Made by a program: the position numbers and the translations under genes
Assembly (NCBI GenBank): GCA_019828565.1
Contig: JAHDYR010000038.1
Span: forward strand, 760,735-824,734
Length of the DNA stretch: 64,000 nucleotides
Origin: Carpediemonas membranifera BICM
Lineage: Eukaryota > Protista > Fornicata
Direction: 5' to 3'
The notes under the pieces: generated by a model
Told to the model about the DNA's origin: nothing
Databases searched by the model: none
The model's input: only the letters and a program-made list of their open reading frames with translations
Shown: piece by piece, positions 1 to 64,000 of the stretch
How the letters are laid out: each line of letters begins with the position of its first letter
How positions within the stretch are numbered: position 1 is the first letter of the stretch

Positions 1-89
1 GTTTGCTGTTTTTGAAACGAATGTTTCCGTTCGTACAATCAGTTGATTAGATTGATTTGATTGAATCATTTTTCTCAGATTTACTGAAT

Positions 90-656
90 CTAGTTCAGGA
101 TTGAGGCGGCGGCGGAGGCGTTGAAGGACTTGTAGTAGACCGCCATCTCGGCCTCGCGTTGATTCATACCACAGCGCTCGTAGAAGCCGACGTTCTTGTC
201 GCTGCAGGCGAGGATGGTTTTGTAGCAGCCCATCTCACGGCCGATTTCGATGAGGGTCTTAACGATGACCTTACCCAGACCACGACCGCGGAAGGCGGTG
301 TCGACGACGATGTCCTCGATGTGGCCGACGAGGGAGCCGCCACGGATAAGCTTGGGTTCCGCGAAGATGGTGCCAGAAGCGACGACCTTGCCGGTGATGG
401 TGGACTCGACCACGAGGACGGCGTGAAGGGGGTTCGTCTCGGACCAGTGAAGGAAGTGGTAGTATCGCTCGAACGTCATCTCGGGGGCATCAGTGAGCTG
501 GGCAAGGAGCTGCGTGTGGTCCTTGTAGAAGTCCTGCTGGGAGGCCATGCGGATTATCAGATCCGTGCCCAGATTCTGCGTGAAATCGTACGTGAAATGA
601 GCGCTTTCGAACTGGCGCGTCGTTTCGCTAATGAAATGGGAGTTTTCGGTTTGCAT
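90..656 (-). CDS. GNA1: Glucosamine-6-phosphate N-acetyltransferase (GNAT family)
   Basis: Motifs EPKLIRGGSLVGHIEDIVV, FRGRGLGK and GCYKTILACSDKNVGFYERCG are typical of GNA1/GNPNAT1. Confidence 0.9.
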   Translation of the reverse strand: MQTENSHFISETTRQFESAHFTYDFTQNLGTDLIIRMASQQDFYKDHTQLLAQLTDAPEMTFERYYHFLHWSETNPLHAVLVVESTITGKVVASGTIFAEPKLIRGGSLVGHIEDIVVDTAFRGRGLGKVIVKTLIEIGREMGCYKTILACSDKNVGFYERCGMNQREAEMAVYYKSFNASAAASILN

Positions 657-898
657 TGCTATTCTTTGCTATTGTTGCTGAGTTGTGAGTGGCGTTACGA
701 TGTCACTGCTTGAGAGTACGTAGTGAAGATGTCACAAGGGGCATTTGCCGTAAAATGCACCGCGAATTCCGGGCCATGCGGCTGCCCCACGCCATGGTAG
801 GGCTGGCTGGCCTTCCTTCAGATCCAGCAGACATACAGCTATCCGAAATTATTTTTACAATCTGCGAGATATCGGGCGAATCAGCGATATACAGTAAA

Positions 899-2275
899 TC
901 ACTGCCGCGGGCTATACGTAGTGTGGAGCAGCTCGTGGGCCTCGTGACTGCCGGGGGCGCCACCAAGCATGGACGCGTACAGCCGCTGGAGAGTGTCGTT
1001 CTCCTGGGACTTGCGGTGGCCCTTGGACCTGTCGATGCTGTAGAGGCCCTCGGCCCGCTTCGGAACGTTCTTCTTGAAGGCCTTGCCCTTGGGCATCCCG
1101 CCGCCGCCGACACAGCCGCCGGGGCAGGCCATGACTTCAACAAAGTCGAACTTATCGCCAGCCTTGATGCGCTTGATGAGCTTGGCGATGTTGTCGCCGC
1201 CGCTGACGACCGCGACCTTCAGCTCCTTGCCGTCGAGCGCCACCGTCGCCTCCTTGATGCCGGCCTTTCCAGGGCGGACGGCTCCGTCAAACTCTACGTT
1301 GGGGGCGGGCTTGCCAGTGGCAGCCTCGTGAGCGAAACGGAGAGCAGCCTCCATCACGCCACCGGACGCGCCGAAGATGTCACCGCCGCCGGTCGACTCG
1401 CCGAAGAACTCGTCAAAGTCTGCTGCCGGGAGGGCCTTGAGGTCGACCTTCTCGGCAGTGAGCATGCGGCCGAACTCGCGAACGGTGCAGACCTCATCGA
1501 TGTCGCCAGAGAGCTGCTCGCGCTTGATCTCGTCCTTCTTGGCGGTGCAAGGCATGAATGAGACAAGGTAAATGTCCTCGGGCTTGACACCGAGCACCTG
1601 GCTGAACTTGTGGCGAATAACAGCGCCAGCCATGCCTTGGGGCGAGCGACAGGAGGAGAGGTTGGGGATGAGCTCCGGGTAGACCTTCTCGACCATGTTG
1701 ACCCAGCCGGGGCAGCAGCTAGTAAACATCGTGCCCTGGCCCAGCCGGGAGAGCAGCTCGGTGCCCTCCTCCATGATGGTCAGGTCGGCACCGGTGTTGG
1801 TGTCGAAGACATAGTCGAATCCGAAGGCCTTGAGGGCGGCTACCATCTGGCCGGTTGAGTCGGTGCCCGCGGGGAGGTCGGCCTCCTCGGAGATGCCGAC
1901 GCGGACGGATGGGGCGGTGATGGCGACACAGATCTTGCCGTTCTTGTTCTTGTTCTTGAGGGTCTCGAGGACTGTCTTGGAGGCGTCCTTCTCGTAGAGG
2001 CAGTCGACTGGACAAACGACGGCGCACTGGCCGCAAGAGATGCAGTTAGTGTCCTTGAGAGGGGCGTTACCGACAGTGATCGGGGGTTCGGGATCGTCGG
2101 ATTCCTCGTATACGTTGAGAGACTGGCTCTCGCACGCATCCACGCAGCGATCGCAGAAGATGCACTTGGCGTAGTCCCTCATGATCGAATTCGAGGAGGC
2201 GTCCGTCATCATCGCGGACAGAGTCCGGGGGAATAGCGTAGAGGCTGAAAAGGACTGAGTGAGGGCTGAAAGCAT
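899..2275 (-). CDS. hydA: [FeFe]-hydrogenase (group A) with 2x[4Fe-4S] ferredoxin domain and probable MRO targeting peptide
   Basis: H-cluster motifs L1 TSCCPGW, L2 MPCTAKKDE, L3 EVMACPGGCVGGGG. Two CxxCxxCxxxC motifs. C-terminal AHELLHTTY. N-terminus MLSALTQSFSASTLFPRTLS is Ser/Thr-rich and has no acidic residues. Confidence 0.95.
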   Translation of the reverse strand: MLSALTQSFSASTLFPRTLSAMMTDASSNSIMRDYAKCIFCDRCVDACESQSLNVYEESDDPEPPITVGNAPLKDTNCISCGQCAVVCPVDCLYEKDASKTVLETLKNKNKNGKICVAITAPSVRVGISEEADLPAGTDSTGQMVAALKAFGFDYVFDTNTGADLTIMEEGTELLSRLGQGTMFTSCCPGWVNMVEKVYPELIPNLSSCRSPQGMAGAVIRHKFSQVLGVKPEDIYLVSFMPCTAKKDEIKREQLSGDIDEVCTVREFGRMLTAEKVDLKALPAADFDEFFGESTGGGDIFGASGGVMEAALRFAHEAATGKPAPNVEFDGAVRPGKAGIKEATVALDGKELKVAVVSGGDNIAKLIKRIKAGDKFDFVEVMACPGGCVGGGGMPKGKAFKKNVPKRAEGLYSIDRSKGHRKSQENDTLQRLYASMLGGAPGSHEAHELLHTTYSPRQ

Positions 2276-2498
2276 CGTGCTATTGGTTTTCCCTGTCGGT
2301 CAAAGTCATGCTCGAGTCGAGTGCCGCCGCGGACAACAAGTCTTCAGTAACAGGACAGACACATGCATGGCAGAGCTGCAGCATGAACATGGCTGCCCTT
2401 GGCGGGGGAGCCTTCAGCCGGGCGACAATCACAGAGACGAAAGTAAGAGGGCCATGCCGAGGGTTTGATGAGAAATCCTGATGTTTACTATGATACAC

Positions 2499-4322
2499 CT
2501 ACTTTCGGACGAGCCATGGCCGGTCAGCCTGGAACACGCCCTGGAATCCGTCAGCGCCGTATGCCAGCTGGAGCTTGCTCCTCAGCAATGCCCTGATCAG
2601 GTTCTCCATCTCCCGCGACCTCCGCAGCACATGGCGAACCTCCCTCGCCAGGGTCTTGTTCTGCCCCTGCAAGATATACATGTTGGCGAGCTCCTTTTCC
2701 AGTAAATGGATTCGGCTGATTAACGCAGCCTCGCGCTCCTTGGAGCCACCGCTAAGCTTCAGCGTCTCCAGCAGCTCGGCGGGCGGGACGACGGCGTAGT
2801 CCTCATCATCTGATTGGCCCACCTCTCCAGGGGCCACGACCTCGCCCGCCTGGGAGACGCTGGCCCTGTCCGTCTCCATGTACCCGATCACTGCCGCCGA
2901 GGACCTATCCGCCCTGGGCTTGGCCGGGGCTGCTGGGGGTGGTCTCCTGGCTTTGGTCGGGGCGGTCTTGCCAGCTGCGGGCTTGGACGCCTGTGAGGCA
3001 GGCTTTGGAGACTGGGCGACCTGCCCCTCCTTCGGCCCTTCCCTCGGCGTGGCTCCTATGCTCGCTGTCCCCTGAGTCCCGCCGACCGCGAGCTGGACCA
3101 TCGCGGCGGGGGGCGGCGTCTGCGTCCGACAGTCCCTCCCACTACGGCCACTGGTGCTGGAGCCAGCACTGCCACTGCCGTCAGCCTTGTCCCTGTCCCG
3201 CCTGTGTCGCCGCCTCGAGCCGTCTCTCGGGGACTTGATCGCCTTCTTGCTCAGCTTGGTACGTAACCGACACTCGCGGCCCGGCCTGCCCGAGTCTCGC
3301 TCGGACTCACTGGACGAGCTCACGGCCCCCTCCATGTGGGCCCGGTGCTTCTTCCTCCTCCTTGCCCCCTTCGTCGACTCGCCAGAGTCATAACTCGAGT
3401 CAGAGTCAGAGTCGCCGGGCTCGGTCTTGGCCCCTCTCCGACGCGCAGGGCGGTCCCCGCCAACTTCCCCGCTCTCCTCGGCTTCCTTGAGCTGCTGGAC
3501 CCGTCTGGCCCGGCGTGCGTCCCACGTCGCCTCGTCGTCATCACTCAGCTCCAGACGCCCCCGCTCACCGTAGTCGGGCACCTCAGGCACCACCTCCTGG
3601 CCGAGCCTCGTGCCGTGGCCGGGAGCGTAGTCGGACCCCTGGGCGTCTCGGGCAAGCTGGCTGTTGCGGCGTCTGCCGCCAAGGGTGGAGCCGGTCCTCT
3701 GGCGGCTGTTGGCGCCCAATATGCTGGTAGATGACGTGTTCGACCGTAGCAGACGGGGGGAATTGATGCTTTCATGATGAGAACCGCGCGACATGGACGC
3801 ACGCGATGACCCTGGCCGGCTCGGCCTCGGGATGACCGACATGTGCACTGGGACGCCCTTCGCCAGGTCCAGGGTGGCGAGCTCCTCATTGGTCGACCTA
3901 AGGTTGTCCCGTATGTCGTGTGCGAGATCCGTGGTGTCGTGGCCCTCGTGGAACAGCCGGCACAGCGTCTTGAACAGGGCCTCCAGCTCACCCTTGCACT
4001 CGAGGTACGTGTTGAAGACGTCCTCGCTCAGGTCAGCGTACTGCTCGATGCTGTCTGGCGGGGGTTCATCCGGCATGAAGGCAAAGGGGTCTGGCATCGT
4101 GTCGATGGAGTTCTGCTGCATGTGCACTCGATCCAGGGTCTTCAGCAGGCGTTCCACCTCTTCGCGGTTGGAGGGAGGTAGTTCGCCCTGTGCATCATCG
4201 TCGAGGTTCGTTAGCTTCTCGTCGATGTCCTGGAGGGCCGATGCGAGGGCTATTCGGTCTTTCTCGGAGAATCCTTTTTCATTCTTCCCGCGCTGGCTGT
4301 AATAGTCAAAATATCGGGGCAT
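2499..4322 (-). CDS. Hypothetical protein, low-complexity centre, helical/coiled-coil ends
   Basis: 607-aa ATG-initiated ORF with coding-like GC3 bias; no recognisable motif. Confidence 0.65.
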   Translation of the reverse strand: MPRYFDYYSQRGKNEKGFSEKDRIALASALQDIDEKLTNLDDDAQGELPPSNREEVERLLKTLDRVHMQQNSIDTMPDPFAFMPDEPPPDSIEQYADLSEDVFNTYLECKGELEALFKTLCRLFHEGHDTTDLAHDIRDNLRSTNEELATLDLAKGVPVHMSVIPRPSRPGSSRASMSRGSHHESINSPRLLRSNTSSTSILGANSRQRTGSTLGGRRRNSQLARDAQGSDYAPGHGTRLGQEVVPEVPDYGERGRLELSDDDEATWDARRARRVQQLKEAEESGEVGGDRPARRRGAKTEPGDSDSDSSYDSGESTKGARRRKKHRAHMEGAVSSSSESERDSGRPGRECRLRTKLSKKAIKSPRDGSRRRHRRDRDKADGSGSAGSSTSGRSGRDCRTQTPPPAAMVQLAVGGTQGTASIGATPREGPKEGQVAQSPKPASQASKPAAGKTAPTKARRPPPAAPAKPRADRSSAAVIGYMETDRASVSQAGEVVAPGEVGQSDDEDYAVVPPAELLETLKLSGGSKEREAALISRIHLLEKELANMYILQGQNKTLAREVRHVLRRSREMENLIRALLRSKLQLAYGADGFQGVFQADRPWLVRK

Positions 4323-4680
4323 ATGTGTGTGATGGTCTCTCTAGTGGCGGTGCTAGATGCCCAGAGCCGTGGAAACCTGTCGCTTCGTAGAACCACGCAG
4401 GATAACCTTAATGGGTGTGGAGGGCCGGCATGTCGTCTGGCGTGCTGTTACAGTGTCCCTGCGTGTCTATCAGTGCCCATTTCTATTCTTCAATCCCGAT
4501 TGCTAATCAGGTTCGACAACTCCACACCGAGTCGACTCGACCCAACCAACCTTGACCCAGCGCCACACAGCACCTCCCCTGCCACACCACATCACCCCGC
4601 ATCCACCGGACCTGGGATCGATTTGATCCAGGGCAGATGGTGTCACGGATCAATCATTGGACAACAAACATCAAGGACAC

Positions 4681-4992
4681 ATGGAAAAGCAACTCAAAAT
4701 CAAGCTAGGCGTCGTCAAGCGCACTACTAAGGATGTCTACTCGTATCATAAGGAGGTTGAGGAGGAAACGGCGAAGCTTCCGTCGTTCACAGATGAGTTT
4801 AAGATCAAGCAGCAGAAGGAGTCCATCGCAGAGTCCAAGCTGATGGTAAGAGACTCGAAGAAGCGTCTCGGTACCGCTCTCGCTGAATTGAAGGCGATGG
4901 TGTCTGACAACATCGCCGTCGAGACCTCCGAGGATGGTGCCGAGGTCAAGAAGGCCATCAAAGAGGCCGAGGAGGCGATCGCCATGGAGTAG
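4681..4992 (+). CDS. TBCA: Tubulin-specific chaperone A
   Basis: KQLKIKLGVVKRTTKD..SY.KE and IKQQKESIAESKLMV.D..KRL match TBCA; ATG at 4681. Confidence 0.9.
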   Translation: MEKQLKIKLGVVKRTTKDVYSYHKEVEEETAKLPSFTDEFKIKQQKESIAESKLMVRDSKKRLGTALAELKAMVSDNIAVETSEDGAEVKKAIKEAEEAIAME

Positions 4993-5283
4993 GGGCGCTG
5001 CGGTGTATAAACTGGAATCCATAATAGTTGGTTGGCTCGGCAGTCGGGGTGTCGTCGGGCAGAGGCACGTCTGTCACGACCACCAGCGCGATTGGAAGTC
5101 GGTACCGTGTTAGCATGGTCATAAATGCGGCCATGGGAGCTCAGCTTGGCCCATCGTGACCAAATGATCCGATCATTTGTCCGAACAACGGAACCTCTTC
5201 ATCAACGAATCAACAGACATAGCAATGGAATACGGTATGTTATTAGAGATTCCTATTCCGATTACACAGGCAGACAAGTGAAT

Positions 5284-6333
5284 ATGACGTCAGATGGGAA
5301 GGTACACCGCCAGTTTCCCATCATCGAGGAGCTAGCAGAGGAAGACGATGTGGAGGTCGTCTACCCGGACCCCATATGGTCCTACGACCTCAATCTGAAC
5401 CAGCTAGCGATCATCCCGGCCTCCACGAACACGGCGCTCGTCCAGGAGTATCACGAGCACCATCCCCCGCAGCGCCCGACGGGCCCGCAGGACTCCATGA
5501 TAGCTAAGATCTCGAAGGCACAGGCAGAGGGCTTTGTCCGCTTCGGTGTCGTCATCAGCAAGATGTTCACGGACGCGGGGAAGATCCTGCAGGAGTCCGT
5601 CCAGCAGCAGCAGCAGATCCTTGTCGAGAGCGGGATAAAGCTGCCTATCAAGGTACCCGAGAAGCTCAAGAGACAGCTGATGAGGCCCCAGTCGAAGCTC
5701 ATTGTCCAGTCCCGACGGGGCGGGGAGCTCATCGACATTGTCGGTGAGGTGTGCGCACTCATCGGAACCGAGCTGATCAGGCGACAGAGCAAGCCCGTCC
5801 AGATGATCCACAAGGTCCCCGTCGCCTCGCAGGCGTACGACCTGGGCATGACGTACCTCCGCGGGTTCGCCTCGTTCTACGGCATGCTCTACCACGTGGG
5901 GATGTCGGCCGTCGACGCCACAGAGGCGACGCTGGTGGAGACCATCAAGGCGTGTGTTGCTAGCACGTCGCACCTCTTCGGGGATGACATTGGCGACATC
6001 GCGGAGGAGACTGCTGTGCTCCTTGCCGAGACATACATGGCAGCATCGTCGGTCAAGTCGATCGTCGAGGTCAGGCGGATAATGGAGAAGCTCGCGGACG
6101 AGACGATCGTGAACACAGCGTCGAACGTGGGGGAGAAGGCCATCAACGAGGCCATTTCTGACACTATCAACAACTTCATCGGACAAGGTGGGTTGGGGGC
6201 CGGGAAGCAGGTCAACTCGGTCATCAGGAACATCGCGGCGATGCTCGGGGGGACGTCCATGGAGACGGGTGATCCGATCCCTGGGGCCGAAACGGAGGAG
6301 CTGCTCAACGTGACATTCGATGACGTTGAGTGA
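5284..6333 (+). CDS. Probable senescence/spartin-associated domain protein
   Basis: GFASFYGM...VETIKACVASTSHLFGDDIGDIAEE resembles the spartin C-terminal senescence domain (HKYGxxAG region). Start uncertain (5125 or 5284). Confidence 0.45.
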   Translation: MTSDGKVHRQFPIIEELAEEDDVEVVYPDPIWSYDLNLNQLAIIPASTNTALVQEYHEHHPPQRPTGPQDSMIAKISKAQAEGFVRFGVVISKMFTDAGKILQESVQQQQQILVESGIKLPIKVPEKLKRQLMRPQSKLIVQSRRGGELIDIVGEVCALIGTELIRRQSKPVQMIHKVPVASQAYDLGMTYLRGFASFYGMLYHVGMSAVDATEATLVETIKACVASTSHLFGDDIGDIAEETAVLLAETYMAASSVKSIVEVRRIMEKLADETIVNTASNVGEKAINEAISDTINNFIGQGGLGAGKQVNSVIRNIAAMLGGTSMETGDPIPGAETEELLNVTFDDVE

Positions 6334-6904
6334 GAAATGTGGGTAAACTGCGGTTAGTGATGATGTGTCGTGGCAGGCTGGGTCATGGTGACTCGGAGTG
6401 TCACTAAGAATTTTTGACTCAGCATACGGGTCGACTGGAACGAGCTTCAGCGACCAACTGGGCGCCTTGCACTCGACTAGCTTAGCCTCACCCACCACTT
6501 TGAACCACTGGCCGGCAGAGTCGCGGAATGAGTAATAACTGCCATTGTCCATTGCTCTATTAAACTCGACGTGTGGCACGTGTTGTGACGAACCAAATGG
6601 AGAGGAAGCAGCTCTGATTATGAATGAATCAAATTGTGCAGGCTAAGGCCACTGGGCGTCACAGTGTAGTCCTTGCCGAACTCAGGCAGCAGGCCCGACT
6701 GGGCGATATGATGGGGAACTCGGCCAGCGAAGAGTAGTTGATGGCCACTGAGGAATGCGTTGAAGCAACTGTATCGCATGATCCGGTCGACCCTGAAGGG
6801 CAGCGCCACGCTCCTCTTTGAGGCGAAGGCCGTCGCGGTGTCATTGAAGGAGTTGAAGTTGTTCGTGGATACGGGATCTGGGTGGGTCCTGTTGTCGTCT
6901 CGCA

Positions 6905-9272
6905 CCCGCGTGCCTCTCGCGGTCGAGTCGTATCCACGGCACTGCGAGTATCATCCGCTGGTCGAGGTTGACAGGCGAGGGTATCGACCGAACGCCCTGG
7001 GGCACCGGGAATCCGCAGATAAACGATGAGTGCGGTGCTTGGCCTTCTTGAACCAGGCGTGCACGCTGGGTCCAGGAACCTCGCGAGGGTGGTGCGGTCG
7101 ACCCGGCTGCGGTTTGACGGGGAAGGAGGGCAGGGAGAGTAAACGGAGACGGCGACATGGAGCACGAGCTGGCAGGGTCAAGCTGCTCCGAGCATCCATC
7201 GCACTGCTACAACAGACCTTTACTCATTCCACGTATGGCCGCACCTGCACCTCATGTGTTGGCACCCGCCGTCCTTGTAGTAGCGCACGCCGCACCCGGG
7301 GCAGCGGCGATAGCCCAGTCGGTTCGCCAGCATCTCGTCGTAGTGCTCGCAGCTGCCGTCGTGGATGACGGGGTCGTCGTGGCCGAGGCAGACTGTGTTC
7401 CCGCACCCGCGGCACGCAAGCTGCCTCCGGTTCGCGCTGACCGTGGCCGAGCGATGGCAGTGGGGGCACGCGAACGTGCGCAGCCTGGCGACGCCCTCGG
7501 GCAGGTCGACTGTCTGGCGCGGCGCCATCTCGCACTCGCCGCCGTAGTGGGCCATGTGCTCTTCCTGGCTGGCCACACAGAGCAGGCACTTGTGGCAGAA
7601 GTCCTGGCCGCACCGGCACGCCGAAATCTTGCAGCTGTCCAGGTCGCCCTCGCGCGTTGTCAGCTCGCCGCATGTGGGGCAGCGGCGGATGACGGGGACG
7701 TCCACGGCGGCGCCTCTGCCGAGCGTGACCAGACGGCACGTCTGGAGGATGTCGTTCTGCTCGACCAGGGCGTCGATCTCGGCCCGCGAGTAGGGCACGC
7801 GGCGCGGGATGACGTAGAAGTCGGCTGCCGCGACTGCTGTAGCAGGGGCCGAGTCGAGCACCGCCTGGCGCATCTGGCCGGCGTCATCCAGACGAGGGAG
7901 GCGGGCGCCCCCCGCGCAGTCGGAGTACACGCGGTGGTCGTCGTGGAGGGTCACGCCGACGGAGGCGGGCTGGGGGAGCTGGCCGCCGAACACGTGGAAG
8001 GCGAAGCGGCGGCGCGTCTCGTCGTCCTCGAGCACGGCGCGGAGGGCGTCCTGCACGCCCTGGCTGTCCGCGGGGAAGCGCAGCGGGGCGAGCACGGCGG
8101 CGACCGTGAGCGGGTTGGGGCGCACAAGCAGGGCCCGCAGCTGGGCGGCGGTCAGCGCGAGGACCTTGGCGCTGAAGCGCGTCTTCGCGGCCATGCCGTT
8201 GCGGACGATCTGCATGCGCTCGGCGAAGCGGCGTCTCACCTCGTCGCCGCGCGCCTTGAGGTCGCCCTCGAAGCCCTCGAGCGGGCACGCGGCCGCAGCC
8301 TCCGCAACAGACCGCTGCAGCGCCCGGGCGACGATGGGCATCAGCGCTCCCAGGTCGACGCGGCCGCCCGTGAGCGCGACGAGCCAGGCGTCGCTGACCA
8401 TGTCCGCGGGCAGGGTGATGCCGTCGAGCAGCATGAGCTGCAGCACGCGGCCGAGCCCCAGCAGGACCGGGCGCAGGTCGTCGAGCGGCATGCCGAGGGC
8501 GTCGGGCGAGAGGACCAGCGTGCCCTCGCGGAAGATGGGCACAGCGAACTCCATGCCCCCGACGGCCTGGCGGACGGCCACGCGCGGCAGCTCGACGACC
8601 AGGTCGGACAGGGCCTTCGCGGAGTCGTCGCCCGAGAGCGTCGCGGGGATGGCGAACAGGTCCTCCTCGCACGCGGCGATGGTGGCCAGGCTCGCCGAAA
8701 CGTCGTCAGCGAGGGCGATGTCGATCGGCTCCTCGCGGAACATCTGCAGGCGCGCGCGGTCGATGTCGTCGACGAAGGCGTGGGCGCTCGCGAACCTGCT
8801 GCTCGCCGCGTTGAGGTCGACCTCGGGATCCAGCTCGTTGGCCGAGGCGGCGAAGAGGCCGTCGGCCAGGGCGCGGCGGACGGACCAGCGGGCCTCGGGG
8901 TGGGTGGCGAGCATGCCGGAGAGCACCTCGCGCATGGCGTCGGGGACGGCGACGGTGGCGAGCAGGGCGGTGCAAAGCTGGTCGTCGTTGACAGTTGAGA
9001 ATTCTGTGAGTTCACCGATGAGGAGAGCGAGCAGCCTCTGGCAGAAGGCGGGGTAGTCCGGCGCCATGGCCCCGAGCATCGTCAGGCCCGCGTGGTAGAC
9101 GTCTGCGGCCTGCTGCTCGCGGTGGCTCAGCTTCTTCCCGGCCTTGCGGGCGGCGATCTCCTCGGGCGCGCTGAAGGCGAGCGTGCCGATGTTCACTCCG
9201 GTCGCGGTCGCGTTCACGGCGTCCATGTTCGAGGCCGTCTCGAAGTCGACGAGCACGGGGTGGCCCTCGCGC

Positions 9273-9304
<32 letters not shown>

Positions 9305-12300
9305 ACAGACGCCCGCGCTGTGCAGGTCGTGGATCGCGGTGAGCAGGCCGCGGAGCAGTCTGCGCTGAGTGTCGGGCGAGTCGGCTGGGGCGTCGCGCAG
9401 GTGGCGCTCGAGGCGCTCCATGACGATCGCGCCGGTCTTCCTCTCAGGATCAGAGAGGTCGAGGAGGACGAAGTGCAGCCTGGGCACGGCGGGGCTGTGC
9501 GCCATGCGCGACAGGATGCCCGCCTCGCGGTCGCAGAGCTTGCGCTGGTGCGTGCTGTCGAGCTTGAAGGTCTTGGCGAAGTAGGTCTGGCCGTCGCGGG
9601 CCACGATCTGGCATAGCGCTCTGTTCTCGCTGACGGTCGACTCGACGGTGAAGTCGGACAGCGACAGGTCGGCGCGCATCTCGGGGAGGTCCATGAGGTG
9701 GGCCAGCCCCATCTCGCGCAGCTCCGTGAAGAGGCTGGCCGACGGCGCGGCGGACACCTTCAGCTCGGGGCAGAGCCGGACGAGCTGCGGCGTGCGGCGG
9801 GCCAGGACGGCGTTCATCTCGGCGATGCTGGCGTTCACGGCCCCGAGCTCGGCCGCGACCTCGGCGGCCTGGGCGTGCCTGCGGCGGCGACGGAGGTAGC
9901 TGCCATCGTCTTCGAGCTCCTCGGCCTTGCTCTTGAGGTGCTGGTAGTCGCCGAGCGTCTGGAGCTGCGCAGTGATGGCGTCGGCCTCGGCGAACCCAGC
10001 CACGTGGACCTCAGCCTCGGCGGCCAGGCCAGTCAACTGGCGAATGGTGCGCTCCTCGGTGCTCGTGTCATTGACAAGCTCCTTCCGACCGAGGGCCCAC
10101 TGCCACGTCTCGCGGACGGCCTGCTGGAGGAAGGCGCGGAGCGTGGCGTACCTAGCCTGCAGCTCGGGCGCGAGGGTGGGGAAGCCGGCGACCTCGTTGT
10201 CAGCGGCCTTGAGCACGCGGGCCATCTCGTCGAGCGAGGGGAGAGACTCTGGCTCGAAGGCGGCGGCGCCGTCGACGATGGCCGAGGCCGCCTGGTAGTC
10301 AGCGCTGACAGCTGCGACCGTCGCCTCGAGCGCCTCGACCCCGGCCTTGGCCTGGGCGATGACCGCCTCGTACTCGGCGATGCGGGTCTCTGGCTGGCGT
10401 CTGGCATGGCCGAGTCGGCTGATGAGACCAGCGGGCGACGGGATGGGGCCAACGCCATCGTGGGCCGGGATGGCGGCCGAGAGCAGGGGGTGGCCCTCGA
10501 GCATGGCGCTGATGTCCGCGGCGCGGTTGGCTTCGGTGAACCGGCCGGTCTGGGGCGAGGCGCAGAACGAGGCCAGGGTCGCCTTTAGGTCGGACAGCTC
10601 AGCACTGAGCATGTTGATCTGCGCGGTGCTGTCGGCCTTGACTGCTGCGAGCTCATACATCGTGCAAGATAGCTCAGACCTCGTGTCGAATAGCTCAGCT
10701 CTGAGCAGCCCCATGTTCTGCTCGGCCCGGCTCTCCTGCTCGGCCATGGCTGTCTGAAGCATGCGGCAGTTCCCATCAGAAAGGATCGCGTCGACCTCGA
10801 GGGCATGCCGGTCGGCGCTGAACAGGCCATCGGTCAGAGTGACGGTTGTGGCTGGGTCGGCGGTGGTGACAGTGAAGCTGCTCGGCACTGCGTGCGATGA
10901 GACGTGAGTCACGACCTGCCTCAGCTGGTCAACAGTCGCGTCGATCAGGAAAACGTCCGAGACGGCTCCCGAGCAAAGATCGGAGACAACCTGGGCACAC
11001 CGGCTGGCGTTGAAGCATCTGACAATCTTGGCAAGCCCGGCGTCCTCGGAGTCTGTCTCGGCGAACTTGTTCTCCAGCCAGACTCTGGCGGCGGGGCGGG
11101 TCAGCGTCATCGTGAAGGAGCGGGGCAGACCAGTGGCGAGGAAGTGGAGGAGGATGCGAGCGAGGTCGCAGGGGAGTGCTGCTGAGTCGCCTGGGTTGAT
11201 GGCGATGTCGGCGTCGGGGGCGACTGGGCTGGAGCAGCGCTGGTTGACGGTGGCCAGGAACTGGGGGATGCGGGGGAGTGTGCTCCAGAGCCTGACTGTA
11301 TTGTCGTTGGACCCAGAGACGAGGATAGAGCCGTCTCGGGAGAAGACGACGCTCCTCACCACATCACCATGCCCCGAGAGCGTCCTGATCAGTGCCCCGG
11401 TCGCGCCCCACTGCTTGATAGTTTTGTCTGCAGACCCAGACGCCAGAGTCCTGCCGTCGGGGGAGAAGGCGAGGCCAAACACAGAACTGGTGTGCCTGGT
11501 GTGCCCAAAGGGCGTGGCCGGCATGGCAAAACCCGCTCTGTTGCCGAATCCCCCGACCTGCGCAGTCTGCCCGAACGCGGACCTCGGTACATCCCTGCTG
11601 TGCCCAGCGAGGGTAATATGGGGAATAAGCTGGCCAGTTGCAGGGTCCCACAACTTGACGGCGTTATCGCTGCCGGATGCGACGATGGCCCCATCGGGTG
11701 ACACGGCAATGCTGTAGACTTGTGCGCCATGGTTCATGGTCCTGATGCATGCGCCAGTGGCGGAGCTCCACTGCTTGATCGTGCTGTCAATACTTCCAGT
11801 GTAAATGGTCGAGCCATCAGGGGAGATGGCCACGCCATACACATGATGGCCATGCCCTGTGAGTGTCAGCCTGCACTGCCCTGTCGCGACGTCCCAGACC
11901 TTGGCGGTCGTGTCATCCGATCCGGAGACCAGGGTGCGGCCATCAGACGAGAATGCAAGGCGCCACACAAATCCAGTGTGCCCACTGAGTGTCTGGGTCT
12001 GCTGGCCTGTGGCTGCGTCCCAGAGCTTGACGAGATTGTCCCGCCCCCCAGACGCGATGGTCGACCCGTCCGGCGACACGGCAACGGCGTACACATAGCC
12101 TCCATGCGTCATGGTCCTGATACACTGACCAGTGGCCGAGTCCCACTGCTTGACGGTGCCGTCAAGTGAGGCACTGAAGATGGTGCCGTCGGGGGAGGTG
12201 GCGACACCAAGCACCTGATTGCCATGCCCTGTCAGTGTCTTAATGCACACACCAGCATCCATAGGCTCTGTGGACCGCGTGTTCCACGCTTCGAGCGCGA

Positions 12301-13063
12301 GCTCAACCGAGCCATCTTCATGGTCGGCCTCGAGTCTGCCATCCACCATCGTGACGGTAACGGCGGGCTCAGTGAGCTCCATCGTCAGCGTATCAGGTTC
12401 TATGCCCGCGCTGAGCAGGTACTGGACGACCTGCTCGAGGTCCTGGACGGTGATCGGCGTCTCGCCTCGCTTGCGGACCTGGATGCCCTCGGGGCCGGGG
12501 CGCTCGGAGATTGCGGTGCGGATCTGAGCGTCTACTGCTCTGCAGTCGTCGCTGCGTGAGAATGCGGCCTCGATACGTACCACTGGCTGTGTAATCATGA
12601 AATTTGCGGATCAAACGCGTCAGGCGTGCTGTGTGAGAGAATCGCGCTGCAGCCGTGTTGCTGCTGTTGTAACGCACCATCTGTGTGAGAATAGCTCCGG
12701 GATAGCGTACTTTCGGCAGCTTCGCGTCATCGAGAGTTTGTGTGTTGCTCGAATGTCGCGTGACGAAAATGGTCTAAACTCCGCTGCCTCCGCAACACCC
12801 CGCGCCGTCAGCATTTACCTGCGCCCGGGCGTCCTCCCCCTCATCAGGTCCCCGGCCGTGACCTTGGTCGACTTCAGCACGCTCAGCGGCACCCTCCGCC
12901 CCGTAGTCCATCGCCAGCACAATGCTAGGTTTACAGCGCTCACTCGAGCAGACTGATGCGGCAGACCTTGCAGCCCACGAACCCGTCCCGGACGCTTCAA
13001 GGCGGTCGCTTCGAACGGCAGCGCGATTTTCGGGCGTAAACTGCTCGCGACCGACATGGGCAC
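6905..13063 (-). repeat. Copy A of duplicated unit (full-length WD40-kinase-HECT-RBR gene plus flanks)
   Basis: Reverse complement aligns with 35177..38050 from GTGC(C)CATGTCGGTCGCGAG to GAGGCACGCGGG, and with 59931..61446. Confidence 0.9.
7220..12598 (-). CDS. Multidomain protein: N-terminal repeat, WD40 propeller, coiled coil, Ser/Thr kinase, HECT-like domain, RBR-type Rcat/IBR/Rcat zinc fingers
   Basis: About 7 GH..SPDG..SGS.D..VK.WD repeats (~11280-12262). Kinase FAKTF, HRDLKPEN, DFE, GTLAFSAPE, ADVYHAG (~8850-9660). HECT-like GLGRVLQLMLLDG...RRRFAFHVFG...SDCAGGARLP (~7850-8700). IBR and CPGC..KDGGCQHMRCRCG (7220-7690). Confidence 0.9.
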
Positions 13064-15746
13064 CGGGGCCTGGCTATTCCTGCTGCTCACGGTTGCTGCT
13101 GCCGCGGATATCGCTGTAACAGAGACGCAGCGCCTTTCGTCAGAATACCCAGCGGATTTGAACCGTTTTGGGGTGGATCTCATGGTCTGTGGCACGCTGG
13201 CCTGCATCGGGCAGTTCAACAACAACGACGCAACGGGGCGTGCCTTTGTGTACCAAACTACGGACGGTGAAACATGGTCTTTCCTGCACGAACTCCAGCG
13301 CGATGATTTCTCCGCTCCCGGCGATATCGCCAGCAATTTCGGGAGCTCATGCGCCCTTGACGCCACTAGGATCGCTGTAGGCGCAGAAGGAGACGTTATT
13401 ACCACCCTGGCGGACGCCGGCTCGGTCTACATCTTCGAGGCCACCGGGGCACCCGCCCAGTGGGAGCAGGCCGCCAAGGTCACGCCCGACACGCCCGAGG
13501 CGGACGCCAGGTTCGGGTCAGCCGTGGCAGTGGCCGGGGACACTCTGGTCGTGGGAAGCAGCGGATATTCCGGCTCGGGAGCGGTGTATATCTTCAAATA
13601 CGGCTCGACATGGACTCAATCGAATCTATTCGCACCGCTCCCAGCTGATACGGGCTACAGATTTGGCTGCTCGGTAGATATTGACGGAGATTGGATCGTA
13701 GTCGGGGCTGACCGCATCAGCGTGGGCGGGGTTGGTGCTGTTGGCCAGGCCTTCGTCTACCAGAACACCGGGGCGCAGTGGGTCTACCATGCTGTCCTCA
13801 CGCCCACCGTTGTCGCAGAAGACACATTCTTTGGATCGTCGGTCAGTGTATGTGGAGATACGATTGCGGTCGGAGCTGATGCAAGTCCTGGAGTGGAGCT
13901 GTCCTCGACAGGGGTGGTCTATGTCTACAGGTTGAAGGGCACGACCTGGGCGTTCGCCGCCAAGCTGAACGGGACCGAGCCTGGCGAGAAGTTCGGCCGT
14001 GACGTCAGCCTCAGTGGGGGCGTCCTCGTGGTCGGGGCCACTGGCCGGGGTGCAGTGGCGGACTCGGGCAACGCCTATGTGTTCATCGAGAGCCACGGCG
14101 TGTGGATTCTGACGCAGACCCTCGGCTCGGCAGCCCCCGTGGCCTCAGCTGTCCTGGGCGGTCGCGTGGCAGTCGACGGCGCGGCCATCCTCGCGACAGC
14201 GTGGGGCGAGGCCAATGAGCAGGGTGCCGTCTACTTTTTCGACAACCAGTGGGGCTACTGCCCGCCCGGGACGTACAACGCGGCCGGGGTGTGCGTCGAC
14301 TGCTCCACCCTCGGGGAGTACGCCGCTTGGAACCAGACGGCGTGCAGTCCCGCGGCGGTCGGGTCCTTCAGCGACGACTACAGGACCGAGGTCGCCTGCA
14401 CGGATGACGGGGCGTACACGAACGTCACCGGCAGCACCGAGTGCGTGACGGCGACGGCGGGGTGGTTCGTCGACCCCTCCGACCACACCAAGCAGCGGCC
14501 CTGTGACGACGAGTGGTACTCATCGGACCCGGGGCAGGCTGGGTGCACGGCATGTGAACCTCTGACGAGCACGCCGGCCGACGGGGAGCCGCACACGGCC
14601 TGCACCGGCTACGTCATCCCGGGTGACGTTACGGCGCTCAATACGACGGTGATGACAACACCGCTCGACTCGGCCACGGTCGATGGCGTGAGCTGCGTCA
14701 CCCTGGTCTCGGGCCCCGTCACGTTCCTCGTCCCGCTCATCGCCCCGACCAATGGCGTGATCAAGTCGGGCGTGTACGCCATCACCATGACGTTCGGGGC
14801 CCTGGTGGAGACCGCCACTGTCACTATCATGACCGACATCCCAGTCAATCCAGACCTCGCCATCGACGGTATGAGTCTGACAGCCACCATGGCCTCGCGG
14901 GTCTGCCCGACACTGTTTGCGATCGACGGCATGGCATGGTCGACCCCGCCGAGTCAGTTTGAAGTCGTCGAGTCGGGTTCAGTGGTGTGCACAGCCACGG
15001 CGGGGCTCAGCTCTGAGAACATCACCGCGCTCGCCCCGCACTTTACCACAACAGTTGCTGCTGATGAAGAGGAAGGGGTTGTCTGCCTCGCCCTGGCCGA
15101 GGCATCCTTCGTCAGCATTGGTCTTGTTGCCGTCACCATCGATGATGAGCCCCTAACCCTCGCCCTCTCCGGCGGCATGGCGTGTGGCGTGACCATCGGC
15201 CCGTTTGAAACCGTCATTTCGTCTTCAGTCCTGGAGGCCTTCTACGGGTCGACCCTTATCGCCACGTCGAAGCCGACCCCCGCCAGTGACAGCTCGATGC
15301 TGACGACAGTAGCTGTTGTTGGGGGAGTTGCCCTTGCTGGCGTTGTCGTGGCCATTCTCGTCATCATTGTTCTCATAGGTGACGTCGCCGCCTGTCTCGT
15401 GTGCGTTCCTGTTGTACTATACCTCGTAAGATACCGGCAACGGAAAGCCGAGCTGCCCAAGACCACTGCTCCCATTACCACCCCGGCACCGTCATCCATC
15501 CCAAAGCTCGACCTCGGGCAAGCGCCTGCCCCACCGCCCAAGGAGACGCCCCCGGCCAAGCTTCCCCCCCTCAGCCTGCCCGGCCCCAAGGTATGCATCC
15601 CGGCAACTCTGAGCGATACCATCAGCACGCTACACACGCCAGAGGCCATGGCGTCGTTGAAGGTGCCGAGCAGACCGGCTCTGCCTCCTGCGGGGAGCGC
15701 CTCCTCCATTCCCTCGATCCCGAAGCTCCCGGGGATCGCACCATGA
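13056..15746 (+). CDS. Type I membrane protein with FG-GAP beta-propeller, Cys-rich repeats and Pro-rich cytoplasmic tail
   Basis: Signal peptide. Repeated FGxxVxxxGDxxxVGA...GAVYxF. CPPGTY/CxxC repeats. Hydrophobic segment near aa 750-790. Confidence 0.85.
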   Translation: MGTGAWLFLLLTVAAAADIAVTETQRLSSEYPADLNRFGVDLMVCGTLACIGQFNNNDATGRAFVYQTTDGETWSFLHELQRDDFSAPGDIASNFGSSCALDATRIAVGAEGDVITTLADAGSVYIFEATGAPAQWEQAAKVTPDTPEADARFGSAVAVAGDTLVVGSSGYSGSGAVYIFKYGSTWTQSNLFAPLPADTGYRFGCSVDIDGDWIVVGADRISVGGVGAVGQAFVYQNTGAQWVYHAVLTPTVVAEDTFFGSSVSVCGDTIAVGADASPGVELSSTGVVYVYRLKGTTWAFAAKLNGTEPGEKFGRDVSLSGGVLVVGATGRGAVADSGNAYVFIESHGVWILTQTLGSAAPVASAVLGGRVAVDGAAILATAWGEANEQGAVYFFDNQWGYCPPGTYNAAGVCVDCSTLGEYAAWNQTACSPAAVGSFSDDYRTEVACTDDGAYTNVTGSTECVTATAGWFVDPSDHTKQRPCDDEWYSSDPGQAGCTACEPLTSTPADGEPHTACTGYVIPGDVTALNTTVMTTPLDSATVDGVSCVTLVSGPVTFLVPLIAPTNGVIKSGVYAITMTFGALVETATVTIMTDIPVNPDLAIDGMSLTATMASRVCPTLFAIDGMAWSTPPSQFEVVESGSVVCTATAGLSSENITALAPHFTTTVAADEEEGVVCLALAEASFVSIGLVAVTIDDEPLTLALSGGMACGVTIGPFETVISSSVLEAFYGSTLIATSKPTPASDSSMLTTVAVVGGVALAGVVVAILVIIVLIGDVAACLVCVPVVLYLVRYRQRKAELPKTTAPITTPAPSSIPKLDLGQAPAPPPKETPPAKLPPLSLPGPKVCIPATLSDTISTLHTPEAMASLKVPSRPALPPAGSASSIPSIPKLPGIAP

Positions 15747-15846
15747 GCGGTGGCCGTCCTTGTACTATGCTCAATTAATTCTGGAACATCTAAAACACTT
15801 TAGCTATGCCGCGGTGTCTGGGCCGCACCGCACCTATGCTTTCGTT

Positions 15847-16569
15847 CTAAATGCCGATGCCCAGCGACATATCTACGAATGCTGAGAACTTCTTCGCGAC
15901 CTTCTTCAGGGCCGACCGGGGCCGGGCCGACGATGTCTCCGGCTCGGCCTTGACTCTTGTGGCCTTCTCCGCCTCTCTGGCCAGCTGGGACGTCGTCTCG
16001 GGTCTGGCGCTGACGCTGTGGGCCCGGGCCCTGGACTGTGGGGCAAGGTGACGGCTGGGGCTCTCCTGATGGGACACGCTGATCGAGTTCCTGCGTGCCT
16101 TTCTCTCTGGGGCGAGAGGGAGGGCGTGGGGCCGCCTCGCTCTCTTGCTGCGGTCCCCATCTCCCGTCGACGAGCGCAGGGAGCTCACGCTGCTTTCGCT
16201 GCCGTTTTTCATCAGATCCCGCACCGCATCAAACAGCTCGAACGAGTCCCCAGGCTCGATTGTCTCGAGCTGCTGTATGATTGGCGAGGAGGGGTCCATG
16301 AGGAGAATGGACTCCTCTTCCTGGGAGCTGGGGTTCATCGGAGGGATAGGGACCCCGTAGCGGTTCTTATGAGTGTGTTTTGCGTATTCCATGGCCTCGT
16401 CGTGCTTTCTTACCGCCTTTTGCGGCTTAAGCAGGGCAAACTTCTCCTTCGGAGTGAGCTTGAGGATTGAGGCGATCCGCTGGTCGTCGAAACCAGACGA
16501 TCGAAGCTTTGCAACGCGTATTTGCATGTCTGGTGAGCGAATTGCGGCTAGTTCCTCTTCGCTAAGCAT
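15847..16569 (-). CDS. Hypothetical protein
   Basis: ORF fills the gap between FG-GAP and calpain-like genes; probable ATG at 16569 (MLSEEEL). Confidence 0.55.
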   Translation of the reverse strand: MLSEEELAAIRSPDMQIRVAKLRSSGFDDQRIASILKLTPKEKFALLKPQKAVRKHDEAMEYAKHTHKNRYGVPIPPMNPSSQEEESILLMDPSSPIIQQLETIEPGDSFELFDAVRDLMKNGSESSVSSLRSSTGDGDRSKRARRPHALPLAPERKARRNSISVSHQESPSRHLAPQSRARAHSVSARPETTSQLAREAEKATRVKAEPETSSARPRSALKKVAKKFSAFVDMSLGIGI

Positions 16570-16783
16570 CTTCTTCTTATAGCAAAAGATCGCGTCCGAT
16601 CCGACGGGAAATCTGGGACTCTCCCAGTGACGGTCACCCGATCTCATGGCAGTACTCGGGTTCGGTCCAGCGAGCGGGTGTACCCTTACTAACCCCGCCG
16701 GCTAACCTGGAATGAGACAAAACTCCGCCACACATTCAGCAACTCTAGCAACATTCTCAACAGTAAACTAGCTTTATCACAGC

Positions 16784-18619
16784 TCAGCTCCGCATCTGCT
16801 GACACCTCTGCAGGGCGACCCCCGACACCAGCCACTCGCCCGTCCACACGCTGATGTGGACGTTGCCCTCAGGCGACGAGTTGAACGGGACCAGGACGAC
16901 AGGGGCGCCGGGCTTGATCTTCATCGACCACACACCACTCCCGCCGACCTGCCTTGACCGCGTCATTTTGACAGGTGTGCCGCGCGTCCAATCCTCGTTG
17001 AGCCTGAAGTCGCCTTGTACCTCGAACGCTGCGAGGTCGACCTCCTTCCTGGCCTGCAGCTCCACGTGCAGCACGGCCCCGCCCTTCGCCTCTATCATCG
17101 AGGACGACTGGCCGCTGCTCGTCAGCACTGAGACCAGGGCCGCCGAGTTCTTGGCGAACCCCACGGACATTTCCGGGCCCCGTCCGTGGGAGTCCATCGT
17201 CAGGCTGACCTGCGAGTAGTAGCAGGCCGGGACCCTCGTGAGCTCGACCAGGGCCGTCGACATCACCCTGATGTGGTATCCCCCGTCGACCGCGGCGGCT
17301 GTGTGTGGGACGATGGTGAGGTACTCATCCGCCTTGCTGGCCGGGTGGAGCAGCTGGATCGTCAGGTCCCGCCTCCTGCCTCTTACGGCCCCGACCACGG
17401 CCCCTTCGTCCAGGACAATGGGGGCCCTGTCGGTCGTCTTCAGCACCGTCATCCCCACCGTCTGCGGCTGCTTCCCTCGCATGAAGAAGTCCTCCTGGGA
17501 AAGCTGGATCATGGTCAGGCGGGTCGCGGCGGACGCGGGCAGCTTCACCACGGCCTTCGGGTAGAGTGTCGCACTCCTGCTTGGCGAGGGCGTGACGGTG
17601 TTGGCGGAGGCCTTGAAGTTGCCGGAGACCTCCACGGTCGAAACCAGGTTGTCCGCACAGTAGCAGATGTCGACCGACTCGAAGTCCTTGACAAAGTCGT
17701 CGAACACCATCCACCGCATATACGGGTCAGATTTGACGTAATCATCGAGTATTCCGGCATGCTTGGGGTCGATTTCCGGAGTACGGAGGGGGAAGCGGGA
17801 AGGGAGGAAATGCCGGAAAATAACGATCTTAAGCTGCCCGTCCCCGCCGATCGGCAGCTGCTTGACCTCAATCACGGCGCAGACGATCTTGGACTCTCTA
17901 TGGCTGGCTACGGCAACGCCGTGGCGCATGTCCATGACTGTATACAGCCGCGCCCAAACACTGTCGGCGTCTTTCATCTCCATATGGTAGCATACGCCGC
18001 CTGTGAGGTCTACAAGGGCGGCTGCAGGGTCACCGTCAAGGATGGCGTCGTAGCCGCCGTGGATCTTGGCATAGGCCTTTTCGAGCAGGCTCATCCAGAT
18101 CTCGCCGGCGTTGGCTGAGTGGGCGTAGGCCAGTTGGCCGTACCGGGTGGGCAGCGTGGTGTCGATGGTCGTGGAGCGCCACTCGCCGTCTTTGAAGAAT
18201 CGCACGGTGGCGCTGTTCCCGTCGCTGGTGATGTCGGAAAAGAGGCGCGAGATTGCCGTATCCAGCGTAGCTACAGCTGAAAAGGCAGCAACATACCAGC
18301 ATCGGCTCGGAGCTTGCTTGCTTGAGACCATGACGCTCGAGGGATGCGGAGCTTCTTCAAAAAAGAGCGTTGGCCTCACGTTACCAGCAAAAAGGATGTC
18401 CTGCGGTTGTTTGAATACAATTTCATTGGTTGGTTTCTTCTTATTGCCCTTCACCATAATGTTTTGGCCTGGGTCGCAACAAATCTCGGGTGCGTCTGAC
18501 CCCAGATGTGGATCGCCCAATCGCCCCGGGAGCCTGGCCCCACCCTCTACTGGGCTAGCGAGACCCAGTCCGCCCCCTTTACGAAAAGCGACATCGTGAC
18601 ACGGTTGGGACTGTAGCAT
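16784..18619 (-). CDS. Calpain-like protein (CysPc plus domain III), probably catalytically impaired
   Basis: RCWYVAA, VRFFKDGEW..IDTTLP, WMSLLEKAYAKIHGGYDAI, ALVDLTGG. The His (GHAY) and Asn (RNPWG) motifs are not recognisable. Start uncertain. Confidence 0.8.
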   Translation of the reverse strand: MLQSQPCHDVAFRKGGGLGLASPVEGGARLPGRLGDPHLGSDAPEICCDPGQNIMVKGNKKKPTNEIVFKQPQDILFAGNVRPTLFFEEAPHPSSVMVSSKQAPSRCWYVAAFSAVATLDTAISRLFSDITSDGNSATVRFFKDGEWRSTTIDTTLPTRYGQLAYAHSANAGEIWMSLLEKAYAKIHGGYDAILDGDPAAALVDLTGGVCYHMEMKDADSVWARLYTVMDMRHGVAVASHRESKIVCAVIEVKQLPIGGDGQLKIVIFRHFLPSRFPLRTPEIDPKHAGILDDYVKSDPYMRWMVFDDFVKDFESVDICYCADNLVSTVEVSGNFKASANTVTPSPSRSATLYPKAVVKLPASAATRLTMIQLSQEDFFMRGKQPQTVGMTVLKTTDRAPIVLDEGAVVGAVRGRRRDLTIQLLHPASKADEYLTIVPHTAAAVDGGYHIRVMSTALVELTRVPACYYSQVSLTMDSHGRGPEMSVGFAKNSAALVSVLTSSGQSSSMIEAKGGAVLHVELQARKEVDLAAFEVQGDFRLNEDWTRGTPVKMTRSRQVGGSGVWSMKIKPGAPVVLVPFNSSPEGNVHISVWTGEWLVSGVALQRCQQMRS

Positions 18620-18704
18620 GACTTGTGCACGGAAGACTGGCAACGCACAAACGCCCCAGCCATGCCAGACACAACACTACTATATACGATTTATCACTGG
18701 ATGA

Positions 18705-20537
18705 TCACATCTCCCACATCATGATGGCGCCCTCCTCGCCGATCGACACAATGCCCTTCCCATCAGGCCGCAGCAGGGCCCGGTTCACGGCGCCGGAGTG
18801 GCCCTGGCCGATGTGGGTGCAGACGCCAAGGTCATAGTCCCAGACCTTGACGAGGGTGTCGTGACCACCAGAGACGAATGTCTCCCCGTCCGGGGCGATG
18901 TCGAGGGAGTTGAGCGCCCCGCTGATAGAGCCCTCTAGCTCACGGATTATCTCACCGTCAACGGCATCCCACCAGCCGAGCTTACGGTCGCTGCCGGTGG
19001 TGAGAACCTGGCTCTCATCAGGGTGGTAAACTGCACTGTTGAAGCACGTCGGCGCGAGGAAGGACTGGACGCGCTGGTGGGCAGTGAGCGACCAGGTGTT
19101 GCAGGAGCCGTCGGCAGAGGCGGACAGGGCCTCGCTGTCGTCGGCCCTGATGGCGACCTGGTTCACTGCGCTCTTATGGCCCTTCATGGACGCCAGCATC
19201 GACTGGGACATCGACCCGATGCGCCAGACACGGACGTCGCCGTTAGCACCACCCGAGACGATGCGGGTACAATCGTGGGTCGGGGCGAGGGCCGTGACAG
19301 AGTTGTGTGCGTTCTCGATGACGTAGAGCAGCTTGCCGGACTGGGGGCCGAATGCACGGATGCGGCCGTCAGACCAGCCTGAGATGATCGTGTGGCCGTC
19401 AGGGGTGAACTCGACGCAGTTGCACACGACCTTGGGGACCTCGATGCGGAGGAGCTCCTTGCGGGTGGCCGTCTGCCACAGACGGATGCAGCCCTCGCCG
19501 CACGTGGCGAACACGCCGGCGAAGCCCTTGGGGAATGCGATGTTCTTCACGGGGGCGGCGTGCGCGGCCATCGCGATCTTGTTCTCCAGTGTACGGGGGT
19601 GAGCAGTGTAGATGGTGCCGTCCATCGTCCCGACGAGAAGGTCGGGGCTATTGGCGCCCATGGCGATGGATGTGATGCCCGAGCGGAGGGTGGTGAGCTT
19701 GACCACGCGGAGGTTGCCGCGACGGAGGATGCCGAGACGACCGCCTCCAGTGCCAAAGACGATGTCGCCGTCGCTGTTGCGCTCGATGCACGTGATGCCG
19801 CCCGGGAAGACCTTAGGGGGTGCGGACTCGAGGAACAGGAACGTCTCGAGGGAGACCTTGAGGACGTCGCCAGTGTGGGAGGAGATGAAGCAGTGCGTGT
19901 CGTCGGGGTGGATGATGAGGTCGAGGGCGTGGCGCTTGAGCTGGCCGAGGTTGACGGGCTGGTAGACAAGGACGCGGCCGGGCCTATCGAGAGTCCAGAC
20001 ACCGATGCGCTCGACACCGGCCGTGACGATCTTGCAGTTGTCGTTGTTGTAGAAGGAAATGCAGGTAGTGCGGTTGCCAACGAGGGCGTGGCCGGCGAGG
20101 GCCTTCTGGTCGGCGAGGTCGTACACGACCATCTGGTTGTCGTCCTCGTCACCGATGGAGGCGAGGAGCTCCTCATCCGCGCTGAAGGCGAGGCCCTGGA
20201 CACGAGTCTTGTGGATAGTGAAGCGCATCAGCTCCTTGCGGTCGGCGAAGTCCCAGACAATGACCTCGGCAGTGAAGCCCATTTCAGTTTCAGTGCCCGT
20301 GGCAAGATAGCGGCCAGAAGGAGAGAGAATGAGACAAGAGATATCCTGTGTATGGCCGAAGAGGAACTCGTCATCAGTGTTGTCCTTCTTGCCAATGGCA
20401 TCGACGGAACGAATGATGACGGTGGAACCGAGGGGGTAGATCATATGTTCGCCATTGGGGTGTGCAATGAGACCGTGAGGAACCTTGCTGTTGAATCCAA
20501 TGAGAGTTTTAAGCTTCAGGTTTTGAGTTTCCGCCAT
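18705..20537 (-). CDS. CFAP52: Cilia- and flagella-associated protein 52 (WDR16)
   Basis: LIGFN.KVPHGL..HP, YPLGSTVII, ELLRIEVP.VVCN, SGWSDGRIRAFGPQSGKL, DGEIIRELEGS; ATG at 20537. Confidence 0.92.
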   Translation of the reverse strand: MAETQNLKLKTLIGFNSKVPHGLIAHPNGEHMIYPLGSTVIIRSVDAIGKKDNTDDEFLFGHTQDISCLILSPSGRYLATGTETEMGFTAEVIVWDFADRKELMRFTIHKTRVQGLAFSADEELLASIGDEDDNQMVVYDLADQKALAGHALVGNRTTCISFYNNDNCKIVTAGVERIGVWTLDRPGRVLVYQPVNLGQLKRHALDLIIHPDDTHCFISSHTGDVLKVSLETFLFLESAPPKVFPGGITCIERNSDGDIVFGTGGGRLGILRRGNLRVVKLTTLRSGITSIAMGANSPDLLVGTMDGTIYTAHPRTLENKIAMAAHAAPVKNIAFPKGFAGVFATCGEGCIRLWQTATRKELLRIEVPKVVCNCVEFTPDGHTIISGWSDGRIRAFGPQSGKLLYVIENAHNSVTALAPTHDCTRIVSGGANGDVRVWRIGSMSQSMLASMKGHKSAVNQVAIRADDSEALSASADGSCNTWSLTAHQRVQSFLAPTCFNSAVYHPDESQVLTTGSDRKLGWWDAVDGEIIRELEGSISGALNSLDIAPDGETFVSGGHDTLVKVWDYDLGVCTHIGQGHSGAVNRALLRPDGKGIVSIGEEGAIMMWEM

Positions 20538-20903
20538 TGGAGGTGCTGTGAAATTTCTACGAGCGGACTGCTGGAACAATCAATGCGGCCGAGCCCACGC
20601 AGATCCAGGGTGCCAGGGGCCACCTTAGGGCATAGGGTCGGGTGCCAGGCCCGTTATTCGATTTCACATTCTTACCTAAAACTGCACAGGGATCGATTTG
20701 CAGCCGTGGGCGACAGAGGTCGGATGTAACAAGTGAATGCCTACCGTCCGGCATGTATGTATAAATTCACGCCATCCAGCGGCTCCCTTCCCCATCGAGC
20801 AGTGGTCCACTACACGATCCTCTACACTGAGCGGCACTCACCTGACCCCGACCTCCTGGACACACAGGCCGTCCTTTACTGATGTATCAAACTCACGGGC
20901 CGC

Positions 20904-21336
20904 TCACTCCTTGTAGCAGGCAAAGAGCTGGCACGAGATGGTGCACTTTGGCGCATGGTAGTTCGCCGTGATGAAGTTGTCCGTGTCAGTGTTCCAAAGA
21001 CACCGGGACGACACGTCGAAGCCGTACTGCGCATTAGGCCGTGTTTGCGAGATCACGACCTGGACGGCGCACTTGTAGCGGGGGGGAATTTGGTCTGTGT
21101 GAGGGGGAAAATATGAACAAACCCTTCACGCGGTTAATAATAAGTGTTGCTACATCCTGGGACCGATCACTGGCGTCATTGGGGTCATACTCATACGATT
21201 CGAACTGATCTTTGAGAATTCCGTTCACAATCTCCTTGATGGGCGTCGTCTTGAACAGATTCTGCGGCTCGGGGTCAGTACGATATGAATTCTCATAAAT
21301 CGCTTGTGGTTGGTTGCTATCCTTGCCCTTTTGCAT
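20904..21336 (-). CDS. Tctex-1 family dynein light chain (one 28-nt intron, 21095..21122)
   Basis: Spliced product contains YENSY, IPPRYKCAVQVVI, SRCLWNTDTDNF and ends FACYKE*. Confidence 0.88.
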
Positions 21337-21476
21337 TGTAGTCAATCGCGAACGTGATTCTTACATAAACTGCGACATCCTGTCCAAACGCCCAGGTCAG
21401 ACGTATAGACTGTGCATGAACCACATCAACGATAACAATGTGTTTAAACTAATGCTGACAGCGGGCTCGGCACCAC

Positions 21477-21848
21477 TCACCTCACACCGCCCGGCCGACG
21501 CTCCCTAGCCTCCTCCCGCTGCTCGCCAATCTTCGGAGCAGTGCTATGGGTGACGCCGATCTTCTTATCAGCGAGTATAATCCCGTTCAAGTTGTCCACA
21601 GCGAGCACGGCAGACGGGAAGGTGACGTACTCAATGAAGCAATAGCCCTTGCTGTGGCCTGATTCAGTTCTCGCCAGCTCAATGTCCATTATTTCTCCCA
21701 TTTGTGAGAAAACAACCATCAAATCGCCTTCAGTGAGGGCCCTGTTGATGCCACCGACGAACACCCAGTTCGATTGGCGGTGTTTGTAGTGATACGAGAC
21801 TTCTAACGAAGCTGTCAGATCAGGATACTCCTCGTCATAACGAGGCAT
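21477..21848 (-). CDS. RBMX2: RRM splicing factor, RBMX2/IST3/Snu17-like
   Basis: VFVGGI...LTEGDL..VFSQ.GEI, G.SKGYCF.EY, SAVLAVDNLNG. Confidence 0.85.
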   Translation of the reverse strand: MPRYDEEYPDLTASLEVSYHYKHRQSNWVFVGGINRALTEGDLMVVFSQMGEIMDIELARTESGHSKGYCFIEYVTFPSAVLAVDNLNGIILADKKIGVTHSTAPKIGEQREEARERRPGGVR

Positions 21849-21946
21849 TCTTTTTGTATCTGTAGAGTGCTCCTACGCCGGGATTGAAGACGATCGGTCT
21901 TGACATAAACTGCACCAACTCGCAACGCATTCGAGGCGCTAGCATC

Positions 21947-23159
21947 ATGGAGAGCACCGCAATTGCAGCTAAGATTGCTGAGATTGAAGCCGAAATGGCT
22001 AAGACTCAGAAGAACAAGGCCACAGGTTCGTACCTATTCTTTCTCGCGCTGCAGGGCATTTCTCTTGTCCATACCGGTCCCTGGAAGGCTGCAGAAAGAT
22101 TATTGCTATTGCATTGCTTACACAGAAGGTCACCTTGGTCTTCTCAAGGCCAAGCTCGCTAAGCTCCGCCGCGAGCTCATTGACGCCACGACAAAGAAGT
22201 CGGGCCCAGCAGGCGATGGTTTCGATGTGACCAAGGCCGGTGACGCCCGTGTCGGGCTGATAGGCTTCCCCAGTGTCGGCAAGTCGACTCTCCTGTCGAC
22301 TCTGACAGAGACGGAGTCGGAGGCCGCGGACTACGAGTTCACCACACTGACGGCGATCCCCGGCACCCTGGTCTACAACGGGGCCCGTATTCAGATCCTC
22401 GATCTGCCCGGTATCATCGAGGGTGCCAAGGACGGCAAGGGCCGAGGCCGCCAGGTTATCGGTACCGCCCGTACTTGTGACGTCATCCTCATCGTCCTGG
22501 ACGCCGCCAAGCCTCTGCCCATGAAGAAGAAGATCGAGCATGAGCTGGAGGGCTTCGGGATCCGGCTGAACAAGAGGCCTCCGAACATCGTCGTGACGAA
22601 GAAAGACAAGGGCGGGGTCGGCTACACCGCGACCTGCGACCAGACCTTCATCAACACCGACGTTGTCAAGAGCGTCTGCCGCGAGCTGAAGGTGAACAAC
22701 GTCGACATCGTGGCCCGTGAGGACTGCACCGTCGACCAGCTCATTGACGCCATCGAGGGCAACAGAGCATACATCCCGGCTGTCTATGCGTTGAACAAGA
22801 TCGACCAGATCACGATCGAGGAGCTCGACCTCATGGACGAGCTCCCCTCCTGGGTCCCCATCTGCGCGTCCCATCGATGGAACCTGGACGAGCTCCTGGA
22901 GCTCATATGGAAGAAGCTGGACATGACCCGGTGTTACACCAAGCCACACGGTAAGGCGCCCGACTACGAAGACCCTGTGATCCTCAAGCACGGCAAGAGG
23001 ACGATCGAGGACTTCTGCGACCATATTCACAAGGCCATGGCGTCTGAGCTGAAGTACGCGCTCGTGTGGGGCGCCAGCGCGAAGCACCAGCCTCAGCGCG
23101 TCGGGAAAGAGCATATTCTTGCGGATGAGGATATCGTGCAGATTGTTAAACGGTCATAA
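21947..23159 (+). CDS. DRG1: Developmentally regulated GTP-binding protein 1 (100-nt intron 22026..22125)
   Basis: Splicing restores [36 protein letters not shown]. Also [28 protein letters not shown] and a TGS domain. Confidence 0.95.
22032..22104 (+). ncRNA. Candidate intronic single-hairpin H/ACA-like RNA
   Basis: TTTCT../..AGAAA lower stem, CAGGG/CCCTG upper stem and an internal loop, followed by AGATTA (ANANNA). Sits in an intron more than 3x the usual length. Confidence 0.3.
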
Positions 23160-23511
23160 GCGTGATTTTACCGCTGGTTTAGGCATTTATCTCACTTGCA
23201 GTGTCTCTACATATATGCAGCCAGATAGGTCTAGCCACGTCTGGGCGATAACTTCATCACACGCAGCAACGTCGCTGCTGGTTGACTGCCATCCGCACTG
23301 GGTAAAGGTAGCCCCATGAGACCGAGCGAGAGTGCAAGGTAGATTTATAGACGATCGCCTAAGCGGTTGTCCGCGGCGTCAGACTGGCCTGGCTGTGTGC
23401 AGGCGAAGCCAAGGCCACTGTTTGCTTTGTAAGCTAAGTGTCAATATTTTAAAGATATGCCAACGACAACGCGACATTCATCCGGGGCGGCACTGCCGTT
23501 TTATGGTCACA

Positions 23512-24776
23512 TCACTCCTCGTTGTACGGCGCGTCGGCGGCGGGGGCGTCATCGTCGAGGAGACCGGCGCCATCCTCATCGCCCGCTGGCCCCTCCTCGG
23601 GAAGCAGCGCCTCCTCGTCCTCGGCCGCGGCCGCCGCTCTCTTCGCCTCCCGCTGGGTGGCCCACCAGGCCTTGATCTTGGTCCAGGCCCAGTTGCCGAG
23701 GGTGTAGGAGCCAAAGCCGACGAGCGTCATGGCGGTGCTGATCAGCTTGAAGATATCCATTTCCTCGCCGAATGCAACGCAGCAGATGAAGATGACGACC
23801 ACACGCCGCACCATGTCGAGCAGCGATTGGTACAGGGCGCTGGCCAGTTGGACCGCGAAGAACTTGAATAGATAGCCGAGCTGCTTCGACAGGGCGACGC
23901 CAATGGCGACAGCGGCGTACTGGATGAGGACCGAGGTCGACTGCTTGGACAGTTTGGGGTACCACTTGAATGTCTCGCCGACGAGGAGGGGAAGGGGCAG
24001 CACGCAGCAGAAGGAGACGATGCCGTTCCAGAAGGCCGTCTCCAGCACCTCGCCGAGCTCCTTCTTCTTCTTGACACCGTGCTTGGGCGTGAACAAGACC
24101 TGGGCAATGACGGCCTGGAAGGCGTCCATGAAGGCAGAGGCGAGCGAGCAGACGAATGCAACCCAGTACATCAGCCTGGACTGGGTCTTGGCGGCGTCAT
24201 GTTTGGCCAGGCCCATGATGATGATGCCCACGGTGATGATGCCGACCGAGAAGACGTTGATGACAGTAATCTTCTTTCCGACAAAGATGCGGGAGAGGAC
24301 GACGTTGAACACGTTGTTGGACGCCTTCAGCACCATGTAGGTCGACCCCGGGAGGGCTGTGAGGCCGATGGAGAGGAGGGTGATGTGAGCAGCGTCGAGA
24401 ACGCCGATGAAAAGATAGCGCTTGACAATGCGGATGGCGTGGGCCTTGATGCTGAAGCTCTTCTGAGTGTAGTATTTCGTCTTAAGACGGTGAATGAGGA
24501 GGAAGAGGCCGTTGATCGGCCACCCGGCCGTCAAAAGGACGGCGGTCAGGAAAACGAAGCCGATATGGAGCTCCTGGATAAGAGAGAGCGGAGGAAACGG
24601 ACCTCGTCGTCATATTTCACGAATATGGTCTGGCTGGCGAAGAATAAGATGAAAAGGAGTGATACAACAGTGATTGCGCCAAGACGAGCGGGAGCGCTAG
24701 TGAGGAAGTCCTCCAAGGAAAGCCCGTGCTCCTTCTTGTCCTGAGTATCTAGGGATTCGTCCTCATGCTGCGACAT
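23512..24776 (-). CDS. DMT-superfamily transporter, purine permease (PUP)-like (29-nt intron 24574..24602)
   Basis: About 10 hydrophobic segments. TAGWPI, LPGSTY.VL.AS...FN, FGEEMD..KL and GF.SY resemble plant purine permeases / nucleotide-sugar transporters. Confidence 0.7.
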
Positions 24777-25095
24777 GATCAGTGACGGGAGATCAAGGGA
24801 TACTCTCGCTTGGAATCGTGAAATTCGCATACGACTTTGCCGAATCACACGATATGATCGTGATCTAGAATCGGGTAAGTCTGGATGAGTTCAGCTCGCA
24901 GGAAGCTGCGTGGGTGGTGGCGTAGAGTAAAATCAGACCATAAAATGGAAGATTCAGCAGTAATCTGTGAAACCGTCCATGTCGTGTTAGTGGTCCATGA
25001 CAGCATCATCAGCGATATATTTCATTGCCATACACAGCCCTAGACAGCACCAGCTCTAATGTGTAGAGACTTTACGACAAAATACAAGAGACGCC

Positions 25096-25728
25096 CTACA
25101 CCGTGTCGCCGGAAGCTGAGATCAGGTAGACCCCGAACAGCAGCACCGGCATGACGACTGTGTAGACCCCGCCCCCCACCACCTGACCGCAGGCCAGGAC
25201 CAGGGCTGCCACCCGACCCCGCTCAGCCCCCTCCAACCGCCATCGGTACCAGAGGATGAGCTCAGCCGCGGCCTCTAGGACCCCTATCCCGCTGAACAGG
25301 GGACCGAGGAAGTACAGCGGCAAGGAGACCAGGTTGGAGAACAGCAGGGAGACGAGGATGCCGACGAGGGGGACGAATACGAGAGACATCGCGGTCATGA
25401 ACACGGAAGTGCCCAGTGTGACCCGTCGCAGGGCCCTGGTGTAGGCGAGGCGGGACGACGTCTGCATCCGGTCGATGGTTCGGAGTGTTGGGGAGCCGCG
25501 GGCACTCTTGTACGTGATGTCGTCGAAATTGGGCGTTGCAAAGCGCGGTGGTGATGGTAGAAGCGATGAGGTGGAGCGAGTTGCTCGTTTAGCTCGCTTG
25601 GCAGGTGATGACTGCTGACTTTCGCCGTATACAGCCCACAGCACCGCTACAGCATGTGATTGGGCCTCAGGATCGATGCTTCCCGAGCTTTGGTACAAAT
25701 CCTCGGCACTGGCACGATCAGGCTTCAT
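25096..25728 (-). CDS. Hypothetical membrane protein
   Basis: 210-aa ATG ORF with 3-4 hydrophobic C-terminal segments. Confidence 0.55.
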   Translation of the reverse strand: MKPDRASAEDLYQSSGSIDPEAQSHAVAVLWAVYGESQQSSPAKRAKRATRSTSSLLPSPPRFATPNFDDITYKSARGSPTLRTIDRMQTSSRLAYTRALRRVTLGTSVFMTAMSLVFVPLVGILVSLLFSNLVSLPLYFLGPLFSGIGVLEAAAELILWYRWRLEGAERGRVAALVLACGQVVGGGVYTVVMPVLLFGVYLISASGDTV

Positions 25729-25824
25729 TTCATCACGCTTACAGCTGCGAAGGCACGTAATCTATCCGAAAATCGCATAATCGACTAAATATTCTCTACA
25801 AGCCTGAATATTTATACCGCTAGC

Positions 25825-28800
25825 TCACCACCGGCCGGGGGTGCTGAAGACGCTACTCTGGAGGCCCCGCAGCGTCTCTACCGTCATGCCGTCCTCGCAC
25901 CGGACGGAGTGCAGCCGCGAGATGACATGGCCAGCCACATCCGCCGTCCGGGCATGGCTCAGGGCGTTCCTAACGCTCCTGTCGGTCGACCCAGCGCACT
26001 CGCCGATGTGCTTGAGCAGGACCGTCGTCGCCTGGGCCAGACGGGAGACCATGGTGTCGGAGTCGATCTCAACGTCCGTGTCGTCGTCGATGGCCAGGAT
26101 GAAACGGTCCGAGGCGGCCAGGGCGTCGTAGCCCTGCACCAGGGCAGTCAGTGGCGCGTTGGGGGCCGCCAGGAAGCCGTTGATCACGGCAAGAGTGGGG
26201 GCTCCCTTGAAGGCCGCGTAGCACTCGAGCTTGGACAGGACGAACGCGATGGGGAGCAGAAGGGGGTCAGACTCTAGGGCCAGGATGATGTCAGCAACCT
26301 GCTCGAGTCCGGCCTGGGCACTCGGCGCCATGAGGCCGTCGGACGAGGACTCCGCGGGGGCGACGACGTGCTGGCGGATGAGCTGGAGCCACAGGGACTC
26401 AGGGACGGCCTCGTCGCCGTTGTACCCGCCCAGCTTGAGCAGTTTAAGGGCGACGTCGTAAATGCGGAGGGGAACTGCTACGGAGTTGTAGAGCTCGTCG
26501 ATGGACACGAGGGACGCGCGGAGGCGGTCGGCGTGCTCGACGCACTCGGCTCTGACCGTGATCCGCATGAGGAGCTCCCGCTGCAGCGTGCCGACAGCCA
26601 GCCTGCCCCGGGCATCCTTGGCGAGGTCGGGGCCGTCGGGGGCGGTGCTCTGGTCCGCGAACTGGACTGCGGTGCCGAGCATCTCGAGACGGTCGTCGAG
26701 CGACCTCTGAGGCAGGGCGAGGCCGTCGATGGAATCGCCACTCTCCGCCAGGACGAGCAGCACGCGGGCGGCGTCGCTGTTACGGCCGACGAACCCGTAG
26801 TATCTCCACAGCATGGCGATGTCCGTGGCCTGCAGGAAGGTCTCGAGGAAGGGCGAGGGGGCGCAGTGGGGCAGGATGGGCGAGCCCTCCTGGATGAACG
26901 TCCGGAACAGACACTGGGCCCAGCTGGCGCCGTACTTCGGGTCGAGGAAGATGGCGAGCATGGCGCGGTGCCGGGGGGATGGGTCGTGGGCCCTGAGGGC
27001 GTCGCACATGGTCTGGACGAGCGTGATCAGCACCCCGATGCTCTCGTTCGGCCGGGTATGCGCCGGGTCCGTGCTCGACGTCGCCGGGGCCAGGGCGAGA
27101 GCGGCCTCGGCACCGGGTTCGGCGGCCAGGCGCTCAAGAGCAAGGCGGGCGGCGGAGTCGGGCGCGTTGCATGCGAGGAGGAGCTCTACGATGTGGTCGA
27201 GCGGGTCGGCTGCCTCGGGGTGGGTGAGCAAGATGCCCACGGCCTGCTGGACGAGGCCGTCAGCCGGCAGGGCCCGGCGTGCCTGGTCGAGGAGGGACGT
27301 CGCCCTGAGGAGCTGCAGCTGCTGGCGGTCGACAATGCTGGGGCACTCGGAAGCGAGGAGCTCGAGCAGGTCGCCCATGGACCGGGCGACGGCGAGGGAG
27401 GAGAGGAGGGCGCGGAGGGCAGCCCGGCCGGTCTCGGTGCCGCACAGGTCGACGAATGAGAGCTGCAGCAGCGCCTGGCGGTGTCCCCGGGAGAGGGGGA
27501 TGGCGCGGCTGGGGGCCTCGAGGTCCAGGTCGGCGAGGCGGAGCAGGAGACGGAGCAGGTCAGCCTGCTGGGAAATGCGGACGGCCTCCTCTTTGAGAGC
27601 GGGGCCCTCGACCGCGGAGCTGACCGACACCTCAGGCAGCAGGCGGCCAGTGATGACGGAGCACAGCCCAGTGAGGGATGCGGCCAGAGGTCTGAGCTGT
27701 GCGCTGGTCCACACGGGGACGATGTGACCCCCACGGTCCTCGAAGGCCACGCGGGACCGGACACCGACGAGTGCTCGTCTCGAGTTGAGTGCGATCACCT
27801 GGTGGGCCGTGGAGAGAGCGGTACCAGCCCGGCCGGCAGTGCTCTGGGGGGCCGACAGCGCGTGCTTGATGAACAGCCGCAGGGCCTCCCTTGCGGTGGT
27901 GTCTGGGACCCGTCCGATGCCGGGGGACCCGATGTCCATGGGGACGGCCAGCTGGAGGGCCATGGCGGCTGTCTCCACAGGGCCCCACAGGGCGACGAAG
28001 GCGTCGCGGGCCCTGACCATGGCGGGGTCGAGGGCCTTGCGGAGGGTGTCAACGGGGCGGTCCTTGTCGATGATGATGACCGCCCGGTGGGTGATGGCAA
28101 CGAACCGGCGGCGGGGCATAACGTGCTGCGTCTCTGTCTCGGCGGCAGGGACGTAGTCGGGCCCGACGTCGTTCCTGGCGGTGAGGGGCACAGCCACGCC
28201 GGGCTGGCCGGCGAGCCTGGCCGAGGGGGGGATCTCGCACAGGGCGAGGACGGCGTCGTCAGCACCGCCCCTGCCCGACTCGGGGCCTGTGGGGATGAGT
28301 CTGAACGCCTCCTTGCCCTCCCCCGCAGACCCGGTGGGGCCGACCGAGGCGGAGATGGCGAGCACGTTCTTGCCGCGGGGCAAGGTCGGGGCGTGGACGG
28401 CGGTGAAGTAGACGCCGCGGGAGTAGAGGGAGAAGGTGTGCTCGGCCGCGGTGTGGTCGGGCATCGGCGGGGCCGGCCGGGCGGTCTGTATCGCGAGCCG
28501 GGCCTTCTCAAAGAGGCCGCTGACCTTGGAGAACATCACCCGGATGCCCTTGTTGGTCGTGGCGACCAGGCGGATATGCCTACTCTCGTCATCCGCGAGC
28601 GTGGCCAGTGACACGAACCTGAGGCCCACTCTGAGCCGCCCCTTGTCGCCAGGCTGCCCCAACCCGACGACATGCGAGAGTTCTGACAACGAGGTCTTGT
28701 GTGACGTGACGTACACCGCCCCGTCGTCTGTGAGCCGCCATATGGAGATGGTGCCGTGCTCGGTCAGGGTGTACAGCAACCCCTCGTTGTCCGCGGCAAC

Positions 28801-29445
28801 GTCCACTAAGGGGTCCCGGTCCCGACGGAGGGCGTAGGGCAGGATAGTCGAGAGGATTGACGAGTTATACGTCGAGACCTTGGGGCGCGGGTTCGAGAAC
28901 ATCAGAAAGTTGCGGGGCGTGTACGTCACCTCGAGCAGGTCGCCCGAGAGGCAGGCCAGGAAGACGCGGTGGTCGTGTGTGAATATCTTAAGCACCGTCT
29001 GGCCGCCGTGGGAGCACTCGAAGGAGGGGTAGGGCCTAAGTGTGAGGGGGGAGTCGGGCGACCGGGCCGAGACGTGCGAGACGCCGATAAAGTGCACCTT
29101 GTCCGCTGTGGCGACGACAAGGACATACTTGTCCTGGAATATGTCGGGGTACGGGTTGAGGAGGGCACAGGAGACGACGATGGACTCGAAATCGTCCTTG
29201 GAGAAAGTGTCGCCAGACTGGTTGCCAAAGGAGAAGAGATGGAGCTGGTTATCCACTGTGAACCATGCGTGCCCGATCTCAGGAAGAATTCCAACAAAGC
29301 TACGGTTTCTAACACGCGCCAGATGCGTCGTAAGATTCATTGGCACTGGTATGGAGGTAACAGAGAACAGAGCCTCGTCATCTTCATAGCCTGTGTTAAT
29401 ATACTGTGTAGTGAGGTACATACTATTCAGAGCGTTGTAAGACAT
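25825..29445 (-). CDS. NUP155: Nucleoporin Nup155/Nup170
   Basis: GILPEIGHAWFTVDNQLHLF, LWRYY...AA.VL..LA, SLDDRLE.L..A, ELYN..A.P. Confidence 0.88.
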   Translation of the reverse strand: MSYNALNSMYLTTQYINTGYEDDEALFSVTSIPVPMNLTTHLARVRNRSFVGILPEIGHAWFTVDNQLHLFSFGNQSGDTFSKDDFESIVVSCALLNPYPDIFQDKYVLVVATADKVHFIGVSHVSARSPDSPLTLRPYPSFECSHGGQTVLKIFTHDHRVFLACLSGDLLEVTYTPRNFLMFSNPRPKVSTYNSSILSTILPYALRRDRDPLVDVAADNEGLLYTLTEHGTISIWRLTDDGAVYVTSHKTSLSELSHVVGLGQPGDKGRLRVGLRFVSLATLADDESRHIRLVATTNKGIRVMFSKVSGLFEKARLAIQTARPAPPMPDHTAAEHTFSLYSRGVYFTAVHAPTLPRGKNVLAISASVGPTGSAGEGKEAFRLIPTGPESGRGGADDAVLALCEIPPSARLAGQPGVAVPLTARNDVGPDYVPAAETETQHVMPRRRFVAITHRAVIIIDKDRPVDTLRKALDPAMVRARDAFVALWGPVETAAMALQLAVPMDIGSPGIGRVPDTTAREALRLFIKHALSAPQSTAGRAGTALSTAHQVIALNSRRALVGVRSRVAFEDRGGHIVPVWTSAQLRPLAASLTGLCSVITGRLLPEVSVSSAVEGPALKEEAVRISQQADLLRLLLRLADLDLEAPSRAIPLSRGHRQALLQLSFVDLCGTETGRAALRALLSSLAVARSMGDLLELLASECPSIVDRQQLQLLRATSLLDQARRALPADGLVQQAVGILLTHPEAADPLDHIVELLLACNAPDSAARLALERLAAEPGAEAALALAPATSSTDPAHTRPNESIGVLITLVQTMCDALRAHDPSPRHRAMLAIFLDPKYGASWAQCLFRTFIQEGSPILPHCAPSPFLETFLQATDIAMLWRYYGFVGRNSDAARVLLVLAESGDSIDGLALPQRSLDDRLEMLGTAVQFADQSTAPDGPDLAKDARGRLAVGTLQRELLMRITVRAECVEHADRLRASLVSIDELYNSVAVPLRIYDVALKLLKLGGYNGDEAVPESLWLQLIRQHVVAPAESSSDGLMAPSAQAGLEQVADIILALESDPLLLPIAFVLSKLECYAAFKGAPTLAVINGFLAAPNAPLTALVQGYDALAASDRFILAIDDDTDVEIDSDTMVSRLAQATTVLLKHIGECAGSTDRSVRNALSHARTADVAGHVISRLHSVRCEDGMTVETLRGLQSSVFSTPGRW

Positions 29446-29797
29446 GCCTTCTTCTTTCCGTGCGTGCCCAACGCTCTGCTGACGACTCCGCGCTCGAGTC
29501 GGGAATTATCCCCCGGCATCCACGGGTGCATGCTGGTGTGGGGTGCAAGTAGCTCCTAGTTCGCCATCCATGAGCATTGCAACTCCCAGCTTTGCGCCAT
29601 TCATTGACCAGTATCAATGAGCGGGCGGGCCGAACAAAAAGGCACGGGCTTGGCGGTATTGGATCAATAGCGATCACTGGCCAAAGCAACTTGCCGGTGC
29701 GATGCCGGATGCACACTCAACTCATCGTAAAAACTGCGGGAGGCGTTTATATCATATGGCATCGCAGCTTAGACAGGCAAAAGGGAACAAAAAGGTC

Positions 29798-30088
29798 TCA
29801 AGAGAGTGACTGCTCTTTGCATGTGTGCTCGGCGTCCAGGAGAGAGAACTTCTCGTCACACTTCCGAAGAGTGCCATCCTTCTCGAGATGGGCCTCAATC
29901 TCAAGGTATTGGAGTCCCTTTTGTACCAACTTCACGAGAAGGCCCACTGGAACTTCTTCGTGGTTGATATTAGCCTCGAATATCCCGGCTTCGTGTGAAA
30001 ATGTGAAACCAGAGTGCGAGAAGCCAGCCTCTTCCAGATATCTATATACAGCATAGTTCAGTTCATCAGCCGTCAATGCAGAGACCAT
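29798..30088 (-). CDS. LisH-domain protein resembling the TBL1/Sif2 N-terminus, no WD40
   Basis: LTADELNYAVYRYLEEAGFSHSGFTF, VPVGLLVKLVQKGLQYLEIE. Confidence 0.75.
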   Translation of the reverse strand: MVSALTADELNYAVYRYLEEAGFSHSGFTFSHEAGIFEANINHEEVPVGLLVKLVQKGLQYLEIEAHLEKDGTLRKCDEKFSLLDAEHTCKEQSLS

Positions 30089-30182
30089 GAGGGCGTATTA
30101 TTCGGCGAGAAACGGCCGTCGCAACTTTGCGCAACTTTTATCGCGAAAAGCTGGCAAGAAAAAATAAACTGCGCCATCGTCT

Positions 30183-30978
30183 TTACGTCGGGCCTGGGAC
30201 GCCCCGAAGCTCAGCCAGACGCTGCTCCAGCATCCCAATCTCCCGCTCCATCTCTGCGATGTCGACTCTGGGCGAACTCTGCAGGACGAGGGCCAGCCGC
30301 TGTTGCTCCTCCGCCAGACCACGGAGGGAAACCTGGCAGCTGGCGATGGACTGGCCCACTGACTGTATCTGTGCCTCGAGCTGGCCCCTGTTGAGGTCGA
30401 CTGTCTCCAAGGAGTCTGTGGCAACGTCGAGGTCCGCCGCTACGGTCTCGACCTCGGACTGAAGCTGGGAGCGCTGTCTGCTGAGCCGCTCGAATGCCTG
30501 CCACTCGGGGTGGGCCTTGAGGTCGCCCTCTGCCTTCTCGATGATCGCTGCCATGTTCTTCTGGTGCTGCTTGAACATTTCTTCGAGGTGGGCCTCGCGC
30601 TTCTTCGCATGTGCCGTCTTCTGCTTCCAGAACAAAAGTTCTGTCTTGAGTCGCGGGATGTCTGTGTGAGCTGGGGTGGGTCGGCGAACCTCTCATCATC
30701 TTGGTCTCGTACATCTTCCGGTTGAGCGCTTGGTACTTCAGGAACTCGCTGTCAGAGGAGATCTTTTGTAGCTTAGCCTGCATATGCGTGATCCTATAGT
30801 CCTATGTGTTAGTGAATGAGTGATTGAACGAACTACAAAGGGCCGAGGACTTCAGAATACGGAGACGGTTGTTAACCTCGCCGAATTCTTTCTCATCATG
30901 CTCGATACTGTCTTGGAGCTTCTGTATATGCCCAATAAGATCCATATGGCCACGCGTGCTCTTCTCTTCTGCGCCCAT
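30183..30978 (-). CDS. Multi-exon coiled-coil hypothetical protein
   Basis: Exon MGAEEKS...; 28-nt intron 30662..30689 joins MMR-DIPRLK in frame. Boundaries of the first intron (~30795-30835) not resolved. Confidence 0.55.
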
Positions 30979-31134
30979 GCTCGTGTTTCACCAATCTTCG
31001 TCTTCCGGACAAACTGACCCGGTTGACCCAGAAGTTGATATGCCCCGACAAGGCATCACAGCTCGCGCTGCACGTATTTATCCGGCGAATGGCATCGCTC
31101 CGCCTTTGATTTCCCTCTCCGCCCACGACTTCAT

Positions 31135-31471
31135 TCATACGGCCCGGAGCGGGTTAGGGCTCTCGGCAAAGGGGATGATGGCGATGTCGGTGCCTGCAAG
31201 CTGTACTATGGACGCGATGGCGTGCTGGACGTGGGCGTAGTCCCTGTGTGAGGAGCTGGGAGGGGTGGACATACTGTGAGGCGACGCGGATGGTTGCTTT
31301 TGCTGGAGTGCAAGAGGAATCGAACTTGAAAACGCTGAATTCGTGACTGGATTCGCTGCCATACAGCTCACGAAGCATGCTGGCGATGTGGTACGAAAGG
31401 CCCTCCGCATCGAGTGCATGTCCACTCCTGGGTAATGAAACGTGAACGATGGACGAACTTTGCTGAATCAT
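31135..31471 (-). CDS. Rpp14/Pop5-family RNase P/MRP subunit (31-nt intron 31244..31274)
   Basis: Spliced product HIASMLRELYG...FSVFKFD...ATIRVASQDYAHVQHAI...ESPNPLRAV fits the Rpp14/Pop8 pattern. Confidence 0.6.
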
Positions 31472-31841
31472 ACATGATAGTAACGCCAATAAAGACGTCT
31501 GGTGCCTTGATACAGTACTTTTGCATCGTCGAGTAGCAGGATAACCCAACGGCTGAGAAATTCAAGCTCGGTTTGGGGGATAGCTCGGGATGTCAGCACT
31601 AGATGATGCTTAGCCGATGTTCCATATGTGGCATGTCGTATGAGGCACTGGTTGGGCATTATACACTGACCCAGCCATGGTCACCGCTGACTGATCCAAG
31701 CAAAGGGGTGGCTCAGCCAGAGGCATCGGCAAGGTACACATACAGTCTCGCGCCTCCACTCCCACGACACAGCGGTGAAGCATGCATCTTTATGTCTTGA
31801 CCTGAGCTGGGTTGGGGGTATGGGTACAGGGGTGGCGGTGC

Positions 31842-33204
<1,363 letters not shown>

Positions 33205-33464
33205 GCTGCTTGATTTAGACGAATAAAATGTCACTTATATGGCACGCTAATAGCTCGGCAGGGCAAGTGGGGCTCTGGATGTGTGCTTGTGGTGGTCGAA
33301 TTCGGATTGATGAACGACCGACGTGAAAGCCACAAAAACTGCGAGCACCACGGTATTGGCTGTATACAGTAGGAGCGCGCTGGCCGGGCAGTGCTGACGA
33401 GAGCCAGCTTGGTATGCAGCCATTCGAAAACGCAGTTTTAGTGATAGTGTGCGGCCGATTGACG

Positions 33465-33945
33465 ATGAACGCACCTCGTGAGACTAACCTTCTCAGGGTG
33501 GATATCAACCAAGCTGTTGAGAGCAATCTATTCGACAGAGCCATCCCTGTGGGCACGGATGAAGCTCTTGCCCTCCTCATGGACGCAAAGCGCGACGCAG
33601 AGAGCAACAACTCTGAAATCACATCATCAATCGCTAAGTGCTATGACTGGCTTGATCGCTTGCCTCATCTCGGCGACTTTGAAGCCGTTCGGAAGTATGT
33701 CCGCCTTTTCGTTCTCACCCAGCAGCCTGACGATGACCGAGGACGACATGATGCAGCTCCATCCCCTCGAGATCGCCCAGATCCTCACACTGCTGCCTCA
33801 TTCTCCCGCAGAGGCCGAGATGCTGATCACGTCCCTCAAACGATTCCATGAGCTCGGTGGGGCCGACGCCATCCGCGAGAAAATGGAGCAGGCGTGCCAG
33901 CTCATCGCAGCGAACATCACGAAGACGGACTTCGATGAATTCTAG
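33465..33945 (+). CDS. RPB4: RNA polymerase II subunit RPB4 (28-nt intron 33695..33722)
   Basis: LHPLEIAQILTLLPHSPAEAEMLITSL matches the RPB4 HRDC-like motif. Confidence 0.8.
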
Positions 33946-34127
33946 GCGGTCTTCCCTTGGGACGGGCCCAGTACTATAAATTTATCTCAGGATGAAGACT
34001 GGTGTGGACGATGTCGAACGTTTGGTCCTGTCCCGACCACAGGGAGTGCTGAAAGCCACATACACATCCTCATGCCCGCACTGAGCCCCGAGAGGACCGT
34101 CGTTGACCTGCGTATCTAGCGTCAACA

Positions 34128-35103
34128 ATGATCGGCGTGGTAATTGGCCTCGAGGGTGGTGGGTCCAGCACTAAAGGTGTTGCTATGACGACTGATGGCA
34201 CCATAATAGGCTCTGTTTGTGTAGAGAAGCCTTCCAACACCTTCGTATGTTGATACTAGCCAGCTCACACAGCTTAACACCATAGATGAGGTAGTTGACG
34301 GCATGAAAACCGTCATTGACGATCTTATTACCTCCAGTGAGCACCATATTATCGCCATTGGCTGCGGAATGTCCGGCATCGAGGTCACCGACACCGCCCG
34401 CATCACCGCCCTCACCGCCGCCCTCACGGCCCACACAGGCGTCCAGCACGTCGTGATAGACAACGATGCCATCGCCTCCGCCTTTGTACTGTCCAACCGC
34501 GGCGCCGTTGTCTGCATAGCGGGCACGGGTTCGGCTGTCCGGATGGTGGCGCCCGACCGGTCGTTCAAGAGGGCCGGCGGCTGGGGGCATCTGCTGGGGG
34601 ATAGGGGGTCCGGCTTCGCTGTGGCGATAGGGGCACTGCAGCGGGTGTATGACCACGAGGACGGGGTCGAGCCCATCCCCCTCTCCGACCAGGTCCTCGT
34701 GGACGCGGTGGCGGCACATTTCGGACTCGAGCACCGTGACGACATCCTGCCCCAGCTGTACGACAACTTCAATAAGGCGCACATCGCCTCGCTGACCTCC
34801 CGTCTCGCGCCCCTCGCCCGGTCGGGCAACATGGTGGCGATAGAGCTGTTCGAGAAGGCTGGCAGGGATCTGTGTGACATGGTCATGGCCGTGTTGCCCT
34901 CCAGCGCGGGTACCAGGGAAGCAGACCGCGTGGACGTCGTCTGCATCGGCTCCATGTGGAAGAGCTTTGATTTACTCAAATCCGGGTTTGTGGCCGATGC
35001 CCCGTTCCGTCTTCTAAAGCCCTCGGTGCCCGCGGGGGTGGGGGCGGCCGTGATGACGGGGCGGGTGGCATGGGTGGACGATGCCGCCACAGAGCTGTGC
35101 TGA
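34128..35103 (+). CDS. NAGK: N-acetylglucosamine kinase / BadF-type ATPase (28-nt intron 34245..34272)
   Basis: GLEGGGSST, NDA, IAGTGS, RAGGWGHLLGDRGSGF. Confidence 0.85.
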
Positions 35104-35176
35104 TAGGTGATAAAATTGCTTAATAATGGTAATAAGGCAGACCTTGCCCTCTGTGTCCTCTGTGAGATCAGGGGCC

Positions 35177-38050
35177 GTGCCATGTCGGTCGCGAGCAGTT
35201 TACATCCGAAAATCGCGCCGTTCGAAGCGACGCAGTGCTGTGGCCTGGATCACGGCCACTACTGCAGCGAGGCTGGGGAGTGGTATCGCGTGCAATGGTC
35301 AGGGACCTTCATCTATCTAAACATGGTCGGCCCCACGTTGTCCGGGACTGGTTCGTGGGCCGCAAGGTCTGCCGCATCAGTCTGCTCGAGTGAGCGCTGT
35401 AAACCTAGCATTGTGCTGGCGATGGACTACGGGGCGGAGGGTGCCGCTGAGCGTGCTGAAGTCGACCAAGGTCACGGCCGGGGACCTGATGAGGGGGAGG
35501 ACGCCCGGGCGCAGGTAAATGCTGACGGCGCGGGGTGTTGCGCAGGCAGCGGAGTTTAGACCATTTTCGTCACGCGACATTCGAGCAACACACAAACTCT
35601 CGATAACGCGAAGCTGCCGAAAGTACGTTATCACGGAGCTATTCTCACACAGATGGTGCGTTACAACAGCAGCAACACGGCTGCAGCGCGATTCTCTCTC
35701 ACAGCACGCCTGACGCGTTTGATCCGCAAATTCCATGATTACACAGCCAGTGGTACGTATCGAGGCCGTATTCTCACGCAGCGACGACTGCAGAGCAGTA
35801 GACGCTCAGATCCGCACCGCAATCTCCGAGCGCCCCGGCCCCGAGGGCATCCAGGTCCGCAAGCGAGGCGAGACGCCGATCACCGTCCAGGACCTCGAGC
35901 AGGTCGTCCAGTACCTGCTCAGCGCGGGCATAGAACCTGATACGCTGACGATGGAGCTCACTGAGCCCGCCGTTACCGTCACGATGGTGGATGGCAGACT
36001 CGAGGCCGACCATGAAGATGGCTCGGTTGAGCTCGCGCTCGAAGCGTGGAACACGCGGTCCACAGAGCCTATGGATGCTGGTGTGTGCATTAAGACACTG
36101 ACAGGGCATGGCAATCAGGTGCTTGGTGTCGCCACCTCCCCCGACGGCACCATCGTCACTGCGTCACCTGATGGCACCGTCAAACAGTGGGACTCGGCCA
36201 ATGGTCAGTGTATCAGGACCATGACGCATGGATGCTATGTGTACGCCGTTGCCGTGTCGCCGGACGGGTCGACCCACCCCGAGGCCCGCTGGTCCGTCCG
36301 CCGCGCCCTGGCCGACGGCCTCTTCACCGCCTCGGCCAACGAGCTGGACCCCGAGGTCGACCTCAACGCGGCGAGCAGCAGGTTCGCGAGCGCCCACGCC
36401 TTCGTCGACGACATCGACCGCGCGCGCCTGCAGATGTTCCGCGAGGAGCCGATCGACATCGCCCTCGCTGACGACGTTTCGGCGAGCCTGGCCAGCATCG
36501 CTGCGTGCGAGGAGGACCTGTTCGCCATCCCCGCGACGCTCTCGGGCGACGACTCCGCGAAGGCCCTGCCCGACCTGGTCGTCGAGCTGCCGCGCGTGGC
36601 CGTCCGCCAGGCCGTCGGGGGCATGGAGTTCGCTGTGCCCATCTTCCGCGAGTGCACGCTGGTCCTCTCGCCCGATGCCCTCGACATGCCGCTCGACGAC
36701 CTGCGCCCGGTCCTGCTGGGGCTCGGCCGCGTGCTGCAGCTCATGCTGCTCGACGGCATCACCCTGCCCGCGGACATGGTTAGCGACGCCTGGCTCGTCG
36801 CGCTCACGGGCGGCCGCGTCGACCTGGGAGCGCTGATGCCCATCGTCGCCCGGGCGCTGCAGCGGTCTGTTGCGGAGGCTGCGGCCGCGTGCCCGCTCGA
36901 GGGCTTCGAGGGCGACCTCAAGGCGCGCGACGACGAGACGCGCCGCCGCTTCGCCTTCCACGTGTTCGGCGGCCAGCTCCCCCAGCCCGGCTCCGTCGAC
37001 GTGACCCTCCACGACGACCACCGCGTGTACTCCGACTGCGCGGGGGGCGCCCGCCTCCCTCGTCTGGAGGACGCCGGCCAGATGCGCCAGGCGGTGCTCG
37101 ACTCGGCCCCTGCTACAGCAGTCGCGGCCGCCGACTTCTACGTCATCCCGCGCCGCGTGCCCTACTCGCGGGCCGAGATCAACACCCTGGCCGAGCAGAA
37201 CGACATCCTCCAGACGTGCCGTCTGGTCACGCTCGGCAGAGGCGCCGCCGTGGACGTCCCCGTCTACCGCCGCTGCCCCACATGCGGTGAGCTGACAACA
37301 CGCGAGGGCGACCTGGACAGCTGCAAGATGTCGGCGTGCCGGTGCGGCCAGGACTTCTGCCACAAGTGCCTGCTCTGCGTGGCCAGCCAGGAAGAGCACA
37401 TGGCCCACTACGGCGGCGAGTGCGAGATGGCGCCGCGCCAGACAGTCGACCTGCCCGAGGGCGTCGCCAGGCTGCGCACGTTCGCATGCCCCCACTGCCA
37501 TCGCTCGGCCACGGTCAGCGCGAACCGGAGGCAGCTTGCGTGCCGCGGGTGCGGGAACACAGTCTGCCTCGGCCACGACGACCCCGTCATCCACGACGGC
37601 AGCTGCGAGCACTACGACGAGATGCTGGCGAACCGACTGGGCTATCGCCGCTGCCCCGGGTGCGGCGTGCGCTACTACAAGGACGGCGGGTGCCAGCACA
37701 TGAGGTGCAGGTGCGGCCAGACGTGGAATGAGTAAAGGTCTGTTGTAGCAGTGCGATGGATGCTCGGAGCAGCTTGACCCTGCCAGCTCGTTCTCCATGT
37801 CGCCGTCTCCGTTTACTCTCCCTGCCCTCCTTCCTCGTCAAACCGCAGCCGGGTCGACCGCACCACCCTCGCGAGGTTCCTGGACCCAGCGTGCACGCCT
37901 GGTTCAAGAAGGCCAAGCACCGCACTCATCGTTTATCTGCGGATTCCCGGTGCCCCAGGGCGTTCGGTCGATACCCTTGCCTGTCAACCTCGACCAGGGG
38001 ATGATACTCGCAGTGCCGTGGATACGACTCGACCGCGAGAGGCACGCGGG
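35177..38050 (+). repeat. Copy B of duplicated unit (inverted relative to A)
   Basis: Near-identical to the reverse complement of 6905..13063, apart from two large deletions and a ~108-bp insertion at 35232..35339. Confidence 0.9.
35735..37735 (+). CDS. Internally deleted paralog (666 aa): N-terminal repeat, partial WD40, partial HECT-like, RBR fingers
   Basis: Same start and stop as copy A. In-frame deletions of 1052 and 74 codons account exactly for 1792-666. Could be a pseudogene. Confidence 0.7.
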   Translation: MITQPVVRIEAVFSRSDDCRAVDAQIRTAISERPGPEGIQVRKRGETPITVQDLEQVVQYLLSAGIEPDTLTMELTEPAVTVTMVDGRLEADHEDGSVELALEAWNTRSTEPMDAGVCIKTLTGHGNQVLGVATSPDGTIVTASPDGTVKQWDSANGQCIRTMTHGCYVYAVAVSPDGSTHPEARWSVRRALADGLFTASANELDPEVDLNAASSRFASAHAFVDDIDRARLQMFREEPIDIALADDVSASLASIAACEEDLFAIPATLSGDDSAKALPDLVVELPRVAVRQAVGGMEFAVPIFRECTLVLSPDALDMPLDDLRPVLLGLGRVLQLMLLDGITLPADMVSDAWLVALTGGRVDLGALMPIVARALQRSVAEAAAACPLEGFEGDLKARDDETRRRFAFHVFGGQLPQPGSVDVTLHDDHRVYSDCAGGARLPRLEDAGQMRQAVLDSAPATAVAAADFYVIPRRVPYSRAEINTLAEQNDILQTCRLVTLGRGAAVDVPVYRRCPTCGELTTREGDLDSCKMSACRCGQDFCHKCLLCVASQEEHMAHYGGECEMAPRQTVDLPEGVARLRTFACPHCHRSATVSANRRQLACRGCGNTVCLGHDDPVIHDGSCEHYDEMLANRLGYRRCPGCGVRYYKDGGCQHMRCRCGQTWNE

Positions 38051-38108
38051 ACTCTATCAAGGCAGATGGGAAGGAGCCTTTATCCTGAAGAGAAGTTCCT
38101 TCTGTTTA

Positions 38109-40193
38109 TTAAAGTAGGAGCGCCAGCAGGGACACGACTGCGAGCACAGCCAGGCGGGGCATGTCAGCGGCGTCCTTGCGGATGTAGATGTCGTCGTACT
38201 TGAGCGTCATCGCGTCCATGAAGACCGTCTCATCCGCCTTCGTCAGCACGGGAACGACTGTGACGGACCCGGAGCTGCCAACGGCAAACAGCGAGCTGGA
38301 GTTGAACTTGCGGCACTGCAGCCCGGTGCCGTTCACCGTCATGGTAGATAGAGGCCACGTCGTGGTGACGTCCGCGAAAGAGGAGCCGGAGAGGTGCAGC
38401 GTCACGTTGTAGTCGCCGCTGAGGGTGTGGGCGGCCTTGTTGTTGTCGAAGTTCTTGAGGCAGAGGTTGAATGTGTAGTTGGCGTTCGTGACAACCTTGG
38501 TGGCGCTCCTCCCATCGTCACCAAGCAGGGCGAAGTAAGAGTCGCGCGTGTTGACCGCAGGCGGGCTGACGGTGAAGCCAGTGGTGAACGCCATCGGCAT
38601 CCAGTACTCCGCGGTGCCGTAGATGAGCTTCAGGCTGTAGTCCCCGGCGGGCATCGTGAAGTTGGCCCCGCGGTATCGGTACACGGCGCCCGAGTGGGCC
38701 TTGGAGAAGGTGCCGAGAGCAGACCCGGCCGACGTCTCGAGCTGGATCGTGGGGGACCCGGGGAACGCGGGGACGGCCTGCAGCTCGCCGGTCGACCCAA
38801 CGCTAACCTTGTGTGGGTTAACGACGAGGCTGGAGTCGCCCTGTGCGAAGACGGCGGACCCGTAGGCGACCCTGGTGTTGACGCAGGACTGGGCGGTGGT
38901 GCCCGTGCCCGTCTGGTAGTTGTCGGACATACCGAAGGAGTACACCTCGTTCGTCGAGGTCACGTAGAGGCCGTGGTTGTCGCCAGCGGCGATGTCCTTG
39001 ACAGAGATGCCCGTGGCCTCAGGGTCGTTCGTGCTGTCGTCCTTGCAAGTGCCCCGGGCGCTCTTGCCGTCGTTCTCGTTGCCCGCAGTATACAGGGCGC
39101 CGCGTGCGATGAATGCCGTGAAGTCGAGACCAGAGGCGACCTTAGTGGGGTCGATGTTGTCGACCTCCTGGGCCGCAAGGTTGTAGTGGTCGGTGTCAGC
39201 GCCACCGCGGCCCTCCAGGTTATGGCCGAAGACGTAGCCGTCGTCGTAGCCGTGCTCGATCAGGAAGGAAATGTGCTTGCCGCAGTAGATGGCGATGATG
39301 TCCTCGCCGACGATCTCGGACCCGCCGTCCTCGCTGATGTCGGTCCAACTCGTCAGGGCAGACGCGGCCTTGCCGAGGGCCTGGTTGTAGTCGTTCTTGC
39401 CAATGGCGAGAACGTCGTTGTCGTCGTCGAGCATGAGTGCGTGGTCGTAGCCCGCGCACACCTGGGTGACCCACTCATCGTCGTAGTTGGTGTTCTCGAT
39501 CTTAGTCAGCGTGCCGCTGGTGCCGAGGAACTGCCAGAGATGGCCCGTCGAGTCCGCCATGAGGGTGCCGTAGTTGCCCGACGAGATGTCCATCATGTGG
39601 TACCCCGTGGGTGTGTAGTCCACGATCCCGCTGAGGGTGGTGGAGATGGACGCGGGGTTCTTCCCCATCGCCAGGACGCGGCCAAAGTCCGTCAGCATGA
39701 ACGTAGTAAGGCCGTTGCTAGCGATCTTGGTGACGGTCTCGCCGTCGGTGAGTGCCGAGACGAGGAGGTTGGTGGGGGTCTGCACTGTCGTCGCAGCCAC
39801 GCCCAGCTGGTGGTTCGTGTTGTCGCCGAAGACAGCGATCGAGTGCTTGGACGAAACAGCTGTGCCAGGGGTGACGTACGTCGTGGCGCGGCCCCGGATG
39901 GCGGTGCCGTGGTAGACGATGAACTGGTGCTTACCGGGAGCACTGCAGGACGCGGTGCCGCAGACCATCTTGGTGGTGCTGTTATAGCTCATAATCCACT
40001 TCTGGGACTCGTTAGTGGAGCAGCCGACGTAGTACGACGTCGAGCTGGCCAGATCAAACAACTTTCCGCCGTTCATGCTCTTCATGCAGACGGTAGCATC
40101 TTGGTTCAGGCCAACGACGCCAGGGGCGTACGTGTAAAAGGAATAAGCGTGAACACATGCCACAATTAGGGCTAGGAGGAAAATTCTCGGCAT
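38109..40193 (-). CDS. Secreted, probably GPI-anchored RCC1/BLIP-II-repeat protein
   Basis: Signal peptide MPRIFLLALIVACVHA. Repeats such as VCAGYDH.L..G.N, IAAGDNHGL...YSFG..QTG. Hydrophobic C-terminal end. Confidence 0.8.
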   Translation of the reverse strand: MPRIFLLALIVACVHAYSFYTYAPGVVGLNQDATVCMKSMNGGKLFDLASSTSYYVGCSTNESQKWIMSYNSTTKMVCGTASCSAPGKHQFIVYHGTAIRGRATTYVTPGTAVSSKHSIAVFGDNTNHQLGVAATTVQTPTNLLVSALTDGETVTKIASNGLTTFMLTDFGRVLAMGKNPASISTTLSGIVDYTPTGYHMMDISSGNYGTLMADSTGHLWQFLGTSGTLTKIENTNYDDEWVTQVCAGYDHALMLDDDNDVLAIGKNDYNQALGKAASALTSWTDISEDGGSEIVGEDIIAIYCGKHISFLIEHGYDDGYVFGHNLEGRGGADTDHYNLAAQEVDNIDPTKVASGLDFTAFIARGALYTAGNENDGKSARGTCKDDSTNDPEATGISVKDIAAGDNHGLYVTSTNEVYSFGMSDNYQTGTGTTAQSCVNTRVAYGSAVFAQGDSSLVVNPHKVSVGSTGELQAVPAFPGSPTIQLETSAGSALGTFSKAHSGAVYRYRGANFTMPAGDYSLKLIYGTAEYWMPMAFTTGFTVSPPAVNTRDSYFALLGDDGRSATKVVTNANYTFNLCLKNFDNNKAAHTLSGDYNVTLHLSGSSFADVTTTWPLSTMTVNGTGLQCRKFNSSSLFAVGSSGSVTVVPVLTKADETVFMDAMTLKYDDIYIRKDAADMPRLAVLAVVSLLALLL

Positions 40194-40540
40194 GCAATGT
40201 TGACTCCACAGTCGACTCCGCTAGAATCTCCACTTTCGGAGATCTGGCCGGCCATGGTTGTCGTAGTTTATGTACAACACAGACCATGGTCGTGCTTGGG
40301 TCCAAAATGAGGCCGCATTGCTCGTCGACCCAGAATCGGAAGTTCTATTCAGTCAGTGTGTTTAGCGGCCAATTTCCGCCACTCGTTTTTGCAAACATTT
40401 TCGTCAGTGCTCTTATTGAGCGCTACTGCTGAGATCAATCACGCACGCATCTGACAGGCGATCCTGACCTCTGCTAGCTGGACGGCTTCCATTTTCCAGC
40501 CATCATTGGTGGACCTCAAACATAACCATTAGCGCATCAT

Positions 40541-42160
40541 TTACAAGTCAACCCCACGAGGCTTGACCCACCTCAGCACAGGGTTCTTGGCGGCCCCCAC
40601 CTCGTCGCACCGTCGAACCGGCGTCAGCGTCGGGCTGCTCTTCATCTCGCACGTGTCGTCCTGACAACCGTGGGCCTTGTCAGCCAGACCGATCAAGTCT
40701 CCGGCAAAACGGTCCAGAGAAGTCAACGGCTCGCTCTCGGTAGGTTCGATGAGCATGGCGCCCGAGACGACGAGGGGGAAGTAGACCGTCGGGGGGTGGT
40801 GTCCGGCGTCGAGGAGGCCCTTGGCCATGTCCATCGTCGTGACAGACGTGCCCTTGAGGTAGTGGTCGCTGAGCACGAACTCGTGCATGTTCGGTCCCTC
40901 GAACGGCGCGGTCAGGCCGCCCTCGGTCAGCTCGTGCTGCAGGTAGTTGGCGTTGAGAATGGCGTCTCTGCTGGCCTGGGTGAGGCCCTCCGCGCCCATC
41001 GCTTTGATGTACGCCAATGCCCGCACCATAAGGCCGACCTGTCCTGCAAAGCCCTTGACCCTCCCCAGAGTAGTGTCGGGCGCGTCGGCCTCATCCATGA
41101 GGTGGTACGAGCCGTCGGGGTTCTTGACGACCTTGGGGATGGGGCAGTATGGCGCGAGGAGCTCGGAGAAGACGACGGGGCCGCCGCCAGGGCCTCCGCC
41201 GCCGTGGGGCGTGGAGAACGTCTTGTGGATGTTGATGTGCATGGCGTCGACGCCGAAGTCGTCGACAAGAGCGTTGCCCATGAGGGCGTTGAGGTTGGCG
41301 CCGTCCATGTAGAAGTAGCCGCCCTGCTCGTGGATGAGGTCCGCCATGTTCTTGATCTCGCCCTCAAAGATGCCGAGGGTGTTGGGGTTGGTCAGCATCA
41401 TGCCGGCGACCTTGCCCTCGTACTTCTCGAGGATGGCCTTGAACACGTCCATGTCGACGGTGCCCTCCTTGTTAGCCTGCACCGAGACGACCTTGAAGCC
41501 GCACATCACAGCGGAGGCGGGGTTCGTGCCGTGAGCGGACTCGGGCACGATGATGATGTTGCGGCCGCGCTCCTCCCGCTCCGAGAGGGCCTTCTTGATT
41601 GCCATCAGTCCCGTCAACTCGCCGTGGGCACCGGCGGCGGGGGTCAGGGTGATGTCAGCCATGCCCGTGATGGCCTTGAGTGCCTCACCGAGCTCGTACA
41701 TGATCTGGAGAATGCCCTGGACGGTGCCCTCGGGCTGGTTGGGGTGGATGTTGGCAAGGCCGTCGAGACGGGCGACCTTCTCGTTGACACGGGGGTTGTA
41801 CTTCATGCTGTGTAACGGCGGGGGGTGGGACCAACCTGCAGCTGCCGAGAGGGTATATGCCGGTGTCGATGCAGTAGTTCTTGGCTGAGAGGGTCACGAA
41901 GTGGCGCATCACTTGCGGCTCAGATAGTTCGGGTAGGCCAATCGTGTCGCAGCGGTGGAGGCCGCCTAATCTGCCGTCGTATGCCGCCTCATCAAAGCGA
42001 TGGGGTGCACTACGCGTGCCGCAGAGGCCGGGGAGGGATGATTCAAAGCTGTGTGAGATGCTGCTTGAAGGATCCGAGAATCTCACGGATAATGGAACCG
42101 GGAAAGGACGAACAGAAGAGGAACTGCAACGTTCAGGCCACGAGAGACAGCAAGAGACAT
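40541..42160 (-). CDS. gcvPB: Glycine decarboxylase P-protein subunit 2 (introns 41808..41835 and 42049..42113)
   Basis: [51 protein letters not shown] lysine motif [23 protein letters not shown]. Confidence 0.95.
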
Positions 42161-42317
42161 GATTTGTCAGTATCTGGCGAGACGTTGTCTTCGTTGTGAT
42201 TTGTGGGCCCTGACAGTCGTTGAAAATCCTGCCGCGGCACCCCGCGCTCTGACCAGAAATGAGCAGCATATCGCTCATCCAACATGCACATTCACACATT
42301 CGACTGGAACCCCGCCT

Positions 42318-43100
42318 TTAATCGGACTCCTCGGGCACCCGCTTGACCCGCCAGTTCGAGTACGACAGCCCGGTGGCCCGGCTCCGCCACTCCGCCTGCC
42401 GCTTCACAGGCTCCCCGTCGCCCTCAAACGGCGGGTCGTCGATGGTGAACGACGTCAGCTCGGGCCCAGTCCTAGTGGCCCGGGACCGGATCTGTGCACG
42501 GGCTACGGACTCGGGCAGGGTCACCGTCTTCTTCGCCCTGAGGAGGACAGCGTACTTCTGCTTCATGCGAATGCTTGGGTAGACGTCAAGGGCCCGGGCG
42601 GCGTCGCTGAGTGGGATGACCACCTCGTCTGCGGCCATTCGAGTGAGCGGCTCCTCGGGGATGGGCGCGGTTGGCTCGGTATGCGGCACTGCCTCCCGGA
42701 CGACGATCTGCTCCTCGGGAGGGCTGTCAGGGGTGAACCGGGGCTGCTCGCCGATCATTTGGGAAATTGGATCAAGGAGATCGGCCAATGGTGGATCGCA
42801 ATCGTCAGTATCAACATGTTGCTGGTGCTGGATTGATTTTGGCGCTTCAGATGACAGGCTGGATAGAATACTGTCCAGGATGTCTGCAATTACGGACTTT
42901 GCGATCTGCTCAGCCCTTATAGAGGATATTGTGTCTTCCGGTAGATAATACTGGCTTGGCGGCCGTACAATTACGTCTGTATGCGCCGAAGATTGCTCCA
43001 TTCCCTCTCTTGGTCTTTCCGGCGTCACGACTTCAACGGAGTCACTCCCAGTCGACCATGGCCGAGTTGCCCCCAGAGCATAGAAAGTATCTCCCGACAT
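42318..43100 (-). CDS. Hypothetical protein
   Basis: 260-aa ATG ORF; no recognisable motif. Confidence 0.55.
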   Translation of the reverse strand: MSGDTFYALGATRPWSTGSDSVEVVTPERPREGMEQSSAHTDVIVRPPSQYYLPEDTISSIRAEQIAKSVIADILDSILSSLSSEAPKSIQHQQHVDTDDCDPPLADLLDPISQMIGEQPRFTPDSPPEEQIVVREAVPHTEPTAPIPEEPLTRMAADEVVIPLSDAARALDVYPSIRMKQKYAVLLRAKKTVTLPESVARAQIRSRATRTGPELTSFTIDDPPFEGDGEPVKRQAEWRSRATGLSYSNWRVKRVPEESD

Positions 43101-43380
43101 GTCCAGCTAGTTCTTCCCGTTGCTACCCACTTGACATCTGGCTGACGAGTTGAGGCATTTCATCCAGAACCCTCGGCCAAGGGCTGATGTGAGTCATGGA
43201 CGTACTATGCGGTAACACCACCCAATCGTGCCGTAGAATGCCCATTTCCTTGTTTGACAACCGGAGAATATTCAACCGCTGGGAAAATGGCGCGAAAAAT
43301 TCGGGCCAATACAAGTGTTCAAAGTCTATTTTATGCATCAAACTTATGGTTGGTCTATGTACACAGCCGGATCACCGCGC

Positions 43381-43869
43381 CTAGGCGGTGTCATAGCTCC
43401 AACTGGCCGTGAGTATGATCGTCACCCGCCGCACGAGATCCACCCAGGGGGCACAGTTCACCGGCATACTATCGTCTAGTCCTGCCTTGTACACCCGTCT
43501 ACGGCGGCTGTAGTAGTTCTCGAGGGCGGGGTTCGTGAGAGAGGTCGTCGAGGCAGAGAGGGGATGGAGCTTCTTGACGGGCTTGCGTGTTTTGGGGATA
43601 TGAGCCTCCTTCATGTAGGCCTTGATGGTCTTTCTATCTATTTCCAAGATCCTACAGACGTCAGAGACGCTGATTCCCGTGTTAAGCATCAAAATCGCGC
43701 GTTTCTGCACAATATCTGAGCATTCTTTCTCTTCTTCTACGGTATGACCTAATGCTTTTCTATGTCTAATACTACCAGTAACCATGGCGTGCAGCGTTTC
43801 GTTGCCCGATCCGCGCGCAGCGTTGACACAGTGTCGTCGACTCGCCCGCCGAGTCGGTCGATCAGTCAT
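43381..43869 (-). CDS. Small helix-turn-helix protein
   Basis: ILMLNTGISVSDVCRILEIDRKTIKAYM fits an HTH pattern. Start uncertain. Confidence 0.45.
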   Translation of the reverse strand: MTDRPTRRASRRHCVNAARGSGNETLHAMVTGSIRHRKALGHTVEEEKECSDIVQKRAILMLNTGISVSDVCRILEIDRKTIKAYMKEAHIPKTRKPVKKLHPLSASTTSLTNPALENYYSRRRRVYKAGLDDSMPVNCAPWVDLVRRVTIILTASWSYDTA

Positions 43870-44293
43870 GCCTTCGGCTGAGACAGTCAAGGGCTGAAAC
43901 GGCGGGGGTGGGACTGGTATTGTGTTTAAGAGCCATTCTAGTCTTCTTGGAATTGGATTAATGCGCAACCGGTCAAAAACTACCTGTGCTCGTCAAGTCG
44001 GAGATTATCGAGATTATTGAGATGCGCAAAAAAACAAACGAAGAAATGGGGCTATACAGGCTCCAATCCCCGATAGGATCTGTATGCCCCGGTCTCTCAT
44101 TCATTCATTTTTTTGAGTATCCGATGGATGTCCCAGTTAGGAGATCGCACGATCGAGTCTCAAAAACACTTGCAAGGCACATTGGCGTGTTTTTATGCGG
44201 CCCTGCCGATCATCTGCAGGAGAGTTCATCGTCTGACCTCTCGGCCTAAAGTGCACACTGCAAACAACCAGGCTTCGTTTCTTCAGGCATTTA

Positions 44294-45040
44294 TCAGGCA
44301 ATAGCGCTGCCGTGTCCAAGCTGCTGGGAGATGTCGCACAGAGGCACGAAGCTGACACCCATGAGCCTGTGCTTCTCGACGCGGGTCGGAGTCTTCTTCA
44401 CGAGCCACAGATACTGTCCCTGGTCCTGCAGGGGGATCAGCATGATGCCGCCGACCCTTAGCTGGCTGAGCAGGGGCTGCGGGATGCTCTGGGCGGTGGC
44501 GCCGACGTGGATGATATCGAACGGTGCAAGGTCCGGTGCCCCATGTCTGCCGTCCCCGACCCTCAACTCGATGGTGCCGTCCTCGAGGTACTTGTACGCC
44601 ACTGGGTCGGCCATGATGTTGTCCCGGGCCTGGTCGACGAGGGGCCCGCAGTGGTCGATGCCGACGACACAGGCCGCGAGACCATGGCAGGCGAGGAGGT
44701 TGGCGATGGCTGCAACGGTCCAACCTGAGCCCGAGCCGACGTCGAGCACCCTCACTGGCCGACTCTCCTCAGAGTCCGCCAGACCCGTCGGGCCACTGTC
44801 GAAGTCCCTCCCGACGTTCTCAGAGATGTACTCGAGCATGATGGCGTGCATGTGGGGGGCACTGATTGTCGCCCCGAACCCGATGTACTGGGGTGCGTCC
44901 TGGTATGGGCTGTCAGGGCAGTAGAACCGCCGGTCCGTCTGGAGGAAGGCCTCGAAGACCTCGTCTGTTCGTATTAGCGCTGTATTTCGCAGGTTTTGCA
45001 CGAGGCGCGAGTGGGAGCTGGCACTACAGGTCCATGACAT
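44294..45040 (-). CDS. PCMT1: Protein-L-isoaspartate O-methyltransferase
   Basis: MSWTCS, PYQDAPQYIGFGATISAPHMHA, VLDVGSGSG, VGDGR.G, APFDIIHVGA. Confidence 0.93.
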   Translation of the reverse strand: MSWTCSASSHSRLVQNLRNTALIRTDEVFEAFLQTDRRFYCPDSPYQDAPQYIGFGATISAPHMHAIMLEYISENVGRDFDSGPTGLADSEESRPVRVLDVGSGSGWTVAAIANLLACHGLAACVVGIDHCGPLVDQARDNIMADPVAYKYLEDGTIELRVGDGRHGAPDLAPFDIIHVGATAQSIPQPLLSQLRVGGIMLIPLQDQGQYLWLVKKTPTRVEKHRLMGVSFVPLCDISQQLGHGSAIA

Positions 45041-45198
45041 GGTTGTAAAAAACTTTGGGGAGTTACAGTGTATTGTAAGACACCCCGCAGAAAGGGTTCG
45101 TACGAATGTCCGCAATAGCCTTAGTAGCCGGGTCCGTGTGGCCATCAAACGAACGCCGCCAGTCTGCCCGCCACATGCGTTTACCGACACAACGGCCC

Positions 45199-46061
45199 TC
45201 ACGATGTGCGGGTCACGGGCGAGCACACCTCCTGCAGTGCCCCAGGATCAATGGCGACGGGGAGGCAGATGGGCGGGGCCTCCTCGACCTTGGCCCAGCT
45301 GTTGCTCTCACAGCGGAGCAGCGTCAGGCAGACCGCGACCCAGAGCAGGGCTGTGCAGTTTACCCCGACATAGGCAAACATCGGGAATGCCGTGGGGACG
45401 GCGAGCAGGACGACGAGGAACGACCAGACGCCGAAGAAGGTCGCCCACTCCGAGATGCGGGGGTACGTCTGCCGGTCTCGGATGAACATAAGGCCGCCAA
45501 TTACGATGGCGATAGCACTGGTAGCAGCCCCTAGGATGAAGCCGATGTCGCCGCCGAACACCCAGTCAGGCACGGCTGTCAGGGTCCATATTATGCCCAG
45601 GATCACCGCCCTGACGATGTTCCACGTGGTGTGGGACCGGGGGTGGCCGCTGACCTGCTTGGCCAGGAGCCCGGGACCCATGCGGGGTGGGCGGAGCTCG
45701 TTCTCCTGTCGGGTTGCGGGCACGCGGAGCAGAGGTCGCATGTGGAATGCCCTCATGGTTGCTATGCCGAGCAGTGCGGCGAATATGGCCTGTATGGGGT
45801 CGCCTACGAGGGAGTCGAGATAGGGCTCCGCGGATACACGCGGGAAAACGATGAAGTAGGAGGACGTTGCTATATAGGAGATGGCCTCTAAGGTTTCCCA
45901 CGCAAAGCCGAAGAAGATTGTGAGCTGTGTGAGGCGGGCATGGAGGAACAGACACTGGTGGAGCCAAGGATGAAGAACACGGCGAGGGCGTTCGTCAGAT
46001 GCTGATGTGGCCACTTGGTAATCTCAGTGAAGAACTCTAACCGCTCTAAATGGCCAATCAT
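45199..46061 (-). CDS. Hypothetical multi-pass membrane protein (29-nt intron 45925..45953)
   Basis: ATG at 46061 splices in frame to the ORF; several hydrophobic segments. Confidence 0.6.
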
Positions 46062-46190
46062 CGGTTCTTTTCGTCTGTACTCTGGTGCATGTCATCATAT
46101 CCGATGACTCCAAACCGACTCTGAGCAGAAACTGGCACCATAGGCACATTACATCGCATATCCACTCCACATGTCACTGCCAAGAGGCCA

Positions 46191-47019
46191 TCAATCCTGG
46201 TGGGCCCGGCACCAATTCCCCACGATGTCGTAGAACTCCGCGGGGTTGTCCCTCATCATCGCATGGCCCGACCGACACACCATAAACTGCGGGATATCGC
46301 CCAGCCGGTCCAGGACGGGCATGTCGCCGTTCTCCTCGCCGTATACGTATCCGGCAGGCACTCTGAGTCGATGGAGGGTGTCCAGCAGCGACGGCGAGGC
46401 ATCGCTGCACGCCACGAGGTCCTTCGCGGCCCTGTACACCGTCCTTGGTGTCAGCGGGGCAACGTCCAAGTAGGGGACAGCCGCAAGCTTGGGGGCAAAG
46501 CGGGGGTAGGCCGCGATGAAGTCGGCCTCAGGCCTGGCCGCGATGCCCCTACTGAAGAGCGAGCAGTCTTCCGCGACGAGGTTGCCCTCAGCGATGAGGA
46601 GGGATCCGATGGTCGCCCTGTCCTCGAGCAGAGCCTCGGGGAGCTTCAGCACGACCGCACCGCCCATGGAGTGGGCCACTAGATGGATGCGGCTGGAATG
46701 CTGCTTGAGATGACGGATGGCGGTCTCGCAGGCCCCGGCAAGGGCGGCCATGGTCGGGTCGGGGAGGTGCTCGCTCTGGCCAAAGCCCGGCAGGTCAAGG
46801 GAAGCGATGGAGAAGTCGGGTGTAAGAGACGGGGATGTGAAGGCGTCGTCAAATATGGTCGTGCTGCAGCAGAGCCCGTGGACGAAGAGTATAAGGGGAG
46901 ATTCGGCACCCCTGAGGGCGTGGAACACTTGGTAAGACGGGAAAGAGGTTATACAAACCAGGAAAGCTTCCAGCACCACTGTTATTATTTAGAGAGAGGA
47001 TAGTCTTTGAGACCTCCAT
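46191..47019 (-). CDS. Alpha/beta hydrolase (31-nt intron 46928..46958)
   Basis: FVHGL, DLPGFGQS, nucleophile AHSMGG, catalytic His in SGHAMM.DNP. Confidence 0.88.
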
Positions 47020-47664
47020 CGATCTGCCAACTTGGTCTATTCTGACAATTCATGCGACGTAACGAGAGGCCCGTGGGTCGGCACCGTGGTGCTAATGCGG
47101 TAGGCTTCGGTCTGCCCTGGCGTTTATCAGCGTGGACGTAGTAGCGTAGACCACAGGAACTCGATTTGACTGCTGTTGCGGAAGACCGTCATGCCCAAAG
47201 CAGGCGTGTCTGCTCGATACCCAAGTCTCAACTTGACCGCGCGATATTTGTGACACAGGAGGCTGTGCCGGCCCTCAACCCGGCTGGGACACGAAAGCGA
47301 GACGAGCGTGTGCCCAATATTCCACACCAAAGTGATACTGCAGCGGTTGTATCGCACCAGCAAACTATCCATAACGCACAAACATTCATTTCTGGCTCAG
47401 ATCGTGCAGCTGTTTTACTAAAACGGCGTGTTTAGAGCAACTGGACCTTGTAGGTGGGCTCGCCCCTCCCACTCTTATAACCAATGTTCCTCATCGTCCC
47501 ACTTGATGTACCACGATAATCAATTGTCGTCTCCGTCGTTTCTTGCATGTCCATTGTCCTACAAAATTGTGTGGCTGAGAAGTTGATCGGATCTCAGCTA
47601 GATATGATGATATCCACCGATGCATCGCCGCTCATCTCCGTTTAAACTAGTAGTACAAACTATC

Positions 47665-49122
47665 TCAGACCATACTGGCACACCTGTCCGTCGTGGCCGG
47701 CTCCGTCTCATCTGACGGCAGGTCGTCATCAGGCCCCAGGCCGTCCTCGTCGTCGTCAATAAACGTCTCGACGGTATCCTCGGTCTCCTCGATGAGGTGG
47801 AACACGCCCTCGTCATCGAGCTTTGGGTGGGCGGTGTTGATGCCGAAGACCCCGAGGCAGAGGATGCCCGCCCCGATGGCGACGAACGTGATCAGCAGGA
47901 CGACGCCGCCAATGAATGCGGTGGCAACGAATATGAGGAAAACCATCCAGACGAAGTGCATGATGGTCATAAACGTGCTCGCGGCCGCCGTATCGACCTC
48001 TGTGACGCTGGATAGGTCATAAACTGCGACAGAGTCACATTCCGGCATGCCCATGACCAACACAGTGTCACTCAAACTCACCGCAGTCGCCTTCGAGTTC
48101 TTGGGCCTGGCAGCACCCTGTAGCACCCAGCGGCCGTCGAATACGAACACGAAAGCCCGTCCGTCGCTTGAATCCAGCACAGCTAGGGTCGCAGCTTGGC
48201 CGGCACTCTGGACCATCGCGATATCTGCCCCGAATTCAGAGGAGTCGGGGAGAGTATCCGGCGCCAGGACGCCCTGGATTGCCCACACGCCATTGTACCG
48301 CGTGTACACCGCCACAGTGCCCGATCCAGGGGCAGATACGGCGAGATACGACTCAGTCAGCGCTATGGCTGCCCCGAACTGCGGCTCTGTCTCCATGAAG
48401 GGGGACGTCAGCACCTGGCCGGCTGACCATGCCGACCCCGCCCTTGTGAACGTGACCACGCGGCCAGTGGTGGTGGAGACCACCGCAGTGTTGTCGTACA
48501 GCGCCACATGTGTGCCGAACTGGGCACCCGTCGCTGGTGCCGGGTCGACCAGGGTCACCTGGTGCACGAAGGGGTTGGCGGCGTCGGCCCTGGTGAAGAT
48601 GTGGACCGCGCCGTGCTGGTTGGCATCATATGCCCCGACAGCGAGGGTAGTGCCGCACAGGGCAAGCGCCCCACCGAACTTGCTGGCCTCCTCGGGGATG
48701 ACCTGGCTGAGCGTCCACGTGGAGCCCGCCTGGACGAAGATGAAGACAGAGCCGTTGTCAGCTTCCCTGTCGAAGGCGGACAAGGCCATCGTGGACCCTT
48801 GCACAGTGCTGACCAGAGAGAAATAGACAAAGTTGGCAGCGGCGTCTTCAGCATCAACACTGTGCAAAAAGGTCCATTTCGAGCCATCCCAGGAGTATAT
48901 CGAGGCTATACCGCCATTGGAGTACGATTCAGAGAAGTCTGGGCTTCCCACAACCATCGTGCCGTCGGCAATAGAAATAGACGTGCCGAAGGATGCAGAG
49001 GCGTCGAGCGGGGACTCGATCTCTTGCAAGAGTGGGTTAGACGCATATACAAGCACGATTAACAGTAGCAGGAGCATCAAACAATGATTCCATTTCCACA
49101 TTGCCACCACGAACAACTCCAT
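47665..49122 (-). CDS. FG-GAP repeat type I membrane protein with acidic tail
   Basis: Signal peptide, FGxxVA...VGA..GAVxIF repeats, long hydrophobic segment, D/E-rich C-terminus. Confidence 0.8.
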   Translation of the reverse strand: MELFVVAMWKWNHCLMLLLLLIVLVYASNPLLQEIESPLDASASFGTSISIADGTMVVGSPDFSESYSNGGIASIYSWDGSKWTFLHSVDAEDAAANFVYFSLVSTVQGSTMALSAFDREADNGSVFIFVQAGSTWTLSQVIPEEASKFGGALALCGTTLAVGAYDANQHGAVHIFTRADAANPFVHQVTLVDPAPATGAQFGTHVALYDNTAVVSTTTGRVVTFTRAGSAWSAGQVLTSPFMETEPQFGAAIALTESYLAVSAPGSGTVAVYTRYNGVWAIQGVLAPDTLPDSSEFGADIAMVQSAGQAATLAVLDSSDGRAFVFVFDGRWVLQGAARPKNSKATAVSLSDTVLVMGMPECDSVAVYDLSSVTEVDTAAASTFMTIMHFVWMVFLIFVATAFIGGVVLLITFVAIGAGILCLGVFGINTAHPKLDDEGVFHLIEETEDTVETFIDDDEDGLGPDDDLPSDETEPATTDRCASMV

Positions 49123-49170
49123 GACCTGCTCAGACCACCACCATGCTACTTTACAACGCCCGCCCCAGCC

Positions 49171-52100
49171 TCACATGGGCTCGCTCATCGTGAGCTGGAC
49201 CTCCCTCCGCCCCGGACTCACCGTCCGCACGACGTTCACACTGGTCAGCCCAGCCCCCGTTGACGCCTGCCCGTAGTACGCTGTCTTACCGCTGTCCAGG
49301 TCCCGCCGGGTCATGGGGGCGGCTGTCTGGGTGTAGGGCTGGGTACTCGGGTCCGTGTAGAAGCGGCGGGCGGGGTCGTACTGGGACGACAGCGGGGTCT
49401 CGCTGGCCTTGAAGGACGGTCCCATATCGGTCACCCGCAGCGGCCTGGGCACATAGGTGCTCTGCCCTTGCCCCCACCGCGTGGCCCGGGCCGACTCCTG
49501 GTAAGGCTGGGTCCCGGTCTCCCGGGGGGTCTCGGACACTCTCCGGCTCAGCGCGGACCTCTCGGTCCTGGTCAGCTCGAGCTCCTGCTCTAGATCCCGC
49601 TGCCTCTGCTTCGAGTTTGTCAGGGCGACCTCCTTGGCGCCGAGCTTCGTGGAAAGATCCTCCGCCGTGTCCCTGAACCGCCTGATGTCCCGGGCCGCGT
49701 CGAGCAGGTCGGCCTGCTGCTGGGCGACCCTCTGCCCGAGCTCCTCGATGGTGCGGCTGCTCCTTGTGGCCCTGTCAGCGGCGTCCTTGCCCTGCCGTGT
49801 CAACTGCTGGACCCTGGACTGCAGCCCCTGGTTCGCACGGTCGAGCTCGCCGTTGGCCTCCTGGAGCTCGGCAACCTTGGCCTTCAGTGCCTCCGTCTCC
49901 GCCATCAGGGCCTCGTTGTCGGTCTTGCTCTCGGTCAGCAGCCGGTCGAGTTTGCCAGCCCGCCGCGTCTCCTTCTTGAGGGCGGCCTCCAGCACGTCAA
50001 CCCTGCTGGCCGCGTCCTTTGCAAGCCCTCTCTGCTGCTGTAGGGCCCGTGTGACCTCGTCCTTGGCCTGAGTCAGCGCCCGAACCTCTTCGTTCGACCG
50101 GGACAAGGATGACTTCACGTCCTCGAGCTCGGCTGCAAGCTTCTGCCGCAGCTGCGTCTCGGCGGCGAGGTTGACCTCGACCTGGTCGCGGTCCTCGGCC
50201 AGGGCCTCGTTGCTGCCACTGAGCTTCTTGCACGTCTCGTCGAGTCTGCTGACAGCTGACTGTGCCCGCTTCAGCTCGGCCGAGGTGTCGTCCAGCCTGT
50301 GCTGCAGGTCGAGCCTGGCGTTGTCCAGCTGCTCGCACTGCTCCTGCAGGTCCTGGTTGGCCGCGGCGAGGTGGTTGTTGTGGGTGTCGGCCTCCATAAG
50401 TCTCTCCGTGAGGCCCGCGACGTCCTTCGACAGCTGGGTTTCAGCGGTGGTCTTGGCAGCGAGCTTGTCGACCATCTCGGCTAGCTCGGCCTCCGTCTTG
50501 CCCAGCTTGGTCTCCAGCATGCCCTTGTCGAGTCGAAGGGTCTGCAGCTCCTCCCTGCCGTTGGCGTCGGACCGCTTGATCGCCTCAAGGTCCTCGGAGA
50601 GCGCGACAATGTCGTCCTGAAGCTTCGCGCCCACAGCACTCGCCTGGGTCGCCTTGGCATGCTCCTGTTCGGCAGCGTGGGTCGCGTCGGCCAGTTCTGA
50701 CTCGAGCCCGCAGATCCTCTTCCTGGCGGCCTCGAGGTCCTCCGCCACGCCCTCAAGCTCGGCTTCGTGATGCTCGACGTCAGCCAGCTTGGCCCTGAGC
50801 GCGATGTTCTCGCGTGTGAGAGTGTCGATCGTGTCATCAACCGCAATGTCAGGCTGGGTCGACCGGCCGGTCGAGACGATCTTGTCGAGATCTGACACCT
50901 TCATCTCCAGTGAATCGATCTTCTTATGAATGACGCTGTCTTCGCTCTTCACCTCCATCAGTGGCCGGGCGGGCTGGGGTGGCTGGGGCCGTCTCTGCGC
51001 CGTCCCTGCCGACTGTGCCCTGAGCTCTGCCTCCTCCTCGATGCGGGCGTAGTCCATGGATGGGATCTGGGACAGCGGGACCACGTACGTCTGGTGGGCG
51101 GTCGAGTTATTCTCAGACCTCGATGCGGAGGACTGTCCCAGGCGAGACTTGGTCTGCCGGACGAACTGTTTCGCGGCCTCCAGGTGGGCCTTCTCCTCCT
51201 CTGTCCTAAACTGCACCTTACTCTGCGGCTTGGGCGATTGGACCGGGCTCTGTGTGAGGGCGTTGACCATGGCCACTGTGGCGGGGTGGGGGGAGGCCGG
51301 CTTGGGCGATCCCGGGCCGGTCTGAATGGTGAGGCGGGAGGGCGTCAGGGCCCGTGTCTGGGCCGATTGGGCGATCGGCGAGGACGGGGCAGAGGTCTGG
51401 GTGAATGAGCCCTGCTGCCCTGTCCTGGGCCTGGGGCTCTGTGCGGGCATGCTCCTGGCGCCGGGTGACCGGGGCGCGGGTCTCGAGGTTTCCTGGGCCG
51501 CACCTGAGAGCCAAGCGGTCCTCAGGCGGCAGGCGTACCGCAGCAACGCGTGTGTGCGGCGGGTTTGCTCAAACTGCCGCTTCTCCGCGATCTGTGCGGC
51601 GATCTGCCGGGGCACGTTCATCCCAGCCCCGCCGGACGTGGCCCCGTTGTGCGATACGACGACGAAGGCGACGTTGAGGTTCTCCAGGCCGTCCTTGATG
51701 AGGAGCGTGAGCTTGGAGTCCCTGAACGGCACGTGATACGGGACCGCACCGGGCTTGGAGGTCCCCGCGAGGTGGGGCAGGATGGGTGAGGCGACAAGCT
51801 GCTTCTCGAGGGCCGCACGGCGACCATTCCTGGCGCTGTGGCCGGCCTTGTTCCTGCTGATGCCCTGGATGCACGCGGTGACGGCAGCAAAGCCAGTGGG
51901 GGCGTCCTTGCTCTCGGCCTCGAGCCCTGACGCGGCCGTCCACCGGGCTAGCTGGACGAGGAAGAGGCGCGTCTCCTGCTGGGCGGTGTCGTTCTCCATC
52001 TTGTACGACACCGTCCAAATGATGTGCGTGTCGACGAGTTTCGTGTGGCTGGCCTCGAGCTCGCGGACTACGTTGAACCTCTCGATGACCTTCGTCAGCT

Positions 52101-52602
52101 GGAGATCGTTCTTGACTCTAGTAGTCGACGCGTTCATTACCACCCCACGCTCTGAGTCGGAAATCCGCAGCGGAGAGGCCTCGGGTACCAGCAGGTCGTG
52201 CACGGCCTGCTCTGACACCACGACGGCCGACACAGCGACCGTCACCCGGACACCGGGGTTGGACTTCTCAAAATTGATGCCGGCCCCGAGCAGCTGGTTG
52301 ATTGCCCGGCGAAGGATCCCCTGGGGCGCGGATACGGCCGTGTCGCCGAGGATGAGCTCGTCGACGGGAACATCAGGAATGCCGGCGAAGAAAATGGCGC
52401 CGCTGGTGCCGTTGCTTATGTTCTTAATTACAGGATATACGGCCGTCTGGTAGAATGAGGACTGGGAATCCACTGAAAGGATATGGTCGAACTGGTACTG
52501 CTCATCAGAGTCCTCAGTGTGGAAAACAACTTGATTATCTGGCGAAACTGATAAGAATGGGCTATTTGCAGCGCCGTAGAGTAAGCAACTCACGCCACTC
52601 AT
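49171..52602 (-). CDS. Kinesin-like protein with degenerate motor domain and long coiled coil
   Basis: YQFDHI, GILRRAINQL and HVPFRDSKLTLLIKDGL are present; P-loop and switch motifs are degenerate. Confidence 0.8.
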   Translation of the reverse strand: MSGVSCLLYGAANSPFLSVSPDNQVVFHTEDSDEQYQFDHILSVDSQSSFYQTAVYPVIKNISNGTSGAIFFAGIPDVPVDELILGDTAVSAPQGILRRAINQLLGAGINFEKSNPGVRVTVAVSAVVVSEQAVHDLLVPEASPLRISDSERGVVMNASTTRVKNDLQLTKVIERFNVVRELEASHTKLVDTHIIWTVSYKMENDTAQQETRLFLVQLARWTAASGLEAESKDAPTGFAAVTACIQGISRNKAGHSARNGRRAALEKQLVASPILPHLAGTSKPGAVPYHVPFRDSKLTLLIKDGLENLNVAFVVVSHNGATSGGAGMNVPRQIAAQIAEKRQFEQTRRTHALLRYACRLRTAWLSGAAQETSRPAPRSPGARSMPAQSPRPRTGQQGSFTQTSAPSSPIAQSAQTRALTPSRLTIQTGPGSPKPASPHPATVAMVNALTQSPVQSPKPQSKVQFRTEEEKAHLEAAKQFVRQTKSRLGQSSASRSENNSTAHQTYVVPLSQIPSMDYARIEEEAELRAQSAGTAQRRPQPPQPARPLMEVKSEDSVIHKKIDSLEMKVSDLDKIVSTGRSTQPDIAVDDTIDTLTRENIALRAKLADVEHHEAELEGVAEDLEAARKRICGLESELADATHAAEQEHAKATQASAVGAKLQDDIVALSEDLEAIKRSDANGREELQTLRLDKGMLETKLGKTEAELAEMVDKLAAKTTAETQLSKDVAGLTERLMEADTHNNHLAAANQDLQEQCEQLDNARLDLQHRLDDTSAELKRAQSAVSRLDETCKKLSGSNEALAEDRDQVEVNLAAETQLRQKLAAELEDVKSSLSRSNEEVRALTQAKDEVTRALQQQRGLAKDAASRVDVLEAALKKETRRAGKLDRLLTESKTDNEALMAETEALKAKVAELQEANGELDRANQGLQSRVQQLTRQGKDAADRATRSSRTIEELGQRVAQQQADLLDAARDIRRFRDTAEDLSTKLGAKEVALTNSKQRQRDLEQELELTRTERSALSRRVSETPRETGTQPYQESARATRWGQGQSTYVPRPLRVTDMGPSFKASETPLSSQYDPARRFYTDPSTQPYTQTAAPMTRRDLDSGKTAYYGQASTGAGLTSVNVVRTVSPGRREVQLTMSEPM

Positions 52603-52688
52603 TCAGGAATTTGCCCAAGTTTTCGTGTCTAAAGTGCAGTTTATGTCGCATCATCCTAGATTTGGTTCCTGGCTATGATGGGCAGAAT

Positions 52689-54758
52689 CTACGCCCACGA
52701 CGTCTCATCGTCCCATGTGAAGTGTCCCCCAGGCGGCGGGAACCTCATGGGGAAGTCGAACTGGAACTCGACGTCGATCCCCGGCCCCTCACCAGGTTTC
52801 GTCGGGTCGTACAGCAGACACGTCGGGGTGACCGCGGACATGGCCGGCATGGTCTGCTGCAGGGTGATCGACCCCTCAGCGACCTGCCCGTTGAGGTAGA
52901 AGGTGAGCTGCCGCTGCCCGGGGTCGAGGGAGAGGCCGACCGTGTCGCCCTGCTTGAACGTCAGGCCAGTCTCCACGCGTGTCCCATCACCCAGCAGGAT
53001 GCCGTCCTGCTGCCACATGAGCCGCTTCCCCTCGTCGGCCGGGTCGCTGACACCGATGGCGAGGGTCCCGAACTGGTGCAGTTTTCGGACCAACGCACCG
53101 AAGTACACGGGCTCCAGGTGACGCTGGGTCCGTCCCCGACTGGCGGTGACCGTAACATACCGTCTCCGGGCCGCATCGCCCGTCCTCACGTGCCGGGCGA
53201 CGACCTCGACGCCGGTCACGGCGACCATGTGGGTGCCGCCCGTCGGTGCCACAGCGGGTGCCCGCCGCTTCTTGAGTACGGCGAGGAGCAGGTCCTTGTG
53301 GGGCTGACCGGGGGCGTTGATGGCGGCCGTGATCTTCTCGTTTGGCCATGACTGGAATGTTTCCTCGAGGACGCACCGGCGGTAATGGACCTCTCTCTCG
53401 AGGATGGGCTTGGCGATGAGGGTCGAGTCGTCGTTCGCCATCTCACTCAGGATGGTGTCGTTGAGTGACGTCACGAACTGCCGCACGGTGGCGGGGCTGA
53501 TCAGCTGGCAGGACCCGAACACGCCGCTCTGCCGGTGGAGTCGGTAGTTCTCGGCCAGGAACTTGATCGTGCCCTCCCTGAACCTCTCCGCCTGCAGCGC
53601 CTCCGCCGTGAGCAGCAGCGTGGGCAGGATCGTCGGCTCGAACACCGTCTGCAGCACCTGTCGACTCGACTCTAAACTGCGTCGGGCCGCGGCGATGGGG
53701 ACGTCGGTCACACGCGTCACCAGGCCGGACAGCTCGGCGGACTCATCCTCGAAGAACGTTTTCGTCTCCTTGAGCACCTGGTCGTACCGTCTGTTGACCG
53801 TCGCCGACTCCAGCTGCCTGATGGCCGCGTACTTCTGCCGGATCCGCTCCATCTCGAGCGCCATGGCCGCGCGGACCCGGGAGTCGAGGTTCTCGAGCTC
53901 CTGCGTCTTCTTCCGTTGCAGGTAGGCGAGACGGCGGGTCCTCCTCTTGCTGAGCTCCTTCTGGAGCTGCTCGGCGTACTGCTTCCGCTTCTGCTCTTCC
54001 TTTTGCAGGTCGTCCTTCAGCCCCTGCGTGTCTGCGATGATGTTAGGGTGTCTGCAGAACAGCAGGAACCGCTCTACGCTCTCGCGTGTGAAGTGCGGCA
54101 TGTCAGGGTGCTGGCACCGGGAGAACAGCGCCTCGTCCAGCACGATCGTCTGCTGCCCCTTCTCATGGGTGTCCCAGGCAGCTGCGTGCATCTCCAGGAA
54201 CTTGGACTCGGCGATGGCCGGCCGAGACCGGGTCACGAGGGTGGTACGGCCGCCCTCCCCATTCAGCTCCACGCTCAGCTTCTCACTGCCGAACTGCTTG
54301 ATCTCTGCCTTCAGGGCGTTCTTATCATGGACCTCCGGGACCACCTCTGGCGGTGCTGGGCCGTCGTCCGCTGCGAGGAGGCGGTACAGCAGGGGCGGCT
54401 CGCGGGGGAGGATGTCTGGCTCGCCGGGGTCCTCAACCTCTATGCCGTCGGCGTCTAGGAAGGCGCACTCGGGGCGTTGGCCCCTGAGCGTCTGCAGGCG
54501 GCGAAGGACATCGGAAACTTTCCGGTGGCGGCGGAAAAGAACCTTCTCGTCGCCGCTAGCTGCATTTCTACGTTGCATATACAGTCTTGTGAGCTCCTTT
54601 GCTGATGGATATCTGTTCTCTTCCACTTGTATGGCCTCTGCGGTGCGGACGAGGAACCGGTCCTCAAAGAGGGAGCTCTCCATGTCTCGGACGTCCATGA
54701 GCGTCGATTGCTGCTTCATGTGCGCGTTCTCAATTTCTTCGGCCCAGAACAAGTTCAT
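52689..54758 (-). CDS. Coiled-coil protein with C-terminal SPRY-like domain
   Basis: FKQGDTVGLSLD...LTFYLNG is a SPRY signature; central coiled coil. Start uncertain. Confidence 0.65.
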   Translation of the reverse strand: MNLFWAEEIENAHMKQQSTLMDVRDMESSLFEDRFLVRTAEAIQVEENRYPSAKELTRLYMQRRNAASGDEKVLFRRHRKVSDVLRRLQTLRGQRPECAFLDADGIEVEDPGEPDILPREPPLLYRLLAADDGPAPPEVVPEVHDKNALKAEIKQFGSEKLSVELNGEGGRTTLVTRSRPAIAESKFLEMHAAAWDTHEKGQQTIVLDEALFSRCQHPDMPHFTRESVERFLLFCRHPNIIADTQGLKDDLQKEEQKRKQYAEQLQKELSKRRTRRLAYLQRKKTQELENLDSRVRAAMALEMERIRQKYAAIRQLESATVNRRYDQVLKETKTFFEDESAELSGLVTRVTDVPIAAARRSLESSRQVLQTVFEPTILPTLLLTAEALQAERFREGTIKFLAENYRLHRQSGVFGSCQLISPATVRQFVTSLNDTILSEMANDDSTLIAKPILEREVHYRRCVLEETFQSWPNEKITAAINAPGQPHKDLLLAVLKKRRAPAVAPTGGTHMVAVTGVEVVARHVRTGDAARRRYVTVTASRGRTQRHLEPVYFGALVRKLHQFGTLAIGVSDPADEGKRLMWQQDGILLGDGTRVETGLTFKQGDTVGLSLDPGQRQLTFYLNGQVAEGSITLQQTMPAMSAVTPTCLLYDPTKPGEGPGIDVEFQFDFPMRFPPPGGHFTWDDETSWA

Positions 54759-54933
54759 TTGTTTTGATATGCGTGCGTGCAGGACCAAGTTTCGAGGTTG
54801 CTGGGCAAACCTGCGGTGTCGACCAGGAGAGCCTCTCAGCCGGCCTGCGACACTATTCCAGGCCCCATCGCTACACTGCCCGCATAGTGACATTTTATAT
54901 TTCCGCCGGCGACGAATACGACGAGTGAGCAGG

Positions 54934-55674
54934 CTACCTAAGAGCCGCAAGGAAGGGGGCCATAGTGAAGGCCACGCTATTGTCCACAAAGTGGGCCCGG
55001 AACCCGTTGGCCTGGGCGTTTGTGATGTTGGGCATGGAGTCGTCGATCAGGATAACAGACCCGCGGCTGCTGACGTCGAAGTGGGCCATGATCTTGTCTA
55101 GGTGGTAGTTCTTGTTCATGGCGTTGGAACCGTGGAGGAACGGGGCGAAGGCGACGACGTAGAGCTGCTCGACGACGTCGGCAGGGAGGTGGCGGCTGAA
55201 GAGTGTGTTGAGCATTTTCATGCCGCAGATGGACCAATGGCGCATGAGAAGGTCTTTGTTGTAGTCGTCGTCGCCGAATGTGGCGATGGCGACGTTGAAG
55301 CCCTCGTGCACAAGTTGCGGCACGAGTTCAACGAAATCAGGCGAAATTGAATCTAGCCACGCGCTAACACGACCAGGGATGAAGGGAAGCCTGTGAGCAA
55401 CGCGCTCGTACTCCTCCACGGCCTCGGGGTCCAGATCATTGAGACATATGCCTTGTGAGTGCACGCGCGTCGCGGTATAGTCGATATCGAACACAACGGT
55501 GCTAATATTGTTGTCCCGGAGCGCCTGAATCACTGCAGAAGCCATGGTGCGGTGATGACCAGCAGGTGCTTCCTGGAATTGGAACTCGATCGACTGTGAC
55601 GCTATAGGCCGTATGGTGCGTGTCAGGGCAGTAAGAAGACAGCACATGACGAGTACAAGGACTGCTGTTCTCAT
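54934..55674 (-). CDS. HAD-superfamily phosphatase-like protein with signal peptide
   Basis: VVFDIDYT (motif I), IATF, NKNYH, ILIDDS..NI; hydrophobic N-terminus. Confidence 0.7.
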   Translation of the reverse strand: MRTAVLVLVMCCLLTALTRTIRPIASQSIEFQFQEAPAGHHRTMASAVIQALRDNNISTVVFDIDYTATRVHSQGICLNDLDPEAVEEYERVAHRLPFIPGRVSAWLDSISPDFVELVPQLVHEGFNVAIATFGDDDYNKDLLMRHWSICGMKMLNTLFSRHLPADVVEQLYVVAFAPFLHGSNAMNKNYHLDKIMAHFDVSSRGSVILIDDSMPNITNAQANGFRAHFVDNSVAFTMAPFLAALR

Positions 55675-55784
55675 ATAGATGCTCCGCGTCATCATATACC
55701 CTCTGCTGACGCAAGCCAGTGTCATAAAGTCATCGGATTCAAGCGATTTAAGCAAGGCACATCTTCCATGATCTATCGTACAGC

Positions 55785-56930
55785 TCACCCCACACACCGC
55801 TCGACCTCCACCAGCACGGCGTTGAGAGCGGCCACCACTGCGGCGTCCGTCTCCCGGGTTTTGCGGCGGGCCTCCATCGCTCGGACCTGGCCCCGCTTCT
55901 CGTTGGCCACCTTCTTGGCCTCCCTGATGGCCGCTTTGATCTGATCCGCCTCTGCTTTGGTCTCAGCCCGCACCTGCTCCATCTCAGCCTCGATCTTCGC
56001 CTTCAGCTCCTCGGTCGTGTCCTTGGCTGAGGTCGTCCGCTTCAGCAGCTCGTTCTGGTTGGCCTTCTGCTCCCTCGCCCTGTCCTTGAACTTCTTGTCC
56101 TCCTCGAGCATTGCCCTCTTGAGCTCGTCCCTGCTCGTGTCCAGTTTCAGCTGCCGGGCTGCCCGCTCGTCACCTTCCTCGGTCAGCCTCTTCTGGTGCT
56201 GCTTGAGGTCCTTGAGCAGGGTCCGCTGCGACTCTATGTCAAGTCGGGTCTGCTTCACCTCGGACTGTAGCTCGGCCTCACGCTCCTTGACCTTGGTCAG
56301 CTTCGACTCGAGCTCAGTCTTCTGGCCCAGCATCTCATTGTAATCCTTCCGGTCGACTGGCCCGAGCTCCTCCTCCTCGGACTCCGCCTCCGCCTCAGCA
56401 GTCATCGCGGCCTCCATGTCAGCCGGTAGCTTCACCTCGAAGTCAAACTTTGCCTCTGTGATGTGTTTCCGGGGCGGCCGCATGACCTTGAAGTCCTGCA
56501 CCTCTAGGCTGGCCAGGTCACCCAGTATAGAGTAGCCCAGGCCCGCCTTGTCGCGGTGGCCCTCCTTCGCCCGCTCAAGCTCTTCTAGCGTCTTCCGGGC
56601 ACGCTCGTTGGCGTCCTTTTGCACCTTTTGCCGCATAAGATCCATGGCTTCGGTACGTTGCCGATCGAGCTCGCGCAGCTTCATCGTGCGCTGCTCTTCG
56701 ACCTCCTCTTGCAACTGGGCAAGCTCATCCAGCCTCCTTAGCTCTCTCTTCCGCGCGGTTTCGTTGATGATCCTCTCCCTGCTCTGAATTTCCCGCTCCG
56801 AGGCCTCCTGCAGCGATTTCACCTTAGCATAGTACATCTCCTGCGCAATAACACGGTCCTCGGCGATACGTTGCTCGAGGCGTGTCCGTAGCTCATGTTC
56901 GGCCTCCGAGGACAAGCCTTGCGGCAGCAT
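55785..56930 (-). CDS. Coiled-coil hypothetical protein
   Basis: 381-aa E/K/R/Q-rich helical ORF. Confidence 0.65.
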   Translation of the reverse strand: MLPQGLSSEAEHELRTRLEQRIAEDRVIAQEMYYAKVKSLQEASEREIQSRERIINETARKRELRRLDELAQLQEEVEEQRTMKLRELDRQRTEAMDLMRQKVQKDANERARKTLEELERAKEGHRDKAGLGYSILGDLASLEVQDFKVMRPPRKHITEAKFDFEVKLPADMEAAMTAEAEAESEEEELGPVDRKDYNEMLGQKTELESKLTKVKEREAELQSEVKQTRLDIESQRTLLKDLKQHQKRLTEEGDERAARQLKLDTSRDELKRAMLEEDKKFKDRAREQKANQNELLKRTTSAKDTTEELKAKIEAEMEQVRAETKAEADQIKAAIREAKKVANEKRGQVRAMEARRKTRETDAAVVAALNAVLVEVERCVG

Positions 56931-57091
56931 ATTCGTTTGAACTCCGATGACGAGTCGGGCAATTCTTGGGGGGGAAGGGCACGAGAGAGCAGCAGCTGGC
57001 TGTGTATAGAGCCATGAGGTCGTACTAGAATCCGTTTAAAATTCTTTGTTCCCGTGTGGCAGAGTTGTATATCTCATAGACCATGACGGAC

Positions 57092-57700
57092 TCAAGGAGG
57101 GGCCATGAGCTGCTTCCTCTTGGGCTTGGCTCGGCCTGTCACCCCCTTGTCCGTACGGCTGACCTTCCGAGCCCGCTCGACTGGGACTGCCGGCCCAGTG
57201 TCATCTGCAGGCATCTGCTTCTCTCCGCTGGCCTCTACCACGGCCTCGGCCTGTTTCACCGGCGCTGCCACCATAGGCTTTGCGCCCTCGATCATCTTGA
57301 CGACCTGGGCCTGGATGGCCGTCGTGCTCTTCGACTCCAGGATCTCTTTGTACTTCTTCCTCTCCACGGCCGTGGCATAGCGGCGGGCTATCGTGCTGCG
57401 TCCGATCTTGTTCATTCCCAGGCTGGATGTGGCCGTCTGGCCCCGGAGCACGACGGAGACGCCGAGGTCGAAGTCTTTGAGGCACACCTGGCAGCAGTTG
57501 TGGACGGTGGCGCACACATGACAGATGTCTGTCGTCTGCCAGGTGCTTCCAGCGCTCTTCACGCGGAACGAATGGAAGGGGCGCGTGCAGAGGCAGCAGT
57601 TGCCGCCCCATTCCGTCTTCACGGCCTTCACATGGCCCTTTCCCATGCATTCCTTGCATAGCTTCGGGAAATCCACCGCATCGATATCCTCGGTGCTCAT
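57092..57700 (-). CDS. RBM22: RBM22/Ecm2/Slt11-like splicing factor (N-terminal zinc finger only)
   Basis: FPKLCKECMG, CCLCTRPFHSFR, TDICHVCA..HNCCQVCL.D..LG. Confidence 0.75.
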   Translation of the reverse strand: MSTEDIDAVDFPKLCKECMGKGHVKAVKTEWGGNCCLCTRPFHSFRVKSAGSTWQTTDICHVCATVHNCCQVCLKDFDLGVSVVLRGQTATSSLGMNKIGRSTIARRYATAVERKKYKEILESKSTTAIQAQVVKMIEGAKPMVAAPVKQAEAVVEASGEKQMPADDTGPAVPVERARKVSRTDKGVTGRAKPKRKQLMAPP

Positions 57701-57867
57701 AGGCCGTGTTCAGCTCGTTATTTGTCGGATTTGACCACGGATGATGAGAAGAACAACCAGACATCCATCCTCATCCCCGCCAAGAGCACGGCCATCCTAC
57801 CCACTGTGCTGTCCCCCTGCTCTTTAGGGCAGCGTGTCATGGATTGATCCTCACTCACGACGACGTC

Positions 57868-59183
57868 ATGACAAACGACGAAATCCCTGAAATGGACCCG
57901 GAAATCGCACAGCTCAGCGATATTGAGCTTAAACAACGCACAATGGCCATTTCGGCGGAAGCGAGAGGCTTGAAATCACAGTTTCAGCAAGTTTGCACCA
58001 AACGACCCTCTAACACAGCTCCACCATGAGAAAAAGAACATGAAGATGCTTATTGACGAGAATGCAAAGAAGATTAAGCTTAACAAGGATCTCCCGTACC
58101 TTGTCGGCAACATTGTGGAGGTGCTTGACCTCGAGGATGCCGAAGACGCCGAGGAGGACGCCACAAACGTCGATGCGCACGGCTTATCGAAGAAGGGAGT
58201 TGTCCTCAAGACGTCCATGCGCCAGCACGTCTTCCTCCCCGTTGTCGGGCTCGTAGACCCCGATGACATTGAGCCGGGCGACATGGTGGGCACGAACAAG
58301 GACTCCCACCTCATCCTGGAGAAGCTGCCGTCCGACTACGATACCACGGTCAAGGCCATGGAGGTGATCGAGAAGCCGACTGACGACTACGCCGACATTG
58401 GCGGACTCAGCACCCAGATCGAGGAGCTCGTCGAGGCAGTCGTGCTCCCGATGACGAAGAAGCATCTCTTCCAGTCCATCGGCATCCAGCCCCCCAAGGG
58501 CGTCCTCCTCTTCGGCCCCCCCGGCACCGGTGTTCGTACCACCCCCCACATTCACACAGAAGACGATGATGGCCCGTGCATGTGCTGCCCAGACCAACGC
58601 GACGTTCCTCAAGCTCGCCGGGCCCCAGCTGGTGCAGAAGTACATCGGTGTCGGCTCCCGCATGATCAGAGACGCGTTCCGTCTCGCCAAGGACAAGGCT
58701 CCTGCTATCATCTTCATCGACGAGCTCGACGCCATTGGTACCAAGCGCTTCGACTCCGAGACCAACGGTGACCGCGAGGTTCAGCGGACGATGCTGGAGC
58801 TGCTGAATCAGATGGACGGGTTCTCATCGGCCGACGACGTCAAGGTGATCGCTGCCACCAACCGGGTCGACATCCTCGACCCTGCGCTTCTCAGATCGGG
58901 GAGATTCGACCGCAAGATCGAGTTCCAGCTCCCCAACGAGGCGGCGAGGCGCCAGATCCTCGCCATCCACTCGCGGAAAATGGCGCTGTCTAACGACGTC
59001 GACTTCGACCAGCTCGCTAGGTCCACGGACGATTTCAACGGCGCGCAGCTTAAGGCAACGTGCGTGGAGGCCGGCATGCTGGCACTGCGTCGGGATGCGG
59101 TGGAGGTGCGGCACCAGGACTTCGTGGACGGCATCCGGGAGGTCACGGCGAAGAAGAAGAGCAACCTGACGTATTATACATAA
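57868..59183 (+). CDS. RPT5: 26S proteasome ATPase RPT5 (introns 57991..58018 and 58532..58559)
   Basis: [30 protein letters not shown] restored by splicing, [28 protein letters not shown]. Confidence 0.95.
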
Positions 59184-59930
59184 GGCATGTAAATGGAGTA
59201 GAGAGGCAGGATTGAGTCGAATGCTGTCGAGGCTAAGGGATGATGTGGATCTCGATGGCTGGGTGACTGGGCCGAGTGGCAGTGGAACACGGGTATGGTG
59301 GTGTAGGGCTGCTGGGGCAGGCCGGGGCTCGACCCTGACTGACGCCATGCAGGTGAGGTAATCAGACTTTCTGTTTAAGTGACAGCAATCATCAGCTCAT
59401 GTCGAAGCTGTCGAACATTGGAGTGAAGCTGCATGGATGTTGCTGAGTTCAGCACCGAATGTCCCCGACGATTGTTGCTTGCGGCTTACCGTCTCTCGCT
59501 TGTCACAGCGGCCGATCCCCGGGGACATCCCCGGCCTCATCGCCACTGCATTCAGGAGGCGATATCATAGCACAATTGTCTCAGCAAAGCTTAGTACCAG
59601 TGAAATTACACGGGGCGTCGTGCCATCACTGGACGTCCTCCGCGCCCTCCTCTCCAGCATCCGCTTTGCCCCCGCTCCACTCAGTCTCCTGGGGTGAGGA
59701 CCTCCCGACCCTTGTCTACACGCTGCCTCCAGGGCGCTGTGGGGGCTATCCTGGTGCAGGCTCCGATCCCGACCTCCAACGGACGGAGAAGGGGGTCGAG
59801 GAGGAGGGACTGGCTCGAGCCTGCTGCCACAACACCAGGCGTACGACGTGTTTACCGACCCAGTATTCCTGCCAGCCGGTATCAGCGGAGAGTACTTCAG
59901 CTGGAGCCGTTGTCTGGACAGAAGGGGCCT

Positions 59931-61301
59931 GACATGCCGCTCGACGACCTGCGCCCGGTCCTGCTGGGGCTCGGCCGCGTGCTGCAGCTCATGCTGCTCG
60001 ACGGCATCACCCTGCCCGCGGACATGGTCAGCGACGCCTGGCTCGTCGCGCTCACGGGCGGCCGCGTCGACCTGGGAGCGCTGATGCCCATCGTCGCCCG
60101 GGCGCTGCAGCGGTCTGTTGCGGAGGCTGCGGCCGCGTGCCCGCTCGAGGGCTTCGAGGGCGACCTCAAGGCGCGCGACGACGAGGTGAGACGCCGCTTC
60201 GCCGAGCGCATGCAGATCGTCCGCAACGGCATGGCCGCGAAGACGCGCTTCAGCGCCAAGGTCCTCGCGCTGACGGCCGCCCAGCTGCGGGCCCTGCTTG
60301 TGCGCCCCAACCCGCTCACGGTCGACGCTGTGCTCGCCCCGCTGCGCTTCCCCGCGGACAGCCAGGGCGTGCAGGACGCCCTCCGCGCCGTGCTCGAGGA
60401 CGACGAGACGCGCCGCCGCTTCGCCTTCCACGTGTTCGGCGGCCAGCTCCCCCAGCCCGGCTCCGTCGACGTGACCCTCCACGACGACCACCGCGTGTAC
60501 TCCGACTGCGCGGGCGGCGCCCGCCTCCCTCGCCTGGAGGACGCCGGCCAGATGCGCCAGGCGGTGCTCGACTCGGCCCCTGCCACAGCAGTCGCGGCCG
60601 CCGACTTCTACGTCATCCCGCGCCGCGTGCCCTACTCGCGGGCCGAGATCAACACCCTGGTCGAGCAGAACGATATCCTCCAGACGTGCCGCCTGGTCAC
60701 GCTCGGCAGAGGCGCCGCCGTGGACGTCCCCGTCTACCGCCGCTGCCCGGCGTGCGGCGAGCTGACAACGCGCGAGGGCGACCTGGACAGCTGCAAGATG
60801 TCGGCGTGCCGGTGCGGCCAGGACTTCTGCCACAAGTGCCTGCTCTGCGTGGCCAGCCAGGAAGAGCACATGGCCCACTACGGCGGCGAGTGCGAGATGG
60901 CGCCGCGCCAGACAGTCGACCTGCCCGAGGGCGTCGCCAGGCTGCGCACGTTCGCGTGCCCCCACTGCCATCGCTCGGCCATGGTCAGCGCGAACCGGAG
61001 GCAGCTTGCGTGCCGCGGGTGCGGGAACACAGTCTGCCTCGGCCACGACGACCCCGTCATCCACGACGGCAGCTGCGAGCACTACGACGAGATGCTGGCG
61101 AACCGACTGGGCTATCGCCGCTGCCCCGGGTGCGGCGTGCGCTACTACAAGGACGGCGGGTGCCAGCACATGAGGTGCAGGTGCGGCCATACGTGGAATG
61201 AGTAAAGGTCTGTTGTAGCAGTGCGATGGATGCTCGGAGCAGCTTGACCCTGCCAGCTCGTTCTCCATATTGCCGTCTCCGTTTACTCTTCCTGCCCTCC
61301 T
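59931..61301 (+). repeat. Copy C of duplicated unit (5'-truncated)
   Basis: Homology to A and B begins abruptly at GACATGCCGCTC (59931) and runs through the stop codon and 3' flank into the DHHC gene. Confidence 0.9.
59934..61205 (+). CDS. HECT-like plus RBR-finger fragment (423 aa from internal ATG); possible pseudogene
   Basis: Open frame MPLDDLRPVLLGLGRVLQL...GGCQHMRCRCGHTWNE*, matching the C-terminal quarter of copy A. Confidence 0.55.
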   Translation: MPLDDLRPVLLGLGRVLQLMLLDGITLPADMVSDAWLVALTGGRVDLGALMPIVARALQRSVAEAAAACPLEGFEGDLKARDDEVRRRFAERMQIVRNGMAAKTRFSAKVLALTAAQLRALLVRPNPLTVDAVLAPLRFPADSQGVQDALRAVLEDDETRRRFAFHVFGGQLPQPGSVDVTLHDDHRVYSDCAGGARLPRLEDAGQMRQAVLDSAPATAVAAADFYVIPRRVPYSRAEINTLVEQNDILQTCRLVTLGRGAAVDVPVYRRCPACGELTTREGDLDSCKMSACRCGQDFCHKCLLCVASQEEHMAHYGGECEMAPRQTVDLPEGVARLRTFACPHCHRSAMVSANRRQLACRGCGNTVCLGHDDPVIHDGSCEHYDEMLANRLGYRRCPGCGVRYYKDGGCQHMRCRCGHTWNE

Positions 61302-62492
61302 TCACCTTCCCCCGTCAAACGGCACGTGCTGGACTGCCACAAGTCGCCTCACGGCCCGCCTGACGTCAAACCGCAGCCGGGTCGACCGCACCACCCTCGC
61401 GAAGTTCTTGGCCGGACCCAGCGTGTACGGCTTGAACAAGAAGGCCCTCTTCGCCTCCTCCGCGGTGATGTCAAAGTACTTCGGTGCCAGCTCCCCGTGC
61501 TCGGGCTCGGCGTACTGCTCCGGCAGCAGGTCCCACAGGGGGGACGACTGCGTGCCTGCCAGCCTAGCGACCTGGCTGACAGCTGCAGACTTATCCCACA
61601 GCAAGTAAGCCCTGTGGCCGCCCTTGAGGTCGAGCTTGATGGCGTTGCGTTTGCCCATCTCGTTTGTGGTAACGTCGGCACATATCAAGTAAACATGTAA
61701 CACGGTAAATAGCGTCATGGTGATGGCGAATGACGAGTGGAACATCAGGAAAATGCCGAACGGGATCATATGAACGGTCAGGTAGATGCCGACGTTGAGC
61801 AGCAGCACCGGGTTAGCCCAGTCGGAGAGCACGGGCGCCATGATGGACGCAAAGATGCGCACCTGGGCTACTGAGAGATAGATGAGGCCGGCCATGTGCA
61901 GTGCGACGAAGAGGAGGAACCAGCCGTGGTTGAAGAGGCCGATGTCGTTGTTGAGCCATACACAGTGGTGGTCGAACCGAAGGACGCAGGTGTTGCAGTA
62001 CTTGCAGTGCTTGGACCGTGCTGGCTTCGTCCGTTTGCATGTAGAGCATTCGCGGTCGTGGTACAGCTGGTTATCGGCAGGGAACTGGGACAGGAGGCGC
62101 TGCTCGTCCTTGCTCAGCCGGTCTGTGTAGCCGGGATCCGAGCAGACGAGGATGAGGAAGAGTGCGAGGGACGCAGCGTACCCCATGGTACACAGGGGCC
62201 GGTTCCAGGCAGCGTACCGGGGCGGGCTGAGGTCATTGACCGTGGGGATCGTCTCTGGCCCAAAGCTACGGATGTGTGGTGGTTGTTCTACGAGGTATAT
62301 GCGGTCACCTTGGAATAGGGGCGCTTTCCAGGGCCGGAAGAAAAGGAAGTATGCCGTTACACAAGATGCGAGCCAAAGGAAGAGATACACGGCCACCATG
62401 ACAAAATTCGGTCGCTTAACCAGGAATATATACAGATTACGGACCAGCTTCTTCACTCCTCGTTCCGGTTTCGCCTCCGTCATTCTTGACAT
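61302..62492 (-). CDS. DHHC palmitoyltransferase (SWF1/ZDHHC4-like)
   Basis: CSTC...KPARSKHCKYCNTCVLRFDHHCVWLNNDIG, DPG, TTNE, PY..G..KN. Confidence 0.92.
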   Translation of the reverse strand: MSRMTEAKPERGVKKLVRNLYIFLVKRPNFVMVAVYLFLWLASCVTAYFLFFRPWKAPLFQGDRIYLVEQPPHIRSFGPETIPTVNDLSPPRYAAWNRPLCTMGYAASLALFLILVCSDPGYTDRLSKDEQRLLSQFPADNQLYHDRECSTCKRTKPARSKHCKYCNTCVLRFDHHCVWLNNDIGLFNHGWFLLFVALHMAGLIYLSVAQVRIFASIMAPVLSDWANPVLLLNVGIYLTVHMIPFGIFLMFHSSFAITMTLFTVLHVYLICADVTTNEMGKRNAIKLDLKGGHRAYLLWDKSAAVSQVARLAGTQSSPLWDLLPEQYAEPEHGELAPKYFDITAEEAKRAFLFKPYTLGPAKNFARVVRSTRLRFDVRRAVRRLVAVQHVPFDGGR

Positions 62493-62586
62493 AAACTGCA
62501 CCTAATCAGATCCCGATCTGGCGGTCGGGGCAATCACAGAATCACTCAGATGTCAACTCAGCCGTACAACTTTATTCACATGGCGC

Positions 62587-64000
62587 CTACTCCAGGCCGC
62601 CCGCAGCCAAGGCCTGCTGCCTGAGGTCATCTTCGTGGCCGCTCTCGACGACGAGGCTCTCAAAGATGCCGCCCGCCTGGACCAGGTCCGCGGGGGTGCC
62701 GAACTCAGCTACGGCGCCCTGGTCGAGCACGAGGATCCTGTCGGAGTCTATGACTGTGTTGAGTCTGTGGGCGACAGTCAGCACGGTCTTGTCCTTAAAC
62801 TGCTCCCTTATCATGGTCTGTATGACGGTGTCCGTCTCCATGTCGACGCTGGCGGTGGCCTCGTCCAGGCATATGACCCTGGAGTTCCTGAGTACGGCCC
62901 TGGCGATGCACAGCAGTTGTCTCTGGCCCTGGGAGAGGTTGGCGCCGCCCTCCCGGATGGGGTCTGCGAGTGTCGTGAAGACGTGCCTCATGCTGACGAG
63001 CTCCAGCTTCTCCCAGATCTCGTCGTCCGTGAACTCGTCGTAGGGGTCCAGATTGTACCGCAGCGTCGCGTTGAAGAGCACGGGGTCCTGCGGGATGATC
63101 GCCAGGGCGTGCCGGACGTCGTGGAGGCCGAGGTCCTGGATGCAGCGGTTGTCTACGGTGACAGAGGAACCCTCGTCGGCCTCGATGATCCTGAAGAGCA
63201 CGTTGAACAGCGTCGACTTGCCGCTCCCGGTACGCCCAACCACGCCGACCTTCTGGCCGTCTGCGATGATCAGGTCCGCGATGCTGAGCACGACGGGCAG
63301 CTCTGGTCGATACCGCACTTTAAGGTCCCTGAAGACGATGGAGCCCGTCTGCGGCCACTGGGAGGCCTTGAGCTCCTTGCTGACGCTGGACCTGAACGGC
63401 TTCTCCTGGGGCAGCTTGTACAGCTCCGTCATCCGCTCGATGGCGTTCATCTCAGCCTCCATCATGGACGTCTGCCGTATGAGCATGGCGAGCATGCTGG
63501 TGCTGTTCAGCGAGATGGTCAGTGCGAGTGAGAGGAACGCCGTGGAGATGAGGCCGGACGGGGCAATGACGATGGACGACACGCAGATGAGGAACACGAT
63601 GAGCCCGCCCAGCGTCTCGAGACGCACGCCCAGCCAGCGAGAGATCATGACGCTGTAGTAGTAGAAGCGCATGTTGGCGTCCGTACTGGCGGCGTTCTCC
63701 TTGATGTAGCGCTGCCCGACACCGAAGGCCCTGAGCGTGGGAAGCCCCGAGACAGCCTCCTCGAACTGGGCGAAGATCGGGGACCTGGATACGGAGATCA
63801 TCCGCTTGAGCTCCCTGGCGGTGGCCTGGTAGATGTGACGGATGAAGAGGTAGAACGCCATGACCGGCAGGAGCAGGGGGAGGAAGACGGGGTTGACGAC
63901 GACGATCGACAGCAGGTTGAATATCAGCCGCATGAGCAGCTGCATCATGCTCAGCAGGGTCGCCGGCAGGGTCGTGTCGACGCCCTCCAGGTCCTTGCTG
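62587..64000 (-). CDS. ABCC/MRP-type ABC transporter, C-terminal part (runs off window)
   Basis: RELKR..SVSRSP, GVVGRTGSGKS, IIPQDPVLF, NLSQGQRQLLCIARA, LDEATASVD, VAHRLNT. Confidence 0.93.
   Translation of the reverse strand, partial: SKDLEGVDTTLPATLLSMMQLLMRLIFNLLSIVVVNPVFLPLLLPVMAFYLFIRHIYQATARELKRMISVSRSPIFAQFEEAVSGLPTLRAFGVGQRYIKENAASTDANMRFYYYSVMISRWLGVRLETLGGLIVFLICVSSIVIAPSGLISTAFLSLALTISLNSTSMLAMLIRQTSMMEAEMNAIERMTELYKLPQEKPFRSSVSKELKASQWPQTGSIVFRDLKVRYRPELPVVLSIADLIIADGQKVGVVGRTGSGKSTLFNVLFRIIEADEGSSVTVDNRCIQDLGLHDVRHALAIIPQDPVLFNATLRYNLDPYDEFTDDEIWEKLELVSMRHVFTTLADPIREGGANLSQGQRQLLCIARAVLRNSRVICLDEATASVDMETDTVIQTMIREQFKDKTVLTVAHRLNTVIDSDRILVLDQGAVAEFGTPADLVQAGGIFESLVVESGHEDDLRQQALAAGGLE

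Follow-up and report, generated by a model that had tools for sequence, protein, structure and literature searches.

Carpediemonas membranifera is an anaerobic, free-living, bacterivorous fornicate flagellate whose genome comprises 24,237,836 bases in 69 contigs. The window considered here is a stretch of 64,000 nucleotides from this genome. On its minus strand, positions 7220-12598 form a frame of 1792 codons which is open throughout, as the original prediction had stated. The frame encodes, in this order, a repeat here named repeat X, seven WD40 repeats, two further copies of repeat X, a coiled coil, a protein kinase, a HECT domain and three zinc fingers of the types Rcat, IBR and Rcat. No transmembrane segment was found in the protein.

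12263..12526 (-), repeat X copy 1, about 80 aa, beta-alpha-beta-beta-beta-alpha (iterated profile)
11264..12262 (-), seven-blade WD40 propeller, candidate sensor (Pfam; sister differences enriched at the top face)
11504-11602 (-), Gly/Phe-rich loop of 33 aa in the propeller
10739..11245 (-), repeat X copies 2 and 3 (confident model, without structural match)
9779..10738 (-), long helical, coiled-coil-like linker (weak coiled-coil family matches; sequence character)
8849..9676 (-), protein kinase (K1009, E1025, HRDLKPEN with D1101 and N1106, DFE with D1118)
7829..8836 (-), divergent internal HECT, candidate catalytic C1561, codon at 7918 (structure model, language-model features, conservation)
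7499..7708 (-), Rcat finger 1, candidate catalytic C1656, codon at 7633, without His at +2 (structure match; Pfam IBR, E 9e-8)
7343..7486 (-), IBR/BRcat-like finger, of which most paralogs retain a four-Cys zinc ribbon
7223..7321 (-), Rcat finger 2, GCxH (C1779, H1781; motif 1778-1781), matching ARIH1, HOIL-1 and parkin RING2

The gene had been described as intronless and as spanning exactly this frame. The frame is real, but its ATG (12598) sits within an intron, and the 5' end contains several tiny introns. In one contig of run X1, 12553-12616 is missing apart from a micro-exon, and a loose end lies at 12680. At the skipped stretches the genome contains GT-AG introns 12710-12681, 12616-12587 and 12580-12552 (30, 30 and 29 nt). 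Since the skips match GT-AG introns in the genome, run X1 represents RNA.

12711..12730 (-), probable first coding exon, predicted start ATG at 12730 (nine of its letters are joined to 12680 in the X1 contig)
12681..12710 (-), intron C, 30 nt, GT-AG (X1 loose end and genome boundaries)
12629..12677 (-), intron D, 49 nt, GT-AG, predicted only, with the same 3' end as intron C; retained in the one X1 contig
12587..12616 (-), intron A, 30 nt, GT-AG, holding ATG 12598 (joint 12552/12617 in X1)
12581..12586 (-), micro-exon, 6 nt (letters between the two sides of the X1 joint)
12552..12580 (-), intron B, 29 nt, GT-AG (X1 joint and genome boundaries)

The exon 12711..12730 is in frame with the main ORF only once intron D is also removed. 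The product is then predicted to start at ATG 12730, to have 1790 aa and to begin with two CxxC pairs, a model of the spliced 5' end that was checked against intron ends and frame arithmetic. With intron D retained, as in the X1 contig, the first in-frame ATG is Met73. Contigs of run X1 occupy all 30 bins of the stretch (58 contigs at at least 99% identity), these being separate contigs, none of them gene-spanning, to which sister copies 97-100% identical may contribute. The gene is transcribed over its whole length and spliced at its 5' end. An assembly chimera was ruled out: the same order was observed in no fewer than 11 loci, distributed over 7 contigs, and also, starting with the coiled coil, in a second assembly.

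Pfam recovers both the WD40 propeller (seven stretches, E 2e-73) and the kinase (aa 1000-1246, E 1e-20; HRDLKPEN at aa 1099) that had been proposed from the letters; the proposed coiled coil corresponds to the coiled-coil-like linker, to which coiled-coil families match weakly. K1009, D1101 and D1118 of the kinase are retained in all close copies and in P0027, the homolog from the second assembly. The kinase has no Gly-rich loop (no GxGxxG), and DFE stands in place of DFG.

The three copies of repeat X around the propeller, each of about 80 aa, were overlooked in the earlier domain list. The iterated profile finds 49 copies in proteins of the family, from 1 to 8 per carrier. A two-unit model is confident (pLDDT 94, pTM 0.85). 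No match to the repeat was found in Pfam, and none to its structure in the PDB or the viral library by Foldseek; the best VIA match has Z 5.8 and the best Atlas match TM 0.42. The missing match to this model is not proof of a new fold. Genome-wide there are about 90-100 matches to repeat X, many of them in long frames on contig C5 with a spacing of about 1.1 kb; thus the kinase-HECT genes form one branch of a larger family. Repeats upstream of the homolog in the second species resemble it by eye, but neither profile test upheld the likeness, and repeat X is not claimed there.

Pfam gives nothing on aa 1251-1590, and no PF00632 match was found in this protein. In the AlphaFold model of aa 1251-1792, the first 240 residues are placed with confidence and the remainder poorly; pLDDT is mostly 60-90 in the HECT N-lobe (aa 1263-1500) and below 50 in the C-lobe. 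With this model, Foldseek ranks 1-45 are all HECT (best E 5e-5), and VIA gives 16 HECT chains at Z 8.8-13.1, the next best match having Z 4.9. Language-model features point to HECT as well (score 0.86), which is a lead only. In the distant homolog P0027 the Pfam HECT family matches with E 0.0011 and 19.1 bits, below the cut-off of 23.9. The N-lobe fold of HECT is present in the model, and to this extent AlphaFold, Foldseek and VIA recover the HECT-like region of the original prediction; its C-lobe is not recovered with confidence.

C1561 is a candidate catalytic cysteine, proposed from motif context and conservation. Its motif context is the one expected from the HECT consensus, and the residue persists in 14 of 14 aligned Rcat-bearing copies and the two distant homologs, although the lobe around it is only 17-30% identical. 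The N-lobe is 30-40 residues shorter than those of solved HECTs (model positions 39-246 span E6AP 497-741), and by the same consensus the shortening presumably falls in the E2-binding subdomain. The domain is not C-terminal, as 200 aa of fingers come after it. The N-lobe fold and, putatively, the Cys motif of the C-lobe are shared with other HECT ligases, especially HERC1 and the divergent class IV (G2E3, GL-Bikonta), whereas here HECT is internal, shortened, below Pfam detection and followed by Rcat-IBR-Rcat. Fusions of a kinase with HECT (GL-Bikonta; Naegleria, Ectocarpus) and of WD40 with HECT (HERC1) are published (PMC3673628); no combination of IBR with HECT is mentioned in that HECT survey.

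In the tail, the model of finger 1 matches the catalytic fingers of RNF216, parkin and HOIP (Z 3.5-4.9). Pfam IBR-type matches fall on the first and the last finger. Rcat finger 2 is matched weakly in this protein and with E 2e-5 in P0027; the chain ends ahead of its second zinc site, which is missing. No RING match was found in the tail, and both the Cys/His pattern and the structure of finger 1 are those of Rcat. RBR ligases need RING1 for E2 binding (PMC3940038); this tail is Rcat-IBR-Rcat without RING1 and therefore is not an RBR ligase. Thus, of the three RBR-type fingers originally proposed, an IBR/BRcat finger followed by an Rcat with a cysteine in the catalytic position is present, but RING1 is absent and the order is different. 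Parkin, ARIH1, HOIL-1 and RNF216 share with the protein the Rcat-fold fingers, the catalytic-position Cys and the terminal IBR-Rcat pair; they differ from it in having RING1, where here there are two Rcat fingers and HECT takes the place of RING1.

Homologs of the core were found, among 1.84 billion representatives, only in C. membranifera and in assembly GCA_002919055.1, which is probably C. frisia, its GC content of 58.5% being close to the 58.6% of that species; the remaining matches were generic kinases. Sequence searches for relatives of the HECT domain beyond Carpediemonas found none. P0027, encoded in GCA_002919055.1, is collinear with the protein over 1078 aa, from the coiled coil to the last finger (26% identity, E 6e-75), and none of the three candidate catalytic cysteines is missing from it. 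Farther upstream, P0027 is shifted out of frame by a single base and truncated by the contig end. Since P0027 has the full tail and the three cysteines, the complete tail is the ancestral state, and its end has been lost in most C. membranifera copies. In P0042, the HECT C-lobe and Rcat1 are fused to a PARP-like domain (E 0.002). A viral origin was rejected, as viral and metagenome contigs gave generic kinase matches only. In the literature, no description was found of HECT followed by Rcat or of the Carpediemonas family, most subscription journals being outside the search. The original prediction knew of no protein combining all four domains; the pairs kinase-HECT and WD40-HECT are published, as cited above, and no true RBR is present here. 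The family is real, is expressed and conserved, and is apparently undescribed.

All members with the Rcat1 cysteine also have the HECT cysteine, and both are absent in the same four members. On the tree this joint loss needs two or three changes, the tree being poorly resolved and allowing one. Such paired retention suggests a relay of ubiquitin from HECT to Rcat. With RING1 absent and HECT internal, the simplest reading is a transfer from E2 to C1561, from there to Rcat and then to the target, which we propose tentatively as a real possibility. MYCBP2, the RING-Cys-relay ligase, is a two-cysteine ubiquitin relay; the likeness is one of concept, the folds are unrelated, and the comparison is an analogy only. 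It is also possible, although somewhat doubtful, that the protein has a receptor role without any relay, either with one active E3 module, where HECT is a scaffold and the fingers ligate straight from E2, or with HECT and Rcat acting independently. Indeed, G2E3 has a dead HECT next to active zinc fingers (PMC3673628), and RING1-less BRcat-Rcat fragments of parkin are active alone (PMC3940038). Here, too, the N-lobe is shortened and three paralogs retain the HECT fold without the cysteine. However, the persistence of C1561 in all 14 Rcat-bearing copies and both distant homologs, within so diverged a lobe, speaks against this alternative.

The last 542 aa of the protein have 82 matches in the genome, and kinase and HECT occur in one frame at 16 loci (1376-2374 aa). 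The family consists of at least 16 long paralogs and many fragments; ordinary HECT genes in the same genome number four. Two sister copies lie in the window.

35340..38050 (+), sister copy A, 98% identical, with two in-frame internal deletions of 3156 and 222 nt
59931..61324 (+), sister copy B, a 3' fragment with 97% identity (fingers and part of HECT)

Sister copy A is without the kinase and most of the propeller. The local duplication and rearrangement named in the original prediction are visible in the sisters and their deletions, but the family is spread genome-wide and is not only local. Most copies stop after Rcat1 with a four-Cys ribbon; the full tail is intact in five copies, all on this contig. 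The Cys-less paralogs P0019 and P0022 end at HECT, and in P0009 HECT is followed by RhoGEF. Deletions are often flanked by short repeats, and the same deletions recur in different copies and are therefore real. Single frameshifts in copies could be assembly errors.

Pooled over 11 copies, in pairs that are not independent, dN/dS amounts to 0.28 in Rcat1 and 0.40-0.55 in kinase, HECT, linker and IBR, and the range for the enzyme domains is 0.28-0.52; judged by these ratios, the enzyme domains are under purifying selection. The copy that is the nearest neighbour shifts along the gene, and the identity of L017 to this copy falls from 100% over 100 kinase codons to 50% in part of HECT, which together indicate gene conversion between copies. 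The flanks of copies diverge shortly past the coding end. One could regard the family as a selfish or neutral amplification, carried by a mobile element or an endogenous virus or generated by error-prone repair, with most copies being debris. It would account for the dozens of fragments, the frameshifts and the microhomology-bounded deletions in a species which is without NHEJ proteins and has helitron-related genes (PMC8516963), and whose genome is without ORC too. We consider this very improbable, since transcripts are spliced, dN/dS is below 1, the core is conserved in the second assembly, viral and metagenome contigs match only the kinase, and generically, and the similarity of copies ends soon past the coding region.

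In the propeller, amino acid differences from sister copies fall at top-face sites, which make up 13% of WD40 positions, in 10 of 16, 11 of 35 and 29 of 89 cases (p = 2e-6, 2e-3 and 4e-10, respectively), where the site set was chosen after the first two difference lists (P0001, P0002) had been viewed and the third (P0004) is the blind test. The differences are concentrated in the d-a loop and the b-c turn, and in HET-E positive selection acts on the same WD40 loops (PMC1805685). This clustering is suggestive of recognition, although every WD40 is tolerant of change at its top face. Distant paralogs share 38-49% identity in the sensor half and 74-87% in the enzymes.

The original prediction had linked the propeller to the fungal HET-E/NWD proteins. 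This link is an analogy only: no NACHT match was found in the genome and no P-loop in the protein, and the blades of this gene are on average 32% identical (maximum 50%, ungapped). In common with the NWD/HNWD proteins of Podospora (HET-E, HET-D), there is a WD40 propeller, here a candidate sensor, varying in the d-a loop and b-c turn, and the genes form a multigene family that exchanges sequence and contains pseudogenes (PMC1805685). In contrast to them, the propeller here is N-terminal, the outputs are a kinase and an E3 and not HET or amyloid, and the repeats within a gene are not near-identical. The protein is neither an NLR nor an RBR. RNF213 combines sensor and E3 in one large chain and tags bacteria in the cytosol (PMC8567218); it is alike in this general design, has unrelated folds and again serves as an analogy only.

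We regard it as somewhat probable that the protein senses non-self inside the cell and answers through its kinase and through ubiquitin; in this it would act as an NLR does, or a receptor kinase with an E3 built in, while being descended from neither. The HECT fold, the conserved catalytic residues, the expansion, the top-face differences, gene conversion and full-length transcription agree with the sensor-kinase-E3 reading made from the letters, whereas ligand recognition we infer. The main non-immune rival, and the nearest parallel in a relative, is the Nek and Protein 21.1 families of Giardia: the proteins may be ordinary regulatory enzymes, lineage-expanded and acting on self proteins or structures, with propeller variation reflecting different self substrates or relaxed constraint. 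Both are fornicate expansions of repeats, coiled coils, kinases and zinc-finger E3s with fast turnover; the 198 Neks of Giardia carry mobile ankyrin arrays and coiled coils, some of them also a C-terminal RING, and they are found on the cytoskeleton (PMC3218828). The dN/dS of 0.4-0.6 pooled in several domains would likewise fit loose constraint. However, the Giardia proteins have ankyrin repeats, an N-terminal Nek kinase and RING, where ours have WD40 and HECT/Rcat; no ankyrin match was found among the Pfam families shown, and no sequence kinship with them was seen. Moreover, sisters 95% identical differ on the ligand face, outputs include a PARP-like domain, and catalytic residues are retained here while most Giardia Neks are dead. 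We therefore consider action on self targets rather unlikely.

If the protein is a non-self sensor, the following scheme may be proposed. Firstly, the top face of the propeller would bind a variable ligand, probably non-self, which for a bacterivore could be a bacterial, viral or effector molecule in the cytosol. Secondly, binding would rearrange or cluster the protein through the X repeats and the coiled coil, and the kinase would phosphorylate the adjoining ligase and release it. Such kinase-linked ligase activation would parallel PINK1-parkin. Finally, the HECT N-lobe would engage E2~ubiquitin, ubiquitin would move to C1561 and then to an Rcat cysteine, and the latter would ligate it to the bound target or to the receptor itself. 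The strongest form of this scheme is that a new class of transthiolating E3, with HECT replacing RING1 and relaying to Rcat, shares its chain with a kinase and a WD40 sensor that diversifies, on a scaffold of X repeats, and is an independent, NLR-free metamonad immune receptor tagging bacteria or viruses. Taken as a whole, we consider it unlikely.

HECT and RBR count as two distinct classes of ligase, and a natural HECT-Rcat chain, in which both cysteines are conserved over a deep split, lets the coupling of the two in a relay be tested directly. Repeat X adds a confidently modelled repeat without a structural match. A HECT domain can fall wholly below Pfam detection (at least 16 here versus 4 annotated), and counts of E3 ligases in protists may thus be too low. 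The immunity of free-living protists is nearly unknown; the family provides receptor candidates that bear the marks of a recognition repertoire, and the species, in which no NACHT proteins were detected, can be cultured.

The large kinase-HECT gene (main open frame at window 7220-12598, - strand) lies head-to-head with a gene for an FG-GAP propeller protein. The product of the latter starts with a signal-like segment and also carries a Cys-rich part, a transmembrane-like segment and a Pro-rich tail. The other neighbours include several ordinary genes, among them one for a [FeFe]-hydrogenase of the kind typical of anaerobic metamonads.

Neighbouring genes in the window
899-2275, - strand, [FeFe]-hydrogenase with 4Fe-4S domain
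13056-15746, + strand, FG-GAP propeller protein, 896 aa
16784-18643, calpain
25825-29445, Nup133-like
38109-40193, RCC1-repeat gene
40541-41806, part of glycine decarboxylase
47665-49122, - strand, second FG-GAP gene
49171-52602, divergent kinesin
62587-63948, ABC transporter

Elsewhere in the C. membranifera genome, contig C5 (about 6-330 kb) contains a dense array of long genes with matches to the X repeat every ~1.1 kb. Most of these genes lack the kinase-HECT core; an ordinary HECT gene is found among them (C5:77984-78835). On contig C13, at about 956-961 kb, a divergent family member (P0023) adjoins a second one, tail-to-tail. P0023 has lost both candidate catalytic cysteines, and its N-terminus has a weak Ras-like match (E 2e-4). 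Identical internal deletions are shared by family copies L006 and L021 (114 nt) and by L019, L024 and L025 (308 nt). The 114-nt deletion is present on two contigs and is bounded by 12-nt imperfect repeats.

In the second assembly, GCA_002919055.1, a single protein (P0042, L033:58-1398) combines a HECT C-lobe, an Rcat finger and a PARP-like catalytic domain. The frame 5' of the second-species homolog (L035:2-1117) has its own tandem duplication of ~72 aa. Three contigs show it running into the kinase-HECT reading frame one base out of register, reflecting either a sequencing error or a split gene.

One WD40 blade of the main gene contains a 33-aa Gly/Phe-rich loop (11504-11602, - strand), absent from the sister protein P0002. 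Introns of 29-49 nt, with micro-exons of 3, 6 and 12 nt, are clustered at 12552-12730 (- strand), and this cluster is kept at 98% in copy A, the in-window sister. If one of these introns were retained, the N-terminal CxxC pairs would be lost; such retention could serve as a regulatory switch.

Follow-up and report, generated by a model that had tools for sequence, protein, structure and literature searches.

The last ~530 residues of a 1,792 aa open reading frame from the free-living protist Carpediemonas membranifera, those that follow the protein kinase domain, are a composite, highly diverged ubiquitin-ligase-type module joined to a large WD40-kinase protein. The module begins with a HECT-type fold and continues with three RBR-type zinc fingers, a domain order that is not described for HECT ligases, and the homology of both parts, to HECT and to RBR ligases, is very probably real. 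The literature search found no paper on a fusion of HECT with IBR/Rcat domains or on a WD40-kinase-HECT-like family. The frame lies in the analysed window, i.e., the whole stretch of 64,000 nucleotides, and its general organisation is given below in window positions.

7220..12598, minus strand: whole open reading frame, 1,792 aa, with an N-terminal region, a WD40 propeller, a coiled coil, a protein kinase, the HECT-like domain and three zinc fingers
11279..12310, minus strand: WD40 beta-propeller, aa 97-440 (Pfam WD40, E 2e-73, seven stretches)
8861..9601, minus strand: protein kinase domain, aa 1000-1246 (Pfam Pkinase, E 1.2e-20)
7220..7222, minus strand: stop codon, directly after the first zinc site of finger 3

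The kinase motifs were read from the translation: HRD is kept and the DFG position reads DFE. The HECT-like domain directly behind the kinase consists of the following parts.

8114..8806, minus strand: HECT-like N-lobe, aa ~1265-1495, pLDDT mostly 80-96, recognised by VIA-align and hhalign
7814..8113, minus strand: HECT C-lobe-like region, aa ~1496-1595, with three helices, short strands, an LP motif and a helix
7916..7918, minus strand: Cys1561, at the HECT catalytic cysteine position, with the same cysteine-to-LP spacing (7)

The motifs quoted in the first-pass annotation were all located in this frame: GLGRVLQLMLLDGITLP corresponds to aa 1381-1397, DETRRRFAFHVFG to aa 1526-1538 and SDCAGGARLP... 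begins at aa 1559, while the two codons pointed out as catalytic, 7916-7918 and 7262-7264, encode Cys1561 and Cys1779. The internal HECT-like domain proposed there was recovered by Foldseek, by VIA-align and by hhalign above its controls. The N-lobe carries the family-invariant motif LxPxLxGxGRxLxLxL...W..AL and gave VIA-align Z values of 13-14 across 170-250 residues with HECTs only, a range which, according to the tool's own note, mostly helical models may reach by chance (Z ~13-14). In the exhaustive comparison with 48,161 PDB representatives, Z of 8 or more was reached by 16 chains, all of them HECT (Z 9.1-13.8); below these lay a band of RBR fingers (Z 3.6-5.6), and unrelated chains had a maximum of 3.6. 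Likewise, ranks 1-46 of the Foldseek search with the HECT-like model were all HECT (best E 2e-5), and the nearest language-model clusters were also all HECT (score 0.85, used as a lead only).

The profile-profile comparison by hhalign with the four canonical HECTs of the same genome gave 281 colinear columns over both lobes (score 45.8, E 1.8e-5), against scores of 10.6-24.1 for reversed and shuffled controls, the latter with E of 0.026 or worse. The N-lobe alone scored 26.2 (E 0.005). The extension into the C-lobe added ~18 score units and exceeded all 30 controls in which only the C-lobe columns were shuffled, where the score dropped to 27.7 +/- 1.3 with a maximum of 34.5. The same alignment places Cys1561 at most one column from the HECT catalytic cysteine.

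A chance or convergent helical arrangement, unrelated to HECT, would agree with the tool's caution on helical models and with the fact that no sequence search reaches HECT. Pfam HECT (PF00632) had no match at E <= 10 on the C-terminus of the frame, where only IBR was found; the family profile found no HECT among PDB sequences, its weak match being to the Rad8 RING region (E 0.013), and no canonical HECT was present among its 20 matches in 1.84 billion representatives. However, we consider such a coincidence very improbable, as all 16 top chains are HECT and unrelated folds stay at Z 3.6, as a separate method gives a colinear match far above its controls, and as the order and spacing of the motifs match HECT. 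The ESM Atlas shape search with a 543-residue model returned TM values below 0.3, mostly to RBR/IBR clusters, and was set aside as uninformative.

According to the models, the domain is thus a HECT fold whose N-lobe is confidently assigned and whose C-lobe is less so. The first helices of the C-lobe have pLDDT of 73-85, and the remainder, including Cys1561, is below 50 in both models. The order of its secondary-structure elements fits HECT, and hhalign of the C-lobe alone was non-significant and out of register. Cys1561 is kept in 12 of 12 core paralogues and replaced in the five divergent paralogues L013-L017. In P0019, a homologue from another assembly with 27% overall identity, a cysteine lies one alignment column from Cys1561, with four extra residues ahead of its LP motif. 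The C-lobe assignment is a weakly supported one, and the earlier statement that both catalytic cysteines are intact is weakened, since it depends on this low-confidence part of the model.

In comparison with canonical HECTs (E6AP, NEDD4/Rsp5, HUWE1, UBE3C), the domain shares the N-lobe fold, with Z up to 13.8, motifs that are colinear through the C-lobe, and a cysteine placed seven residues before the LP motif, as in the catalytic loop. Unlike them, it lacks a Pfam HECT match, the H-T-C-F-N context around its cysteine is lost, the cysteine varies within the family and ~230 residues follow the C-lobe, so that the domain is internal and not at the extreme C-terminus. The paralogues L013 and L015 end ~30 residues past that HECT C-lobe position, but without the cysteine. 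For ligation, canonical HECTs depend on an unblocked C-terminus and on the -4 Phe (PMC3738095, PMC4327156), and according to eukaryotic HECT surveys the catalytic domain has to lie at the C-terminus, with no domain ever gained behind it (PMC4327156).

A further difference is seen in the small, E2-binding subdomain, which is ~30 residues shorter than in canonical HECTs; the gap lies opposite the beta-strand segment of the template, where the model shows no more than a short loop. Co-folding of the HECT-like domain with a UBE2D-type E2 (P0059) gave a score of 0.00 and no verdict, the E2 being a Paratrimastix stand-in because the UBE2D gene of the genome itself is spliced and its exons were left unjoined. 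With the small subdomain shortened and RING1 absent, no recognisable E2 dock is left. As the shortening affects the E2-binding part of the N-lobe, the earlier suggestion that the N-lobe replaces RING1 is not favoured.

The part of the protein behind the HECT-like domain is composed of a linker and three fingers.

7682..7813, minus strand: conserved linker, aa 1596-1639, without a Cys/His pattern
7532..7681, minus strand: finger 1, aa 1640-1689, two-zinc linear finger of IBR/Rcat type, C-x2-C ... C-x-C-x4-C-x2-C ... H-x4-C
7631..7633, minus strand: Cys1656, a non-ligand of finger 1, four residues ahead of the third zinc ligand, as in the Rcat catalytic loop
7349..7468, minus strand: finger 2, aa 1711-1750, IBR-like, C-x2-C-x14-C-x2-C-x4-C-x2-H ... 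H ... C
7238..7303, minus strand: finger 3, aa 1766-1787, half Rcat with the first zinc site and the catalytic loop G-G-C1779-Q-H1781-M
7262..7264, minus strand: Cys1779, occupying the catalytic position of an Rcat; His1781 follows two residues later

The first-pass annotation saw here a RING1-less module made of an Rcat-like finger, an IBR and, at the end of the protein, an Rcat that stops short of its second zinc site, and this description holds. The linker is without a Cys/His pattern and hence is no RING1; the Pfam scan of the C-terminus found no RING family, and BLASTP against the RING1 of the genome's own RBR gave only E 2.8. Ranks 1-46 of the Foldseek search with the finger module were all RBR, with 200-240 columns aligned to whole RBRs such as HOIL-1. 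Pfam IBR matched the module with E 5.9e-8 and 33.1 bits (cut-off 24.3), and the three zinc modules are separated by 22 and 16 residues, which is RBR-like.

Finger 1 is the best Pfam IBR stretch, where paralogues score 25-28 bits at IBR positions 16-58. It reached VIA Z ~5 to the Rcat of parkin, HHARI, HOIP and RNF216, and BLASTP related it to the IBR (E 0.027) and the Rcat (E 0.067) encoded by the genome itself; its profile found only noise among PDB sequences, e.g., C2H2 fingers and bL32, and no Rcat-specific match. Finger 2 is closest to the IBR of HOIL-1, HOIP and RNF216 (VIA Z 5.6-6.3). Finger 3 was matched to the ARIH1 Rcat (1wd2, PDB) by phmmer (E 0.004), to the genome's own Ariadne-like Rcat by BLASTP (E 3e-5) and to Pfam IBR_1 with 25.7 bits alone and 28.9 bits together with finger 2. 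The protein stops before the second zinc site, and no Rcat continuation is present downstream of the stop codon in any frame. A recent frameshift or assembly error was rejected as the origin of the truncated Rcat, because no frame continues it and five copies and P0019 end alike. The fingers are thus of RBR ancestry, in the order IBR/Rcat-fold finger, IBR-like finger and half Rcat.

Cys1656 is a third conserved non-ligand cysteine, which the first-pass annotation had left out of its account. It has no His after it and aligns to the catalytic cysteine of the genome's own Rcat (third HSP). Its motif C-K-x-S is invariant in 11 of 11 aligned sequences, including P0019, and the cysteine is missing in L016.

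The module resembles RBRs (ARIH1/HHARI, parkin, HOIP, HOIL-1, RNF216) in its helix-joined linear fingers of IBR and Rcat type and in the loop G-C-x-H-M. It differs from them in having, in place of RING1, an IBR/Rcat-fold finger with an extra cysteine in the first position, in a last Rcat with the first zinc site only, and in its location behind a HECT-like domain and a kinase. The three zinc modules with RBR-like spacing, the Foldseek alignments to whole RBRs and the full catalytic loop of finger 3 with its His are also what would be expected if the protein were solely an atypical RBR, in which finger 1 served as the E2 dock in the role of RING1, the half Rcat were the sole active site and the HECT-like domain were inert. 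This seems improbable, as finger 1 matches IBR/Rcat and not RING1 both by sequence and by model, and no RBR is known to function with an Rcat that lacks its second zinc site.

The protein belongs to a large family in this genome, with at least 80 matching places, 18 of which lie in open frames at least 1,000 codons long; annotated C. membranifera paralogues are labelled 'Protein kinase domain' or hypothetical. Outside this organism the family was found in one other assembly only, and the 20 matches among the 1.84 billion representatives consisted of members of the family, low-complexity noise and a single foreign cluster (P0019). A large and mosaic family with a single other assembly points to fast, lineage-specific evolution. 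Family sequence was also detected in short contigs of one run of uncertain kind ('RNA?'), i.e., it exists there as DNA or RNA. P0019 has the same domain order and the same C-terminal end, and it keeps every zinc ligand, both finger cysteines (Cys1656 and Cys1779) and the G-C-x-H and D-[ST]-C-K-x-S motifs. As the domain order and the truncated end are common to so distant a homologue, both are ancestral.

Two further copies are present in the window.

35735..37735, plus strand: copy B, 666 aa, an in-frame mosaic of aa 1-180, 1231-1459 and 1513-1792
59694..61205, plus strand: copy C, 5'-truncated, homologous from aa 1370 to the end with 97% identity

The earlier observation that all three copies keep both cysteines is literally true; however, copy B is a mosaic in which the kinase is missing and aa 1460-1512 of the HECT-like domain are deleted, and copy C lacks its 5' part.

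Only the pair of kinase and HECT-like N-lobe is constant in the family. Downstream of the HECT-like domain, the paralogues have fingers, a RhoGEF domain (L014, L017) or nothing (L013, L015); the short-tail paralogues end inside finger 2, homology to them stopping at aa 1736, and most paralogues have no finger 3. Invariance is seen at core positions of the N-lobe and does not extend to Cys1561. This pattern would suit a pseudo-ligase, that is, true homologues without catalysis, which would serve the kinase structurally or in its regulation, or would bind ubiquitin or other proteins, and so would the shortened E2-binding subdomain, the absent RING1, the failure of Pfam HECT and the internal position, which is at odds with the rule stated for active HECTs (PMC4327156). 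Against this, Cys1656, Cys1779 and the motifs around them are kept in P0019 in spite of the low overall identity, P0019 has a cysteine next to the Cys1561 column, and every aligned copy with fingers 1-2 keeps Cys1561, whereas none with a RhoGEF domain or an early end does. We therefore regard the loss of catalysis as a rather unlikely, though serious, explanation.

The best overall explanation, as far as the sequence can tell, would be that in the long-tail copies the module has remained a functional cysteine-dependent (thioester-forming) E3 and acts as the output of the WD40/kinase part, a reading for which we see about equal grounds for and against. The likeliest ubiquitin acceptors would be the Rcat-type cysteines, Cys1779 with His1781 and perhaps Cys1656 in its C-K-x-S motif, as their motifs show the strongest conservation between species. 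A platform in the place of RING1 may be the main role of the HECT-like domain, with Cys1561 as a possible second site. That any one of Cys1561, Cys1656 and Cys1779 forms a ubiquitin thioester has an even chance. The genome holds E2s, the UBE2D type included, four canonical HECTs and two canonical RBRs, and the six-frame genome scan with Pfam HECT found four loci only, all other than the frame at 7220-12598 (minus strand). The ubiquitin system is thus present, and the module would be an extra to it.

The first-pass annotation had gone further and proposed a relay similar to that of MYCBP2, an RCR ligase with a two-cysteine relay. In the furthest form of this idea, a single-chain HECT-to-Rcat ligase, E2~Ub would bind the N-lobe and ubiquitin would pass to Cys1561, then to an Rcat-type cysteine (Cys1656 and/or Cys1779) and finally to the substrate, with the kinase and the WD40 sensor of the same protein in control. 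Across the paralogues, Cys1561 is found together with the fingers, as it is in P0019; this may, however, reflect shared ancestry only, because the tree of the HECT-like domain, made to count the cysteine losses, leaves 8 of its 11 inner branches open and places P0019 at the end of a very long one. Ligation by canonical HECTs is impaired when the C-terminus is blocked or extended (PMC3738095, citing Salvat 2004), and an internal HECT might for this reason need a downstream acceptor. On the other hand, the relay would depend on the very subdomain that is cut down, L016 keeps finger 1 without Cys1561, and most paralogues are without finger 3. We thus give the relay little credence. All that the protein has in common with MYCBP2 itself is the notion that one chain may hold several candidate nucleophilic cysteines, and no sequence or fold relation to it was found.

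Other known proteins offer partial parallels to a module of this kind. G2E3 combines a zinc-finger E3 activity with a HECT-like domain reported as inactive, and it is similar in having a degenerate HECT-type domain and zinc-finger ligase modules in one protein. Its fingers are N-terminal and of PHD/RING type and its HECT-like domain is C-terminal, whereas here the order is reversed, the fingers are of IBR/Rcat type, and a kinase and a WD40 propeller are added. Plant KEG and MEKK1 are kinase-E3 fusions that use RING or PHD-type domains; they likewise join a kinase and a ubiquitin-ligase-type domain in one polypeptide, but with RING/PHD-type domains in place of the HECT-like and IBR/Rcat domains found here.

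In both its fold and its domain order, the family breaks the rule that HECT domains are C-terminal (PMC4327156), and it unites both thioester E3 families known from eukaryotes in a single chain, beside a kinase. An active module would show how a HECT fold manages without a free C-terminus, and an Rcat with one zinc site and no RING1. Were the relay true, a downstream acceptor would compensate for the internal position of the HECT domain, which is expected to cripple direct ligation. If the module is inactive, the family would plainly illustrate how a ligase fold can be put to new use as an appendage of a kinase.

Carpediemonas membranifera, in which close paralogues of the protein studied here have been annotated, is a free-living metamonad, and the source genome comprises 24.2 Mb in 69 contigs, the window corresponding to C26:760735-824734. 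The HECT-like domain and the finger module are located at the 3' end of the ORF 7220-12598(-), which encodes 1,792 aa. All motifs quoted in the first-pass annotation and both cysteine codons were recovered at the positions given there, with Cys1561 at 7916-7918 and Cys1779 at 7262-7264. The Pfam analysis identified the following domains:
aa 97-440, (-) strand: WD40 propeller
aa 1000-1246, (-) strand: protein kinase
Within the last 526 aa, IBR was the sole Pfam match (E 1.7e-6), and Pfam HECT gave no match there even at E <=10.

The kinase (window 8861-9601(-)) carries H-R-D-L-K-P-E-N, and D-F-E replaces the usual D-F-G; in P0019, a homologue from another assembly, D-Y-E stands at this place. 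The WD40 repeats (window 11279-12310(-)) closely resemble one another and the repeats of the paralogues, and one database relative bears the name HET-E. In this they recall the WD40 sensors of fungal NWD/HET-E proteins, which are likewise highly repetitive. The gene is a single uninterrupted ORF, unlike two E2 genes of this genome (G000):
G000:C67:68895-72200 (L038): UBE2D-type E2 gene, intron after the first ~40 codons
G000:C8:374427-377831 (L037): RAD6-type E2 gene, intron after the first ~40 codons
In X1, a run of uncertain kind stored as contigs, the coding part is covered and bins 7000-7066 and 7134-7200, just past the stop codon, are empty; the empty bins near 7000-7267 could reflect the transcript end or a contig gap across a repeat.

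The AlphaFold2 model of aa 1250-1792, which rests on 17 paralogues, had pLDDT values of 80-96 across aa ~1290-1500 and <50 across aa ~1539-1637. In the Foldseek search against the PDB, HECT domains filled ranks 1-46, with HUWE1 (6xz1, E 2e-5) as the best match, and VIA-align on these matches gave Z values of 12-14 with 170-250 residues aligned, model residues 16-246 corresponding to the N-lobe and those up to ~295 to the first C-lobe helices. The strongest test of the predicted HECT fold was the Foldseek-independent VIA-align search of 48,161 PDB representatives, in which all 16 chains at Z 9.1-13.8 were HECT ligases, among them UBE3C, E6AP, HUWE1, Rsp5, UBR5, HACE1, Itch, AREL1, NEDD4-2, Tom1, WWP1, Ufd4, TRIP12 and HECTD3. 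The rows below them, down to Z 3.6, were mostly RBR fingers aligned on the zinc module, and unrelated folds remained at Z <=3.6.

Profile A4, built from the family and P0019, was compared with profile A3, built from the four canonical HECT genes of the genome. The probability was 74-78% (E about 2e-5) over 281-283 colinear columns covering the whole domain, and the real pair scored 45.8 against 10.6-24.1 for the controls (reversed profiles and 20 column-shuffled templates). The N-lobe by itself scored 26.2 (E 0.005), and the C-lobe by itself gave no significant match in this comparison. Shuffling the template C-lobe columns alone lowered the full score to 27.7 +/- 1.3 (maximum 34.5 in 30 trials), so the colinear C-lobe is worth about 18 score units. 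In the same alignment, G-L-G-R-V-L-Q-L is placed opposite a conserved HECT helix and D-E-T-R-R-R-F-A-F-H-V-F-G-G opposite the HECT motif E-x-R-x-x-L-x-F-V-T-G. A gap of about 30 residues faces the beta-strand part of the template's small E2-binding subdomain, where the structure model has a short loop only. A language-model search returned HECT clusters only (score 0.85), which serves as a lead only, and canonical HECTs were not found with the family profile among PDB sequences or 1.84 billion representatives. The internal HECT-like domain of the first-pass annotation is upheld in its N-lobe fold; its C-lobe is weak, and the domain as a whole is missed by Pfam HECT.

Cys1561 lies one column off the HECT catalytic cysteine, at the identical seven-residue distance from the following L-P, and is present in 12 core paralogues. 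However, it falls in the low-confidence part of both structure models, and all the divergent forms (L013-L017) lack it, with H, Q, L, T or V in its place. The relay proposed earlier, in which ubiquitin passes from this HECT cysteine to that of the Rcat, is weakened by these replacements, and we regard it as improbable.

The second model (aa 1493-1792) had pLDDT values of 70-80 in fingers 2 and 3 and of 55-67 in finger 1, and ranks 1-46 of its Foldseek search were RBR ligases (RNF216, HOIL-1, parkin, HHARI, HOIP and ARIH2). VIA-align gave the following matches:
aa 1633-1690: finger 1, matching the Rcat of parkin 412-465, HHARI 338-391, HOIP 867-926 and RNF216 (Z about 5, rmsd 2.4-2.8 A)
aa 1704-1763: finger 2, matching the IBR of HOIL-1, HOIP and RNF216 (Z 5.6-6.3)
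aa 1745-1792: C-terminal end, matching ARIH1 326-373
The sequence evidence agrees with this predicted assignment. Pfam IBR scored 33.1 bits (E 5.9e-8) with the 163-aa module and IBR_1 28.9 bits over fingers 2-3, and finger 3 matched the ARIH1 Rcat in the PDB (E 0.004) and that of the Ariadne-like RBR encoded in the same genome (E 3e-5). Finger 1 aligned with the IBR (E 0.027) and Rcat (E 0.067) of the latter protein, with Cys1656 opposite the catalytic cysteine, and did not align with its RING1 (E 2.8). Its ligand pattern closes with H-x4-C, like IBR and Rcat, and 11 of 11 sequences share Cys1656, Lys1657 and Ser1659; the finger-1 profile by itself matched nothing specific in the PDB. Since the 44-residue linker holds no Cys/His pattern, RING1 is absent. 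The earlier description of a RING1-less module with an Rcat-like finger, an IBR and a terminal Rcat, in this order, is supported.

That terminal Rcat had been said to halt before its second Zn site, and the truncation is real. The ORF ends in C-R-C-G-H-T-W-N-E-stop, no Rcat continuation was found downstream of the stop in three frames, the DNA beyond the stop codon is common to the other copies, and five contig C26 copies end alike. The only homologue outside the genome is P0019 (also P0026; 1,104 aa), from an unannotated assembly:
GCA_002919055.1, PPCM01000873.1, 255-3569 (L029): gene encoding P0019/P0026
It also encodes the UBE2D nearest to that of Carpediemonas among those known (89% identity), so the assembly derives from a relative. 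P0019 shares 27% identity with the window protein, finds its best C. membranifera matches in the long-tail copies, and runs from a coiled coil through the kinase and the HECT-like domain to fingers 1 and 2 and a half Rcat, without the WD40 part. Both proteins terminate at the same alignment column, and P0019 keeps all zinc ligands and both finger cysteines, its C-lobe cysteine being one column off Cys1561. The long tail is therefore ancestral.

At least 80 genomic places match the module, 18 of them within open frames of >=1,000 codons. The constant core of the family is the kinase with the HECT-like domain, which is followed by fingers, by nothing (L013, L015), by a single finger with a long tail (L016/P0013) or by RhoGEF (L014/P0011, L017):
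G000:C7:326000-335999 (L014): RhoGEF directly behind the HECT-like domain, replacing the zinc fingers
G000:C13:960000-967500 (L017): the same arrangement
The tree pairs L016 with L017 as sisters (support 99/98), yet their C-terminal domains differ; its other branches are unresolved. The N-terminus of L016/P0013 is Ras-like.

Short- and long-tail paralogues were compared (L005-L012 and L019; contigs C22, C2, C5, C8, C7, C49 and C26). Most C. membranifera paralogues are short-tail: their homology breaks off sharply at aa 1736, within finger 2, the short tail itself terminates about 8 aa past the second C-x2-C of this finger, and no tail remnant was found downstream. The long tail, with complete finger 2 and half Rcat, is confined to the five C26 copies and the fragments C26:305091 and C14:190136. 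Across the HECT-like domain, the window copy and short-tail L005 share 93% identity, so the 3' tails seem to have been swapped among paralogues. Only the first of the three window copies is full-length, copy C being truncated at its 5' side. Copy B (35735-37735(+)) keeps an open frame despite its in-frame mosaic structure, its first 180 aa, which span the N-terminus and the opening WD40 blades, being joined straight onto the kinase end and aa 1460-1512 of the HECT-like domain being deleted, which suggests recombination-driven shuffling in the family.

Domain order, folds and conservation are what the analysis shows; as to function, the module would work through cysteine chemistry at three non-ligand cysteines in catalytic-type positions. 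In favour of this, the three cysteines are kept at or next to their positions in a 27%-identical homologue, as are the G-C-x-H and C-K-x-S motifs. Several features speak against it: the protein retains no recognisable E2 dock, its C-lobe is weak, divergent paralogues have lost Cys1561, and the HECT-like domain is internal. For ligation, canonical HECTs depend on the Phe at -4 and on a free C-terminus, and C-terminal tags hinder them (PMC3738095); according to surveys, HECTs never acquire C-terminal domains (PMC4327156). The chances are roughly even that the module works as a thioester E3, for which the Rcat-type cysteines would be the likeliest acceptors. A pseudo-ligase appendage of the kinase, which the missing dock would suit and the retained cysteines would not, is a less probable alternative.

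Neither Pfam, C-terminal position nor an invariant cysteine places the module in the HECT family, and it is not an RBR either, as it lacks RING1 and a complete Rcat; homology to both families is its best description. No paper was found on a HECT-type fold with IBR/Rcat fingers behind it, nor on this kinase/HECT-like family. With its putative catalysis, the module is of clear interest to ubiquitin biochemists.
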